64,000 nt of DNA from Selaginella moellendorffii (Eukaryota > Plantae > Lycopodiophyta): positions 838,086-902,085 of the forward strand of contig NW_003314325.1 of NCBI RefSeq assembly GCF_000143415.4, in the 5' to 3' direction. Positions within the stretch are counted from its first letter, which is position 1. Each line of letters opens with the position of its first letter. Below are positions 1 to 64,000 of this stretch, piece after piece. Both the position numbers and the translations under genes were made by a program. The notes beneath the pieces are model-generated. The model saw only the letters and a program-made list of their open reading frames with translations, was not told where the DNA came from and made no database searches.

Positions 1-17
1 AAAAAGCACTAGCTCAC

Positions 18-415
18 CTCATCGATCTTCGTCGCGAAGAGATTGAGCGATGTGAGAATCGCTCCATTCGGTCCGAGGCGGTACTCTTTCATCACATTCT
101 TGTAGTTGACAGTGTCACGGATGTCGATGTTACAGCCGTAAGGTACCGACGGCACCGCGGGATCGAGATTAAGAACGTAGGGCCGCTGCTTCATGGCGTG
201 GATCTCCCCGACAAGGCGCTGCATCAGCGTCGTCTTCCCACTGCCTACGCAAGGGAGGAGGAGAAAGAGGGAATTTCTCGGCCTGGTGGGAGAGCAATGC
301 ACTCACCGGCCATTCCGATGACGATCAGCACCACTGGCCTCTTGTCCGACACCTCCATTCTTTCCATCTTGTCGCGCACATCCTCCTCCTCCTCGTCCAT
401 TCGCTCCTCCTCCAT
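18..415 (-). CDS. GPN1: GPN-loop GTPase 1 (GPN1/XAB1/QQT2-like), 5' two exons (415-307, 244-18); continues off the left edge
   Basis: Spliced translation [17 protein letters not shown]...VLIVIGMA|[11 protein letters not shown]...VLNLDPAV...[34 protein letters not shown]; P-loop, GPN motif, GT-AG intron 306-245. Confidence 0.9.
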
Positions 416-420
416 CGCTA

Positions 421-470
421 AAACCCTAGACCTAAAAACCCAGATGACCTAAATCACAAGCTCTATAAAT
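421..470. promoter_or_regulatory. Compact divergent promoter: telo-box-like AAACCCTA (421-428) and TATAAAT (464-470)
   Basis: Motifs seen directly between the GPN1 ATG (415, -) and the Gly-rich gene ATG (499, +). Confidence 0.45.
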
Positions 471-498
471 CCAGCAAAGTTTCCTTTTAAAAACAGCC

Positions 499-927
499 AT
501 GGCTCAGGTCAAGATGTTAATGGTGGTGGTGGTGATGGTGGCGCTACTGTTGCTCGCAGAGGGAATTGAAGGAAGGAGAGATCCTCTAAGCAGGGGAGGT
601 GGAGGATCCAAAGGAGGCGATGGATCAAAAGGAAGCGGTGGAGGGTTGAAAGGAGGTGGTGGATCAAAAGGAAGCGGTGGAGGATCCAAAGGAAGCAGTG
701 GAGGATCGAAAGGAGGCGGTGGATCGAAAGGAAGCGGTGGAGGATCCAAAGGAAGCGGTGGAGGATCGAAAGGAGGCGGTGGATCAAAAGGAAGTGGTGG
801 AGGGATCTTCCCAAACTGCCCAGTCTGTTCACAAATCATATTTGACGACAGTGGTTCTTCTCGGTGCTCCGCCACCTCCACCGCCACTGCCATCGCTGCC
901 GCCGCCGCAGCTTTGGCTGTCCTGTAA
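499..927 (+). CDS. Secreted glycine/lysine-rich protein with GGGSK repeats and hydrophobic C-terminus (possible GPI anchor)
   Basis: N-terminal hydrophobic signal-peptide-like segment, about 10 GGGSK/GSGGGSK units, CPVC, C-terminal ATAIAAAAAALAVL; TATA box upstream. Confidence 0.65.
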   Translation: MAQVKMLMVVVVMVALLLLAEGIEGRRDPLSRGGGGSKGGDGSKGSGGGLKGGGGSKGSGGGSKGSSGGSKGGGGSKGSGGGSKGSGGGSKGGGGSKGSGGGIFPNCPVCSQIIFDDSGSSRCSATSTATAIAAAAAALAVL

Positions 928-1224
928 GGCTTGACATCTACTGTTTGAGTTAAAAAGTGTTGTTTTTTATTTTGGTAAGTCTCGCACTGACCATTCTCTC
1001 GAACCAACCTTCCACCACTGCCGTCCAGGCGATCGCATCACGCCCTGGAAGAGGCTTGGAGGAGCCTCTTAATCCTATCCAAGAGAAACTTTGGATTTTC
1101 AAGATGGTTTCTAGTGTCGTCCAAAAGATCTCGTTGCGGTGAGACATCTTTTTGAAGAGATCATTCGCGTCATATGCGCCGCCACCACGTCTTTCTTTGG
1201 GAGCTTCTCAAAGCCTCTAAAACG

Positions 1225-1372
1225 TCGATACCTCTTTTTGGCAAGCCATGCTACAGTTAATCGAGCCATGGGATTTTGGGAGGCTCTAGCGTTTCAATCA
1301 AGACAGGGATAACGCAAAGAGCTGCGTCGTCAAAGATATGGCGATTGGCTCTCTTTGGAAGACTCTGCTGCT
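1225..1372 (+). pseudogene. Degraded inverted relic of the last exon of the MBL-fold gene
   Basis: Reads QLIEPWDFGRL*..QDRDNAKSCVV..QRYGDWLSLEDSAA versus QLIEPWDFERLYGAFQDREIEENAKSCVV..QRYTDWLSLDDDAA at 4414-4560 (-). Confidence 0.75.
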
Positions 1373-1699
1373 CAAGTATCACAATTCTCGACTGGTATCA
1401 AAGTTAGTGAATGATATTAATGCGACTAAAACGTCAAACACTGGAATATGGATGGCAATGCAATGCCTCGGGAGATTCTGCTCAAGATGTATAAAGATGG
1501 TATCTGGGAGTTGAAGAGGCACAACTTGGTGTGCTACGTGAATTTGACAATGTGAGTCTTTTATATATGACACAAAAACACCCTCGTTCCCGGACCATGG
1601 TGCTTGACATGGAAGCCAAGAGCTTGCCGCCCTCGTCAGATCTTGCGACAATCCCAGCGATGGCTGCCGGATCCATGCCCAGATCCTTCACAGCGACCA

Positions 1700-2670
1700 C
1701 AAGAACAGCGTCTTCCTGCGAAATCTCCTCGTCCAGATGTATGGCCGCTGCGGCTGCCTGGAGAAAGCGCGATCGGTCTTCGATTCTACCTATCTCTTCT
1801 CTTGGAAGCAGGCGGTCCTGGGCGGCAAGAGATTGTGTCCAGCAACGCCATGATCTCGGCATACGCCGCGGCCGGGGACTCTTCGATCGCATCCCTGCCA
1901 AGAATTCCATCACCTGGAACGCGATGACCGAGATGTGCTCGCAGAGTGGCAATCTCGGCGAGGCGGAGGCGGCATAGCAAACCCTCGTGCCATGATCGTG
2001 GCATATGCCCATAACCGGCATCACTCACGCGCGCGTCGATTCCCTGGCCCAAAAGGACGTGCTGGCGTGGACGGCCATGATCTAAGGCCACTGCCAGAAT
2101 CAGCGGCTAGATGAAGCTAAAGCTCTTAGATAGAATGCGCACAAAGAATGTAGTAACATGGACGGCCATGATCACAGCATATGCCCAGGAAGGGCATATG
2201 GAGAAAGCAAAGAGTCTCTTTGAAAATGCCCCGGAACTTAATGAGGTGGAATTTACGGCTATGATCGACGGCTACGCATCTAATGGCGGCGTAGAAGAGG
2301 CTAAATGTGTTTTTGAGAGGCTGCCAGAAAAAGACGTGGTGGCTTGGAACTCCATGCTTTGTGCATATGCCGAGAATGGGCATTTGGACGAGGCACTAGA
2401 TTCCTTCCAAAAGATGGCTCACCGCAACGAGATCCCTTGGGCGACAATGATCTGCTCGTCTCTAGAAACCATCTTGAAAATGCATAGTTTATTTTTGATC
2501 AAATGCCTTACAATAGCAAGATGGCAAGTGCAGCACTCTTCTTGGCCGAAGAGCTCATCCACAGCATGAGTGTTGCTTGGGTCTTGCTACTGGCTGCTTG
2601 CCAGAAGATCCACAAAGATCCCAAATGTGGAGCTCCAGTTGCTGATAGACTCTCGGCATTGGGTTTGGCA
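1700..2670 (+). pseudogene. PLS-type PPR pseudogene (frameshifted, with E-domain-like remnant)
   Basis: Motifs LFDRIPAKNSITWNAM, NVVTWTAMITAYAQEGHMEKAKSLF, DVVAWNSMLCAYAENGHLDEAL, AWVLLLAACQKIH in different frames with stops. Confidence 0.8.
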
Positions 2671-2790
2671 CCATGGTTGAATTTCTATGGCCAGAATTAT
2701 GGTCTATTTACTAAAGTGTATTAACTTGATTTATAAAGATTATTTATGATTAAGCTTAAGCTTGCATTCTTTCTATATTTTTTTAGAGCA

Positions 2791-4215
2791 ATGAAGAGGA
2801 TGTGGGAGTATGAGGAGTGGAGTTTTGCAACACTTGACATCACCACCAAAACAAAGAACAAAAAGGTAAAGGTGACACACAATTCTTTGCTGTTACTACC
2901 AACTTTGGAGGAGAAATCCATGCTTGTGCTAGATATGGATGAAACACTAATTCATGCCCACAAGGCTACAGCATCCCTCAAGCTCCTCAGTGGGAAAATT
3001 ATTCTATTGAAGCGCTATGTTGTGGCAAACAGGCCAATCATGGATACATTTCTAAATGAGATGAGTAAGATATATGAGATTGTGATTTTTACTCGAGCGG
3101 TGAAGCCATATGTGGACAAGATCTTAGATAGGCTCAACCCAACTGGGAATCTTTTTGTCCATCACTTCTATAGAGATTCGTGCTCAACTAAGGTAAATCA
3201 CAATTATTTTCTTTCCAATTTACTAGTTTACCTCGTATATCCAAACACCATGGCCTTGGCCTTAGTTAAATTCCCTTGCTAAAGTTTTTGCTTATTGTAC
3301 TAATTTCTACTTTGTCCTACTTGGTTTCAGCAACTCACTTCACAAACAACAGAGCATTAACCATCCATTAACAGATTCCCAAATTTTCTTTTAATCCCCC
3401 TCCCTGAGTTAAATTGAACTTAAGGTCCCCACATGCACAAGTAGCTAAACACACTAAACCTCTAAGTTTTTAACATCTTTTGGTATAACAAAACTTGATC
3501 ATAGGACTTTTTAAAATCCCAAGCTTTGGGTACAACACTTGTTTTGGGGCACCAAGGGAAAACACTATGGTATAATAGCTCAGTATAAATGCCTTTACTC
3601 CCCCACTTCCATCCTGAAGGGAAAGCTTAAGCCTTTAAGAAGGGGCAAGGACTAATGAACTATAAAGTATTTAAGTGGGGCACCACTCCATATAAGCAAA
3701 GAGCACTATAGTTGGACCTGACCTCGGACTCTATCTTAGGCTCGATTTCAAACTTGATCTTGGATCTTAGACTTGGTCTCAGACCTGATCTTGGATCTTA
3801 GGCTCAGTTTCGAACTCAATTTTAAAGTCAATTTTGGACTTGATATTGGACTTTGTCTCGAACTTGGTTTCGGAGTCAATCTTGGACTTGATATTAGACT
3901 TGGTTTTGAACTCAGTCTCAGAGTCAGTTTCAAACTCAATCTCAAACTCGGTCTCATCCAATAAATTCTTTATCATTTTAGTTGTGCTTTTGGGGATTCT
4001 TTAGCTTATAACACCTTAGGGAGTTGATTCTTTACGATTCCACTAGAAAGGTTGTGAAAAATCTTTCAAGATTAAAGTGGGACCTCAGACACATGGTGAT
4101 TATGGATGATAAGCCAAAGTCTGAAATTGTCATCCATGCATTAAAAAATAGAAAAGGGCATAAATATGATGAATTGAAGATCTACATAAGAAAATTGCAA
4201 GAGTTGAAAATGTAA
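2791..4215 (+). pseudogene. SCP1/NIF (FCP1-like HAD) phosphatase pseudogene split by an approximately 850-bp insertion
   Basis: LVLDMDETLIH (DxDxT), RP..DTFLNEMSKIYEIVIFT..KPYVDKILDRL..YRDSC (to about 3192), resuming at about 4045 as KVVKNLSRLKWDLRHMVIMDDKP. Confidence 0.75.
3712..3957. repeat. Degenerate 6/12-nt periodic tandem repeat inside the phosphatase insertion
   Basis: Recurrent CTTGGACTTGAT/CTTGGATCTTAG/CTCAGTTTCGAA units; explains the low-complexity ORFs on both strands. Confidence 0.7.
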
Positions 4216-4413
4216 GACAACCATTGAAGAAGCTAAAAGGTTAGACAAAAGATCTTATAAAAAAAACTCATGTATCCATTGCATATGCTGTAACGCTAAA
4301 TTGATTGTGGCATTGTTTCCCTCGCGAAAACAAATGTCCAATTTAAACTTTGGAAACAATGTCATGGCAAATCATAATCAGAAAAGCATCTCGAGTTTCA
4401 GTCTGATTAATAC

Positions 4414-5473
4414 TTAAGCAGCATCATCATCCAAAGATAGCCAATCAGTATACCTTTGCAGAGAGAATACGACGCAGCTCTTTGCATTTTCTTCAATCTC
4501 TCTGTCCTGAAATGCACCGTAGAGCCTCTCAAAATCCCATGGCTCGATTAACTGGCCTATCCTTTTAGCGTGGCTCGACGAGAGTGGTATATAGTTTGGG
4601 TACGATCTCATTATGCTCACTGTTTTGTTGTCCATCCCCACCTACAAATCAAACATGGAGTGAGGAAAAAAAACGAAAACAAAGTTTGTAAACAAGAGAA
4701 GTTTATACCTGTAAGATATCTCCAGTGAATAAAACACCCCTCCCCTGCGCTCCATGAGACCAGTGGAGGATTTGAGCACCAGCAAAATGGCCACCTAAAT
4801 GTAAAAGCGTGACTCCCTCCCATAGCTGGAATGTTTTGCCCTTCCAGAACTTTACGTTTTCGTGCTGGTAAACCACCCATTTCTTATCCCTGCCATAGTA
4901 TCAATACAGAGAAATCGAAATGAAAGAGAGAAACAAAGGTAGACAATACCATTCGTGGATATAAACCGGGACACCTCCAAAAGCCTCGCTCCATCGAGAG
5001 TTTGTGCTGTAGTAATGCGGGTGAGAGATGGCAATCGCTCTCAATCCACCTAGCGACTTGATTATCTCCACTGTGGCATCGTCTAGAAATGAGATGCAGT
5101 CCCACAGTATGTTTCCCTCTATCAAAAACATAAAAACCATAAAAAATGCACAACGGCCATAGCTCCAAACATACCTTGAGTCTGGATGAGAAACGCACGC
5201 TGTCCAATGCCAAACTTTGGAAAGGTTATGATCTCGAAGACCTGCGGCTCATGCTTCTTGAAACCATTGCGAAACTGCAATCTCATCTTGCTCATGGACG
5301 TCCATACCTGGCCTTCCCTAAAACTAAAAGTCAGAGGGCAAAAATCTTAGATGGGCATACCTTGGAACGAACTGGCGATCATCGGAGCAAATAATACACG
5401 ACGAAGGCGGGCCTTGGGAGGATGTTGGAGGGAACTCCACCCCACAAGTCTTTCAAATATGACCATCCGCCAT
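4414..5473 (-). CDS. Metallo-beta-lactamase-fold hydrolase with N-terminal CxxC..CxxC; 5 exons (5473-5361, 5317-5175, 5118-4950, 4889-4709, 4641-4414); single in-frame TGA at codon 7
   Basis: Spliced product MADGHI*KTCGVEFP..CIICSDDRQFVPREGQVWT..FGIGQRAFLIQTQEGNILWDC..IAISHPHYY..VYIHE..LGGHFAG..LFTGDILQV..MRSYPNYIPL..FERLYGAF; all splice sites GT-AG and in phase. Confidence 0.85.
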
Positions 5474-6484
5474 AAAATGCCTGCCCCAATTTTGTTACAA
5501 ATTACAATACTGCTAAATACCTCTAGGATTTCCGAGAAAACATCACGTATGGAGCGTGTGCCTCCATAAGTTTGAAATCCGAGAGTGTTAACAAGGATTC
5601 TCGTGGTGTCTTTGTAGAAAGCAATAACGCCGTCCATTGCTTAGAAACCTTAGGAGATAACCAAGATCCCAGTAGAAGGACAAACTTCTTAAAACTCGAG
5701 GAGAAAGATTGACAGACCTTGAGATCCTCTGGAGGTATTAGCTTGTGGATGATTTGGAGGTGGAGCAGAACCTGAGGTCAGACTTGCTTACTATCACTCG
5801 TGTGTCCAAGCCTCCTGTTTGAGCAGTGTTGGACGCTCCATTGAAGCAAGTGCATATAACACGGTTAAAGACGTTTCTTACTGGAAAGCCATCGGTATAG
5901 AGCAGCTGATTGGGGACGACTATCAGCTAGAATGCAGCGTATTTGGAGGGATCCAGTCTCTATGGCCACCTATTTTTCACTCGTTTAGTTCTCTCCAAAA
6001 TATAAATGACTTTTCTTGTGATGGTCTTAGGACAGTCGTCCGAATCGTATAGTAGATGTGCATTTCATGTAGACGATGTTTCCATAAGTATGGATAGTGT
6101 TTTCCTTTTGGAAAGTGCTGGTTTGTCCGATCATCACAACCGTGACAACATAACCGAAAACTCTTTTGGCTGTGAAACAACTGGAAAAGAAGAAACAAGA
6201 AGAGAGCAAACGGAAAAAGAGCTTACCGGATAGGATGGATCTTGCACTGCCACTGAGACGCTCAACCCAAACGTAAGCTCTGCAAACATTAGGAGATGAT
6301 ATCCTTTTGATCCATCGCCCGGAAAACGAGCCTACAGTCTCCCGGGGAAAGTTGTGTCCAGGAAGACGAGTTTGGCTCCATCGTGCATAACAGTGGACTA
6401 CATAAAGACAAGATGATAAAGCTGTCAATTCACTCGCTGAAACATACCGAGTTCCAAACCAATGAAAACACAGAAAGAAGAAGT

Positions 6485-6517
6485 ACCCACACTACGCACC
6501 CCCGACTGATGGAGTAG
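6485..6517 (+). pseudogene. Short relic of PSY-like peptide gene 3' end
   Basis: ACCCACACTACGCACCCCCG (20/20) followed by ACTGATGGA matches the NPHYAPPPLMG* end of the genes at 38572 and 62828. Confidence 0.5.
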
Positions 6518-6674
6518 AATTTTTGTTCTTTGAAGTTTGAATTTTTTCTTTGTAGCATCTTTGCCAGAACGCGAGCAGTTTTCTAGCTCTGAATAGGTTG
6601 CTCGCGTCTGCTCCGAAAATCACGCATTTAAGATTAAGATTAGTTGCAGCACAACCACTTGAAAAGTTGATGAA

Positions 6675-6699
6675 TGCGGTGAGCGTGGATCGAACACGC

Positions 6700-6742
<43 letters not shown>

Positions 6743-6747
6743 CCCGC
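6675..6747 (-). tRNA. tRNA-Phe(GAA), intact
   Basis: GCGGGGATAGCTCAGTTGGGAGAGCGTCAGACTGAAGATCTGAAGGTCGCGTGTTCGATCCACGCTCACCGCA: 73 nt cloverleaf, canonical plant cytosolic tRNA-Phe, T4 run downstream. Confidence 0.97.
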
Positions 6748-7882
6748 TTGAGCTTAATAACATTAGTCCAATTCACAGCAGTTCTTCTTTGTGACGCTCG
6801 AACTCCGGAGGATCCACTCCCAGATGTTGTACAGCGGCTACTCTAACGAGTTCCTCTTCAATCTCCTCCTAGTATCTGTGGGATCTTCTAATGACAAGGA
6901 GGACGGAGGAGGCAATAACGTTTTCAGATGAGATTTCCTGGGGCAGCTCCAAGCAGTAGATGCGCGCGGCGTCTTCTCCGTGATCGCCCCAATCTATTGT
7001 GATCGAAGCCAAAACGGGCATCTGGATTAAGCTCAGTATGAGAATCAAATGATCATTGCCTACGCGTGCTTGGCGAGTGAAAGAGGCTAAAAGTTTGTTT
7101 GGTTGAATTCTGGAAAGTAGTGAATCAGATGATAAACAGCATTTGCCTCGAACCGCCATCTGGACGAACTTGGATATCTGTTCCGCTTTGCGCTTCAAAG
7201 ACTTACTATAAGAACAGGAGCTTTTTCTGTTCTGTTGTTTTTCTTTTTGGAATTTTCTTTTTTCTATTCAATTCACTTTCAAATTGAATCAGATGAAAGT
7301 TCCAGGGATTGTGGAATTGAGTCAGTTTTTACTTTTTACCTTTTTATATTTTCTTTCTTTAGCCGGCATTCCAGTCAGTACTGTTATGAGACGTTCCCAG
7401 CACCGAGCTCGCGTCGCGGGGCCATTCGGTGTGCACGTACTCGCATCCGGCGACATGCAAAGACTTGAAGCTCCTGCAACGTTCTCGCGAAGCCCGTAAC
7501 AAGTTCTCCCGATGACATGCCTGACTTTCTGTGTCGATGTTCGTCACTTGCAACTCATCGCTAGCCTCTGATTTAAAGGGTGTTACGGCAGCGCAGTGAG
7601 GCTTTCAAACCGGCTGCAGCCTTGGTCTTAATTGCTAGGGCCTCCATGCGTCAAGATTTTGAGGCTGTCACGAGTATTATTTGATGCTTCGTTGCTTTTG
7701 CTCCTAAGAGCAGATCAAAGCGACAAATCTTTGGATCTGCAGGTGGCGTTTTATTCTCCACAGAAGGAACCCACCTGGAGAGTTCAGCCCTCGACGCATG
7801 GATGCCTCAGGAACCGGCGCTTGTCTCAAGGCATGCAATGGGAGGCATCTAAATAGCAGAGGCTCTACATTGGTTGCCTAGA

Positions 7883-10089
7883 ATGGCGCACTGTCTGCAC
7901 TGCGTAGCGATTCCAAGTTCAACGTTTAGGAAGCTTGGCATCAGTGACATCCCCACGAAGAAAATCCCGCTCGGGAGATGGAGTAAAAATACCGCAAGGT
8001 GTACGCTGCAGACTGAGAAGCAGGTAAGGGTCGATTTGTGGTTTTCCTGGGTTCATGTGGCTCAATTGTTCAGTGTATTGTATTAGGGATCTACGCCTTC
8101 CACAGGCAAGGGTGCAGTACCAGGTGTTCGAGATACAGTATGGGACCAAAAGCAGCTTGCTGTGCCAAGCAACCCGAAGCTTCAGCAGAACACGCATGCA
8201 GATGTCGTTGTGGTTGGAGGAGGAATCGCTGGCATAAGCGTAGCCTACAATCTTGCCAAAGCTGGCAAACAGGTTGTAGTCTTGGAGGCTCGTGCGATAG
8301 GTGAGTTTCGTTTGTGCTATTGTTCACTTATAGCAACAGAAAACTTTAGGAAGCGGCCAAACGGGCAAGACAACTGCACATCTTATGCCATGGTTTGATG
8401 ACTACTACTTCGAAGCAGAGAGCACCCTCGGGAGTGATAAATTGAACCTCATTGCTGATGCACAACATGGCTCGATTGATTGGATAGAGAATGTCGTCAA
8501 GGAAGAGGGTATTGAATGCAATTTTAGAAGACTTCCAGGGTACCTTGTGCCAGTTGAAGACGACCAACAGAATGCTGAAAAACTCCGTAAGGTAGAGACC
8601 AAGCATGTTTTGTGGACCTGATTTTCTGATCACCCGGGTTGATTCCAGGAGTACGAAGCATGCAAACGAGCGGGTTTAAATGACGTGCGGCTCGAGGATT
8701 TGAAACACGATCCCAAAAACGGAAATTTTGGCATGGCCCTTGTCTTTCCAAACGCGGGGGAGTTCCAGCCGATATTGTAAGCCCGTTTCTTCCCCTTTCA
8801 TTGCTTTGCACGAGCTGAAACACACCTTCTGGAAAGGTATGTCAAGGGGCTGGCAGAGGCAGCCAAGAAGCATGGAGCTCAAATCTTCGAGCAGACATCA
8901 GTCGTTCAACATGAAGGGACCAAAGTCGTAACGGACGGAGGTCACACCGTCACAGCCAAGGCTCTCGTCTTAGCTACAAACTCCCCCATCAACAAAAACT
9001 TGGCAATTCATGCTCGACAGTACGCACGACGAAGCTACGTGGTTGGCCTCAAAGTTCCCAAGGGAGCTATCAAGTAAGAAATTGCTTTTTCTTTGAATAC
9101 TATAGAGGTGTGTTTTTTCCTACAGCCGCGCCTCATGGTGGGATACAGCCTCTCCTTACCATTACGTAAGGCTTGAGGACAAGGACGACTATGAAGTCTT
9201 GGTCGTTGGTGGAGAGGATCACAAAGTTGGAATTGAGCCGAATCAATACTTGGACCGGCATGGCAGTCTAGAGGCATGGGCTCGTTCTCACTGGCCTGCA
9301 GCTCAGGAGCTACTGTACAAGTGGTCTGGCCAGGTTGGTCTGAGATTGGTGAACAAGTCTAACTTGTTTCATTTTACTAGGTCTATATGCCATCAGATTT
9401 CCTCCATCTACACGGTCATGATCCATTGAACACCGAGAATGTTTATGTTGCGACCGGTGAGTGTTGCCCGTTCTTAGACAAATGTTTGTGTTTACGGATT
9501 CGAGTATGTTTGATTCAGGTGACAGCGGCCAGGGAATGACTGGTGGCACTATAGCTGGTGTAGTGATTTCGAATTCGATTCTCGGACACAAGCACAGATG
9601 GGGCGACCTCTTTGATCCTTCTCGGTTCCCTCCGGCTTCACTGACCTCGGCCCAAATGCTTGCCCAAGAAGTCGGGGAGAATATTGAGGTAACTTCTGTT
9701 TTCACTCGGATTAAGTTCAAGCTCCTGACACTTCATTACAGGGTTTTAAAAACGTCCTCCCGGGACAAGGACTGACGAAGCTCACCGTGGACAGCATCCT
9801 ACTTGACGAGGGAGCTATCATCCAAGAAGGATTGAACAAAGAAGCAGTATATAGAGACTCTTCAGGGAACGTGCAGAGATATTCCGGTATGGAAGAAACG
9901 CTCCTTTCATGTTCTAAAAGTTTACAATTTCTCTGCACAGCTATATGTCCGCACTTAGGCTGCGCCGTCAAGTGGAACCCGAGCGATAAGACGTTCGACT
10001 GCCCTTGCCATGGATCGCAGTTTGATGCACAGGGTGTGGTCGTAAACGGACCTTCTCCAACAAACTTGACTCCAATGTCCTACAACTGA
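7883..10089 (+). CDS. FAD-dependent oxidoreductase (DAO family) fused to C-terminal Rieske [2Fe-2S] domain, YhfW-like; 10 exons, putative N-terminal transit peptide
   Basis: [11 protein letters not shown] (GxGxxG), [49 protein letters not shown]...[10 protein letters not shown]; nine GT-AG introns give a continuous frame. Confidence 0.9.
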
Positions 10090-11076
10090 GGAACACACAA
10101 CGATTTTGTAACCCGGCGGCTATGAAACTCCTGTTCATATAAATAATGAAAGATGGAGCAGGAATCATTTTCAAACCTGCCAGTGATTTCCTCATGGAAA
10201 TCCATTCTCGTCGCACCACTTACCCTTAGCCTGGTGTTGTCACAAAAGTTGAAACTGAACTAAGAACAGCGAGGAACTTACGACTGGAATCGGACTAAAC
10301 CCGTGGCTGTTGTACTGAACTGCTTTGGAATTTCCTCTGGAGCGAAGATCTTTTAGTGGGACGATGTTGCTTAGTGGACATGGTTGATGTCCGATCATAT
10401 GGTATGGTTTCCACGCTGAGACCAGCCTGGTTCTTCTTCGAGAGTGCATCAGTCCACAAATCAACTTGGACTACGAGCGGCAGTTTTGCATGTCAAGGCT
10501 CGATACATCCTTCACCGCGTCTTCGACACAGCCACCAAACCAGTCTACCGGATAGATTGGCACGCTCAAGCCGATTTCTCCGCAACCTTTCTTACAGATG
10601 GGATAAGGTAAGGAGTCCGTGGTGATATACGAAAAACAATCTTTTTTGTAGATCCTGCTGCAAATGCCGATATAGTAGCGTCGTTGATTGGTGACAATCA
10701 GTTTTCCGTCTCAGAAAATGTCAGCGTATGGCAGCGAAACATCAGGAAACAGAATACTTGGAAGCTTGTCACCTGCATTTCTTTTTTAAAGTTAACAGCT
10801 TTGAAGCACAACCTGGATGCACGTAGTATCCTCCTGGCATCCACATGAGCAGCGACTGCACCTTGAGCAAGCTTCCAGATCCAGCCAAGCTCGAAAACAT
10901 TTGTCGCAGATGAATCACAGGTTGCCAAAACTAGTTTCTTACCATCCGCCCAGGAAAGCGCAACATCGGCCAAACGACTAGTGATGATAACATGAGGCCG
11001 ACATTGCTGTAGCACCTGGACGATTGCAGCTAGAACCCTGTTGTCAACTAGTGACATCGGGTACAAATCAAGTCAT

Positions 11077-11883
11077 TGTTAGAGGTAGAGATGATGTGGC
11101 AGTAGTTATGCCCACGTGGCAGTAGCTTTATGTATATGTACACAATCATATACAGTTATATATATAGAGAGTTCTTCCTCCTCGTGTGCGCGTCTCTCCG
11201 CTGCTAACATGGTATCGGAGCCTTGGGCTCCTTGATCCTGAGAATGGCGCTTGCTGGCCAGGAGGCCAGTGATGAGGAGGAGGATGAGCCTCCCAATTGC
11301 AATCCCTCTTGCAATGTTTGGGACGCTTGAGGCGTTGCACCAAGGCACCAGGCTGTGTAGAGGTGCTGAGCAACAAGCAGCAGCAAGTAGAGAACAAAGC
11401 CAGTGGGAGATTGAGAGATTTCACCAACCCACATCAAGAATTGGGTCAAGATTCAAGAACATTGCATAGCAATTCTTTGCAGGAATTTCCAGCAATTGGG
11501 AAGGATGTTTATGGAGATTCAAGTGCCTAGTCGCAGAGAAGTGGGAGCCTGGCAGTTCACGGCCAAGACCTCATGCTAGAGGCAAGATTGAAGCCATAGC
11601 AAGAAGCAAAGAGTGTGCAAGCAAGTCCAAGACCAAGAACCAAGTTTTGGGTAGTTGATTGATGAGTTTTTCATATGCTTTTCTCATCAGCTCTCCATGC
11701 TCATCATCTCAGACTAGCTAGGCACGATTCAGGCTTAGATTCAGACTGGAATCAGCCGCCTGATCGTGAGTGGGAGTGTTAGAGGTAGAGATGATGTGGC
11801 AGTAGTTATGCCCACGTGGCAGTAGCTTTATGTATATGTACACAATCATATACAGTTATATATATAGAGAGTTCTTCCTCCTC
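11077..11883 (+). mobile_element. TRIM (non-autonomous miniature LTR retrotransposon)
   Basis: 5' LTR 11077-11209 (TG..CA, 133 bp), PBS TGGTATCGGAGC 11210-11221, about 550 bp internal region without pol, PPT GAGTGGGAG 11768-11776, 3' LTR 11777-11883 identical but missing its last 26 bp; empty sites (AAGTCATATCAATC) in the paralogous units near 17681 and 53428. Confidence 0.92.
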
Positions 11884-12682
11884 ATACCAATCACTTACGT
11901 CAGAAGGAAGAACTCCTTTCTTCACTGCTGCAGGAAGAAGAGGTCATCCATTCCGAGACTAGCAAATTCTTCTGAGCTGCTAGAAGATGAGCTGAGCCTG
12001 GGCGAGACATTTTTGAACCAAGTAAGCTTGGCACTGGAGCAGCTCCAATGCCGCATTGGGACTCACATCCGATCCACACGAAATCTCTCCGCCGCAAAAA
12101 AGATAAAATATCGAACCAAAACACGATTCGAGCTGCTTGCTACTCACCAGGAGCAGCGCGCGTGAAACACTTCTTCGAGTTGCCCGTTTCGGGCAAATGC
12201 TGTTATCGTTTCAGTCCGTACCTTTCGGGCGTCAATGAAAAACCTTTTCGCCTATTCCCTCTACTCAAGCGCAAAAGTAGTTACTGACTGGTCTTGATGA
12301 AAATCCAATTGTTGCTTGAGCTTTCTCAGCTCCAGTAGACCAACCACAGAACAAATTCAAGGAGCAGCTTGAATCCGTGAGTCGCTGTCCCCTAATGGTT
12401 GCACCTTGCTGGATGGATCGTGGAAATAACTAGATCCAGAGCAATCTTTGCCACATATGTCACCAGGCTGCCCGCGGGCCGTTATGGCCCAGGAACATAA
12501 AACCATGGTTTTTCATCGTTTTGAGTTGTGGACTTGCAGATGTGAGCTTGGTGGCTGCAAAGGACGACCTCGGCTAGACAACATATTTTCTCTCATTTTT
12601 TATGTTTCTTCGTTTTCTTTTTTCTTCAGGCTCGAAAGATCAAGAAGCTCCTCCACACCAGCTAACAACGAATCAAAGATAA

Positions 12683-12746
12683 TGCGGTGAGCGTGGATCG
12701 AACACGCGGCCTTCAGATCCAGTCTGACGCTCTCCCAAACTGAGCT
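12683..12746 (-). pseudogene. tRNA-Phe pseudogene
   Basis: Matches 6675-6747 but has a 2-nt deletion in the anticodon loop and has lost the 5' acceptor strand. Confidence 0.85.
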
Positions 12747-12814
12747 TGGATGGTTTTAGACAATAACTTCAATATGATTAAGTTAAAATGTAAAAGCTTA
12801 CCTCTACAATGAGA

Positions 12815-13430
12815 GTTTGGGGGCTCCGGCGATCTCGATCAAACCACTACAGCGGCTACTCTATAGATTCCTCTTCAATCTCCTCATCCCAGTCGCTTAT
12901 AATAAGTTTATTACTGTCTATCAAATGCCGGAAATGAGTAAAATCACTTGGACCGGACTAATTGCAGCATTTGCCCAAAACGGGCATCTAGGGGAATCCA
13001 GGCAGTGTTTGACGCGTTGTCTAAAGAGAAGTCCATAGCATCATGGACGGCGATCAGGCCTCAATGTCCCCGGATGTTGTATATGGTACGGTATCCTGGA
13101 CAGTGATCGATCCAAAACTCCTGAATCGATCAGGCCCTCAATTTCTTCCAGAAGTTCCCACAATGTATGGGCACGAGCCGGGACGGAAACCCTGTTCTTA
13201 TCTATGCGTGCTATCCTGGACCAGGCAGCAGCTCTTCCATTCGATGCCCGAGATGGATCTCATCAGCTCCACGGCGGCGTTCCAGGCATTGCGTGTTTGA
13301 TTCCATGCCCGAGCACAACGCCATGTTGTGAGGTGACGCGCTAGGCTGAGGCGAGATGGGCGATCACAAGGCAAGGGTGAGCGGCTGATCCTCGAGGAGA
13401 TTCCCTTCAACCATCGTGACCGTTCTTGAG
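12815..13430 (+). pseudogene. PPR remnant
   Basis: ITWTGLIAAFAQNGHL, LFHSMPEMDLISST fragments with multiple deletions. Confidence 0.7.
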
Positions 13431-13534
13431 AGGGGAGATTTGCGGAGCTTTAATCAAAAAGGCAATGCTCGAATATGGGTTAAATTAGAAAAGTGAGTTT
13501 GTGTGAATTACATGAACTTGGTTACTCCTTTGTT

Positions 13535-14713
13535 TCAAAGAGGACTTTCTGGTACAGTGACGACCTTGCAACCCATCTCCAGCTTCACCTTTGGTGTGAT
13601 GTACTCTCCAGCCATGATATATTCGGACATGATCTCGTAAAAGTGCTCTGTGTAGTGAATGCCATCAAAAGTGAAATACTTGCTGGGATCCTTACACACC
13701 GTGTAAGCAGCATTGGTCTGGTTCAGTGGAGCACACCCGCAAAGACCCTCACCATCACAGTTAAACTTGCCACCTCCACCGCAGCATGACTGGAGCGAGT
13801 TCGTGAAGCCAAACTCCTTCATATTCTCCAAAACATAGGTGTTTGCTGCAAACCAATCGAAATAATACACAGTGAGACCCTGGTATTTTTGCGTCAGCTC
13901 CTCCGACAGCCTCTGGATGTTGGTGTTGAGGTAAGAGATAATCTGGGCAATCTCAACAATGCAACCATCCTTGTCATAGTGGAATGTACCAGCGGGGTAC
14001 TGTTGGAAAGATTGGAGATAGTTTGGAGAGCAATCGGCACGGGGCATGTTGTAGAGCACAACATGACGAGCTCCGTGAGCATATAACTTCTGAATTCCAT
14101 CGGCCAGGCCTTGGATCACGGCCGGGATGGTGACGTTGATCACGTAGCCGCCTCCCAGTGGCAAACCAAAGTTGATATCGTCCCCTCCAATCTCGACCGA
14201 GTAGAGTGCATTCTCGTACCATGGTTTGCTCGCCTGGCGACCATATCGACCCTCGACAAACTCCTGGTGGCGCACGAAGTCGTCAACCTGGGCGGACAAG
14301 ACATGTGGGCTCGAGTATGGCTGGTTCTCGACCTTGATCACCGTGGCTCCGGCGTATCCAAAGTTGAGGCTCTCGAACTCGGTGCCATTGTACTTGAGGC
14401 TGGGAGTTCCAAGGTTGTCGAGGCGGAGCTTCTGGAGCAGGAGGTCGGGGATGACGAGCCCGTCGCAGTAGCGTCCAGTGGGCTTCCCGTAGGTGATCCC
14501 GTATGGGTACCTGCCCGATAGGGTCTTGCCGCCACCGGCTTCAATGTCGCGGTTGCCGCCATCGCTGAGAGAATCTGCAAAGGTGAAGACTGCGGTTGGA
14601 CAGATCGACGAGCTCGACTTTGGCGTTGCTGGCGTTGCTCGTGCCTGAGAAAGCAGCACAATGTTAAGCAAAAGAGCAAAGATTGCAAGAACAGTTCCAG
14701 ACCAAGAAGCCAT
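13535..14713 (-). CDS. GDSL esterase/lipase, secreted, intronless, 392 aa (copy 1)
   Basis: Signal peptide from ATG 14713; block I FADSLSDGGN, PYG.T..PTGR..DG, NFGYAGA, IGGDD, CCGGGG, FDGIHYTE; TATATAA about 40 nt upstream. Confidence 0.93.
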   Translation of the reverse strand: MASWSGTVLAIFALLLNIVLLSQARATPATPKSSSSICPTAVFTFADSLSDGGNRDIEAGGGKTLSGRYPYGITYGKPTGRYCDGLVIPDLLLQKLRLDNLGTPSLKYNGTEFESLNFGYAGATVIKVENQPYSSPHVLSAQVDDFVRHQEFVEGRYGRQASKPWYENALYSVEIGGDDINFGLPLGGGYVINVTIPAVIQGLADGIQKLYAHGARHVVLYNMPRADCSPNYLQSFQQYPAGTFHYDKDGCIVEIAQIISYLNTNIQRLSEELTQKYQGLTVYYFDWFAANTYVLENMKEFGFTNSLQSCCGGGGKFNCDGEGLCGCAPLNQTNAAYTVCKDPSKYFTFDGIHYTEHFYEIMSEYIMAGEYITPKVKLEMGCKVVTVPESPL

Positions 14714-14859
14714 CACAGCTGATGGATCTGTAGAAGTGTTGGAGGCCAAAGTTTATATAATGGATCCCAATCTCTTGAACAAGAGCTATCACATCTAAAA
14801 CTAGTTCCATATCCATATTTCGAGTTACCAAAGAGATTGAAATATCTTTAGAGAGTTTG

Positions 14860-15670
14860 GTACTCGTGGAGTTGTATGGCAAATGTGGCAGCGCCAACGA
14901 CGCTCGGGCGGAACATCTTCTCTAGGGATTTAATTCTCTTGGTGATCTTAGCCTAGTGAGGTCTTACTTGAGGCTGGAACCTTGCTTGATCGATCCTGAG
15001 TTTTGCAGATTGCGACAGACCTTCTGAGAATGTATGGATCGCTCCAGGAGGCTCGATTGGCTGGCGAGAGTCTTAAGAAGTTGGGGCAGAGAGATCTGGT
15101 GGCTTGGAATGCGATGAACGACGCTTATGCCCTATGCAAAGAAAGGCATTTGCGATTCACGAGAGGATGCTTACAAATTCACGTACACGACGCTTCTCTC
15201 CTGCTATGACAATCTGGGCGACGTAGAAAAGATCCATGCGCACCACTGCATTTGCAATGTGGAATCCAGATAAGGTGTTTGAATAGTTGGACGTGGGGCT
15301 GTGGACTGCAATCCTCCAGGACCTAAGGATCATGGAAGCCATTCAAGTGATAGAACAACAAGGTTTCTAGCGAGCAGCTTTATGCTGCCTTCTCTCCTCC
15401 AGATTGTGGAAGGTAGCAGTTGTTGATCTGCTCAGGTCTCCAAGAATCACGCACCAATCATTCAGGAATAGCTTGTCTATAGAGTGTGATTGACGTGTGA
15501 ATTGCAACTCGTTTTCTCTTCACAGATCCTTTCTGTTGTATGCCCAGTATGCGCCTCAGCCGCTCGTCAGGGTATCGTGGATGGTGGCCAATACATGTAC
15601 ACATGTAGGCCAGGAGAGTTGATCACGAATTACCAAGCACGGCCGGAGCGATGGAAAATGCGATGGCCTC
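14860..15670 (+). pseudogene. PPR remnant upstream of GDSL copy 1
   Basis: LVELYGKCGSANDAR, LLRMYGSLQEAR..QRDLVAWNAM fragments. Confidence 0.7.
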
Positions 15671-18485
15671 CAATGGTATAAAAAATCTTGGATTTAAGCA
15701 TGTCTATTCAAATTCTTCCCCTTCCATCGGTCTGCTCTACTTGTGAGCTGGAAAATCTGTTAATCCAGCCCCTGAATATTTCTGATCTCCCTTCCTGTGC
15801 CCTTTATCTATCGGTAGCTACTGCAAGATAGATCCGATGCAGGCTAGATGCCCGATACCTCGAATGAAATATCGCCATGTGTCTTGCGGTCTAGCGTCCT
15901 TGCGATCAATCTATTCTGTTCATTGCCATCGATCCTTTCTGATCAAGCCTTTTTCTTTCTGCATGGATGCGTTTTTTCTCGCTTGAGCATAGGAAAGAGT
16001 GGCGAGATTTTCATTCGAAACTTCCCGCAGCTTGATCGAATCATCAAAGACACAAGGCCATGTTTGGACTCCAGAGATCCTCTTCAAGGTGTACATGCGA
16101 TGATCGGGGAGAGAGGTTTTGTGGAGAACATATTTCTGAATGAGGAGGCTCGAGAAAGAAAATGGCAAAGATCAGGTTCTACAGGACAAAAAAGTGATCA
16201 GTGCTCGATATGATTCACATTACCCCACATGGTACATTTGTGTCATATATCTTCTTTCTGGTTTTTTAACTTGGGTGTTTTTTGGTGTAAAGTTGGTGCA
16301 ACAAACAAATTTGTGGGGAGGAACTTAGATTCTTCAAAAGGACCAAGCCAGGGGCTTTTGCAAGAAAGGTGGGAAACATTTTCTTCAATCCATCCCAGCT
16401 CTTGAGGTATCCTTCCACTATGCAAACATATCAAGCTCTGAAACCACAGGCTCCAGTCGGCCATGATCATCATGGCATCATATCTTTGTTTGAGGATAAG
16501 ATCACTGAGATGTTTGTGTGTGAGACGGATTCATACCTGCAACTTTTGCGATGGAGCAAGAAATTTCTAATGTTTGTTTATTTTGCTAGATGTCGTGAAA
16601 CAAGCGAGGCAAAGGAGGACGAGCAAGCGGTGATTGCCAGGCTGACCTGTGAATTCAGCTTAATCATGGCCATTTCTCTTTATATTTAATGTTTTTATGT
16701 TTTTATGCTTTCTCCAATGTCCTACAACTGAGGAACACACAACGATTTTGTAACCCGGCAGCTATGAAACTCCTATTCATATAAATAATGAAAGATGGAG
16801 CAGGAATCATTTTCACACCTGCCAGCAATGTCCTCTACCAAAATCCATTCTCGTCGCACCACTTACCTTTAGCTTGGTGTTGTCACAAAAGTTGAAACTG
16901 AACCAAGAACAGCGAGGAACTTACGACTGGAATCGCACTAAAACCGTGGCTGTTGTACTGAACTGCTTTGGAATTTCCTCTGGAGCGAAGATCTTTTAGT
17001 GGGGACGATGTTGCTTCGTGGACATGGTTGCTGTCCGATCATATGGTATGGTTTCCACGTTCAGTCCACAAATCAACTTGGACTACGAGCGGCAGTTTTG
17101 CAAGTCAAGGCTCGATACATCCTTCACCGCGTCTTCGACACAGCCACCAAACCAGTCTACCGGATAGATTGGCACGCTCAAGCCGATTTCTCCCCAACCT
17201 TTCTTACAAATGGGATAAGGTAAGGAGTCCGTGGTGATATACCAAAAACAATCTTTTTTGTAGATCCTGCTGCAAATGCCGATATAGTAGCGTCGTTGAT
17301 TGGTGACAATCACTTTTCCGTCTCAGAAAATTTCAGCGTATGGCAGCGAAACATCAGGAAACAGAATACTTGGAAACTTGTCACCTGCATTTCTTTTTTA
17401 AAGTTAACAGCTTTGAAGCACAACCTGGATGCACGTAGTATCCTCCTGGCATCCACATGAGCAGCGACTGCACCTTGAGCAAGCTTCCAGATCCAGCCAA
17501 GCTCGAAAACATTCGTCGCAGATGAATCACAGGTTGCCAAAACTAGTTTCTTACCATCCGCCCAGGAAAGCGCAACATCGGCCAAACGACTAGTGATGAT
17601 AACATGAGGCCGACTTGCTGTAGCACCTGGACGATTGCAGCTAGAACCCTGTTGTCAACTAGTGACATCGGGTAAAAATCAAGTCATATCAATCACTTAC
17701 GTCAGAAGGAAGAACTCCTTTCTTCACTGCTGCAGGAAGAAGAGGTCATCCATTCCGAGACTAGCAAATTCTTCTGAGCTGCTAGAAGATGAGCTGAGCC
17801 TGGGCGAGACATTTTAGAACCAAGTAAGCTTGGCACTGGAGCAGCTCCAATGCCGCATTGGGACTCACATCCGATCCGCACGAAATCTCTCCGCCGAAAA
17901 AAAGATAAAATATCGAACCAAAACACGATTCGAGCTGCTTGCTACTCACCAGGAGCAGCGCGCGTGAAACACTTCTTCGAGTTGCCCGTTTCGGGCAAGT
18001 GCTGTTATCGTTTCAGTCCGTACCTTTCGGGCGTCAATGAAAAACCTTTTCGCCTATTCCCTCTACTCAAGCGCAAAAGTAGTTACTGACTGGTCTTGAT
18101 GAAAATCCAATTGTTGCTTGAGCTTTCTCAGCTCCAGTAGACCAACCACAGAACAAATTCAAGGAGCAGCTTGAATCCGTGAGTCGCTGTCCCCTAATGG
18201 TTGCACCTTGCTGGATGGATCGTGGAAAAAACTAGATCCAGAGCAATCTTTGACACATATGTCACCAGGCTGCCTGCGGGCTCGTTATGGCCCAGGAACA
18301 TAAAACCATGGTTTCTCATCGTTTTGAGTTGTGGACTTGCATATGTGAGCTTGGTGGCTGCAAAGGACGACCTCGGCTAGACAAAATATTTTCTCTCATT
18401 TTTTATGTTTCTTCGTTTTCTTTTTTCTTCAGGCTCGAAAGATCAGGAAGCTCCTCCACACCAGCTGCCAACGAATCAAAGGTAA

Positions 18486-18549
18486 TGCGGTGAGCGTGGA
18501 TCGAACACGCGGCCTTCCGATCCAGTCTGACGCTCTCCCATACTGAGCT
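18486..18549 (-). pseudogene. tRNA-Phe pseudogene
   Basis: Same anticodon-loop deletion as 12683-12746 plus substitutions. Confidence 0.85.
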
Positions 18550-19327
18550 TGGATGGTTTTAGACAATAACTTCAATACGATAAGCTTACCTCTACAATGA
18601 GAGTTTGGGGACTCCGGCGATCTCGATCAAACCACTACAGCGGCTACTCTATAAATTCCTCTTCAATATCCTCATCCCAGTCGCGTAGAATAAGTTTATT
18701 ACTGTCTATCAAATGCGGAAATGAGTAAAATCACTTGGACCGGACTGATTGCAGCATTTGCCCAAAACGGGCATCTAGGAGAAACCAGGCAAAGAGAAGT
18801 CCATAGCATCATGGACGGCGATCAGGCCTCAATGTCCCCGGATGTTGTATATGGTACGGTATCCTGGACAGTGATCGATCCAAAACTCCTGAATCGATCA
18901 GGCCCTCAATTTCTTCCAGAAGTTCCCACAATGTATGGGCACGAGCCGGGACGGAAACCCTGTTCTTATCTCTGCGTGCTATCCTGGACCAGGCAACAGC
19001 TCTTCGATTCGATGCCCGAGATGGATCTCATCAGCTCCACGGCGGCGTTCCAGGCATTGCGTGTTTGATTTCATGCCCGAGCACAACGCCATGTTGTGGG
19101 GATCACTGGAGGTGACGCGCTAGGCTGAGGCGAGATGGGCGATCACAAGGCAAGGGTGAGCGGGCTGATCCTCGAGGAGATTCCCTTCAACCATCGTGAC
19201 CGTTCTTGAGAGGGGAGATTTGCGGAGCTTGTTCCGATTTACGTAATCAAAAAGGCAATGCTCGAATATGGGTTAAATTAGAAAAGTGAGTTTGTGTGAA
19301 TTACATGAACTTGGTTACTCCTTTGTT

Positions 19328-20506
19328 TCAAAGAGGACTTTCTGGTACAGTGACGACCTTGCAACCCATTTCCAGCTTCACCTTTGGTGTGATGTACTCT
19401 CCAGCCATGATATATTCGGACATGATCTCGTAAAAGTGCTCTGTGTAGTGAATGCCATCAAAAGTGAAATACTTGCTGGGATCCTTACACACCGTGTAAA
19501 CAGCATTGGTCTGGTTCAGTGGAGCACACCCGCAAAGACCCTCACCATCACAGTTAAACTTGCCACCTCCACCGCAGCACGACTGGAGCGAGTTCGTGAA
19601 GCCAAACTCCTTCATATTCTCCAAAACATAGGTGTTTGCTGCAAACCAATCGAAATAATACACAGTGAGACCCTGGTATTTTTGCGTCAGCTCCTCCGAC
19701 AGCCTCTGGATGTTGGTGTTGAGGTAAGAGATAATCTGGGCAATCTCAACAATGCAACCATCCTTGTCATAGTGGAATGTACCAGCGGGGTACTGTTGGA
19801 AAGATTGGAGATAGTTTGGAGAGCAATCGGCACGGGGCATGTTGTAGAGCACAACATGACGAGCTCCGTGAGCATATAACTTCTGAATTCCATCGGCCAG
19901 GCCTTGGATCACGGCCGGGATGGTGACGTTGATCACGTAGCCGCCTCCCAGTGGCAAACCAAAGTTGATATCGTCCCCTCCAATCTCGACCGAGTAGAGT
20001 GCATTCTCGTACCATGGTTTGCTCGCCTGGCGACCATATCGACCCTCGACAAACTCCTGGTGGCGCACGAAGTCGTCAACCTGGGCGGACAAGACATGTG
20101 GGCTCGAGTATGGCTGGTTCTCGACCTTGATCACCGTGGCTCCGGCGTATCCAAAGTTGAGGCTCTCGAACTCGGTGCCATTGTACTTGAGGCTGGGAGT
20201 TCCAAGGTTGTCGAGGCGGAGCTTCTGGAGCAGGAGGTCGGGGATGACGAGCCCGTCGCAGTAGCGTCCAGTGGGCTTCCCGTAGGTGATCCCGTATGGG
20301 TACCTGCCCGATAGGGTCTTGCCGCCACCGGCTTCAATGTCGCGGTTGCCGCCATCGCTGAGAGAATCTGCAAAGGTGAAGACTGCGGTTGGACAGATCG
20401 ACGAGCTCGACTTTGGCGTTGCTGGCGTTGCTCGTGCCTGAGAAAGCAGCACAATATTAAGCAAAAGACCAAAGATTACAAGAACAGTTCCAGACCAAGA
20501 AGCCAT
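19328..20506 (-). CDS. GDSL esterase/lipase, intronless (copy 2)
   Basis: Near-identical to copy 1; open frame with all catalytic motifs. Confidence 0.93.
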   Translation of the reverse strand: MASWSGTVLVIFGLLLNIVLLSQARATPATPKSSSSICPTAVFTFADSLSDGGNRDIEAGGGKTLSGRYPYGITYGKPTGRYCDGLVIPDLLLQKLRLDNLGTPSLKYNGTEFESLNFGYAGATVIKVENQPYSSPHVLSAQVDDFVRHQEFVEGRYGRQASKPWYENALYSVEIGGDDINFGLPLGGGYVINVTIPAVIQGLADGIQKLYAHGARHVVLYNMPRADCSPNYLQSFQQYPAGTFHYDKDGCIVEIAQIISYLNTNIQRLSEELTQKYQGLTVYYFDWFAANTYVLENMKEFGFTNSLQSCCGGGGKFNCDGEGLCGCAPLNQTNAVYTVCKDPSKYFTFDGIHYTEHFYEIMSEYIMAGEYITPKVKLEMGCKVVTVPESPL

Positions 20507-23500
20507 CACAGCTGATGGATCTGTAGAAGTGTTGGAGGCCAAAGTTTATATAATGGATCCCAATCTCTTGAACAAGAGCTATCACATCTAAAACCAGTTC
20601 CATATCCATATTTCGAGTTACCAAAGAGATTGAAATATCTTCAGAGAGTTTGGTAAAAGGTTAATACCCTAAAGCAGATGTCAGAATCGGCAATCTGCTC
20701 GTGGAGTTGTATAGCAAATGTGGCAGCGCCAACGACGCTCGGGCGGAACATCTTCAAGGGATTTAATTCTCTTGGTGATCTTAGCCTAGTGAGGTCTTAC
20801 TTGAGGCTGGAACCTTGCTTGATCGATCTTGACCTTTGCAGATTGCTACACACCTTCTGAGAATGTATGGATCGCTCCAGGAGGCTCGATTGGCTGGCGA
20901 GAGTCTTAAGAAGTTGGGGCAGAGAGATCTTGTGGCTTGGAATGCGATGAACGACGCTTATGCCCAGTGCGGGCTATGCAAAGAAAGGCATTTGCGATTC
21001 ACGAGAGGATGTTTACAAATTCACGTACACGACTCTTCTCTCATGCTATGACAATCTAGGCGACGTAGAAAAGATCCATGCGCACCACTACATTTGCGAA
21101 GTGGAATCCAGAGAAGGTGTTTGAATAGTTGGACGCTGCAATCCTCCAGGACCTAAGGATCATGGAAGCCATCCAAGTGATAGAACAACAAGGTTTCGAG
21201 CGAGCAGCTTTATGCTGCCTGCTCTCCTCCAGATCCTTTCTGTTGTATGCCCAGTATGCGCCTCAGCCGCTCGTCGGGGTATCGTGGATGGTGGCCAATA
21301 CATGTACACATGTAGGCCGGGAGAGTTCTTTCATCGTCTCGTGGACTGCCATGATCACGAATTACGCCAAGCACGGCCGGAGCGATGGAAAATGAGATGG
21401 CCTCCAAGATTGCGTGGTATAAAAAATCTTGGGTTTAAGCATTTCTATTCAAATTCTTCCGCTTCCAATCGGCCTGCTCTTCTTGTGGGCTGGAAAATCT
21501 GTTAATCCAGCCCCTGGATATTTCTGATCTCCCTTCCTGTGCCCTTTATCTATCGGTAGCTACTGCAAGATAGATCCGGTGCAGGCTAGATGCCCGATTC
21601 CTCGAATGCAATATCGCCATGTATCTTGCGGTCTAGCGTCCTTGCGATCAATCTATTCTGTTCATTGCCACCGATCCTTTCTGATCGAGCCTTTTTATTT
21701 CTGCATGGATGCGTTTTCTCTCGCTTTGAGCATAGGAAATGGGTGGCGAGATTTTCATTCGAAACTTCGCGCAGCTTGATCGAATCATCAAAGACACAAG
21801 GCCATGCTTGGACTCCAGAGATTCAAGGTGTACTTGCGATGATCGAGAGAGGTTTTGTGGAGAACATATTTCTGAACGAGGAGGCTCGAGAAAGAAAATG
21901 GCAAAGATCAGGTTCTACAGGAAAAAAAAGTGATCAATGCTCGATATGATTCACATTACCCCACAAGGTACATTTGTGTCATATATCTTCTTTCTGGTTT
22001 TTTAACTTGGGTGTTTTTTGGTGTGAAGGTGGTGCAACAAACAAATTTGTGGGGAGGAACTTAGGATCAAGCCAGGGGCTTTTGCAAGAAAGGTGGGAAA
22101 CATTTTCGCAAATGTTCTTCCATCCATCCCAGCTCTTGAGGTATCCTTCCACTATTCTCAAGCTTGCAAACATATCAAGCTCTAAAACCACAGGCTCCAG
22201 TCGGCCATGATCATCATGGCCTCATATCTTTGTTTGAGGATAAGATCACTGAGATATTTGTGTGTGAGAAGGATTCATACCTGCAACTTTTGCGCTGGAG
22301 CAAGAACTTTCTAATGTTTGTTTATTTTGCTAGATGTCGTGAAACAAGCAAGGAGGCAAAGGAGGACGAGCAAGCGGTGACTGCCAGGCTGGAGGAGGAG
22401 CATAGAATCAGTTAGAACGCTCAAATTTCGTGGGTGTGACCATAACCGGAGAAAGCATATCAGCTATTTTGTGTTTCTTCCAGTTGTATAAGAATTCAAT
22501 CCAAGGGCCCTGTAGGAAGTGCCAACTTTGCCATGGCCTCGTCCAGCTTTATCGCAAAGTCTAAAGGACATCCAGAGCAAGCCAGAGTAAGACGTTTCCC
22601 GTGAGTGGCGATCCACCGAGCACCCTCTGACAGAGCTTCGAGCCTGTCTGCCGGTACCATCTTCTGGCACCATCCGTCGACTGACTTGGAGCTTAGGAGA
22701 AGTTGACAGCGTCTTGTTTAAGGTACTAACACGAACTCCCCTCCAGGAAGAAGGGAAGCGTCTCTTTCCCCGTCTAGAACCCGATCGGAAACGTTGAGAA
22801 TTCCTTACCTTGGAAAAACCGGCAGATATCAAGAGCAGGATCATCACAGTTCCCGACCCATCGTTTCTTCATCATAAATTTGATTTTATCATTTGGATAT
22901 GTTTGCGTCTAGAGTTTCGCCAGAGGAGTAAAAATTGAGCTCAACTTATGAGTTGGATCCTCTGGGTTTGATCGTGGAGTCGAAAAGCTCGATGCGTCCA
23001 TAGTGTTCCCGTTTGAGATTCACCGCTGCTTTGGGTGCTCGGTCTTTTGTTGCTTAAAGCTGCTCTATGCATCAATGCCGCTTGCGCTTCTTCTTTTTTA
23101 TTGTCTCTTTCTCTTAGACCTCGTGATGCAAGTGCGAGGCCGGACCGAGCTCACGAGCTCAAAAGTCAATGCAGGGTCAATTATAGTTAATGCAAGGTCT
23201 TCAAAGACTGTTTCATCATTTGCTCAAGCTCGATCGCCCCAAGCTTTTCTCGAAAAACCGCAGACCCAGGTAGTATAAGATTTATCAAATGCCGGAAAAA
23301 AAAGCACTCATTTGGTTATCTTGTTAGTTATGTGCTGTTCTACAGAGCAACGGTTGTAGCCTCTGCCGAGGATCTGGCTAAGCAGTATGGTACCAGAACG
23401 TGCTTTATGCCAGCGAAATTCATCCAAAGGCTGTTTATGAGGTTAAGGGAGATTCCGAATATAAGTTAAAATTTGGTATAGGTCGACTTGTGGCTGTGCT

Positions 23501-23689
23501 ACTTTATGATAATAACACAGCCCCAATAAAGGCCAAAATCATTGTCATTGGCAATGGAAATGGATGCCCCTTGAGCACTCTATTCTCTAGTCAGCTCAAC
23601 ATCAAACAGCAGCAAACAACAAACTGAGAGCCATGTAGAGGCTATGGATCCTACTCGAAAACATGGAAGAACACATTACAAACAAAGAT

Positions 23690-24100
23690 CTATCCCATCA
23701 GTGGCGGTGGCGCATAGTGTGGGTTCATAAGGGGAGGGGGCGCGCCGTAGTGTGGGTTCCTGTTTGCCCCTGGGCCGTCATAGTCGCTGGTGTGGACCTC
23801 TCCAAGGAGCTTCCTGCCGTTGAGAGAGCCTGGAAGAAAAAAGAGCGAGAGAGAGAGAGAGAAGAAGAAGAAGGAGAATTTATAGTTAACAACAGAAAAT
23901 GTGAAATGTAGGAGAAGATTGGCCCTGTGAGGCCAGCAAGCTCGCATCTGCAAACCAACTCAAAACAGTAAGAAATTAGATTGTGGAGGAAAATAACAAA
24001 GAAATGAAATCTATATGTGCTCTCTACCTTTGTTTCCATTAGTAGCAAAAGCGGCATTGATGAGCAGGCATGAGAGCAGGGCTGCGAGCACAAGCTTGCG
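23690..24100 (-). pseudogene. PSY-like peptide precursor pseudogene
   Basis: Start-codon region deleted, exon 2 donor deleted, 2-nt insertion at the start of exon 3, second DY motif deleted (..DYDGPGANRNPHYGAPPPLMNPHYAPPPLMG*). Confidence 0.8.
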
Positions 24101-24599
24101 AAGAGAGCCTATAGATCCAAACCAGAAATACAAAGGCCAAGCTCTCGTAGATAAAGGCCGGGGAGCACAGACTCACACAAAAGCTGGCACAGTCTTCGAA
24201 GAAATGCAAGTGTTGTCCAGTGAGTGGCCAAGAGCTAACGTAGATAACCATGGTAGCACCAACACTGGATAAAACTTCGTTTTATATGTTAATAATGTGG
24301 AATCAAGGAGAGTGAAGAAAGATGGGAGAGATATTGACTAGTAGACTTTATCAGGAGAAAAGTTGTTGCAATGTGGGCTTGCAGCAATCCTCAGTCTGGA
24401 GTTGGATGAAGGGCATTTATGGGCTCTCCAAACCTTACAGATCAAAAGGAGGATGTAGAGCAGACGCGGGATGGAGTTCCTTGACAACTTTCTATTCTAG
24501 GAACAATGACAAGCTTATAAAACTTCCACGAAGTATGAGGAGCACCCAAGTATCGCCAGAGAAATCGCAAATTGCCCTTTTGGGCATTTGCCACGAGCA

Positions 24600-25475
24600 T
24601 TCCATTACATTCCACGGCTCCAGTCAAACCCAGAGGATCCACTCCCGGATAGTGGACAGCGGCTACTCCTCCTCAATTTCCTCATCCAGTCTTATGGCAA
24701 ATGCGGCAGTGTCGGCGATGTCTCTGCGATCGATCGCCCCAATCTCTTCATCATGATTCAAGCATATTCCCGAAGTGGGCATCGGGATGAAGAGCGTAAC
24801 GTTTTTGATAAATTTCATTCTCCCGATCCAGTCACGTGAAATGAGATAATCAATGCCTATGTGCAGCAAGGCATTAAATGCCGGAAAGGAGTGAAATTAT
24901 GGTAACAACAGTTGCCCAAAACGGGCATCTGGACTAAGACAGGGCGGTGTTTGACGCAATGCCGATCGATAAGAAGACCATGGCATCGTGGACGGCGATG
25001 CTCCAGGGCTACACCAAAAACTCCCGGATCGGTCAGGCCCTCCAGATGTTCCCGGGCCACAATACAGTCGCCGAGACGCTGTTCTTATCAGGACGTCTCT
25101 CAGAGACCATCATCGCTTGGACCCGCTCGACGCCGCCGCTGAGCAATCGAATCTATTCTCTCTGCCTGAACTTGCTCTCATATCCAGGCGCTCAGTGCAT
25201 CGATCGCGTGCGCCATTAAACTTGAGGCTGAGTTCCAATGAGCCGGAGCTTCTCGGGGATGACTAGCCCATCGCAGTAGCATCCCGTGGGCTTCCTATAG
25301 CATATGGATATATGGCTTCAATGTCGCGGTTGCCGCCGAATGCAAAGGTGAAGACTGTGGACTTTGGGGTTGCTCGTGCATGAGAAAGCAGCACAATGCT
25401 AAGCAGAAGAGCAAATATTGGAAGAACAGTTCTAGAACAGAAAACCATATCTGCTAGCGCCAAATCTATCTCACT
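24600..25475. pseudogene. Fused PPR remnant (+) and internally deleted GDSL 5' fragment (-)
   Basis: IQSYGKCGSVGD, SWTAMLQGYT on +; CSRTVLPIFALLLSIVLLSHARATPKSTVFTFAFGGNRDIEA on - (about 25210-25470). Confidence 0.75.
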
Positions 25476-26624
25476 TGGTTGACGGTAAGCTAGTCAACCC
25501 CGCAGCTGCGATTCCATGGCCGCTGCTCACCAGAAATGCCAGGCGGAACGTCTCCTCGATCGCGAGCGGGAAGGGATTCAATGTAGATGTGCTTTGCATT
25601 TGCATTTGCATTGGTTTCGTGGTGGTCTTTGCCAGCCCAGGAAATCTTTGGGTGAGGTCTTGTATGATGCTGGGGCAGGGCAACCTTGCTCGATCGTTCC
25701 TCGAGGAGTTTGGCTTTGCAGATTACTATAGAGCTTCTGAATCGCTTCAGGAGGCTCGATTGAGTTACAAGAAGTTTGGGCAAAGAGATCTGGTGGCTTA
25801 GACCGCGATGAACGAAGTGCGGGCTATGCAAAGAGGCATTTGCGACTTACTAGAGGATGCCTTGACAGATTTACGTACACTGCTGAGTATTCATGCTTGT
25901 CTCGTGAGGGATGGAATCAAATGGGACGTCGTCATTGGTCGCTGTGGAAATCCCAGGCAGTGTCATATCTGGCATAAGCACAGGCATGATCAACACAATC
26001 AGCATAGAGTTTCTGTGCTCTCGTCAATTAGTTGTTCTTTGGAAGTCAAGGGAGAATGAGGAGGTGTTTGCTCTATAGCTTCGACTTGGTGTTTTGGAAC
26101 GCCGTGGTTTGGGCTTACCGAGACAGCCATGCCGTTCTAACTGCGTGTGCTACCAGTTGCCAGCATGCGCTGCTTCAAACGAACGAACTCCATGATCGAG
26201 CGGCCAGTTTGGATCCAGTTGTGGTACTCTAAGCCTCAGAGGCTCGGCCTTGGATGGACAAACGAGATGCAGTGGTGCAAAGCTCCATTCTGGCCACATC
26301 TCCAAGATGGATCATTTCCTAAGCGTTAGTTTCTATTCTTGTGGGCAAAAATCCAGGTCTTGGCGATGGATCTGTCTAGCATCCTTGCGATCAATTCGTT
26401 GCCATCGATCTTTTCTGATGAGTGTTTTTCTTTCTGGAGATAGGAAAAAAATATATATATATTGCTCAATGCTTGTAGAGTTAATAGGGATTTGGAGAGA
26501 GGAGCAAAGGTGGGGATGAATGAGTTTAAAAGTGAGAGGAGCGAGCCTGTAAGTTACATGCTTCTTGCAAACTTGGTTACTGCTAAGATACCAAGTTTAG
26601 CTTCTGATTCAAAATAGCTCTCTG

Positions 26625-27745
26625 TTTCGTTTAGCTTTTGCAAGAGACTAGAACGTAACTCCAGCGATTGCCATCGTCGTGCCTACAGCAGTTTGTCTTG
26701 TAATTCGACTTCCTAGGTAGAGACAAACTCACTTGTATCATCAATCTAATCACTGGAAAGCTTTCCAAAACAAGTATAAAAAATACGATGACTACGACTC
26801 GCTTTAGTACATTTCCTACTGCGTGTGACAAAGGTGCTACTCGTTCCAGAGTGTTGTGGCCAACCTGTTAGAAGATAAAAGAATCCCAACGAGAAAGCAC
26901 AAACCTGATCATACAGATGATAGATGTTAGAAGATAAAAGAATCCCACGAGAAAGCATAAACCTGATCATACAGATGATAGAAAACTCTGACCACAACTA
27001 GAACTGGTACGAACTTTCGAATGCAACTGGGGAAGCAAGCCCATGCTTGACAAGGCTTGGACCTTCTATCCGTAGATAAAAAGCATTGATCCACTAAAAG
27101 CTTGTGGATTAAATGAATGCTACTTGGTGGTATGCACATGCAAAGATATGTAAACGTAAAAGATTAGTGCTGTGTTTCCTGGACAGAAAAAAAAAACAAA
27201 GTGCTTCATCAGATATGAATATGTTAAAAAATACCATAGCCTCCTTGGAAACATTGTTTCAGTGCATTAGATGTCATGGCACGTGAGAATTGAAACCTCT
27301 GTATGCGATGCAATGCTAGAGCAACACCTGAAAGACCAAGCTTGAGAACGCAAGAGATTTACAACTTTAGAGCATATGTTTACCAGCAACTACAGGTATC
27401 AAGCTAAGCCAGAGGGCAAAAGGAACTGATTGTCCTAGAAGAAACTATGATGTAGATGGCTCCAGCGCTGCCAAAAACATGAAAATCCTATCAATCTTCA
27501 CGAACTAAAAGCAAAACCACAAAACTTTTGACCATATGTCAAGGAAACGGCGACAGTGGAAGAGGAAATGGTCATGATGTGTTCCAGGGCGTATCAAAAC
27601 GATAGTGGCAGAAGCAATCTCATCAGTTCCTTGCTCAATGGCTGGAACCAATAAAATTAGGAACAATGTATAGATAGTCTACGTTTTGGCATTTCAGATG
27701 CCCAGCAGCCTCAGTATGTAACTGCTTCCACATCCACATTACCTG
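26625..27745 (-). pseudogene. Plastid phosphate translocator (TPT/GPT-like) pseudogene
   Basis: [54 protein letters not shown] fragments separated by short introns, with stops; about 60-bp tandem duplication at 26867-26982. Confidence 0.75.
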
Positions 27746-28668
27746 TTGTGATCCTGTTAATCCAGGGGAAGCATTTGAGACGTTATCCATTTGGGCGCTA
27801 ATTTGAATATAAATGTTTTAGATGCTGCAACTCCTTGTGACAAAAGGTTGCGAGCAAGTATGTTAACGATATGAGACTTCTCAAAAAAATATTATTATTT
27901 GCTGAGTTGTGCTGATGCTTGACGCTAATGTATTTAATGTAATTTATGTTTTTTGTATAATTTTTTATTTCTATTTGTTGGGTATATCCTTCTTTTTCCA
28001 TGAGTTCCCTTTTTTGACTCTTTCATTATAATATTCCTGTTGGAATATCCTAAATTATATTTGGTACATGCCTTTGTAATTGATTTTCAAATCAGTTTAT
28101 GTTTGTTCTTGGTTTTCGGTGTATATTTGCAATTTATATATTCATCTTATTCTTCTCTAATAAGATGTAAGTTAATGTTGATGTGTTTGTATTTTTTGGA
28201 TTGGTATGTATTCTTTATAATATTATTTGCAATATACAGTGGCTGATTATGAATTGTAAAATATAATTGGCAGTGTTGTACAAGCTTCTTATATGCATGA
28301 TGTATTTATAGAATCTATCAAGACAAAAACCTTCAATCCAAGACATAACTTTCCCTACTACATTCTCTAATGGCATGACTTGGTGATGGGTGGTGGCATT
28401 GGCTTTTTCTATTCATTTTATCAATATATTCTTTGCCACATATGTCACCAGGCTGCCCGCGAGCCCGTTATAGCCCAGGAACATAAAACCATGGTTTCTC
28501 GTCGTTTTGAGTTGTGGACTTGCAGATGTGAGCTTGGTGGCTGCAAAGGACGACCTCGGCTAGACAAAATATTTTCTCTCATTTTTTATACTTCTTCGTT
28601 TTCTTTTTTCTTCAGGCTCGAAAGATCAGGAAGCTCCTCCACACCAGCTAACAACGAATCAAAGATAA

Positions 28669-28732
28669 TGCGGTGAGCGTGGATCGAACACGTGGCCTTC
28701 AGATCCAGTCTGACGCTCTCCCAAACTGAGCT
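28669..28732 (-). pseudogene. tRNA-Phe pseudogene
   Basis: Same anticodon-loop deletion as the copy at 12683. Confidence 0.85.
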
Positions 28733-29172
28733 TGGATGGTTTTAGACAATAACTTCAATATGATTAAGTTAAAATGTAAAAGCTTACCTCTACAATGAGA
28801 GTTTGGGGGCTGCGGCGATCTTGATCAAACCACTACAGCGGCTACTCTATAAATTCCTCTTCAATCTCCTCATCCCAGTCGCGTAGAATAAGTTTATTAT
28901 CTATCAAATGCCGGAAATGAGTAAAATCACTTGGACCGGACTGGGGATCACTGGAGGTGACGCGCTAGGCTGAGGCGAGATGGGCGATCGCAAGGCAAGG
29001 GTGAGCGGGCTGATCCTCGAGGAGATTCCCTTCAACCATCGTGACCGTTCTTGAGAGGGGAGATTTGCGGAGCTTGTTCCAATTTACGTAATAAAAAAGG
29101 CAATGCTCGAATATGGGTTAAATTAGAAAAGTGAGTTTGTGTGAATTACATGAACTTGGTTACTCCTTTGTT

Positions 29173-30351
29173 TCAAAGAGGACTTTCTGGTACAGTGACG
29201 ACTTTGCAACCCATTTCCAGCTTCACCTTTGGTGTGATGTACTCTCCAGCCATGATATATTCGGACATGATCTCGTAAAAGTGCTCTGTGTAGTGAATGC
29301 CATCAAAAGTGAAATACTTGCTGGGATCCTTACACACCGTGTAAACAGCATTGGTCTGGTTCAGTGGAGCACACCCGCAAAGACCCTCACCATCACAGTT
29401 AAACTTGCCACCTCCACCGCAGCACGACTGGAGCGAGTTCGTGAAGCCAAACTCCTTCATATTCTCCAAAACATAGGTGTTTGCTGCAAACCAATCGAAG
29501 TAGTACACAGTGAGACCCTGGTATTTTTGCGTCAGCTCTTCCGTCAGCCTCTGGATGTTGGTGTTGAAGTAGGAGATAATCTGGGCAATCTCAACAATGC
29601 AACCATCCTTGTCATAGTGGAATGTACCAGCGGGGTACTGTTGGAAAGATTGGAGATAGTTTGGAGAGCAATCGGCACGGGGCATGTTGTAGAGCACAAC
29701 ATGGCGAGCTCCGTGGGCATATAGCTTCTGAATTCCATCGGCCAGGCCTTGGATCACGGCCGGGATGGTGACGTTGATCACGTAGCCGCCTCCCAGTGGC
29801 AAACCAAAGTTGATATCGTCTCCTCCAATCTCGACCGAGTAGAGTGCATTCTCGTACCATGGTTTGCTCGCCTGGCGACCATATCGACCCTCGACAAACT
29901 CCTGGTGGCGCACGAAGTCGTCAACCTGGGCGGACAAGACATGTGGGCTCGAGTATGGCTGGTTCTCGACCTTGATCACCGTGGCTCCGGCGTATCCAAA
30001 GTTGAGGCTCTCGAACTCGGTGCCATTGTACTTGAGGCTGGGAGTTCCAAGGTTGTCGAGGCGGAGCTTCTGGAGCAGGAGGTCGGGGATGACGAGCCCG
30101 TCGCAGTAGCGTCCAGTGGGCTTCCCGTAGGTGATCCCGTATGGGTACCTGCCCGATAGGGTCTTGCCGCCACCGGCTTCAATGTCGCGGTTGCCGCCAT
30201 CGCTGAGAGAATCTGCAAAGGTGAAGACTGCGGTTGGACAGATCGACGAGCTCGACTTTGGCGTTGCTGGTGTTGCTCGTGCCTGAGAAAGCAGCACAAT
30301 GTTAAGCAAAAGAGCAAAGATTGCAAGAACAGTTCCAGAACAAGAAGCCAT
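29173..30351 (-). CDS. GDSL esterase/lipase, intronless (copy 3)
   Basis: Open frame, a few substitutions relative to copies 1 and 2. Confidence 0.93.
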   Translation of the reverse strand: MASCSGTVLAIFALLLNIVLLSQARATPATPKSSSSICPTAVFTFADSLSDGGNRDIEAGGGKTLSGRYPYGITYGKPTGRYCDGLVIPDLLLQKLRLDNLGTPSLKYNGTEFESLNFGYAGATVIKVENQPYSSPHVLSAQVDDFVRHQEFVEGRYGRQASKPWYENALYSVEIGGDDINFGLPLGGGYVINVTIPAVIQGLADGIQKLYAHGARHVVLYNMPRADCSPNYLQSFQQYPAGTFHYDKDGCIVEIAQIISYFNTNIQRLTEELTQKYQGLTVYYFDWFAANTYVLENMKEFGFTNSLQSCCGGGGKFNCDGEGLCGCAPLNQTNAVYTVCKDPSKYFTFDGIHYTEHFYEIMSEYIMAGEYITPKVKLEMGCKVVTVPESPL

Positions 30352-33183
30352 CACAGCTGATGGATCTGTAGAAGTGTTGGAGGCCAAAGTTTATATAATG
30401 GATCCCAATCTCTTGAACAAGAGCTATCACATCTAAAACTAGTTCCATATCCATATTTCGAGTTACCAAAGAGATTGAAATATCTTCAGAGAGTTTGGTA
30501 AAAAGTTAATACCCTAAAGCAGATGTCAGAATCGGCAATCTGCTCGTGGAGTTGTATAGCAAATGTGGCAGCGCCAACGACGCTCGGGCGGAACATCTTC
30601 TCTAGGGATTTAATTCTCTTGGTGATCTTAGCCTAGTGAGGTCTTACTTGAGGCTGGATCCTTGCTTGATCGATCCTGACCTTTGTAGATTGCTACAGAC
30701 TTTCTGAGATTGTATGGATCGCTCCAGGAGGCTTGATTGGCTGGCGAGAGTCTTAAGAAGTTCGGGCAGAGAGATCTGGCGGCTTGGAATGCGATAAACG
30801 ACACTTATGCCCAGTGCGGGCTATGCAAAGAACGGCATTTGCGATTCACGAGAGGATGCTTACAAATTCACGTACACGACTCTTCTCTCCTGCTATGACA
30901 ATCTGGGCGACGTAAAAAAGATCCATGCGCACCACTGCATTTGTAATGTGGAATCCAGATAAGGTGTTTGAATAGTTGGACGTGGGGCTGTGGACTGCAA
31001 CCTAAGGATCGTGGAAGCCATCCAAGCGATAGAACAACAAGGTTTCGAGCGAGCAGCTTTATGCTGCCTGCTCTCCTCCAGATTGTGGAAGGTAGCAATT
31101 GTTGATCTGCTCAAGTCTCCAGGAATCACGCACCAATCAGTCAGGAATAGCTTGTATACAGAGTGTGATTGACATGTGAATTGCAACTCCTTTTCTCTTC
31201 ACAGATCCTTTCTGTTGTATGCGCAACTTTTGCGATGGAGCAAGAAATTTCTAATGTTTGTTTATTTTGCTAGATGTCGTGAAACAAGCAAGGCATAGGA
31301 GGACGAGCAAGCGGTGATTGCCGGGCTGGAGGAGGAGCATAGAATCAGTTAGAACGCTCAAAGTTCGTGGGTATGACCATAACCGGAGAAATCATATCAG
31401 CTGTTTTGTGGTACGCTTGTGTCTTCCAGTTGTATAAGAATTCAATCCAAGGGCCCCGTAGGAAGTGCCAACTTTGCTATGGCCTCGTCCAGCTTTATCG
31501 CAAAGTCTAGGACATCCAGAGCAAGCCAGCGTAAGGCGTTTCCCGTGAGTGGCGATCCACCGAGCACCCTCTGAGAGAGCTTCGAGCCTGTCTGCCGGCA
31601 CCATCTTCTGGCACCATCCGTCGACTGACTTGGAGCTTGGGAGAAGTTGACAGCGTCTTGTTTAAGGTACATTTTACTAACACGATCTCCCCTCCAGGAA
31701 GAAAGGAAGCGTCTCTTTCCCCGTCTAGAACCCGATCGGAAACGTTGAGAATTCCTTACCTTGGAAAAACCGGCAGATATCAAGAGCAGGATCATCACAG
31801 TTCCCGACCATCGTTTCTTCATCATAAACTTGATGTTATCATTTGGATATGTTTGCGTCTAGAGTTTCGCCAGACTTATGAGTTGGATCCTCCAGGTTTG
31901 ATCGTGGAGTTGAAAAACTCTATGCGTCCATAGTGTTCCCGTTTGAGATCTCTCGCTTTTCGCACTGAACTAAATGGTGAAACCATTGTGCTCACCGCTG
32001 CTTTGGGTGCTCGGTCTTTTGTTGCTTAAAGTTGCTCTATGCATCAATGCCGCTTCTTCTTCTTTATTGTCTCTTTCTCTTAGACCTCGTGATGCAAGGC
32101 GTCTCTGTGCGAGGCCGGACCGAGCTCACGAGCTCAAAAATTCAATGCAGGGTCAATTATAGTCAATGCAAGGTCTTCAAAGACTGTGTCTTCATTTGCT
32201 CAAGCTCGATCGCCCCAAGCTCTTCTCGAAAAACCGCCGACCCAGGAATGTATGGTATAAGATTTATCAAATGCCGGAAAGGAAGGCATTTCTTTGGACC
32301 GGAATGTAAACAACCCCGGAATGTAAACAGCATGTACCCTACCCCGACTCGAGAAGAAGACTATATCTGGCGATGCTCCACGGGTACAAAACACTCGGAT
32401 CGATCCAGGCTCTCCAAAACCCTAAACCATATCAGGGAGGAAACTCTCAATAAGAAGGTAAATTCTAATCCGTTCACTCTACATGCTCATTTGGTTATCT
32501 TGTTAGTTATGCGCCGCTCTACAGGGCAAAGGTTGGCCTCTGCCGAGGATCTGGCTAAGCACTATGGTACCAGGACTTGGCTCATGGTTTCTGAACTCTG
32601 GTTTCATAACGGGTGCCCAAGAACGGATGAGCTTGTTCAGCTGGAAAAGGTCTTGTTCGATCCGGAGATGAGAACATCTGTGAAGCTGGCTATGGCCCGG
32701 GGGAACCTTAATGTGTAGGAACTGGTTTGGAGTAGGTGAGTTTTATGCCATGGCCGTTGGCAAACGCTATATCTGTCCCGTTTCTCCTTTACTCATCCAA
32801 AACGAAGCAGTGGAAAATAAGGAACTTTTCGATCAGATCATTCACTTAAGGAGTTTATGGAAACTTGGATACCGGGGCAGTATCACTAGAAAGTTGGCAA
32901 TGTACAATCCAACCCTCGGTTCCACCAAGTTTGTCAAGCCTTTCAAACGGGATTTTTGCCCGAGTTTATCTGCTTTATGCCAGCGAAATTCATCCAAAGG
33001 CTGTTCATGAGGTTAAGGGATTGTTTTGGATCAGCTCCCTGAATATAAGTTAAAATTTGGTAAAGGTGGACTTGTGGCTGTGCTAATAAAACAGCCCCAA
33101 TAAAGGCCAAAATCATTGATAATAGGTCCCATTAAAAAAAAAAAAAAAAAAAAAAAACATTTGATACCCTAAACCTTCACTTC

Positions 33184-33229
33184 TGAGCGTGGATCGAACA
33201 CGCGCCTTCAGATCTTCAGTGATCCCCGC
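33184..33229 (-). pseudogene. tRNA-Phe remnant lacking the D-arm
   Basis: TGAGCGTGGATCGAACACGCGCCTTCAGATCTTCAGTGATCCCCGC on +; internal deletion. Confidence 0.75.
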
Positions 33230-33434
33230 TTATCTTCACACATATCACAAGCGTATTCAGTTTTGGCAGCGCTCTAGAGGAGTGAGATCGCTTAACATTG
33301 TCTTGGAAAATGTCTAGCTGATATAATCTGGCTCAATCAAAACTCACAAGATCACAACATTTTTCCGGCAATCTGCTTTTTTTTGCTGAAACATGCAAAT
33401 ATATGGCAATGAAAATGGATGCCCCTTGATCACT

Positions 33435-33891
33435 CTATTCTCTAGTCAGCTCAACATCAAACAACAGCAAACAACAAACTTGATACTCTCCAAGGGGAGG
33501 GGGCGCACCGTAGTGTGGGTTCCTGTTTGCCCCTGGGCCGTCACAGTCGCTGGTGTGGACCTCTCCAAGGAGCTTCCTGCCGTTGAGAGCCTGGAAGAAA
33601 AAAGAGCGAGAGAGAGAGAGAGAGAGCGAGAGAAGAAGACGAAGAAGAAGTTATAGTTAACAACAGAAAATGTGAAACGTAGGAGAAGATTATCAACCTG
33701 GCCCTGTGCAGCCAGCAAGCTCGCATCTGCAAACCAACTAAAAGCAGTAAGAAACGAGATTGTGGAGGAAAATAACAAAGAAATGAAATCTATATGTGCT
33801 CTCTACCTTTGTTTCCACTAGTAGCAAAAGCGGCAGTGATGAGCAGGCATGAGAGCAGGGCTGCGAGCACAAGCTTGCGAGGAGGAGCCAT
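33435..33891 (-). CDS. PSY-like precursor variant (DY changed to DC, second motif deleted, new C-terminus); exons 33891-33807, 33726-33698, 33590-33435
   Basis: MAPPRKLVLAALLSCLLITAAFATSGNK|DASLLAAQGQ|ALNGRKLLGEVHTSDCDGPGANRNPHYGAPPPLGEYQVCCLLLFDVELTRE*; splice sites intact. Confidence 0.65.
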
Positions 33892-34399
33892 TTCTATACT
33901 AAGAGAGCCTATAGATCCAAACCAGGAAGGAAAGAATGAGACGCTCCCGTAGATAAAGGCCGAGGAGCACAGACTCACACAAAAGCTGGCACAGTCTTCG
34001 AAGAAATGCAAGTGTTGTCCACCGAGTGGCCAAAAGCTAACGTAGATAACCATGGTAGCATCACCGTTACCAACACTGGATAAAACTTCGCTTTATATGT
34101 TAATAATGTGGAATCAAGGAGAGTGAAGAAAGATGGGAGAGATATTGACTAGTAGACTTTATCAGGAGAATATGTGGGCTTGCAGCAATCCTCAGTCTGG
34201 AGTTGGATGAAAGGCTGTTACAGGCTCTCCAACCCTACAGATCAAAAGGAGAGACGCGGAATGGAGCTCCTCGAGAACTTTCTATGTAGTGATCTTGCTA
34301 GGAACGATGATATAAAAACTTCCACGAAGTATGAGGAACACCCAAGTATCGCCAGAGAAATCGCAAATTGCCCGTTTTGGGCACTTGCCGAGAGCATTA

Positions 34400-35230
34400 C
34401 ATTCCACTGCTCCAATCAAACCCAGAGGATCTACTCCCGGATAGTGGACAGCGGCTACTCCTCCACAATTTTTGCATCCAGTATTATGGCAAATGTGGCA
34501 GTGTCGGCGATGTGTCTCTGCAATCGATCGCCCCAATCTGATTCAAGCATATGCCCTAATTGGGCATCTTGATAAAGAGCGTAACGTTTTTGATCAATCT
34601 CATTCTCTCGATCTAGTCACGTGAAATGAGATAATAACTGCCTATGTGCAGCCTGGCTAGAAAAACTTTTCTTTGATCAAATGCCGGAAAAGATGGTAAC
34701 AACAGTTGCCCAAAACGGGCATCTGGACTAAGACAGGGCGGTGTTTGACGCAATGCCGATGGCATCGTGGACGGCGATGCTCCAGGGCTACACCAAAAAC
34801 TCCCGGATCGGTCAGGCCCTCCAGATGTTCCCGGGCCATAATACAGTTGCCGTTATCAGGATGTCTCTCAGAGACCATCATCGCTTGGACCCGCTCGACG
34901 CCGCAGCTGAGCAATCGAATCTCTTCTCTCTGCCTGAAATCCAGGCGCTCAGTGCATCGATCGCGTGCGCCATTAAACTTGAGGCAGAGTTCCAATGAGC
35001 CGGAGCTTCTGGAGCAGGAGGTCGGGGATGACATGCCCATCCCGTGGGCTTCCTATAACATACGGATATATGGCTTCAATGTCGCGGTTGCCGCCGAATG
35101 CAAAGGTGAAGACGGTGGTCGACTTTGGCGTTGCTCGTGCATGAGAAAGAAGCACAATGCTAAGTAGAAGTGCAAATATTGGAAGAACAGTTCTAGAACA
35201 GAAAACCATATCTGCTAGCGCCAAATCTAT
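34400..35230. pseudogene. Fused PPR remnant (+) and GDSL 5' fragment (-)
   Basis: Paralog of 24600-25475; IPDLLLQKLRL motif on -. Confidence 0.75.
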
Positions 35231-37029
35231 CGCACTTGGTTGACGGTAAGCTAGTGAACCCGCAGCTGCGATTCCATGGCCGCCACTCGTGGTCACCAGA
35301 AATCGTGCGTCAGGCGGAACGTCTCCTTGATCGCGAGCGGGGAGGGATTCAATGTAGATGTGCTTTGCATTTGCATTTGCATTTGCATTGGTTTCGTGGT
35401 GATCTTTGCCGGCCCAGGAAATCTTTGGGTGAGGTCTTGTTTGATGCTGGGGCAGGGCAACCTTGCTCGATCGTTCCTCGAGGAGTCGGGCTTTGCAGAT
35501 TACTATAGAGCTTCTGAGAATGTATGGATCGCTTCAGGAGGCTCGATTGAGTTACAAGAAGTTTGGGCAGAGAGATCTGGTGGCTTTGACCGCGATGAAC
35601 GAAGTGCGGGCTATGCAAAGAGGCATTTGCGACTTACTAGAGGATGCCTTGACAGATTTACGTACACTGCTGAGTATTCATGCTTGTCTCGCGAGGGATG
35701 GAATCAAATGGGACGTCGTCATTGGTCGCTGTGGAAATCCCAGGCAGTGTCATGTTCGGCATAAGCACAGGCATGATCAACACCATCAGCATGGAGTTTC
35801 TGTGCTCTCAGGGACGATCTTGTCAATTAGTTGTTCTTTGGAAGTCAAGGGAGAATGAGGAGGTGTTTGCTCTATAGCTTCGACTTGGTGTTTTGGAACG
35901 CCATGGTTTGGGCTTGCCGCGTTCTAACTGCGTGTGCTACCAGTTGCCAGCATGCGCTGCTTCAAACGAACGAACTCCATGATCGAGCGGCCAGTTTGGA
36001 TCCAGTTGTGGTACTCCAAGCCTCAGAGGCTCGGCCTTGGATGGACAAACGAGATGCAGTGGTGCAAAGCTCCTAAACGTTAGTTTCTATCCTTGTGCCC
36101 CTCGTAACGGGCAAAAATCCAGGACTTGGCGATGGATCTGTCTAGCATCCTTGTGATCAATTCGATGCCATCAATCTTTCCTGATCGAGTGTTTTTCTGT
36201 CTGCAGAGATGCTGAATTTTACAAGGAAATAGGAAAAAAATAAAAAAATAAAAATTGAAACTTGCGCAGCTTGATCGAATCATCAAAGACACAAGGCCAT
36301 GCTTGGATTCTAGAGATCCTCTTCAAGATGTACTTGCAATGATCGGGGAGAGAGGCTTTGTGGAGAATATATTTCTGGATGAGGCTCGAGAAAGAAATTG
36401 CCAAGGATAAGGTTCTACAGGAAAAAAAAGCTGATCAAAGCTCACATTTGTGTCATATCTCTTTTTTTTTTTGTTTTTACTTGCGTTTCAGAGAAGTGCA
36501 GGTATGAATCCTTCTCACACACAAACATCTCAGTGTGATATTATCCTCAAAGAAAGATATGAGGCCGTGATAATCATGGGCAGATCGGCCGACTGCCTCA
36601 TGAGAACACAACACGCTTGCGTTTTTCCTGGAGGGGAGATCGTGCACGTAAACATCACAGAGCGAGGACCTAGCTCAACCCGAACAGAAACGTTAACTGT
36701 GGAAAACCGGCAGGAATCATGTCGACCTTCGTATCAAAATTGTTGACCATGTGGCATAGGGCGTCTTCCAAATATCCAGAATACCCAACCGAGGCAAATG
36801 CGTCATTGCAACACACGCATTTCTTCTCTGGTGCCAAATCCGGATATGGCCTCTTTCACAACACCAGCATCGGCAAAAACACCAAGCATTGTCGCCCAAT
36901 TCCTCCAGTTCCGGGCTCATGCCTTTTCTTTCTGTGAGCAATAGGACATTTCCGCACTTGTTGCGTTTGCCAACAGCCACGATAAAACTCAGTTCCTACA
37001 CATTCCCGCAGGCATGTCAATGTTAGCAG

Positions 37030-37252
37030 CAGAATGGGTTTCTACGCGGAAGGAAGTGGATCCCTCCCGCGTAAAGCACATAAAGTCGGCGGTATAAGAT
37101 ACGCGTATCCGAATATAGGATAAAGCCTTTTTATGCAAAGAAAACGTAAACCATTAAAAAGGCTGTAATATATTTTATTTAACACATCTCGTTTAGTTTT
37201 GTTTGAATGTATGTTGTGGCGCGCTGTTTCCTACGCGTTAGAAGCCCCACTG
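37030..37252. mobile_element. Candidate MITE (degenerate terminal inverted repeats)
   Basis: CAGAATGGGTTTCTACGCGGAAGGAA versus reverse complement of the right end CAGTGGGGCTTCTAACGCGTAGGAAA; AT-rich interior; no clear TSD; duplicated at about 61286-61508. Confidence 0.4.
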
Positions 37253-38205
37253 CCAATGCCATCCTCACCAAGACAGTTGCTTTCCATGGATGATGCCATG
37301 GGATGCTTAAAGAATCGCAAACCTGCCTCGATCTGCCATGGCCTCCCACCGCCATAGCTATGGCGAGTCTAGGAAATGATCCTTACCCAATTAGCTCCTT
37401 GCCAGAGGCGCCATTCTGGATTTCAATCCCCGAGCGATTGAGTTGGCGGAGAAAGCGATCCGGCCAACCCAGCCTCGAGCTCCCAGGGTCAGGGATGAGC
37501 AATCGAGAGCTTGAAGCTCCCACCTTCTACGATGCATGATAGTTAGTCGCATGGAAAGTAAGAAAAACACAGATCTGTGGGCGAGGGCAAGCGCATTGAC
37601 GAGAAAATTGTCTCCTGCGGCCTCGATCGTCATAGCTTCCTCACGAACCTCGTCATGGAAATGTATGGAAAGTACTGGCGCGGGGGATACGTCTTGGGAA
37701 TCTTCCACAAGACGGAAGATGGAGATGTTTTCTTTGCGGCATTTGCCCAAAACGGGTAAGTTCTGGCGTTCTCCCGGCAAATGCCTCTCGATCTAATTCC
37801 GTCACATTCTTGCAGCTAATCCCGATGCAAGCTCTCGTCTTCCAGGAGATTGAATTCAAGGACGCCAGCTCCTCGAAGGGATCAAGCCCAACCACATCTC
37901 CTTTTTCACGGATGGTCAAGCTCCACCTCTCGAGCTAAGACTTACCAAAATTCTTCATAAACCGATTAAACAAAACTTTATGTTGGGCAACAAATTCCTT
38001 TAGATAGCCGGCACGAACGCCTATGATGCTGATCTACCAGCATCAACCATTCTCTCGTGAGCAGCTGAACCGTCAAAACGGAAGGTTGACCCTGGGCTTT
38101 TCGCATTGGGAGCTTTTCGAGCCCACAAGTATGCTGGCTGCATTGTCGATATGGTATGAAGTTCGTTTCAATTTCTGAAAACCATTGGACTTCACAAACT
38201 TCTAA

Positions 38206-38278
38206 TGCGGTGAGCGTAGATGGAACACGCGGCCTTAAGATCTTCAGTCTGACGCTCTCTCAACTGGGCTATCCCCGC
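38206..38278 (-). tRNA. tRNA-Phe(GAA) full-length but mutated (probable pseudogene)
   Basis: 73 nt, anticodon intact; 6 substitutions versus 6675-6747 including B-box GTTCGATCC to GTTCCATCT and a D-stem mismatch. Confidence 0.75.
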
Positions 38279-38571
38279 GTGATAATAATTATCAGCAATA
38301 TTATCTGGCACATACATATCACATTACAAGTGTCATGAAATTATTGAGCGCTCTAGAGGAGTGAGATCGTAGAAATGCCACTATAGCTGATATGCTGGCT
38401 CAAAACTCACAAGGATCATAGCAAAGATTCTTCCAGCGATCGGCTTTTTTGCTGAAACATGGATGTCTAGAGGTGACTCAACAGCAAACAAAAGAAAACA
38501 ACAAACGTGGTAGCCGTGTAGAGGGTATAGCTCCTACACGAAAACATGGAAGAACACACAGAAACAAAGAT

Positions 38572-39010
38572 CTATCCCATCAGCGGCGGGGGTGCGTAGT
38601 GTGGGTTCATGTTCGCGCCTGGACCGCCATAGTCGCTGATCTCTCCAAGGGGCGGTGGTGCGCCGTAGTGTGGGTTCCTGTTTGCCCCTGGAGCGTCATA
38701 GTCGCTGGTATGGACCTCTCGAAGGAGCTTCCTGCCTTTGAGAGCCTGGAAGAAAGAGAGAGAACTTTTTATAACAGGAAAGGAAAAGGAAACGTAGAAG
38801 AAGATTTCTCAACCTGGCCCTGTGCAGCCGGCAAGCTTGCATCTGTAAATCCAACTCAAAACAGTGAGAAACGAGATTGTGGAGGAAGGTAACAGAGAAA
38901 TGAGATCTATATGTGCTCTCTCTACCTTTGTTTCCACTAGTAGCAAAAGCGGCAGTGATGAGCAGGCATGAGAGCAGGGTTGCGAGCACAAGCTTGCGAG
39001 AAGGAGCCAT
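38572..39010 (-). CDS. Secreted peptide precursor (95 aa) with two tandem PSY-like sulfotyrosine motifs; exons 39010-38926, 38842-38814, 38745-38572
   Basis: MAPSRKLVLATLLSCLLITAAFATSGNK|DASLPAAQGQ|ALKGRKLLREVHTSDYDAPGANRNPHYGAPPPLGEISDYGGPGANMNPHYAPPPLMG*; GT-AG introns with pyrimidine tracts, phases consistent. Confidence 0.85.
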
Positions 39011-39279
39011 TTCTATACTAAGAGAGCCTATAGATCCAAACCAGGAGAGAAAGAATGAGAAAAACAAAGGCCAAGCTCCCGTAGATAAAGGCCGAGGAGC
39101 ACAGACTCACACAAAAGCTGGCACAGACGTCAAAGGAATGCAAGTGTTGTGCACTGAGTGGCCAAGAGTTAACGTCGATAACCATGGTTCCGTTAGTGCA
39201 TTGGATAAAACGATGTTAATGGGAATTAACATATTTTATCAGGAGAGAGAGATCTCGACTAATATATAGCGATCATTAG

Positions 39280-41449
39280 ATGTTGGAAGCATCGAGCAAC
39301 ATCGTGGGATCGCAGCAATCCTTCTTTGCGACGCTCCTGAGCCAGTCTGGAGGCTCTGGCGATCTCGATCAAACCCGGAAGATCCACTCCCGGATAGTGG
39401 ACAGCGGCTACTCCAAAGACAAGTTTCTCCTCAATCTCATCATCCAGGCTTACGGAAAATGCGGCAGTGTCGGAGATGCGCACCGTGTCTTCTCCGCGAT
39501 CGATCACCCCAATCTCTTCTCATGGAACATTATGATCCAAGCATATGCCCGAAACGGGCATCTAGATGAAGCGTGTAACCTCTTTGATCGATCTCATTCC
39601 CCCGATCCAGTCGCATGGAATGAAATGATCACTGCCTATGCGAATCTTGGCGAGATGGAGGAAGTCAAACGATTGTTTGATCGAGTGCCAGAAAAGAGTG
39701 AAATCACCTGGACCGTGATGATAACAGCATATGCCAGAAACGGGCATCTGAACGAAGCCAGGACGGTGTTTGACGCAATGCCGATCGAGAAGAAAACCAT
39801 AGTTTCGTGGACGGCAATGCTCCAGGGCTACACCCAAAACTCCCGGATCGATCAGGCCTTCGATTTCTTTCAGACGTTCCCGGCCCACAACGTGGTGTCC
39901 ATCACCGCCATGGTGTCGGCGCTCGCGAGCCACGGCCGTGGCGACGAGGCCGAGATGCTGTTCTTATCCATGCCCGCGAGAAATTTTCTCTCCTGGACTG
40001 TGATGATCCAGGCCTACTCCAAGCAGCAGCGCATCGATCAAAGTCACCTACACGACGCTTCTTTCATGCTGTGACGATCTGGGCGATGGAGAAGAGATCC
40101 ATGCTTGTGTAGTGAGGGATGGGATCGAATGGGACGTTGCCATGTCCACTGCATTGGTGCGCTGCTACGGTCGCTGCGGAAATCCAGAGAAAGCAGTGGC
40201 TGTGTTTGAGAATTTCTCAGGGAATAAGGACGTAGGGCTGTGGACTGCGATGATCCTCTGCTTCGATCAGAACCAAAAGATCACGGAAGCCATTCCGGGG
40301 GATGGAACAGCATGGTTTTCGAGCAAGCAGCTTTACATTGGTTGCTCTTCTCCAGGGATTGTCGAGCTCTTCAAAGTCTGGGTTTAGCACAGGCATGATA
40401 AACACGATCAGCTCGAGAGCCATGGAGTTTCTGTGTTCTACTGGAGGAGATGTTTCAACCAGGGACGATCTAGTTGTTGCTACAGCACTGGTGAAATGCT
40501 TTGGAAGTCACAGGAGAATCAATGAAGCTGAGGAGGTGTTTGAGAGATTTCGACTCTGTAGATTCGACTTGGTGCTCTGGAACGCCATGGTATGGGCTTA
40601 TGCCGAGACCAGCCATCCCGAAGAAGTTCTGTTCGTGCTGAAAAAGATGGATCTGGAAGGTGGTAAGGCTGATACGTTCACGTTCGCGACTGATTTAACT
40701 GCGTGTGCTGCCAGTTGCGAGCATGCATTGCTACAAACGATCTTTCTTCACGATCGAGCGACCAGTTTGGGGCTTGGATCTGATCCAGTCGTGGTAGCAG
40801 CAGTTATCAACTCGTACTCCAAGTCCCCCAGAGGCTCGGGCTTGTGAGGAGCGCTTTCGAAGGACTAGCGACGGACAAACTAGATACAGTTGTGTGGAGC
40901 TCCATGAACATGGGATACGCACGATCAGGCCACATCCAAGACGCTCTGGAGATCTTCTCGAAGATGGATCATCCGGACAAGATCACAATCGCGCAGGTGC
41001 TGGATGCCTACGCGGATCTGGCATGCCTCAGCCAGTGCAAGGCCGCTCATCGGGATTTCGTGTCGCCAAACCAAGAGCTCGAGTCGGAGACAATGGTGGC
41101 CAACGCTCTTGTACACATGTACGCGAAGTGTGGGAGCCTGGACGAGGCCAGGAGAGTTTTCGACAGAATGAGCTTGCAGTCCAGGAACATCGTCTTGTGG
41201 ACTGCCATGATCTCGGCTTACGCCCAGCACGGCCGGAGCTCCAAGTCGATGGAGCTGTTCCAGAGGATGCAGCAGCAAGGAGTGGAGCCGAATCAAGTGA
41301 CTTTCATCAGTATCTTGAGCTCTTGCAGCCACTCGGGCTTGATCGATCAAGCAGCGTACTGTTTCTACAGCATGGAGCAAGATCACAGCTTGGTGGCGTC
41401 CCAGATTGAATTGCTTTTGAAACTGAATGGAATCAAAGCCGCTTTCTAA
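39280..41449 (+). pseudogene. PLS-type PPR gene, frameshifted/deleted (least-degraded copy of the PPR remnants in the array)
   Basis: Many PPR motifs (IIQAYGKCGSVGDAHRVF, NLFSWNIMIQAYARNGHL, ALVHMYAKCGSLDEARRVF, PNQVTFISILSSCSHSGL) across 4 ORFs in different frames; no E/DYW end visible. Confidence 0.85.
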
Positions 41450-41520
41450 GGGGCAAGTCTTATGGTTTATATTCATACCATAGGTGATTCATTTATTTCG
41501 TCGTTTATTTTTCCACCCAG

Positions 41521-44209
41521 TCAAGCACGAATGAAATCGTTTACCTGGACACTAATGGGGCTCCGTACATAATGGACGCCATCTGACCAAGTGATGGAGC
41601 CAAAAGCATAGTGTCCCACCGAACGAACTATTTTAGCAGCCTCAAACGTGATCTCATACAACAGTTTTGTCCCAGAGCTGTTGAAATGGAGAATGTCTGG
41701 TTTGACTGTAACTTTGACGCTATGCGGCTCTTCCACAATTGCCCTGTAACTTGAGTATGGTGTTCCTACGTTTGTGACAACTCTTTTCACTGTTTTGGCT
41801 CCCACCAGGTTGGAGATTGTTATCGAGGGATAGTTCAGCTCAGTGGCTGCTAGAGTCTGAGACGAGCATTTGGAGTGTTCAATCTTGCAAATGCTGCCCA
41901 GACTGCAGCAGAAGAGAGCATAGTCTTGAGGAGTGGTAACGTAAACAAGGCCTGGATCTGCTGCTTTGGTTGGATTGATGTGTCCGGCACCATATCCGAA
42001 GGGGTTGGAATAACTTAGTGTGTAACTATCAGTTATTATATCCCTTGTGTTGTCCATGTTCCAAGCTGTAAGCGTGATACTTCAGGACAGAACTTGCGAA
42101 ACCCAAATACCTGTTGTCATAATTGCTGACTTGATTGCGGAGGGGCTCCAATCTGGATGTAAGGATTTAAGCAAAGCCGCGACACCGGAAACGTGAGGAC
42201 AGGACATGGACGTGCCACTCATCGCTCCAAAACTCTTTGCTGAGCTGCTTGAATGGCTTTTTGGAGGAATTGCAGCGATTATGTCAACGCCAGGAGCAAT
42301 GATATCAGGCTGCAATGCCGGTGATATATCAGATGTTTGAATTTGAAAACCAAATGACTCACAAACCTTCAGAATATCAGGAGAAATTGGGTTTGGTCCC
42401 CTGGCTGAGAAGGTTGCAACAGCAGGGGCTGGTCCAATCCCGGTCACAGTTTCAGGTGGATGGATATAGATCGTTGACGATCTGCAATTGGAGGTAGCCA
42501 AGTTCAAATGATGAAGATAAACAAGATCGATCTGGCTTACTTCTCATGTGATCTGTGACCTAAGAGCTGAACACCGCATGCACTGGGAACTACAAATATA
42601 GGGAGCGACAAGTTTCCTGTTATCGATATCAATCCGAATGTATCGGTGATTATAATTCCGGTGGCTCCAGCCTTTTCGATAGCATCTAGGTCCACGGGAA
42701 GCTCCGCGCTGGAAGCAAAGCAAAGGACATACTTCCCTCTCAGGGTGGTACCATTTAATCTCGCTTCTGTGCAATAGCTGCACAGAATTCACCTCATCAG
42801 AGAGATACTAGTGTCCGAATGTATGCATACCCATCCTCCCCAGAGGCAATTCCATGCAATCCAACTTCAGAACCGGTCCGGTGCTGTGATGGCGTTGCCT
42901 GTCCAAAAACTTCAAAAATGAAGGTTCATACAGCCATTTTGCAAACCTGGCAAGAGGTAGCATTGTCGGGAAGAACGATCTTTGCATAGAAACCCCGGTC
43001 AATAGTGCTTGCTCCCACACTCAGAATCCAGGGAGCAGTGTTCGTGATTGTGGACGGATATGGTCCCGAATTGCCACCACTTGCCACAACCAAAATCCCA
43101 TTCTGGACTGCATGAAATGCGGCAATTGCAATGCCATCCGTGTTGTAGTCGTACGTATTGTCCACGCCTGCAGAAATGGACAGGATGTCGACTCCGTCAT
43201 GAATTGCGTAGTCGATTGCAGAAATAATGTCTGCTTCGAAGCTGCTACTCTCTTCATAGAGTTTGTACATTGCAAGCCTAGCCATTGGTGCTCCACCACG
43301 AGCTATTCCACTGCCAAATTCATCATCGCTGGCTCCATATACAAGCCTGCCTACAGCGGTCGACGATGTATGCGTGCCGTGAGAGTTTTTGTCCCTGGGT
43401 GATCTGTAGTCGTCCACGCTAGGATCCACACTTTGGTCGAAATATCGAGCTCCTATAAGTTTCCTGCATTCAACCGTTAAAACACATGAAACGACTATAC
43501 TTCCAAGTCACTCGGAGGTCCCAACAACGAACCTATTACAGTTTGAAGCCGTGAAGTTCTCGCCTATTTGACATATTCCCTTCCATCTTGTGGGAACTGC
43601 TGGCATTGATTTGTCATTGAAACTCTCAGCTTCAGGCCATACACCTGCAGAAAAGTTCCGAGATTTTGGTATCTGCTGCACACTAGAATGTGAAACTTTA
43701 ACAAACACCTGAATCCACAACCCCAACAATTACGTCCACTCCGAAGCCAGATTCTTGCAAAATGCCTTTGGGCTTCATGACATCCAATCCAAGGAAGTCC
43801 CAGCTGTGAGTTGTATGCAGCTTCATCTTTTTGCTGCGGAACACAGACACAACTCCAGGCATCTCTGTTACAGAAGTATTAGCCTGAAAACTGAGAGCAC
43901 AGCCACTTACTGGACAAAGCTTTTGCATGCCCTGGATTCATATCTGCTGCGAAACCGCTGAATCCATGCCGGTAGCTGTACAAAATAGCACGTTTTGCCA
44001 AATCTTCACTTCCCAACACACTGGCCAGCGTTTCGTGATGGGATTTCGTTACCAGTTCGTGGTCTTCAACGGTTTTCTTCCCCATGTAGACTATATAAAC
44101 CTACGATGGCACCAGTTACCGACCGCTGTAGACTCAATAAAATACTTACCTCTCCCATCAAGCACTGGATTTGAGCCAGAAGAATAAGAAAAGCGATTAG
44201 TGGTGCCAT
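41521..44209 (-). CDS. Subtilisin-like serine protease (plant SBT, S8A) with signal peptide, I9 prodomain, PA and Fn3-like domains; multi-exon
   Basis: [20 protein letters not shown]|[36 protein letters not shown] (Asp), HGTHTSST (His), SGGNSGP (Asn), [11 protein letters not shown] (Ser), [14 protein letters not shown]; the exons checked are in phase. Confidence 0.92.
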
Positions 44210-45350
44210 TCTTCAGGAGTGCAATGCAATGGAAAATCCCTAGCTGCTTTCCGAGCATACCCGGGGGTTGATATAGAGGCCACACCAGTCAGCATTCTGA
44301 CCAGATGTATTGTGTGGGCCTTCAGGCACTCGAATTTTCTTTAGTTGCGATGTTGATCCGGCTGGCCCATCCGACCACTAGTAGTGGAGCCGCAAACAGC
44401 CAATGGGGTTGTCTGTACTGCTGCCACTTGCCCCACCAGTTCATTGCAGCAGAACTTTGATTGCAGGACCGAACAGAGACAATGCACAGTACTCATTGCA
44501 GGTGAAAAACAAATTCGAGAAGCACATTAGGCTTCGTCCATTGATGATCCTGCATGTAAAAACATTCTCTCTACAAAGAAAGTCGATGAACAAGCCGTTC
44601 CTGTTCAAAGCTGCGTAAGCTCCTAGTGCGGATAGGAGAATCTGTGTCAATGCAACCACCCTGGAGCCTTTACTTTTGAGATACTTGCGGTGATTACATC
44701 CAAATGTATGCAAGCCTGAAGTGGTGAATCTGCTGTCGATGAGGTGGTATGTGGCACTGGCTTTAAACTTAATGTGGTACTGGTATGCTGATGCGAGAGT
44801 GACGCCTAGAAATTCAACCAAACCCAAAACAAACAGACCTTTACAATTCAATTTCCAAGGTTCTAAAAAAGACAGCTCTAAGACAAATAATGCTGCTGCC
44901 AAGCAGGCCAGGATTTCAAGTTGTTAAAGTTGCATCTTCACATCAAATGCCCGTTTAACTATCACTTAGTCAGATATCGTCGTTGGGAGCACTCTGACAA
45001 AATGCAGCCACATAGCTCTTTTGAGATTTTAGGTGAAGTATTAAAAAAAATTCAAAAAACTATTACTTGCAGATGACGTTTAATCAAAGACCACAATGAA
45101 GTTGGCCACGCCCAGGGCCAGCGGCCCATTTGGAGGAGCACAATTAACTCGCGCCCGAATTTCACCTCTTTATACTGCTCCAGCATGTGGGCTCAATCCA
45201 CCTGAAAACTAACCTGAAACAAAATGAAAGCAACAAACACGCGTTGACTGAAGAGGATTCTTTGTATCATGGAGATTTGTTTGACCAGTCACACATTTTA
45301 AGAGCGGCATGTAACGGAGGAAAACGGGTTAGCGATAATGTAGTTGGCTT

Positions 45351-46171
45351 TCACTCACGCTGCTCGAACTTTCTTAAGTTGCTACTAAAACCAGGAGCAC
45401 TCCTCTTCACTCCACAGCGCCTCCTGTGAATCGTCTTCTTGATCTTACTGCTGCCATACTCCACGATCCAGGGATGATCCAGCACACCATCCAGCATCAA
45501 CCTCTCGCTCGGCTCCACAGCCAGCATCCCGCAGATGAAATCCTCCACCTCGTCTGAGAGAGGACAACCATCCGGGAATTCCCCGGCTCGCAACAACTCG
45601 ATCTCCCTGGATTGCTTGTAGCCTCTCAGCAACTCCCACATGTCGATGGCTGTAGTGTAAAAGCTCTGCAACCTTGAGTCACCATGACCACTCTTACAGC
45701 TCGTCGTCCCCGGGGCCATATACTTCCCGGTTCCACAGTACTGCGACATCTCCTTGGGGTCGTCCGTGGCCACTCCAAAGTCTCCATCGTGCACGGCAAG
45801 AGCGTCCAGCTTGACAAAGATGTTCTTCGGCTTGAGATTCCGGTGGACGATGCCGCTGGTATGTATCCCCTTGAGCGCCTCCGCTAGACGCTGGATGGTC
45901 TTGGCGGCCACCTTCTCGCCCAGCGGCCCTCCCTTGATCAATCGATGCCACAGACTAGGGCCGCACAGCTCCATCATCATGGTCCCGTAGCAAGCCCCGC
46001 CGCTCCTCTCCCTCACGAAGCCCGCCAAGAAGACCACTCCATCCCGGCATAGCTCGTGGCACCCTTGAGCACGAAAGCCTGGCCCTGGCGCCCCAGCCTC
46101 TGGCCCCTCGTGTAGATCGTGAGGAGCTCGGCACAATCGTCGTCCTCGAACTCACCGTCTTCGCGCACCAT
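45351..46171 (-). pseudogene. CAMK-like Ser/Thr kinase pseudogene
   Basis: MELC.G.SL, IVHRNLKPKNI (catalytic HRD changed to HRN), DFG, CGTGKYMAP, DMW, VLDHPWI; frameshifted 5' part and internal deletions. Confidence 0.75.
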
Positions 46172-48173
46172 CGTCCTCTCGCGCAATGATATGAGTAGAA
46201 ACCCTAGCTTCACATAACGACTATATGTCGACGGCTGGGATGGCGTTTTGCCGACGGCTGAGATGTGATCGGCGATCAACGGTGCCGATGTGCCTAACCG
46301 TGAATATTTTTGGTCACCTTCTTGGACAGGCAAGACAGCGTAGTTGTAAGTTGAGCTCACTTCCAAACTTTTCTATATAAGCCTCCACAATCTTTTGATC
46401 TCGCATTTGTCAAGAGGATTTGGAAGCACAGGACCCAGAACCGGAGGCTTGTCGAGCTGGGCAAGCTACAAGGTTTTCTTCCTCTACAAAGCTCTCATGT
46501 TCTTCGCAAGGATTCACCTTGCGAGCTTTGTTCCAGGATTAAAAATGCGGATAAACAACTTGCAATCAACCTGTGACAGGAAACTGGAGGAGCTCAGGTT
46601 CCTTCTCAAGTTTCTCACACAAAGGCACGTTTTCAAGCCTTCACTCCTCGATCTAACACGTGCAAAGGGGATGATCCACTAGGAAGAACTTTGACGTGTT
46701 TGCCGGGGAGGTCGGGGAACTTGCAAAAAGTTGGTCCGGCGGCTGAACACGCAAAAAGCTCAGAATATAACTAGCCTCGGGAAAGAATCACCCAAGTCAA
46801 GCAAATGGCAATCCAGCCTCAACAACTTGGCGGAAGAAAGGATTCTGTCCTCGTACTAGGCTTTTGAAAATTTCTAAGCAGGGGCATTGCGATCGACGGG
46901 CTCTTGTGTGGAGAAGTGGCAGATCCAGTGCCCTCGAAGCAGGCAAACTCCATGGCCGCAGGGTCTGCAATCTTTTGGTGGAGCGCGCAAGAACGTCTTC
47001 TCTTGATCACGGCCTATGCTAGCAGAAAAGAGGGGTGGAGGGAGTGAGCGAAGCAAGGACACTTAAGGTGGCGTTCCTCAGGCTGGCGAGGTCTTGCTGC
47101 AGGGCAACCCTGTTCAGGCGCTCCTTGAGGAGTGTGGCCTGAGCAGAGATCTGCAGATTGCCACAGAGATTCTAAGGAATCGAAGCTCTGCTGGCTGGAG
47201 AAGTTTTTAAGAAACAGAAAAATCTGGTGACGACAGTGCGAGATACACGAGCACCTACACGACGCTTTGCTGTGACGATCTGGGCGATGGAGAAGAGATC
47301 CACGCTTGTGTCGTGAGGGCTGGGATCGAATGGAACGTTGCCATGTCCACTTCATTGGGGCGCTTTCTGCTCAGTGGACTCGTGCACCTTAAAACTCCCA
47401 AGCTTTAAAATCTTAGCTACGGCGTAGCTCTTCAATGCCACAGCACTGTATGTGTACAGATCTTTAATATGTTCGAATGTCTTAGAAGCAATACTTTCGT
47501 CTTGCAACTGTGGATGGAATGTTGTTCTTGTTGGCAGTCATGGAAGGATGTCTCAAGGAAACCTGTTCTATGTTGATTCCAACACAACTGTTAAACAAAC
47601 TTAAAAAGAAAGTGTTAGGAATGAGCTCCTCACCGTGGCAGTGTTGTGCACAGGCATGCAATCAAGGTTTCTGCACTGTTTCATGCCTTACAGATTCGAT
47701 TAAAGCCAGCATTTTATTTGGGTTTGTTCCTGACTGGTAAGACTGTGCAAACAAGAGTGGCATACCAATTACATACCGGAAGAAGCTAATGGAGCAGCTG
47801 ACACCAAATGCAATTGGATCCACATTCTCCTCCCACCACCCCACCTGATGGCTGTCATTAGGATCGACAGTTTGCTGGAAGCATGGCTTACTCAATGGAC
47901 AAAGTGTACATAATGAATGTCTTTAAGAGGTCCATTTAGAAGTCTATTCACCACCATGCCATAACTTGCCACCTGGAGTGGTCATTTGTCACCAAGCAGG
48001 AAGATGGGACACATGGAGTGTTAATGTCATGCAAAGAAAGCTGCCACCCAGAGCTTACTCAGAGCAATTTGTTGTTGATGATGGCTCTTCACCCATCACT
48101 AGTGCCTGCTTTAAAGGTGTTATGGCTAGATAGTGGTGGTTTGTTTCATATGACTCCTTTGAGATCTATGTTT

Positions 48174-51100
48174 TGAAACGAATCGACTCAACTAGAGATT
48201 GAATTGATAACACGCTGTTATAATCTATCTCAGTCTAACTGTCGCGACCGTTGACTCTTCAGCTTGTTGGCATATTCCCCTGAATATTAACACTCCCACT
48301 CAAGCTGAACGTCGACGTTGCGTCAGTTCTTTGGCTGCACTCTAAGTGCCTGTGCATGCTGCTGGAACAGAGCTGGAGCAAGAGCTTTGGTGAAGATATC
48401 CGCCACCATCTCCTTGGTAGTGCAGTAGACCAGCTCCACAGTCTGCAGAGCAACCTGTTCACGTATAAAATGGAACTGAACCTGAATGTGCTTGGTCCTG
48501 CGATGGAACTTCGGATTTTTCGCCAATGCTATGGCTCCTTGATTATCGCAGAAGAGCTTCGTCGCTTCCTCCTGCTTATAGCTGAGCCCGTCCAGCAAAG
48601 TTCTCAGCCAAATGCACTCCTTGGCTGCTTGAGTGATGCCGATATACTCTGCCTCAATGCTTGACAATGCTATGACTGGCTGTTGCTGGCTGTTCCATGT
48701 AACCGCTGCACTGCCCAGAGTAAAAAAATAACCTGAAGTTGATCGCTGCTGATCCACTTCGCTAGCCCAATCTGCATCTGAGTATCCCTGAAGCAGCAGC
48801 CACGAGTGCTTTGTCTGGCGCTCATAGCTTAGCACAAACTCGCTGGTGCTCTTCAGGTACCGGAAAATCCACTTAACGGCTTGCCAATGCTGGAAGCCGG
48901 GGTTGGCCAAGAACTGGGACACTACTCCCACTGAGTAGGCAATGTCCGGACGAGTACACACCATCAGGTAGACCAGGCTGCCCACCATCTGACGGTATGG
49001 AATCCGATCCATCGCTCGCTTGTCACCTTCTGTGGCCGGAGACATCTCCTGACTAAGATGCAATCCCACCTCCATTGGTGTTGACGCCGCACTGACGTCC
49101 TGAAGCTTGAACTTCTCGAGCAGCTCGTCAATGTACTTCTTTTGTGACATCTGAAGCACACTCCTCCCCCTGTCACGGAAGATCTCAATGCCGAGGCAGT
49201 ACTTGACTGGTCCAAGGTCCACCATCTTGAATTTGGAGCTCAGGTCCTGCTTCAGCTGCTGAATCAGCCGCTTGCTCTTGCTGAGCAGCAGACAATCATC
49301 CACATAAAGGGCTAGGATGATGAGCTTGCCTCCCACTTGCTTCTGGTACACGTTGGTGTCTGCTGACATGCTGGTGAAGCCAAGTGACAGCAGAAACGAG
49401 TTCATCTTTGAGAACCACGCTCGGGGTGACTGCTTCAACCCGTAAAGGGCCTTTTTAAGACGACACACAAGGTGCTCCTGGCCTGGCTTGACAAAGCCTG
49501 CCGGCTGCTCGATATAGACCTCCTCATCAAGGTCACCGTTGAGGAATGCTGTGGTTACGTCCATGTGCTCCACCTCCATATCCTCCTGAGCAGCTAAATT
49601 GAGCAGCAGTCGGATAGAGGTGAGCTTCACCACTGGTGAAAAAGTCTCGTAAAAATCCACACCTTCGACCTGAGAAAATCCGCGAGCTACAAATCGGACT
49701 TTGTGTCGAGTGCTGCCATCCGGAGTCGTCTTCACTCGCAGGAGGAACTTGGTTTTGATTACCTTCCGCCCTAGTGGGAGCTTCACTAAGTCCCACGTCT
49801 GGTTCGCCATCAACGCATCGTATTCCACCTGACGAGCGGCTTCCCACTTGGATGCGTCTGGACCAGCTAAGGCTTCCTCCAAGGTCTGAGGCACCAAAGC
49901 ATCTCTGCCTTGGCTGAAGAGTAGCATGAACGTTGACCCTTCCTGTTCTGCACCTGCCTCCTCGCTGGAAGCAAAGTAAAACGACTCACCAGAGCCTGAG
50001 GGAGCTTGAGGAGCCGATGCTGCTCTTTCTCTCACTGCCTTAGCCTCTGCTCTGGACTCACGCTTGGCAACAGCAAGATCACGCTGCTCCTGGTACTGGT
50101 GCCCTGCCTCTGTGAGCTTTGTTACTCGAGTGGATTGACGTAACGGTGGAGCTGAAACGGCAACCTCTCTGCCATCTGAAGCCTGCTGATCAAGACCCAC
50201 TGCCTGATCACTCGCTTGAGAGCTCCCCCCCTGATCGGCCTGACTCCCACCCGCTGGTGAGATCGGATTACCGCCACCTGCAGCTGGAGGCTCACTAACT
50301 CCAGCTCCGATTGCTGAACCTGGCCCCAGATCACGCTGGCTCCCACCGGCTCCATGCCCTGTGGCTGAACCCTGCGTACCTGGCTGGCGTCCGCTCCTCG
50401 TTCTCCCATAACTCGCTGCCCTAACTTCTTCATCCGAGTTATCCGAGTCCGAGGTAACCTCGGGCGATACCAAAGTTGGCGGTGGTGGGAGGGCCCGAGT
50501 GCCGTAAGTTCTGGTCTCATCGAAGATGACATCTCTGGCCACGATCAACTTCTGAGTCTCCAGGTTGAACAACTTGTAGCCTTTCATTTGTTCGGAGTAG
50601 CCGACGAGAACACACTTCTGACTGGTTCTTTCAAGCTTGCTGCGATGATGTCGCTTTACATGAGCGTAGCAGACACTCCCGAACACTCGCAGATGGCTGA
50701 TGTCTGGTTTACTCCCATACCAAGCTTGATAGGGAGTTTGACCCGAAACTGCAACAGTGAGCTGTCTGTTCCTTAGATAACCGGCGGTCTCCATCGCCTC
50801 ACACCAAAAAAACTTTGGAAGGCCTGAGTCTTCCAGTAGGGTTCTTGCTACATCTTGCAGCGTCCTGTTCATCCTCTCTGCTACACCGTTTTGCTGCTGA
50901 GTGTCTGGGATGGAGAATTGACGTTGTATTCCAGCTGAACTACAAAACTCATCAAATTCTCTCGACACAAACTCGCCACCGCCATCGCTCCTGAATGCCT
51001 TGATCAGCTTTCCTGTCTGGAGCTCCACCTGAGCTTTGTAGTCCTTGAACTTCTGGAACACCTCTGATTTCTTCCTCAGGAACTTGATGGCCACGATGCG

Positions 51101-53033
51101 AGAAAAATCGTCCACGAACGTGACAAAGTACTGTTTCCCGTCTCTGGACATATTCGGCATCGTGCCAACATCAGAGTGAACCAAGTCCAGGATTCCCTTA
51201 GCTCGGTTAGTGGATGCAGTTGGATGAGGGAGCTTGTGAGCTTTACCCAGTGCACACGGCTCGCAAAACGAGCTGCCACCTGCTGGAGGAGTTATGCGGA
51301 GGCCGATCACCAGCTCCTGCTTGCTTAGCTGCTTCAACGCCTGCTGGTTGGTGTGACCCAATCTCCTGTGCCAAGTCGCAGTGTCGACTGCCTTCTGGGC
51401 ACCGGCGTAGCACAACCGCTGTGGCTGGATCACTTCTGCATTCAGCCTGTAAAGGCCCGAGTACCTACGTCCACTGGCCAGCATCTTGTCATCTGATCCT
51501 TTGATCCTGCAGCCATTGTTGTCAAACTCGACTTTAAGGCCATGATCAGCGATCTTCCCGACTGAGAACAGCATCTTCGGGACTCCAGGAACGTAGTACA
51601 CGTTGTGAATGGGAACCACTTGTCCAGATGCTAGCTGCACCTGAGTTGTCCCCACACCTTTCACTTCATGAGAGTAGTCATCGCCTAGGTAAATCCTCTG
51701 GTCCTTGACTGGTAGCAGCTTGGAGAACAGCTCTCGGACGTGTGTCATGTGCTGGTTTGCTCCGGAGTCGACCCACACAACCTCTGCTGCTGTGGTACTG
51801 ACTGTACTCACTCGATCGGGCTGTGTCGGCTGGTGACTCTAGTGCTTCTCTGCACTCACCCTCCTTGCCATGAACAGACTGTCATGGCACTCAGCTTCAT
51901 CTTCATCTTCCTCATCTGAAGTTGCTGCCTCTCTCTTCGAATGAGCAGATTTTGCATAGTTTGCCACCTGCTTCTTCTTGCCTTTCTTCGCCATCGCATC
52001 CTTCCTGGCCTGCCATGCCTTCTTTGCCTCAGCATGAGTGCAGTCTCTGGCAAAATGACCTGGTGCTTTGCATGCGTTGCATCTGTCATCACGTTTGTTG
52101 CGCTTGCTCTTGCTGGTGCCGCCTTTGTCCACCTTATTCACTGGGCCCAGCCGATCCCACACTGTGGTTGACCGCTTGCCGTTTGCTGTGAACAGAGCAA
52201 GTTCTACCTTCTCCTCCTTGTTCTTTTCCTCGGGGCTGAGGAAGTTCTCAAGAGCTGAGAGTTCTGCAACAATCTCCTCAAAGGTGAGGTGAGAATTCAT
52301 GAGATGGGCTCCAGAAACGAGTAAGGTTGTGGAGAGTCCCTTGAACAGCGCTGATGTGAGCTCGTCGTCACCGACCGGATTCTCCTGAGCGTCAGTGATC
52401 TGCTGTGCAAGGCCCATAAGGCGACTGGCATAGTCATTTACTGAACTACTGCCCTATTGACACCCGTTGAACTGGGTTTTCAGATCGATCAACCGTGCCC
52501 TGGTGCATGTGCCAAAAACCTGGCAGATCTTCTCCCAATTCGCCTTCGCTGTATCCTCCATGTTCAGGTGGCTCCTGTATCTTTTTGCCAGAGCGCGACC
52601 TAAGATGCCCAACGCCTCGTCGTTCTTGGCATCCCAATCCTTGCGCTCTGCTTTCAAGGTGTCCACCGGATCCTCATCCTTTGTTTCTTTTTCACCCTCC
52701 TTCGCTTTCTTCTTGGTCTGCCGGACTGGTGATGGAGGTTGCCGTTCCTTTCCCCTCACCACATTCCACAGATCCTTTTCCAGGAAGTAGAGTTGCATCT
52801 GAAGTTTCCACGACGGAAAATCTTTGCCATCGTAGACTTCGAGCACTTGCGACGACGACGGAGACATGCTGCTGCGGGAAACTCGTCTTGATCAGAATCT
52901 GAGCTCCGATACCATGAAACGAATCGACTCAACTAGAGATTGAATTGATAACACGCTGTTATAATCTATCTCAGTCTAACTGTCGCGACCGTTGACTCTT
53001 CAGCTTGTTGGCATATTCCCCTGAATATTAACA
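48174..53033 (-). mobile_element. Full-length Ty1/copia LTR retrotransposon
   Basis: Identical 119-bp LTRs (48174-48292, 52915-53033; TG..CA), TSD TGTTT (48169-48173, 53034-53038), PBS TGGTATCGGAGC (52914-52903), PPT GAGTGGGAG (48301-48293). Confidence 0.97.
48323..52867 (-). CDS. Copia gag-pol polyprotein in one frame, interrupted by two in-frame TAG (52454-52456, 51839-51841)
   Basis: Gag N-terminus, CNACKAPGHFARDC zinc knuckle, DSGA protease, HRRLGH..CEPC plus DDE integrase, YVDD RT, YSDADWA..EAEY RNase H; INT before RT indicates copia. Confidence 0.93.
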
Positions 53034-54218
53034 TGTTTCACATTTACAATAGGTTATGTTCGCGACAAATGACCACTCCAGGTGGAAAGCCGTGGCATGG
53101 TGGTGATCAGGCTTCCAAATGCAGCTGCCCAACACTCGCATCCCCCACTATCCTTCCAGTGCTCGCAGCCTACCATGCCCCAAGGAGACAAACACTTCAC
53201 CCCAGGGAGTCAGAGCAGCGACTGCACCTTGAGCAAGCTCCAGATCCAGCCAAGCTCGAAAACATTCGTCACAGATGGGTTGCCAAAACTAGTTTCTTAT
53301 CATCCGCCCAGGAAAGCGCAACATCGGCCAAACGACTAGTGATGATAACATGAGGCCAACATTGCTGTAGCACCTGGACGATTGCAGCTAGAACCCTGTT
53401 GTCAACTAGTGACATCGGGTAAAAATCAAGTCATATCAATCACTTACGTCAGAAGGAAGAACTCCTTTCTTCACTCCTGCAGGAAGAAGAGGTCATCCAT
53501 TCCGAGACTAGCAAATTCTTCTGAGCTGCTAGAAGATGAGCTGAGCCTGGGCGAGACATTTTAGAACCAAGTAAGCTTGGCACTGGAGCAGCTCCAATGC
53601 CGCATTGGGACTCACATCCGATCCGCACGAAATCTCTCCGCCGCAAAAAAGATAAAATATCGAACCAAAACACGATTCGAGCTGCTTGCTACTCACCAGG
53701 AGCAGCGCGCGTGAAACACTTCTTCGAGTTGCCCGTTTCGGGCAAATGTTGTTATCGTTTCAGTCCGTACCTTTCGGGCGTCAATGAAAAACCTTTTCGC
53801 CTATTCCCTCTACTCAAGCGCAAAAGTAGTTACTGACTGGTCTTGATGAAAATCCAATTGTTGCTTGAGCTTTCTCAGCTCCAGTAGACCAAGCACAGAA
53901 CAAATGCAAGGAGCAGCTTGAATCCGTGAGTCGCTGTCCCCCTTGCTGGATGGATCGTGGAAAACTAGATCCAGAGCAATCTTTGCCACATATGTCACCA
54001 GGCTGCCTGCGGGCCCGTTATAGCCCAGGAACATAAAACCATGGTTTCTCATCGTTTTGAGTTGTGGACTTGCAGATGTGAGCTTGGTGGCTGCAAAGGA
54101 CGACCTTGGCTAGACAAAATATTTTCTCTCATTTTTTATGTTTCTTCGTTTTCTTTTTTCTTCAGGCTCGAAAGATCAGGAAGCTCCTCCACACCAGCTA
54201 CCAACGAATCAAAGATAA

Positions 54219-54282
54219 TGCGGTGAGCGTGGATCGAACACGCGGCCTTCAGATCCAGTCTGACGCTCTCCCAAACTGAGCT
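54219..54282 (-). pseudogene. tRNA-Phe pseudogene
   Basis: Same anticodon-loop deletion as the copy at 12683. Confidence 0.85.
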
Positions 54283-55041
54283 TGGATGGTTTTAGACAAT
54301 AATTTCAATATGATTTAGTTAAAATGTAAAGCTTACCTCTACAATGAGAGGTTGGGGGCTCCGGCGATTTCGATCAAACCACTACAGCGGCTACTCTATA
54401 AACTCCTCTTCAATATCCTCATCCCAGTCGCATAGAATAAGTTTATTACTGTCTATAAAATGCCGGAAATGAGTAAAATCACTTGGACCGGACTGATTGC
54501 AGCATTTGCCCAAAATGGGCATCTAGGAGAAACCAGGCAAAGAGAAGTCCATAGCATCATGGACGGCGATCAGGCCTCAATGTCCCCGGATGTTGTATAT
54601 GGTACGGTGTCCTGGACAGTGATCGATCCAAAACTCCAGGCCCTCAATTTCTTCCAGAAGTTCCATATGGGCACGAAAACCCTGTTCTTATCTCTGCGTG
54701 CTATCCTGGACCAGGCAGCAGCTCTTCGATTCGATGCCCGAGATGGATCTCATCAGCTCCAGGGCGGCGTTCCAGGCATTGCGTGTTTGATTCCATGCCC
54801 GAGCACAACGCGGGGATCACTGGAGGTGACGCGCTAGGCTGAGGCGAGATGGGCGATCGCAAGGCAAGGGTGAGCGGGCTGATCCTCGAGGAGATTCCCT
54901 TCAACCATCGTGACCGTTCTTGAGAGGGGAGATTTGCGGAGCTTGTTCCGATTTACGTAATCAAAAAGGCAATGCTTGAATATGGGTTAAATTAGAAGAG
55001 CGAGTTTGTGTGAATTACATGAACTTGGTTACTCCTTTGTT

Positions 55042-56210
55042 TCAAAGAGGACTTTCTGGTACAGTGACGATCTTGCAACCCATTTCCAGCTTCACCTTTG
55101 GTGTGATGTACTCTCCAGCCATGATATATTCGGACATGATCTCGTAAAAGTGCTCTGTGTGAATGCCATCAAAAGTGAAATACTTGCTGGGATCCTTACA
55201 CACCGTGTAAACAGCATTGGTCTGGTTCAGTGGAGCACACCCGCAAAGACCCTCACCATCACAGTTAAACTTGCCACCTCCACCGCAGCATGACTGGAGC
55301 GAGTTCGTGAAGCCAAACTCTTTCATATTCTCCAAAACATAGGTGTTTGCTGCAAACCAATCGAAATAATACACAGTGAGACCCTGGTATTTTTGCGTCA
55401 GCTCCTCCGTCAGCCTCTGGATGTTGGTGTTGAAGTAGGAGATAATCTGGGCAATCTCAACAATGCAACCATCCTTTTCATAGTGGAATGTACCAGCGGG
55501 GTACTGTTGGAAAGATTGGAGATAGTTTGGAGAGCAATCGGCACAGGGCATGTTGTAGAGCACAACATGACGAGCTCCGTGAGCATATAGCTTCTGAATT
55601 CCATCGGCCAGGCCTTGGATCACGGCCGGGATGGTGACGTTGATCACGTAGCCGCCTCCCAGTGGCAAACCAAAGTTGATATCGTCCCCTCCAATCTCGA
55701 CCGAGTAGAGTGCATTCTCGTACCATGGTTTGCTCGCCTGGCGACCATATCGACCCACGACAAACTCCTGGTGGCGCACGAAGTCGTCAACCTGGGCGGA
55801 AAAGACATGGGCTCGAGTATGGCTGGTTCTCGACCTTGATCACCGTGGCTCCGGCGTATCCAAAGTTGAGGCTCTCGAACTCGGTGCCATTGTACTTGAG
55901 GCTGGGAGTTCCAAGGTTGTCGAGGCGGAGCTTCTGGAGCAGGAGGTCGGGGATGACGAGCCCGTCGCAGTAGCGTCCAGTGGGCTTCCCGTAGGTGATC
56001 CCGTATGGGTACCTGCCCGATAGGGTCTTGCCGCCACCGGCTTCAATGTCGCGGTTGCCGCCATCGCTGAGAGAATCTGCAAAGGTGAAGACTGCGGTTG
56101 GACAGATCGACGAGCTCGACTTTGGCGTTGGTTGCTCGTGCCTGAGAAAGCAGCACAATGTTAAACAAAAGAGCAAAGATTGCAAGAGCAGTTCCAGAAC
56201 AAGAAGCCAT
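55042..56210 (-). pseudogene. GDSL lipase pseudogene (copy 4)
   Basis: Frameshifts near 56130 and 55805; codon deletion in DGIH(Y)TE. Confidence 0.9.
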
Positions 56211-59200
56211 CACAGCTGATGGATCTGTAGAAGTGTTGGAGGCCAAAGTTTATATAATGGATCCCAATCTCTTGAACAAGAGCTATCACATCTAAAACTA
56301 GTTCCATATCCATATTTCGAGTTAACAAAGAGATTGAAATATCTTCAGAGAGTTAAGTAAAAGGTTAATAAGCCAGTCAGCCCTAAAGCAGATAATCTGC
56401 TCGTGGAGTTGTATGGCAAATGTGGCAGCGCCAACGACGCTCGGGCCGAACATCTTCTCTAGGGATTTAATTCTCTTGGTGATCTTAGCCTAGTGAGGTC
56501 TTACTTGAGGCTGGAACCTTGCTTGATCGATCCTGACCTTTGCAGATTGCTAGAGACCTTCTGAGAATGTATGGATCGCTCCAGGAGGCTCGATTGGCTG
56601 GCGAGAGTCTTAAGAAGTTGGGCCAGAGAAATATGGTGGCTTGGAATGCGATGAAAGACGCTTATGCCTAGTGTGGGCTATGCAAAGAAAGGCATTTGCG
56701 ATTTACGAGAGGATGCTTACAAATTCACGTACACAACCCTTCTCTCCTGCTATGACAATCTGGGCGACGTAGAAAAGATCCAGCGCACCACTGCATTTAG
56801 GAATCCAGAGATGGGGGCTGTGGACTGCAATCCTCCAGGACCTAAGGATCATGACAACAAGGTTTCGAGCGAGCAGCTTTATGCTGCCTGCTCTCCTCCA
56901 GATCCTTTCTGTTGTATGCCCAGTATGCGCCTCAGCCGCTCGTCGGGGTATCGTGGATGGTGGCCAATACATGTACACATGTAGGCCGGGAGAGTTCTTT
57001 CATCGTCTCGTGGACTGCCATGATCACGAATTACGCCAAGCACGGCCGGAGCGATGGAAAATGAGATGGCCTCCAAGATTGCGTGGTATAAAAAATTTTC
57101 TATTCAAATTCTTCCACTTCCAATCGGCCTGCTCTTCTTGTGGGCTGGAAAATCTGGATATTTCTGATCTTCCTTCCTGTGCCCTTGATCTATCGGTAGC
57201 TACTGCAAGATAGATCCGTGCAGGCTAGATGCCCGATTCCTCGAATGCAATATCGCCATGTATCTTGCGGTCTAGCGTCCTTGCGATCAATCTATTCTGT
57301 TCATTGCCACCGATCCTTTCTGATCGAGCCTTTTTCTTTCTGCATGGATGCGTTTTCTCTCGCTTTGAGCATAGGAAATGGTGGCGAGATTTTCATTCGA
57401 AACTTCGCGCAGCTTGATCGAATCATCAAAGACACAAGGCCATGCTTGGACTCCAGAGATTTAAGGTGTACTTGCGATGATCGAGAGAGGTTTTGTGGAG
57501 AACATATTTCTGAACGAGGAGGCTCGAGAAAGAAAATGGCAAAGATCAGGTTCTACAGAACAAAAAAGTGATCAATGCTCGATATGATTCACATTACCCC
57601 ACAAGGTACATTTGTGTCATATATCTTCTTTCTGGCTTTTTAACTTGGGTGCTTTTTTGTGTGAAGGTGGTGAACAAAACACATTTGTGGGGAGGAACTT
57701 ACATTCTTCGAAAGGATCAAGCCAGGGGCTTTTGCAAGAAAGGTGGGAAACATTTTCGCAAATGTTCTTCTATCCATCCCAGCTCTTGGCGTATCCTTCC
57801 ACTATTCTCAAGCTTGCAAACATATCAAGCTCTAAAACCACAAGCTCCAGTCGGCCATGATCATCATGGCCTCATATCTTTGTTTGAAGATAATATCACT
57901 GAGATGTTTGTGTGTGAGAAGGATTCATACCTGCAACTTTTGCGATGGAGCAAGAAATTTCTAATGTTTGTTTATTTTGCTAGATGTCGTGAACAAGCAA
58001 GGAGGACGAGCAAGCGGTGACTGCCAGGCTGGAGGAGGAGCATAGAATCAGTTAGAACGCTCAAAGTTCGTGGGTGTGACCATAACCGGAGAAAGCATAT
58101 CAGCTATTTTGTTGTACGCTTGTTTCTTCCAGTTGTATAAGAATTCAATCCAAGGGTCCCGTAGGAAGTGCCAACTTTGCTATGGCCTCGTCCAGCTTTA
58201 TCGCAAAGTCTGAAGGACATCCAGAGCAAGCCAGAGTAAGACGTTTCCCGTGAGTGGCGATCCACCGAGCACCCTCTGAGAGAGCTTCGAGCCTGTCTGC
58301 CGGTACCATCTTCTGACACCATCCGTCGACTGACTTGGAGCTTAGGAGAAGTTGACAGCGTCTTTTTTAAGGTACTAACACGATCTCCCCTCCAGGAAGA
58401 AGGGAAGCGTCTCTTTCCCCGTCTAGAACCCGATCGGAAACGTTGAGAATTCCTTACCTTGGAAAAACTGGCAGATATCAAGGGATCATCACAGTTCGTC
58501 GTTTCTTCATCATAAATTTGATTTTATCATTTGGATATGTTTGCGTCTAGAGTTTCGCCAGAGGAGGAAAATTTGAGTTCAACTTATGAGTTGGATCCTC
58601 CCGGTTTGATAGTGGAGTCGAAAAGCTCGATGCGTCCATAGTGTTCCCGTTTGAGATTCACCGCTGCTTTGGGTGCTCGGTCTTTTGTTGCTTAAAGCTG
58701 CTCTATGCATCAATGCCGCTTGCGCTTCTTCTTCTTTATTGTCTCTTTCTCTTAGACCTCGTGATGCAAGTGCGAGGCCGGACCGAGCTCACGAGCTCAA
58801 AAGTCAATGCAGGGTCAATTATAGTCAATGCAAGGTCTTCAAAGACTGTGTCTTCATTTGCTCAAGCTCGCCCCAAGCTCTTCTCGAAAAACCGCAGACC
58901 CAGGTGGTATAATCAAATGCCGGAAATGAAGGCATTTCTTTGGACCGGAATGTAAACAGCATGTACCCTACCCGGACTCGAGAAGAAGACTATATCTGGC
59001 GATGCTCCACGGGTACAAAACACTCGGATCGATCCAGTAAGAAGACCTTGGAAAAACCGGCAGATCTCAATAAGAAGGTAAATTCCAATTTGCCACTCTA
59101 CATACTCATTTGGTTATCTTGTTAGTTATGCGTCGTTCTACAGAGCGAAAGTTGTAGCCTCTGCCGAGGATCTGGCTAAGCAGTATGCCCAAAAGCTGTT

Positions 59201-59455
59201 TATGAGGTTAAGGGAGATTCCGAATACAAGTTAAATTTTGGTAAAGGTGGACTTGTGGCTATGCTACTTTATGACAATAAAACAGCCCTAATAAAGGCCA
59301 AAATCATTGCCATTGGCAATGGAAATGGATGCCCCTTGAGCACTTTATTCTCTAGTCACCTCAACATCAAACAATAGCAAATAACAAACTTGATAGCCAT
59401 GTAGAGGCTATGGATCCTACTCGAAAACATGGAAGAACACATTACAAACAAAGAT

Positions 59456-59762
59456 CTATCCCATCAGTGGCGGTGGCGCATAGTGTGGGTTCATGTTCGC
59501 GCCTGGACCGCCATAGTCGCTGATCTCTCTAAGGGGAGGGGGCGCGCCGTAGTGTGGGTTCCTGTTTGCCCCTGGGCCGTCATAGTCGCTGGTGTGGACC
59601 TCTCCAAGGAGCTTCCTGCCGTTGAGAGCCTGGAAGAAAAAAGAGCGAGACAGAGAGAGAAGAAGAAGAAGGAGAAGGAGAAGAACTGAAAGTTAACAAC
59701 AGAAAATGTGAAACGTAGGAGAAGATTATCAACCTGGCCCTGTGAGGCCAGCAAGCTCGCAT
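59456..59762 (-). pseudogene. PSY-like precursor lacking exon 1 (exons 2-3 intact)
   Basis: ALNGRKLLGEVHTSDYDGPGANRNPHYGAPPPLREISDYGGPGANMNPHYAPPPLMG*; intron 1 is fused to a PPR remnant at about 59795. Confidence 0.8.
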
Positions 59763-62461
59763 CTGCAAACCAACTCAAAACAGTAAGAAACGAGTTCTGA
59801 ATGAGTTACAAGAAGTTTGGGCAGAGAGATCTGGTGGCTTGGACCGCGATGAACGACGCTTATGCCCAGTGCGGGCTATGCAAAGAGGCATTTGCGACTT
59901 ACTAGAGGATGCCTTGACAGATTTACGTACACTCCTGAGTATTCATGCTTGTCTCGTGAGGGATGGAATCAAATGGGACGTCGTCATTGGTCGCTGTGGA
60001 AATCCCAGGCAGTGTCATGTTCGGCATAAGCACAGGCATGATCAACACAATCAGCATGGAGTTTCTGTGCTCTCAGGGACGATCTTGTCAATTAGTTGTT
60101 CTTTGGAAGTCAAGGGAGAATGAGGAGGTGTTTGCTCTATAGCTTCGACTTGGTGTTTTGGAACGCCATGGTTTGGGCTTGCCGCGTTCTAACTGCGTGT
60201 GCTACCAGTTGCCAGCATGCGCTGCTTCAAACGAACGAACTCCATGATCGAGCGGCCAGTTTGGATCCAGTTGTGGTACTCCAAGCCTCAGAGGCTCGGC
60301 CTTGGATGGACAAACGAGATGCAGTGGTGCAAAGCTCCTAAACGTTAGTTTCTATCCTTGTAACGGGCCCTTATCCAGGACTTGGCGATGGATCTGTCTA
60401 GCATCCTTGTGATCAATTCGATGCCATCAATCTTTCCTGATCGAGTGTTTTTCTGTCTGCAGAGATGCTGAATTTTACAAGGAAATAGGAAAAAAATAAA
60501 AAAATAAAAATTGAAACTTGCGCAGCTTGATCGAATCATCAAAGACACAAGGCCATGCTTGGATTCTAGAGATCCTCTTCAAGATGTACTTGCAATGATC
60601 GGGGAGAGAGGCTTTGTGGAGAATATATTTCTGGATGAGGCTCGAGAAAGAAATTGCCAAGGATAAGGTTCTACAGGAAAAAAAAGCTGATCAAAGCTCA
60701 CATTTGTGTCATATCTCTTTTTTTTTTTGTTTTTACTTGCGTTTCAGAGAAGTGCAGGTATGAATCCTTCTCACACACAAACATCTCAGTGTGATATTAT
60801 CCTCAAAGAAAGATATGAGGCCGTGATAATCATGGGCAGATCGGCCGACTGCCTCATGAGAACACAACACGCTTGCGTTTTTCCTGGAGGGGAGATCGTG
60901 CACGTAAACATCACAGAGCGAGGACCTAGCTCAACCCGAACAGAAACGTTAACTGTGGAAAACCGGCAGGAATCATGTCGACCTTCGTATCAAAATTGTT
61001 GACCATGTGGCATAGGGCGTCTTCCAAATATCCAGAATACCCAACCGAGGCAAATGCGTCATTGCAACACACGCATTTCTTCTCTGGTGCCAAATCCGGA
61101 TATGGCCTCTTTCACAACACCAGCATCGGCAAAAACACCAAGCATTGTCGCCCAATTCCTCCAGTTCCGGGCTCATGCCTTTTCTTTCTGTGAGCAATAG
61201 GACATTTCCGCACTTGTTGCGTTTGCCAACAGCCACGATAAAACTCAGTTCCTACACATTCCCGCAGGCATGTCAATGTTAGCAGCAGAATGGGTTTCTA
61301 CGCGGAAGGAAGTGGATCCCTCCCGCGTAAAGCACATAAAGTCGGCGGTATAAGATACGCGTATCCGAATATAGGATAAAGCCTTTTTATGCAAAGAAAA
61401 CGTAAACCATTAAAAAGGCTGTAATATATTTTATTTAAAACATCTCGTTTAGTTTTGTTTGAATGTATGTTGTGGCGCGCTGTTTCCTACGCGTTAGAAG
61501 CCCCGCTGCCAATGCCATCCTCACCAAGACAGTTGCTTTCCATGGATGATGCCATGGGATGCTTAAAGAATCGCAAACCTGCCTCGATCTGCCATGGCCT
61601 CCCACCGCCATAGCTATGGCGAGTCTAGGAAATGATCCTTACCCAATTAGCTCCTTGCCAGAGGCGCCATTCTGGATTTCAATCCCCGAGCGATTGAGTT
61701 GGCGGAGAAAGCGATCCGGCCAACCCAGCCTCGAGCTCCCAGGGTCAGGGATGAGCAATCGAGAGCTTGAAGCTCCCATCTTCTACGATGCATGATAGTT
61801 AGTCGCATGGAAAGTAAGAAAAACACAGATCTGTGGGCGAGGGCAAGCGCATTGACGAGAAAATTGTCTCCTGCGGCCTCGATCGTCATAGCTTCCTCAC
61901 GAACCTCGTCATGGAAATGTATGGAAAGTACTGGCGCGGGGGATACGTCTTGGGAATCTTCCACAAGACGGAAGATGGAGATGTTTTCTTTGCGGCATTT
62001 GCCCAAAACGGGTAAGTTCTGGCGTTCTCCCGGCAAATGCCTCTCGATCTAATTCCGTCACATTCTTGCAGCTAATCCCGATGCAAGCTCTCGTCTTCCA
62101 GGAGATTGAATTCAAGGACGCCAGCTCCTCGAAGGGATCAAGCCCAACCACATCTCCTTTTTCACGGATGGTCAAGCTCCACCTCTCGAGCTAAGACTTA
62201 CCAAAATTCTTCATAAACCGATTAAACAAAACTTTATGTTGGGCAACAAATTCCTTTAGATAGCCGGCACGAACGCCTATGATGCTGATCTACCAGCATC
62301 AACCATTCTCTCGTGAGCAGCTGAACCGTCAAAACGGAAGGTTGACCCTGGGCTTTTCGCATTGGGAGCTTTTCGAGCCCACAAGTATGCTGGCTGCATT
62401 GTCGATATGGTATGAAGTTCGTTTCAATTTCTGAAAACCATTGGACTTCACAAACTTCTAA

Positions 62462-62534
62462 TGCGGTGAGCGTAGATGGAACACGCGGCCTTAAGATCTT
62501 CAGTCTGACGCTCTCTCAACTGGGCTATCCCCGC
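62462..62534 (-). tRNA. tRNA-Phe(GAA) mutated copy (probable pseudogene)
   Basis: Identical to 38206-38278. Confidence 0.75.
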
Positions 62535-62827
62535 GTGATAATAATTATCAGCAATATTATCTGGCACATACATATCACATTACAAGTGTCATGAAATTAT
62601 TGAGCGCTCTAGAGGAGTGAGATCGTAGAAATGCCACTATAGCTGATATGCTGGCTCAAAACTCACAAGGATCATAGCAAAGATTCTTCCAGCGATCGGC
62701 TTTTTTGCTGAAACATGGATGTCTAGAGGTGACTCAACAGCAAACAAAAGAAAACAACAAACGTGGTAGCCGTGTAGAGGGTATAGCTCCTACACGAAAA
62801 CATGGAAGAACACACAGAAACAAAGAT

Positions 62828-63266
62828 CTATCCCATCAGCGGCGGGGGTGCGTAGTGTGGGTTCATGTTCGCGCCTGGACCGCCATAGTCGCTGATCTCT
62901 CCAAGGGGCGGGGGCGCGCCGTAGTGTGGGTTCCTATTTGCCCCTGGAGCGTCATAGTCGCTGGTATGGACCTCTCCAAGGAGCTTCCTGCCTTTGAGAG
63001 CCTGGAAGAAAGAGAGAGAACTTCTTATAACAGGAAAGGAAAAGGAAACTTAGAAGAAGATTTCTCAACCTGGCCCTGTGCAGCCGGCAAGCTTGCATCT
63101 GTAAATCCAACTCAAAACAGTGAGAAACGAGATTGTGGAGGAAGGTAACGGAGAAATGAGATCTATATGTGCTCTCTCTACCTTTGTTTCCACTAGTAGC
63201 AAAAGCGGCAGTGATGAGCAGGCATGAGAGCAGGGCTCCGAGCACAAGCTTGCGAGAAGGAGCCAT
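62828..63266 (-). CDS. Two-motif PSY-like secreted peptide precursor (95 aa); exons 63266-63182, 63098-63070, 63001-62828
   Basis: MAPSRKLVLGALLSCLLITAAFATSGNK|DASLPAAQGQ|ALKGRKLLGEVHTSDYDAPGANRNPHYGAPPPLGEISDYGGPGANMNPHYAPPPLMG*. Confidence 0.85.
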
Positions 63267-63542
63267 TTCTATACTAAGAGAGCCTATAGATCCAAACCAG
63301 GAGAAAAAGAATGAGAAAAACAAAGGCCAAGCTCCCGTAGATAAAGGCCGAGGAGCACAGACTCATACAAAAGCTGGCACAGACGTCGAAGGAATGCAAG
63401 TGTTGTCCACTGAGTGGCCAAGAGTTAACGTCGATACATGGTTCCGTTAGTGCATTGGATAAAACGAGTTTTTCTATGTTAATGGGAATTAACATATTTT
63501 ATCAGGAGAGAGAGATCTCGACTAATATATAGCGATCATTAG

Positions 63543-64000
63543 ATGTTGGAAGCATCGAGCAACATCGTGGGATCGCAGCAATCCTTCTTTGCGACGCTCC
63601 TGAGCCAGTCTGGAGGCTCTGGCGATCTCGATCAAACCCGGAAGATCCACTCCCGGATAGTGGACAGCGGCTACTCCAAAGACAAGTTTCTCCTCAATCT
63701 CATCATCCAGGCTTACGGAAAATGCGGCAGTGTCGGAGATGCGCGCCGTGTCTTCTCCGCGATCGATCACCCCAATCTCTTCTCATGGAACATCATGATC
63801 CAAGCATATGCCCGAAACGGGCATCTAGATGAAGCGCGTAACCTCTTTGATCGATCTCATTCCCCCGATCCAGTCGCATGGAATGAAATGATCACTGCCT
63901 ATGCGCAGCTTGGCGAGATGGAGGAAGCCAAAATTTTGTTTGATCGAGTGCCAGAAAAGAGTGAAATCACCTGGACCGGGATGATAACAGCATATGCCAG
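63543..64000 (+). CDS. PPR gene 5' part (paralog of 39280), runs off the right edge
   Basis: MLEASSNIVGSQQSFF..IIQAYGKCGSVGDAR; open to the window end. Confidence 0.7.
   Translation, partial: MLEASSNIVGSQQSFFATLLSQSGGSGDLDQTRKIHSRIVDSGYSKDKFLLNLIIQAYGKCGSVGDARRVFSAIDHPNLFSWNIMIQAYARNGHLDEARNLFDRSHSPDPVAWNEMITAYAQLGEMEEAKILFDRVPEKSEITWTGMITAYA

What the first reader, a model, noticed from the sequence alone, without database searches (positions are those of the whole stretch)
5361..5473. Otherwise pristine MBL-fold gene with an in-frame TGA exactly at the first Cys of CxxC (I-*-K-T-C-G)
Seen: codon 7 (5455-5453) is TGA in MADGHI*KTCG; the remaining sequence, including CIIC.DDRQ, SHPHYY, GGHF, TGD and all eight splice sites, is intact with no other lesion, in a neighbourhood where dead genes are riddled with deletions. 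From family knowledge, homologs begin I-C-x-T-C-G. Established: TGA aligned to Cys in a UxxC motif is the hallmark of selenoproteins; green algae have Sec machinery but land plants are considered to lack it. Inference: a recent TGC/TGT to TGA null allele or sequencing error is most parsimonious, but Sec/Cys read-through or a relic of recoding would be remarkable.
Basis: partly seen in the sequence, partly recalled or inferred. Interest (0 to 1): 0.75.

Follow-up and report, generated by a model that had tools for sequence, protein, structure and literature searches.

The report
Nonsense allele of spikemoss hydrolase gene
One copy of a spikemoss (Selaginella moellendorffii) metal-hydrolase gene carries a recent single-base stop mutation where a zinc-binding cysteine should be, while its partner copy on the other haplotype is intact, so this is an ordinary broken allele and not a sign of selenocysteine use in a land plant.

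Summary
On the minus strand, 5473-4414 is a five-exon, 277-codon gene, and codon 7 (5455-5453) is TGA. All eight splice sites are canonical and there is no other lesion. The window is S. moellendorffii scaffold GL377629.1, and the gene is RefSeq LOC9648744.

The TGA is derived and private to this copy:
- The collinear partner locus LOC9640785 on GL377635.1 has TGT at this codon and encodes an intact 277-aa protein starting MADGHICKTCG. It is most likely the other haplotype (dS 0.041).
- Two older dead paralogs also have TGT.
- All 20 aligned full-length homologs have Cys here. They come from bacteria, Sec-competent zygnematophyte algae, liverworts, a moss and another lycophyte.

This Cys is one of four invariant Cys (7, 10, 26, 29) arranged like a zinc ribbon, not a redox CxxC pair.

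An Rfam scan and a rough descriptor found no SECIS in about 1 kb of 3' sequence. Published surveys report that embryophytes lack the whole Sec machinery.

Since the two copies split, they evolved under constraint (dN/dS 0.19; no coding indels against four in the introns). This explains why the gene looks pristine: the stop is young.

Verdict: a recent null allele, or less likely a base-call error. The Sec or recoding reading is rejected as far as computation allows. Interest is low.

The parts
5453..5455 (-). In-frame TGA, codon 7. The derived base is A at 5453; the ancestral base is T, giving TGT (Cys). This corresponds to GL377629.1 positions 843538-843540.
   Evidence: TGT is found at the homologous codon in L002 (10019-10021), L001 and L004.
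5361..5473 (-). Exon 1. ATG at 5473-5471. It encodes the four-Cys motif: C7 is replaced by the stop, C10 is at 5446-5444, C26 at 5398-5396 and C29 at 5389-5387. The donor GT is at 5360-5359.
5175..5317 (-). Exon 2. It contains the next in-frame ATG (Met46, 5295-5293), which RefSeq isoform X2 uses as its start. An alternative acceptor 5 nt into the exon is used by RefSeq isoform X1.
4950..5118 (-). Exon 3. It holds a degenerate MBL motif 2 (S-H-P-H-Y-Y).
4709..4889 (-). Exon 4. It holds the GGHF and TGD motifs.
4414..4641 (-). Exon 5, with the TAA stop at 4416-4414.
3400..4413 (-). 3' flank and UTR. No SECIS-like element was found.
   Evidence: Rfam E-value mode, 2500-6500: only two weak matches (E 3.2 and 6.5), neither a SECIS family. 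(rough SECIS descriptor, 0 candidates).

Best explanation
The window carries one allele (RefSeq LOC9648744, scaffold GL377629.1) of a Selaginella moellendorffii nuclear gene. The gene encodes a 277-aa metallo-beta-lactamase-fold protein with an N-terminal four-cysteine zinc-ribbon-like knuckle. A single T-to-A transversion at 5453 turned codon 7 from TGT (Cys, the first of the four) into TGA. Translation from the normal ATG therefore stops after six residues. The partner locus on the other assembled haplotype (LOC9640785, GL377635.1) is intact, so the sequenced plant is effectively heterozygous for a null allele. The mutation is young relative to the split of the two haplotypes, which is why the rest of the gene shows no decay. 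Shown here: the stop, its derived state, the intact partner, the invariance of the Cys, the absence of a SECIS, and purifying selection on the pair. Inferred: that the two loci are alleles and not very recent duplicates, that the mRNA terminates at codon 7, and that any protein started further downstream is non-functional.
For: Identity of the locus: window 3414-6382 is identical to GL377629.1:841499-844467.

The partner locus: L002 is collinear with the window over more than 20 kb, at about 97.7% substitution identity. It has TGT at the codon, and that is the only difference in exon 1. RefSeq X1 of the partner (P0171) begins MADGHICKTCG.

Other copies: dead paralogs L001 and L004 also have TGT.

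Conservation: all four Cys are invariant in 20 homologs, including Mesotaenium, Spirogloea, Marchantia, Riccia, Ceratodon, Diphasiastrum and bacteria.

Divergence of the pair: dS 0.041, dN 0.0078, dN/dS 0.19, binomial p 0.0055. There are 0 indels in 834 coding nt against 4 indel events in 226 intron nt. The dS is close to the published residual heterozygosity of the assembly (about 98.5% identity, Ks about 0.056) and below the 0.12 duplication peak (PMC7801247).

Sec signals: no SECIS was found. Embryophytes are reported to lack the Sec machinery and tRNA-Sec (PMC6627142; PMC13578239).

Polarised changes: six clearly derived changes fall on the window copy and one on the partner.
Against: No reads or transcripts could be examined, so a base-call error cannot be excluded, and termination at codon 7 has not been observed. 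RefSeq still models the locus as protein-coding, with N-terminally truncated or alternative-frame isoforms (P0172, P0167), so a shortened product is not formally excluded. Flank identity (about 97.7%) is a little below the published 98.5%. Several sites show paralog-like mixed states, so a very recent segmental duplicate with gene conversion remains possible instead of a strict allele. The 6-versus-1 excess of derived changes is not statistically significant.
Confidence: 0.8

Rival explanations
1. Sequencing or assembly error: the true base at 5453 is T, and both haplotypes encode Cys7.
For: It is a single-base difference in an exon that is otherwise identical to the partner. The assembly is a Sanger-era draft that split into two haplotypes (PMC7801247), so each haplotype has lower depth.
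Against: The same allele carries at least five other private derived substitutions, so real divergence exists here. A random consensus error that happens to make a stop at this exact base is a priori rare.
Confidence: 0.1
2. The allele is still useful. Ribosomes that terminate after the 6-codon mini-ORF re-initiate at Met46, or use the alternative-frame ATG together with the alternative acceptor, and make an MBL domain without the zinc ribbon that keeps some function.
For: RefSeq models exactly such products (P0167, 232 aa from Met46; P0172, 245 aa). The intact locus also has an alternative-acceptor isoform (P0159). There are no further lesions in the gene.
Against: The missing 45 residues contain eleven of the family's invariant positions (C7, C10, G11, P23, C26, C29, R33, Q34, G40, Q41, W43). 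Every complete homolog keeps this segment. Out-of-frame ATGs lie between the stop and Met46. The lack of further decay is explained equally well by the youth of the mutation.
Confidence: 0.06
3. Recoding: the UGA is decoded, either as selenocysteine or by programmed or near-cognate read-through, and gives a full-length protein.
For: The UGA aligns exactly with a conserved Cys. UGA is the leakiest stop codon, and tRNA-Cys and tRNA-Trp can read it in yeast and human cells (PMC6614816; PMC10573299).
Against: No SECIS was found. Embryophytes are reported to lack the whole Sec machinery. The partner haplotype and the paralogs have TGT, so the codon is neither fixed nor old. No homolog shows anything but Cys, even in Sec-competent zygnematophytes. 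The residue sits in a four-Cys arrangement that looks like a structural zinc site, not a redox site. The context is UGA-A, which in yeast is read mainly by tRNA-Trp, not tRNA-Cys, so basal leak would mostly not restore the ligand.
Confidence: 0.01
4. The partner is not an allele but a very recent segmental duplicate, and the window copy is a young paralog beginning to decay into a pseudogene, like its older relatives.
For: The family has at least four other dead copies with conserved flanks (L001, L004, L005, L002B). The window differs from L002 by a tandem duplication of several kb. Mixed ancestral states at six sites suggest gene conversion among copies.
Against: The dS of 0.041 matches haplotype-level divergence, not the Ks 0.12 duplication peak. 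There is long collinearity with the same neighbouring genes.
Confidence: 0.15

Closest known systems
Heterozygous premature-termination (null) allele, or young unitary pseudogene
   Same: A single derived nonsense substitution in an otherwise intact, recently constrained gene, with an intact counterpart on the homologous haplotype.
   Different: Nothing of note. The only peculiarity is that the stop falls on a conserved Cys codon. TGT and TGC are each one transversion away from TGA, so this is an expected route to a stop.
Eukaryotic selenoprotein genes (in-frame UGA plus a 3'-UTR SECIS)
   Same: An in-frame UGA aligned to Cys in homologs, inside a UxxC-like string.
   Different: There is no SECIS. 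No Sec machinery is reported in embryophytes. The UGA is private to one allele. No Sec-containing homolog exists. The Cys belongs to a four-Cys arrangement typical of a structural zinc site, not a catalytic redox site.
Metallo-beta-lactamase fold superfamily (Pfam PF00753), an uncharacterised subfamily with an N-terminal zinc ribbon, annotated as 'glyoxylase-like metal-dependent hydrolase'
   Same: The intact allele scores above the Pfam cut-off (26.3 against 22.7 bits). Its AF2 model (pLDDT 91.4) matches MBL-fold structures; the top hit is 2p97, a putative metal-dependent hydrolase from Anabaena.
   Different: The canonical HxHxDH motif is reduced to H-x-H-Y-Y. There is an extra N-terminal CxxC...CxxC module of about 45 residues. 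No characterised member or solved structure is close in sequence.

Membership tests
Eukaryotic selenoprotein gene | In-frame UGA at a position occupied by Cys (or Sec) in homologs | tested here: met
   the TGA aligns with invariant C7.
Eukaryotic selenoprotein gene | SECIS element in the 3' UTR | tested here: not met
   the Rfam E-value scan of 2500-6500 gave no SECIS family at E<=10; the rough SECIS descriptor found 0 candidates in about 1 kb downstream. SECISearch3 itself was not available.
Eukaryotic selenoprotein gene | Sec machinery in the genome (tRNA-Sec, eEFSec, SBP2, PSTK, SepSecS, SPS2) | not testable with these tools
   The whole genome could not be searched here. The literature reports that embryophytes lack the entire machinery (PMC6627142; PMC13578239). 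Selaginella is not named in the main text of either paper.
Eukaryotic selenoprotein gene | UGA fixed in the species and shared with orthologs, or Sec forms present in relatives | tested here: not met
   the partner haplotype and two paralogs have TGT; all orthologs have Cys, including those from Sec-competent Mesotaenium and Spirogloea.
Metallo-beta-lactamase fold (PF00753) | Profile match above the curated cut-off | tested here: met
   the intact allele P0171 scores 26.3 bits against a 22.7 cut-off. Single window exons alone gave no hit.
Metallo-beta-lactamase fold (PF00753) | Alpha-beta/beta-alpha sandwich fold | tested here: met
   AF2 pLDDT 91.4. Foldseek against PDB gave MBL-fold proteins in nearly all listed hits (best E 2.5e-9, probability 1.00).
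Metallo-beta-lactamase fold (PF00753) | Canonical HxHxDH metal motif | tested here: not met
   the motif is S-H-P-H-[YF]-[YFL]. H118 and H120 are invariant, but the D-H pair is replaced by aromatic residues. H140, H176 and D199 are invariant.
Zinc-ribbon / rubredoxin-like knuckle | Two CxxC pairs separated by about 15 residues | tested here: not met
   In the window allele the first Cys is a stop. The motif is complete in the partner allele and in all homologs. There is a weak sub-threshold match of a bacterial homolog to PF21349, a rubredoxin-like domain. Metal binding itself was not testable.
Haplotype-specific null allele | A disabling lesion is derived, and an intact collinear counterpart exists at allelic divergence | tested here: met
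   Allelic versus recently duplicated status is inferred from dS 0.041 against the published Ks of about 0.056.

The most novel reading that the evidence does not exclude
The UGA at the zinc-ligand codon is decoded at a useful rate in a land plant, as Sec by some cryptic mechanism or as Cys/Trp by near-cognate tRNAs, so that the allele is leaky and not null.
Probability: 0.01. Interest if true: 0.85.

Novelty: already known. Interest (0 to 1): 0.08.

Why it matters
It matters mainly as a negative result: a tempting 'TGA at Cys in a UxxC' signal in a land plant turns out to be an ordinary heterozygous nonsense allele. It shows that in the two-haplotype S. moellendorffii assembly, any lone in-frame stop should first be compared with the partner scaffold. 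It also documents that this MBL-plus-zinc-ribbon gene belongs to a small family in Selaginella with several dead copies, and that one haplotype has just lost a further copy.

Tried and rejected
- Pfam on single exons gave no hits. PDB sequence searches with exons 3 and 4 and with the intact allele gave only chance AmpC matches.
- A second copy inside the window was sought by tblastn. Only a weak exon-5-like fragment at 1146-1367 was found.
- Exact-protein look-ups of P0159, P0170, P0171, P0167 and P0140 found nothing on record. This left no independent assemblies or transcript contigs to confirm the A at 5453 or expression.
- RNA editing was considered and rejected. Plant organellar editing is C/U only, the gene is nuclear with spliceosomal introns, and restoring Cys would need A to U or C.
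- A variant genetic code (UGA = Cys or Trp) was rejected, because the partner allele and neighbouring genes use the standard code.
- Words about selenoproteins gave nothing in the scan's earlier notes.
Exons were searched one by one by reference. The full-length analyses used the public intact-allele protein P0171 that a tool returned.
- dN/dS was computed exon by exon, skipping the codons split by introns.

Full report
OBSERVATION

The minus strand of window 5473-5361 reads MADGHI*KTCGVEFPPTSSQGPPSSCIICSDDRQFVP, with TGA at 5455-5453. Reading on, the gene has five exons: 5473-5361, 5317-5175, 5118-4950, 4889-4709 and 4641-4414. All four introns are short and GT..AG. Apart from codon 7, the 277 codons are open.

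IDENTITY OF THE LOCUS

I confirmed it: a locus fetched from GCA_000143415.2, GL377629.1:841499-844467, is base-for-base identical to window 3414-6382. The window is therefore GL377629.1:838086-902085, and the TGA is in the public assembly.

RefSeq calls the gene LOC9648744 and models around the stop. Isoform X2 (232 aa) starts at Met46. Isoform X1 (245 aa) starts at an out-of-frame ATG and uses an acceptor 5 nt inside exon 2. The JGI model is marked partial.

HOW THE SEARCHES WERE DONE

Because of the stop and the introns, I searched exons separately by reference and never joined them. Single exons gave nothing in Pfam or the PDB. That left the protein open, so I spent the exhaustive HMMER search on exon 4. 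It found 458 relatives. These included a 95%-identical Selaginella fragment model (P0001) and full-length proteins of about 275-285 aa. A word search seeded with P0001 then recovered the other Selaginella copies.

THE PARTNER LOCUS

LOC9640785 on GL377635.1 encodes a 277-aa protein, P0171, that begins MADGHICKTCG. Its genomic locus, L002, is collinear with the window over more than 20 kb at about 97.7% substitution identity. The window carries one tandem duplication that L002 lacks.

Within the gene, the two copies differ at 13 of 834 coding positions:
- 1 nonsense change (window A5453 against T, i.e. TGA against TGT), which is the only difference in exon 1
- 5 amino-acid changes
- 7 synonymous changes

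The introns differ by 3 mismatches and 4 indel events in 226 nt.

Nei-Gojobori counts, summed exon by exon, give dS 0.041, dN 0.0078 and dN/dS 0.19. The binomial p for a deficit of replacements is 0.0055. There are no coding indels, where about 7 would be expected at the intron rate if one lineage were unconstrained.

The dS fits the residual heterozygosity reported for this two-haplotype assembly (212.6 Mb holding two haplotypes of about 106 Mb, about 98.5% identity, Ks about 0.056). It does not fit the Ks 0.12 duplication peak (PMC7801247). I therefore take L002 to be the other haplotype, with a very recent duplicate as the alternative.

POLARITY

Two older, clearly dead paralogs retain exon 1: L001 on GL377612.1 (about 80% nucleotide identity, with deletions) and L004 on GL377619.1 (deletions and stops). 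Both have TGT at the homologous codon. With L002, that makes three of three comparators with TGT. The window's TGA is therefore derived and private. Using the paralogs as outgroups, six clearly derived changes fall on the window copy and one on the partner. This is suggestive but not significant.

WHAT THE RESIDUE IS

A word search with the intact allele found 5370 relatives. Orthologs occur in:
- Diphasiastrum (68% identity)
- Marchantia, Riccia and Calypogeia
- Ceratodon
- the zygnematophyte algae Mesotaenium and Spirogloea
- many bacteria (about 52% identity)

In an alignment of 20 of these sequences, C7, C10, C26 and C29 are invariant. So are G11, R33, Q34, G40, Q41 and W43. All 17 fetched homologs with a complete N-terminus carry CxxC[GA]...CxxC. 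The arrangement is that of a zinc ribbon or rubredoxin-like knuckle. One bacterial member gives a weak sub-threshold hit to a rubredoxin-like Pfam domain. It is not a redox CxxC pair.

The body of the protein has the MBL fold. Pfam PF00753 scores 26.3 bits against a 22.7 cut-off. The AlphaFold model has pLDDT 91.4. Foldseek matches MBL-fold structures, with 2p97 as the top hit. The metal motif is degenerate (H-x-H-Y-Y). No characterised relative was found.

THE SELENOCYSTEINE READING

A eukaryotic Sec codon needs a 3'-UTR SECIS and the Sec machinery. An Rfam E-value scan of 2500-6500 returned no SECIS family at E<=10. A rough SECIS descriptor found nothing in about 1 kb downstream of the stop. 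Published genome and transcriptome surveys report that embryophytes lack the entire machinery and tRNA-Sec (PMC6627142; PMC13578239). I could not search the whole Selaginella genome myself.

The orthologs in Sec-competent zygnematophytes have Cys, so there is no Sec ancestor to be a relic of. The codon is polymorphic or private, not fixed.

Basal read-through cannot be excluded. However, the context is UGA-A, which in yeast is read mainly by tRNA-Trp and not tRNA-Cys (PMC6614816). Trp would not restore a zinc ligand.

MECHANISM AND CONSEQUENCE (INFERRED)

Translation from the authentic ATG ends after six residues. Re-initiation at Met46 would have to pass out-of-frame ATGs. It would also yield a protein lacking 45 residues that contain eleven invariant positions. 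The allele is therefore most likely null, while the partner allele supplies the function.

The gene looks pristine because the mutation is young. The pair shows purifying selection over most of its divergence, and at about 1.5% divergence fewer than one or two further lesions would be expected anyway.

VERDICT

This is an ordinary, recent nonsense allele on one haplotype of an annotated gene, or less likely a base-call error. Recoding is not supported. Interest is low.

Such cases appear to be a regular feature of this assembly.

Noticed in passing
L001 (GL377612.1), L004 (GL377619.1), L005 (GL377629.1, about 806 kb, some 30 kb before the window), L002:19688-20618: S. moellendorffii holds at least four further copies of this MBL/zinc-ribbon gene. 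All are dead (in-frame stops, deletions, frameshifts). They share upstream sequence, and in L001 and L002 the downstream flank as well (including PPR-like ORFs), so the duplication unit is larger than the gene. Several are annotated as 'hypothetical proteins' built from alternative frames.
   Followed up: partly
window 1146-1367 (+): A fragment resembling exon 5 of the same gene lies in inverted orientation (35% aa identity over 77 residues, E 1.8e-7). It matches the arrangement in L002, where a second, inverted copy lies about 9 kb downstream.
   Followed up: no
window 11882-16181 and 16712-20000: Both stretches align to the same part of the partner locus (L002 1-5329, a region with a GDSL lipase gene). 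The window haplotype therefore carries a tandem duplication of about 4 kb that the other haplotype lacks.
   Followed up: no
window 5313-5317 and 5464-5466 (-): RefSeq isoforms at both loci use an out-of-frame ATG 7 nt after the main ATG, or a later ATG in that same frame, together with an acceptor 5 nt inside exon 2 that restores the frame. The result replaces the zinc ribbon with an unrelated peptide. Whether this comes from a real minor splice form or is a gene-prediction artefact is unknown.
   Followed up: no
protein family (alignment A2): The family is found in zygnematophyte algae, liverworts, mosses and lycophytes. No seed-plant protein appeared among the best 120 hits. It is about 52% identical to thousands of bacterial proteins. 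This pattern is compatible with an ancient bacterial origin in streptophytes. The function is unknown, and the HxHxDH motif is reduced to H-x-H-Y-Y.
   Followed up: no
window 3748-3976 (both strands): A low-complexity, imperfectly repeated stretch gives long ORFs rich in K/S/E/T/F on both strands (for example KSKI/ETEF-like units), just downstream of the gene.
   Followed up: no

What the first reader, a model, noticed from the sequence alone, without database searches (positions are those of the whole stretch)
38572..39010. Hidden 3-exon precursor encoding two tandem PSY-like sulfopeptides
Seen: splicing three tiny exons, which the ORF track misses, yields a 95-aa protein with a signal peptide, an RKLL basic motif and two repeats, DYDAPGANRNPHYGAPPP and DYGGPGANMNPHYAPPP. 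A second intact copy lies at 62828-63266. Established: Arabidopsis PSY1 is DY(SO3)GDPSANPKHDPGVPPS (Asp-Tyr sulfation site, P-x-A-N, His, Hyp-rich tail), and Xanthomonas RaxX mimics it (DYPPPGANPKH); characterised PSY precursors carry one C-terminal peptide. Inference: this is a polyprotein-type PSY precursor releasing two different sulfated glycopeptides, each with one extra residue between Asn and His (N-x-x-x-H), possibly a lineage-specific ligand class. Differences between the two intact copies within the peptide repeats are synonymous (AAC/AAT, GCA/GCG, CCA/CCC), hinting at constraint.
Basis: partly seen in the sequence, partly recalled or inferred. Interest (0 to 1): 0.85.

Follow-up and report, generated by a model that had tools for sequence, protein, structure and literature searches.

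The report
Spikemoss two-motif PSY-like peptide genes
Two small unannotated three-exon genes in the spikemoss Selaginella moellendorffii most likely encode secreted precursors that each carry two copies of a divergent version of the plant growth peptide PSY, which makes them a lycophyte variant of a known hormone type and not a new class.

Summary
On the minus strand, exons 39010-38926, 38842-38814 and 38745-38572 join through two GT..AG introns (83 and 68 nt) into a 95-codon frame. It has a signal-peptide-like start, GRKLL, then DYDAPGANRNPHYGAPPP and DYGGPGANMNPHYAPPP. Copy B (63266-62828) has the same structure.

The window is S. moellendorffii scaffold GL377629.1. It holds three further copies: C lacks exon 1, E has one motif and is cut short, and D is a pseudogene. 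Both A and B are intact on the other haplotype scaffold, one with an in-frame 9-nt deletion.

Inside the motifs I count 9 synonymous and 3 replacement changes; in the rest of exon 3, 1 and 3. One 150-nt RNA-seq read crosses both introns at the predicted borders, at low expression.

The strict family motif DYXXXX[AP]NXXHXP is not met: His sits one residue late and Pro is absent at His+2. I therefore call the genes PSY-like, not PSY. Sequence searches found only two Selaginella 'hypothetical proteins'. Multi-motif PSY precursors are already documented (rice OsPSY1 has four repeats), so the polyprotein novelty fails.

Sulfation, processing and receptor are inferred. The scan already noted what is probably the other-haplotype allele (s1-394651).

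The parts
38572..39010 (-). Gene A, the whole three-exon coding unit (95 codons plus stop)
   Evidence: No gene is called at the equivalent places in the public annotation. No 31-100 aa protein containing exon 3 is in the 5.8-billion-cluster collection.
38926..39010 (-). Exon 1 of A: ATG plus 28 codons and the first base of the split codon. Signal-peptide-like: n-region R5 K6, h-region L7-F22, A-F-A before T24.
   Evidence: The Kyte-Doolittle 11-residue mean reaches 2.77. The RNA read ends its exon 1 block at 38926.
38843..38925 (-). Intron 1 (83 nt, GT..AG)
   Evidence: Zero RNA depth in X21 between the exon blocks.
38814..38842 (-). Exon 2 of A (29 nt; completes codon D, then ASLPAAQGQ)
   Evidence: The hap2 allele has an in-frame 9-nt deletion here. 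Covered by the spliced read.
38746..38813 (-). Intron 2 (68 nt, GT..AG)
38572..38745 (-). Exon 3 of A (57 codons plus TAG): pro-region, two motifs, short tail
38722..38733 (-). RKLL, an R-x-L-L site of the SBT6.1/S1P type, six residues before the first DY
   Evidence: The RXLX/RXXL specificity of SBT6.1, and its presence in AtPSY1-5, come from PMC7913133. Cleavage here is inferred.
38650..38703 (-). Motif 1, DYDAPGANRNPHYGAPPP
38584..38634 (-). Motif 2, DYGGPGANMNPHYAPPP. It lies 69 nt (23 codons) after motif 1, and the two repeat DNAs are 83% identical over 60 nt.
62828..63266 (-). Gene B, second intact copy. Exons are 63266-63182, 63098-63070 and 63001-62828; motifs are 62959-62906 and 62890-62840.
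   Evidence: It lies in a segment of at least 4.5 kb that is 98.3% identical to the A segment.
59456..59794 (-). Copy C: exons 2 and 3 with both motifs intact, but no homologous exon 1. Similarity ends at the duplication border near 59799. The public model P0001 (EFJ14184.1/EFJ13162.1, 109 aa) gives it a different 5' end.
33435..33891 (-). Copy E: exons 1 and 2 intact. Exon 3 has one motif with Cys in place of the DY tyrosine, then a new 16-aa tail and a stop.
   Evidence: The hap2 allele keeps DY (P0002 = EFJ13159.1).
23693..24100 (-). Copy D, a pseudogene: ATG deleted, intron 2 donor deleted, 2-nt insertion at the start of exon 3, and a 36-nt deletion that fuses the motifs

Best explanation
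Genes A and B are real, low-expressed, unannotated genes of Selaginella moellendorffii. [quoted passage not shown]

Shown:
- the three-exon structure;
- its conservation in four copies (two paralogs on each of two haplotypes);
- purifying selection focused on the two repeats;
- a spliced transcript.

Inferred by analogy with Arabidopsis PSY1 and other DY peptides:
1. The signal peptide is removed, probably after A-F-A23.
2. In the Golgi, TPST sulfates the Tyr of each S-D-Y.
3. Prolines of the APPP tail are hydroxylated and possibly arabinosylated.
4. An S1P/SBT6.1-type subtilase cuts at RKLL, and further subtilases trim to the Asp.
5. Two slightly different peptides of about 17-19 residues are released.
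6. These would bind the single Selaginella receptor of the PSYR clade (At1g17230/At2g33170/At5g63930) and, as in Arabidopsis and moss, relieve receptor-driven growth restraint.

The peptides keep DY, P5 and A7-N8 of PSY. His comes one residue later (N-x-x-x-H), and the H-x-P proline is missing.
For: - Structure: GT..AG introns and an intact frame are kept in A_h1, B_h1, A_h2 and B_h2. The only indel is in frame, a 9-nt deletion in exon 2 of A_h2.
- Public gene model: the model for a paralog (P0002) joins exons 1, 2 and 3 at the same points.
- Constraint: motif codons show 9 synonymous and 3 replacement events. The binomial probability under neutrality is 2.6e-4. The rest of exon 3 shows 1 synonymous and 3 replacement events. 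D, Y, P5, G6, A7, N8, N10, H12, Y13 and PPP do not vary in the six two-motif copies.
- RNA: in run X21 one 150-nt read lies in three blocks, 38686-38744, 38813-38842 and 38926-38986, with zero depth in both introns. The 1-nt offset at intron 2 is an equivalent placement of a shared G.
- Architecture: the gene meets the published selection criteria for PSY candidates. These are a DY start, a length of 60-200 aa, the motif in the second half, and a secretion signal.
- Peptide alignment: PAM30 alignment to AtPSY1 beats shuffles that keep DY fixed (z 2.0 and 2.6). Alignment to RGF1 or MpRGF does not (z at most 0.6).
- Language-model search: the second nearest of 7.7 million clusters is 'putative Protein PSY3-like' from Streptophyta, at 0.81. 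That score is a lead only.
- Partners in the species: S. moellendorffii has TPST and one receptor of the PSYR clade. Furumizu et al. 2021 name PSY orthologs only for moss, liverwort and spruce (PMC8462819). AtPSYR1-3 are those three loci (PMC13618415).
Against: - The strict family motif DYXXXX[AP]NXXHXP is not matched by any copy: 0 hits in the window.
- phmmer against 1.84 billion representatives found only the two Selaginella paralog models and no known PSY. Pfam and PDB gave nothing.
- The peptide-level similarity test is weak (p 0.015-0.04) and is not significant against moss PpPSY1.
- RNA support is one read pair. Its two mismatches fit a haplotype-2-type allele better than copy A itself.
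- No relative outside this species was found, so deep conservation is unknown.
- No modification, cleavage or receptor step was observed.
Confidence: 0.65

Rival explanations
1. The peptides are DY sulfopeptides of another class (RGF/GLV-like, or a separate lycophyte class). They would signal through a receptor other than the PSYR ortholog, for example one of the three Selaginella RGI-clade kinases.
For: His at position 12 is in the same register as in RGF1, DYSNPGHHPPRHN. P5-G6 are also shared with RGF1 (PMC8462819 Table 1). The strict PSY motif is not met. Selaginella has three RGI-clade receptors.
Against: The RGF hallmark, a C-terminal His-Asn at positions 12-13, is replaced by His-Tyr followed by a Pro-rich extension. 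A7-N8 is a PSY feature, not an RGF feature. Alignment scores to AtRGF1 and MpRGF do not exceed shuffles (z -0.2 to 0.6).
Confidence: 0.12
2. The genes encode small secreted Pro-rich proteins without hormone function, such as cell-wall or defence peptides. The DY..P.AN resemblance to PSY would then be convergent or accidental.
For: No detectable homology to any known family by phmmer, Pfam or PDB. The family is seen in one species only. It sits in a fast-evolving tandem array with pseudogenised copies.
Against: Constraint is concentrated exactly on the two DY-initiated repeats and not on the flanks. An upstream R-x-L-L site, the precursor length and the position of the motifs all match post-translationally modified peptide precursors. 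The nearest named language-model cluster is PSY3-like.
Confidence: 0.15
3. The copies are young, decaying duplicates with no present function. Their intact frames would reflect recent duplication or gene conversion, not selection.
For: A and B are 98-99.5% identical within a haplotype. Three of the five copies in the window are damaged or truncated. Expression is very low.
Against: Synonymous changes outnumber replacements 9 to 3 inside the motifs across six copies, including the more diverged C type (pS 0.28-0.32 against pN 0.013). The only indel is in frame. Splice sites are kept in all four A/B copies, and a spliced read exists.
Confidence: 0.05

Closest known systems
Arabidopsis PSY1 (DYGDPSANPKHDPGVPPS) and the PSY family, defined by DYXXXX[AP]NXXHXP
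   Same: - Secreted precursor of 60-200 aa.
- Peptide in the C-terminal half, starting with Asp-Tyr.
- P5 and A7-N8 present, then a His and a Pro-rich tail.
- An R-x-L-L type site upstream, as reported for AtPSY1-5 (PMC7913133).
   Different: - His is at position 12, not 11.
- There is no Pro two residues after His.
- A second, invariant Tyr follows His.
- There are two motifs per precursor.
- No sequence search links the two.
Rice OsPSY1 (Os05g40850)
   Same: A PSY precursor with several tandem PSY-like repeats, four nearly identical ones according to Pruitt et al. (10.1101/116897). The multi-peptide architecture is therefore already known.
   Different: The rice repeats have the canonical N-x-x-H-x-P spacing and are nearly identical to each other. 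Over motif 2's 17 positions, the Selaginella repeats differ at 3 aligned positions plus a one-residue indel (Gly14 of motif 1).
Root-knot nematode MigPSY3
   Same: A PSY-like peptide with altered internal spacing that still promotes Arabidopsis root growth (PMC10629525). Spacing changes therefore need not abolish activity.
   Different: Its two-residue insertion lies between DY and N, not between N and H. It is a pathogen mimic without a pro-domain.
Physcomitrium patens PpPSY1 (DYEKPCANKKHDPSVCKNG) and the moss PSYL peptides
   Same: Non-seed-plant DY..P.AN peptides. PpPSY1 acts through two PSYR-clade receptors (PMC13618415). Divergent 'PSY-like' subfamilies exist in bryophytes (10.1101/2024.05.13.593875).
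   Different: PpPSY1 has the canonical N-x-x-H-x-P. Since moss and angiosperms share that spacing, the Selaginella spacing is probably derived.
RGF/GLV/CLEL peptides (RGF1, DYSNPGHHPPRHN)
   Same: DY start, P5-G6, and His at position 12.
   Different: RGFs end in His-Asn at positions 12-13 and lack A7-N8. The Selaginella peptides continue as H-Y-(G)-A-P-P-P.

Membership tests
[quoted passage not shown] | N-terminal secretion signal | tested here: met
   Exon 1 has basic R5 and K6, then a 16-residue hydrophobic core (Kyte-Doolittle 11-mer mean up to 2.77), then A-F-A fitting the -3/-1 rule. This is a heuristic check only; SignalP was not available.
[quoted passage not shown] | Precursor of 60-200 aa with the motif in the second half (criteria of Pruitt 2017 and Tost 2021) | tested here: met
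   The precursor is 95 aa. The motifs occupy residues 53-70 and 76-92 (criteria).
[quoted passage not shown] | Motif begins with invariant Asp-Tyr (the sulfation site) | tested here: met
   Both motifs do so in all six two-motif copies. Copy E of this haplotype has Asp-Cys.
[quoted passage not shown] | Complete 13-residue motif DYXXXX[AP]NXXHXP (DY, N, H and P conserved in 31 of 32 aligned PSYs, PMC7913133) | tested here: not met
   The regex has 0 hits in the six-frame translation. DY.{4}[AP]N.{3}H has 7 hits, all in the gene copies. Pro lies at His+4 in motif 1 and His+3 in motif 2.
[quoted passage not shown] | Sequence similarity to known PSYs detectable by search | tested here: inconclusive
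   phmmer against 1.84 billion representatives found no PSY. PAM30 alignment to AtPSY1 gives z 2.0-2.6 against shuffles, and alignment to PpPSY1 is not significant. ESM feature rank 2 is 'PSY3-like' at 0.81. A PSY-family HMM could not be built, because no PSY precursor sequence was available by reference.
[quoted passage not shown] | Tyr sulfation by TPST, Hyp or Hyp-arabinose on the C-terminal prolines, and an 18-aa mature peptide | not testable with these tools
   This needs peptidomics. TPST is reported for S. moellendorffii (PMC8462819).
[quoted passage not shown] | Perception by PSYR-clade LRR receptor kinases | not testable with these tools
   One S. moellendorffii member of the At1g17230/At2g33170/At5g63930 clade is reported (PMC8462819 Table 3). 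Binding is untested.
RGF/GLV/CLEL | 13-residue DY peptide ending in His-Asn (or a C-terminal Asn) | tested here: not met
   Positions 12-13 are His-Tyr in every copy and the peptide continues. Alignment to AtRGF1 and MpRGF is no better than shuffles.
CIF | DYxxxxPxPPLxxPxPF pattern (query used in PMC8462819) | tested here: not met
   Read directly: position 7 is Ala, and there is no PxPPL or PxPF.
PSK | YIYTQ pentapeptide | tested here: not met
   Absent from all exon translations.

The most novel reading that the evidence does not exclude
The one-residue shift of His (N-x-x-x-H-Y, without H-x-P) defines a lycophyte-specific ligand subclass. It would have co-evolved with the single Selaginella PSYR-clade receptor, or would use a different receptor. 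The two non-identical repeats, with position 11 of motif 2 varying P/L/R between copies, would give peptides of different affinity or function from one precursor.
Probability: 0.2. Interest if true: 0.6.

Novelty: new variant of a known kind. Interest (0 to 1): 0.4.

Why it matters
Selaginella has the sulfotransferase and one receptor of the PSYR clade. The main survey of non-flowering plants named PSY ligands only for moss, liverwort and spruce. These genes are concrete candidate ligands for the lycophyte receptor. They also offer a natural spacing variant for asking which positions of PSY the receptor reads. Finally, they show that standard annotation and motif scans (DYXXXX[AP]NXXHXP) miss such genes. 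The multi-peptide architecture itself is not new.

Tried and rejected
**Searches that found nothing**
- A word-index search with exon 3 found nothing. With P0001 it found only P0001 and P0002.
- phmmer of exon 3 against 1.84 billion representatives gave only the two Selaginella models, plus one spurious low-complexity hit, P0003.
- Pfam on exon 1, exon 3, P0001, P0002 and the antisense ORF 38449-38892 gave no family.
- PDB sequence search gave nothing.

**Reads and literature**
- Runs X1 and X6, labelled as guessed RNA, carry the introns: a 464-nt contig spans 38681-39144. They say nothing about splicing.
- No paper in the held library names a Selaginella PSY. The supplements of PMC8462819 are not held.

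**Readings rejected**
- RGF, CIF and PSK were considered and rejected on their defining residues.
- A non-gene or antisense-ORF reading was considered and rejected.

- The joined 95-aa protein was not sent to any search, fold or look-up tool. Exons were searched apart by reference, and only the split codon (GAT) was read in a script.
- No structure was predicted, because a short Pro-rich peptide precursor is expected to be disordered.

Full report
**What is there**

Read on the minus strand, 39010-38572 holds an ATG exon of 85 nt. An 83-nt GT..AG intron follows, then a 29-nt exon, a 68-nt GT..AG intron, and a 174-nt exon ending in TAG. I translated the exons separately by reference:
- Exon 1: MAPSRKLVLATLLSCLLITAAFATSGNK.
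- Split codon G|AT: D.
- Exon 2: ASLPAAQGQ.
- Exon 3: ALKGRKLLREVHTS DYDAPGANRNPHYGAPPP LGEIS DYGGPGANMNPHYAPPP LMG*.

The sum is 95 codons. Copy B at 63266-62828 has the same part lengths and splice sites.

**Where it is**

The window matches GL377629.1 of the Selaginella moellendorffii assembly GCA_000143415.2 at 100% (L002; names).

The locus is a complex tandem array in which PSY-like genes alternate with single-exon GDSL-lipase genes. A subtilase gene, a PPR gene, a kinase fragment and a Copia element are also present.

Besides A and B there are three more copies:
- **C (59794-59456)** keeps exons 2 and 3 with both motifs. It loses homology upstream exactly at the border of the segment of at least 4.5 kb that carries B. 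The public annotation models it as the 109-aa hypothetical protein P0001, with another 5' end.
- **E (33891-33435)** keeps exons 1 and 2. It has one motif with Cys in place of the DY tyrosine and a new 16-residue tail.
- **D (24100-23693)** is a pseudogene.

No gene is called at A or B in either haplotype's public annotation. No protein of 31-100 aa containing exon 3 exists in the 5.8-billion-cluster collection.

**Is it a gene?**

Four lines of evidence agree.

1. *Conservation.* The second haplotype scaffold GL377635.1 (L001, L003) carries intact A and B alleles with both GT..AG introns. The only length change is an in-frame 9-nt deletion in exon 2 of A_h2.

2. *Constraint.* In the six two-motif exon 3 sequences, the 35 motif codons show 9 synonymous and 3 replacement events. 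The other 22 codons show 1 synonymous and 3 replacement events.
   - With 25 synonymous and 80 non-synonymous sites in the motifs, three or fewer replacements out of twelve has probability 2.6e-4 under neutrality.
   - The three replacements hit motif positions that are 'x' in PSY alignments: A/G at position 4 of motif 1, and P/L/R at position 11 of motif 2.

3. *Public models.* The public model of the E-type allele (P0002) joins exons 1, 2 and 3 at the same points.

4. *RNA.* In RNA-seq run X21 (raw reads, about 12% of the run read), the depth bins show one 150-nt read split into 38686-38744, 38813-38842 and 38926-38986, with no depth in either intron.
   - The one-base offset at intron 2 is an equivalent placement of a G shared by the exon 3 start and the intron start.
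   - The read is not in the joint table, because that table needs three reads. This is therefore my inference from the bins.
   - Its two mismatches (38721, 38980) fit a haplotype-2-type A/B allele.
   - Expression is low: two fragments among 9.2 million records.
   - Reads in X22 carry the C/D/E-type substitutions, so other copies are transcribed too.
   - The runs labelled as guessed RNA (X1, X6) contain the introns and are uninformative.

**What it resembles**

The published operational definition of a PSY candidate has four parts: an Asp-Tyr start, a length of 60-200 aa, the motif in the second half, and a signal peptide (10.1101/116897; PMC7913133). These are met. The signal peptide was judged only by its n/h/c features.

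The first eight residues fit DYxxxx[AP]N, and P5 is shared with AtPSY1 and moss PpPSY1.

The full motif DYXXXX[AP]NXXHXP is not met. His is at position 12 in every copy and there is no Pro at His+2 (0 canonical hits, 7 hits with one extra residue).

The remaining similarity evidence is limited:
- Alignment to AtPSY1 exceeds shuffles that keep DY fixed only modestly (z 2.0 and 2.6). Alignment to PpPSY1 and to RGF peptides does not.
- A language-model neighbour search put a Streptophyta 'PSY3-like' cluster second, at 0.81, which is a lead only.
- phmmer, Pfam and PDB show no link to anything known.

I therefore call the genes PSY-like and do not file them as PSY members.

The main rival, RGF/GLV, shares the His register. 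It fails on its hallmark His-Asn end and on A7-N8.

**How it probably works (inferred)**

1. The signal peptide is cleaved.
2. TPST sulfates the two S-D-Y tyrosines.
3. The APPP tails are hydroxylated and possibly arabinosylated.
4. An SBT6.1/S1P-type enzyme cuts at RKLL. Its specificity is RXLX/RXXL, a site also present in AtPSY1-5 (PMC7913133).
5. The N-terminus is trimmed to Asp, and two peptides are released.

The likely receptor is the single S. moellendorffii member of the At1g17230/At2g33170/At5g63930 clade (PMC8462819 Table 3). That clade holds the Arabidopsis PSYRs and the moss PSY receptors (PMC13618415). None of these steps was observed here.

**Novelty**

[quoted passage not shown] Spacing variants can also be active: nematode MigPSY3 has a two-residue insertion and still promotes root growth (PMC10629525).

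What is new is threefold:
- the lycophyte occurrence, since Furumizu et al. 2021 name PSY orthologs only for P. patens, M. polymorpha and Picea abies, and no paper in the held library names a Selaginella PSY;
- the N-x-x-x-H-Y spacing;
- the clustered, partly decaying gene family.

**Earlier notes of this scan**

- s1-394651 describes a 430-letter two-domain PSY-like gene on another piece of this genome and reached the same reading. 430 nt is exactly the length of A_h2, so it is probably the other-haplotype allele.
- s1-392287 and s1-392253 concern copy B and the array beyond the window end.
- Other notes report further PSY-like genes elsewhere in the genome, which I did not test.

**Limits**

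- The evidence comes from one species, and RNA support is one spliced read.
- SignalP was not available, and no PSY HMM could be built.

Noticed in passing
window 41521-43429 (-), and L001:19663-20624: A subtilase gene (Peptidase_S8 plus fn3_6 ORF pieces) lies about 2.5 kb upstream of gene A, with a PPR gene (39280-41449, +) between them. The other haplotype also has a subtilase call near the array. Subtilases process DY-peptide precursors, so the linkage may or may not be meaningful.
   Followed up: partly
window 13535-14749, 19328-20542, 29173-30387, 55042-56185 (-): Four tandem copies of a single-exon GDSL-lipase gene (three intact 404-aa ORFs and one split) alternate with the PSY-like copies, in repeat units 5.8-26 kb apart.
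   Followed up: partly
window 33545-33547 versus L003:10293-10448: Copy E has TGT (Cys) where the other-haplotype allele has TAT, the Tyr of the DY sulfation site. Both alleles end after one motif with the same new tail, YQVCCLLLFDVELTRE. This is a single-motif variant that is polymorphic for the key tyrosine.
   Followed up: partly
window 38572-39010 and 62828-63266; L003:5363-5792; L001:6667-7105: A and B are more alike within a haplotype (99.5% in hap2, 98.0% in hap1) than alleles are between haplotypes (97.3-97.7%). This suggests gene conversion or repeated duplication.
   Followed up: partly
window 38602-38604 (codon 48 of exon 3) and its equivalents: The residue just before His in motif 2 is Pro (CCA) in hap1 A, B and C. 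It is Leu (CTA) in A_h2 and Arg (CGA) in B_h2. That makes two independent replacements at one site in an otherwise invariant motif.
   Followed up: no
window 48323-52417 (-): A Copia-type retrotransposon: a 1162-aa ORF with gag_pre-integrs, rve and RVT_2 domains, plus a zf-CCHC gag ORF. It lies between the two halves of the array.
   Followed up: no
window 59794-59960 and P0001: The public 109-aa model for copy C starts with a hydrophobic MLIVLIMPVLMP... segment taken from unrelated upstream sequence. Whether C is expressed with this alternative first exon is unknown. RNA reads of C/D/E type exist in run X22.
   Followed up: no
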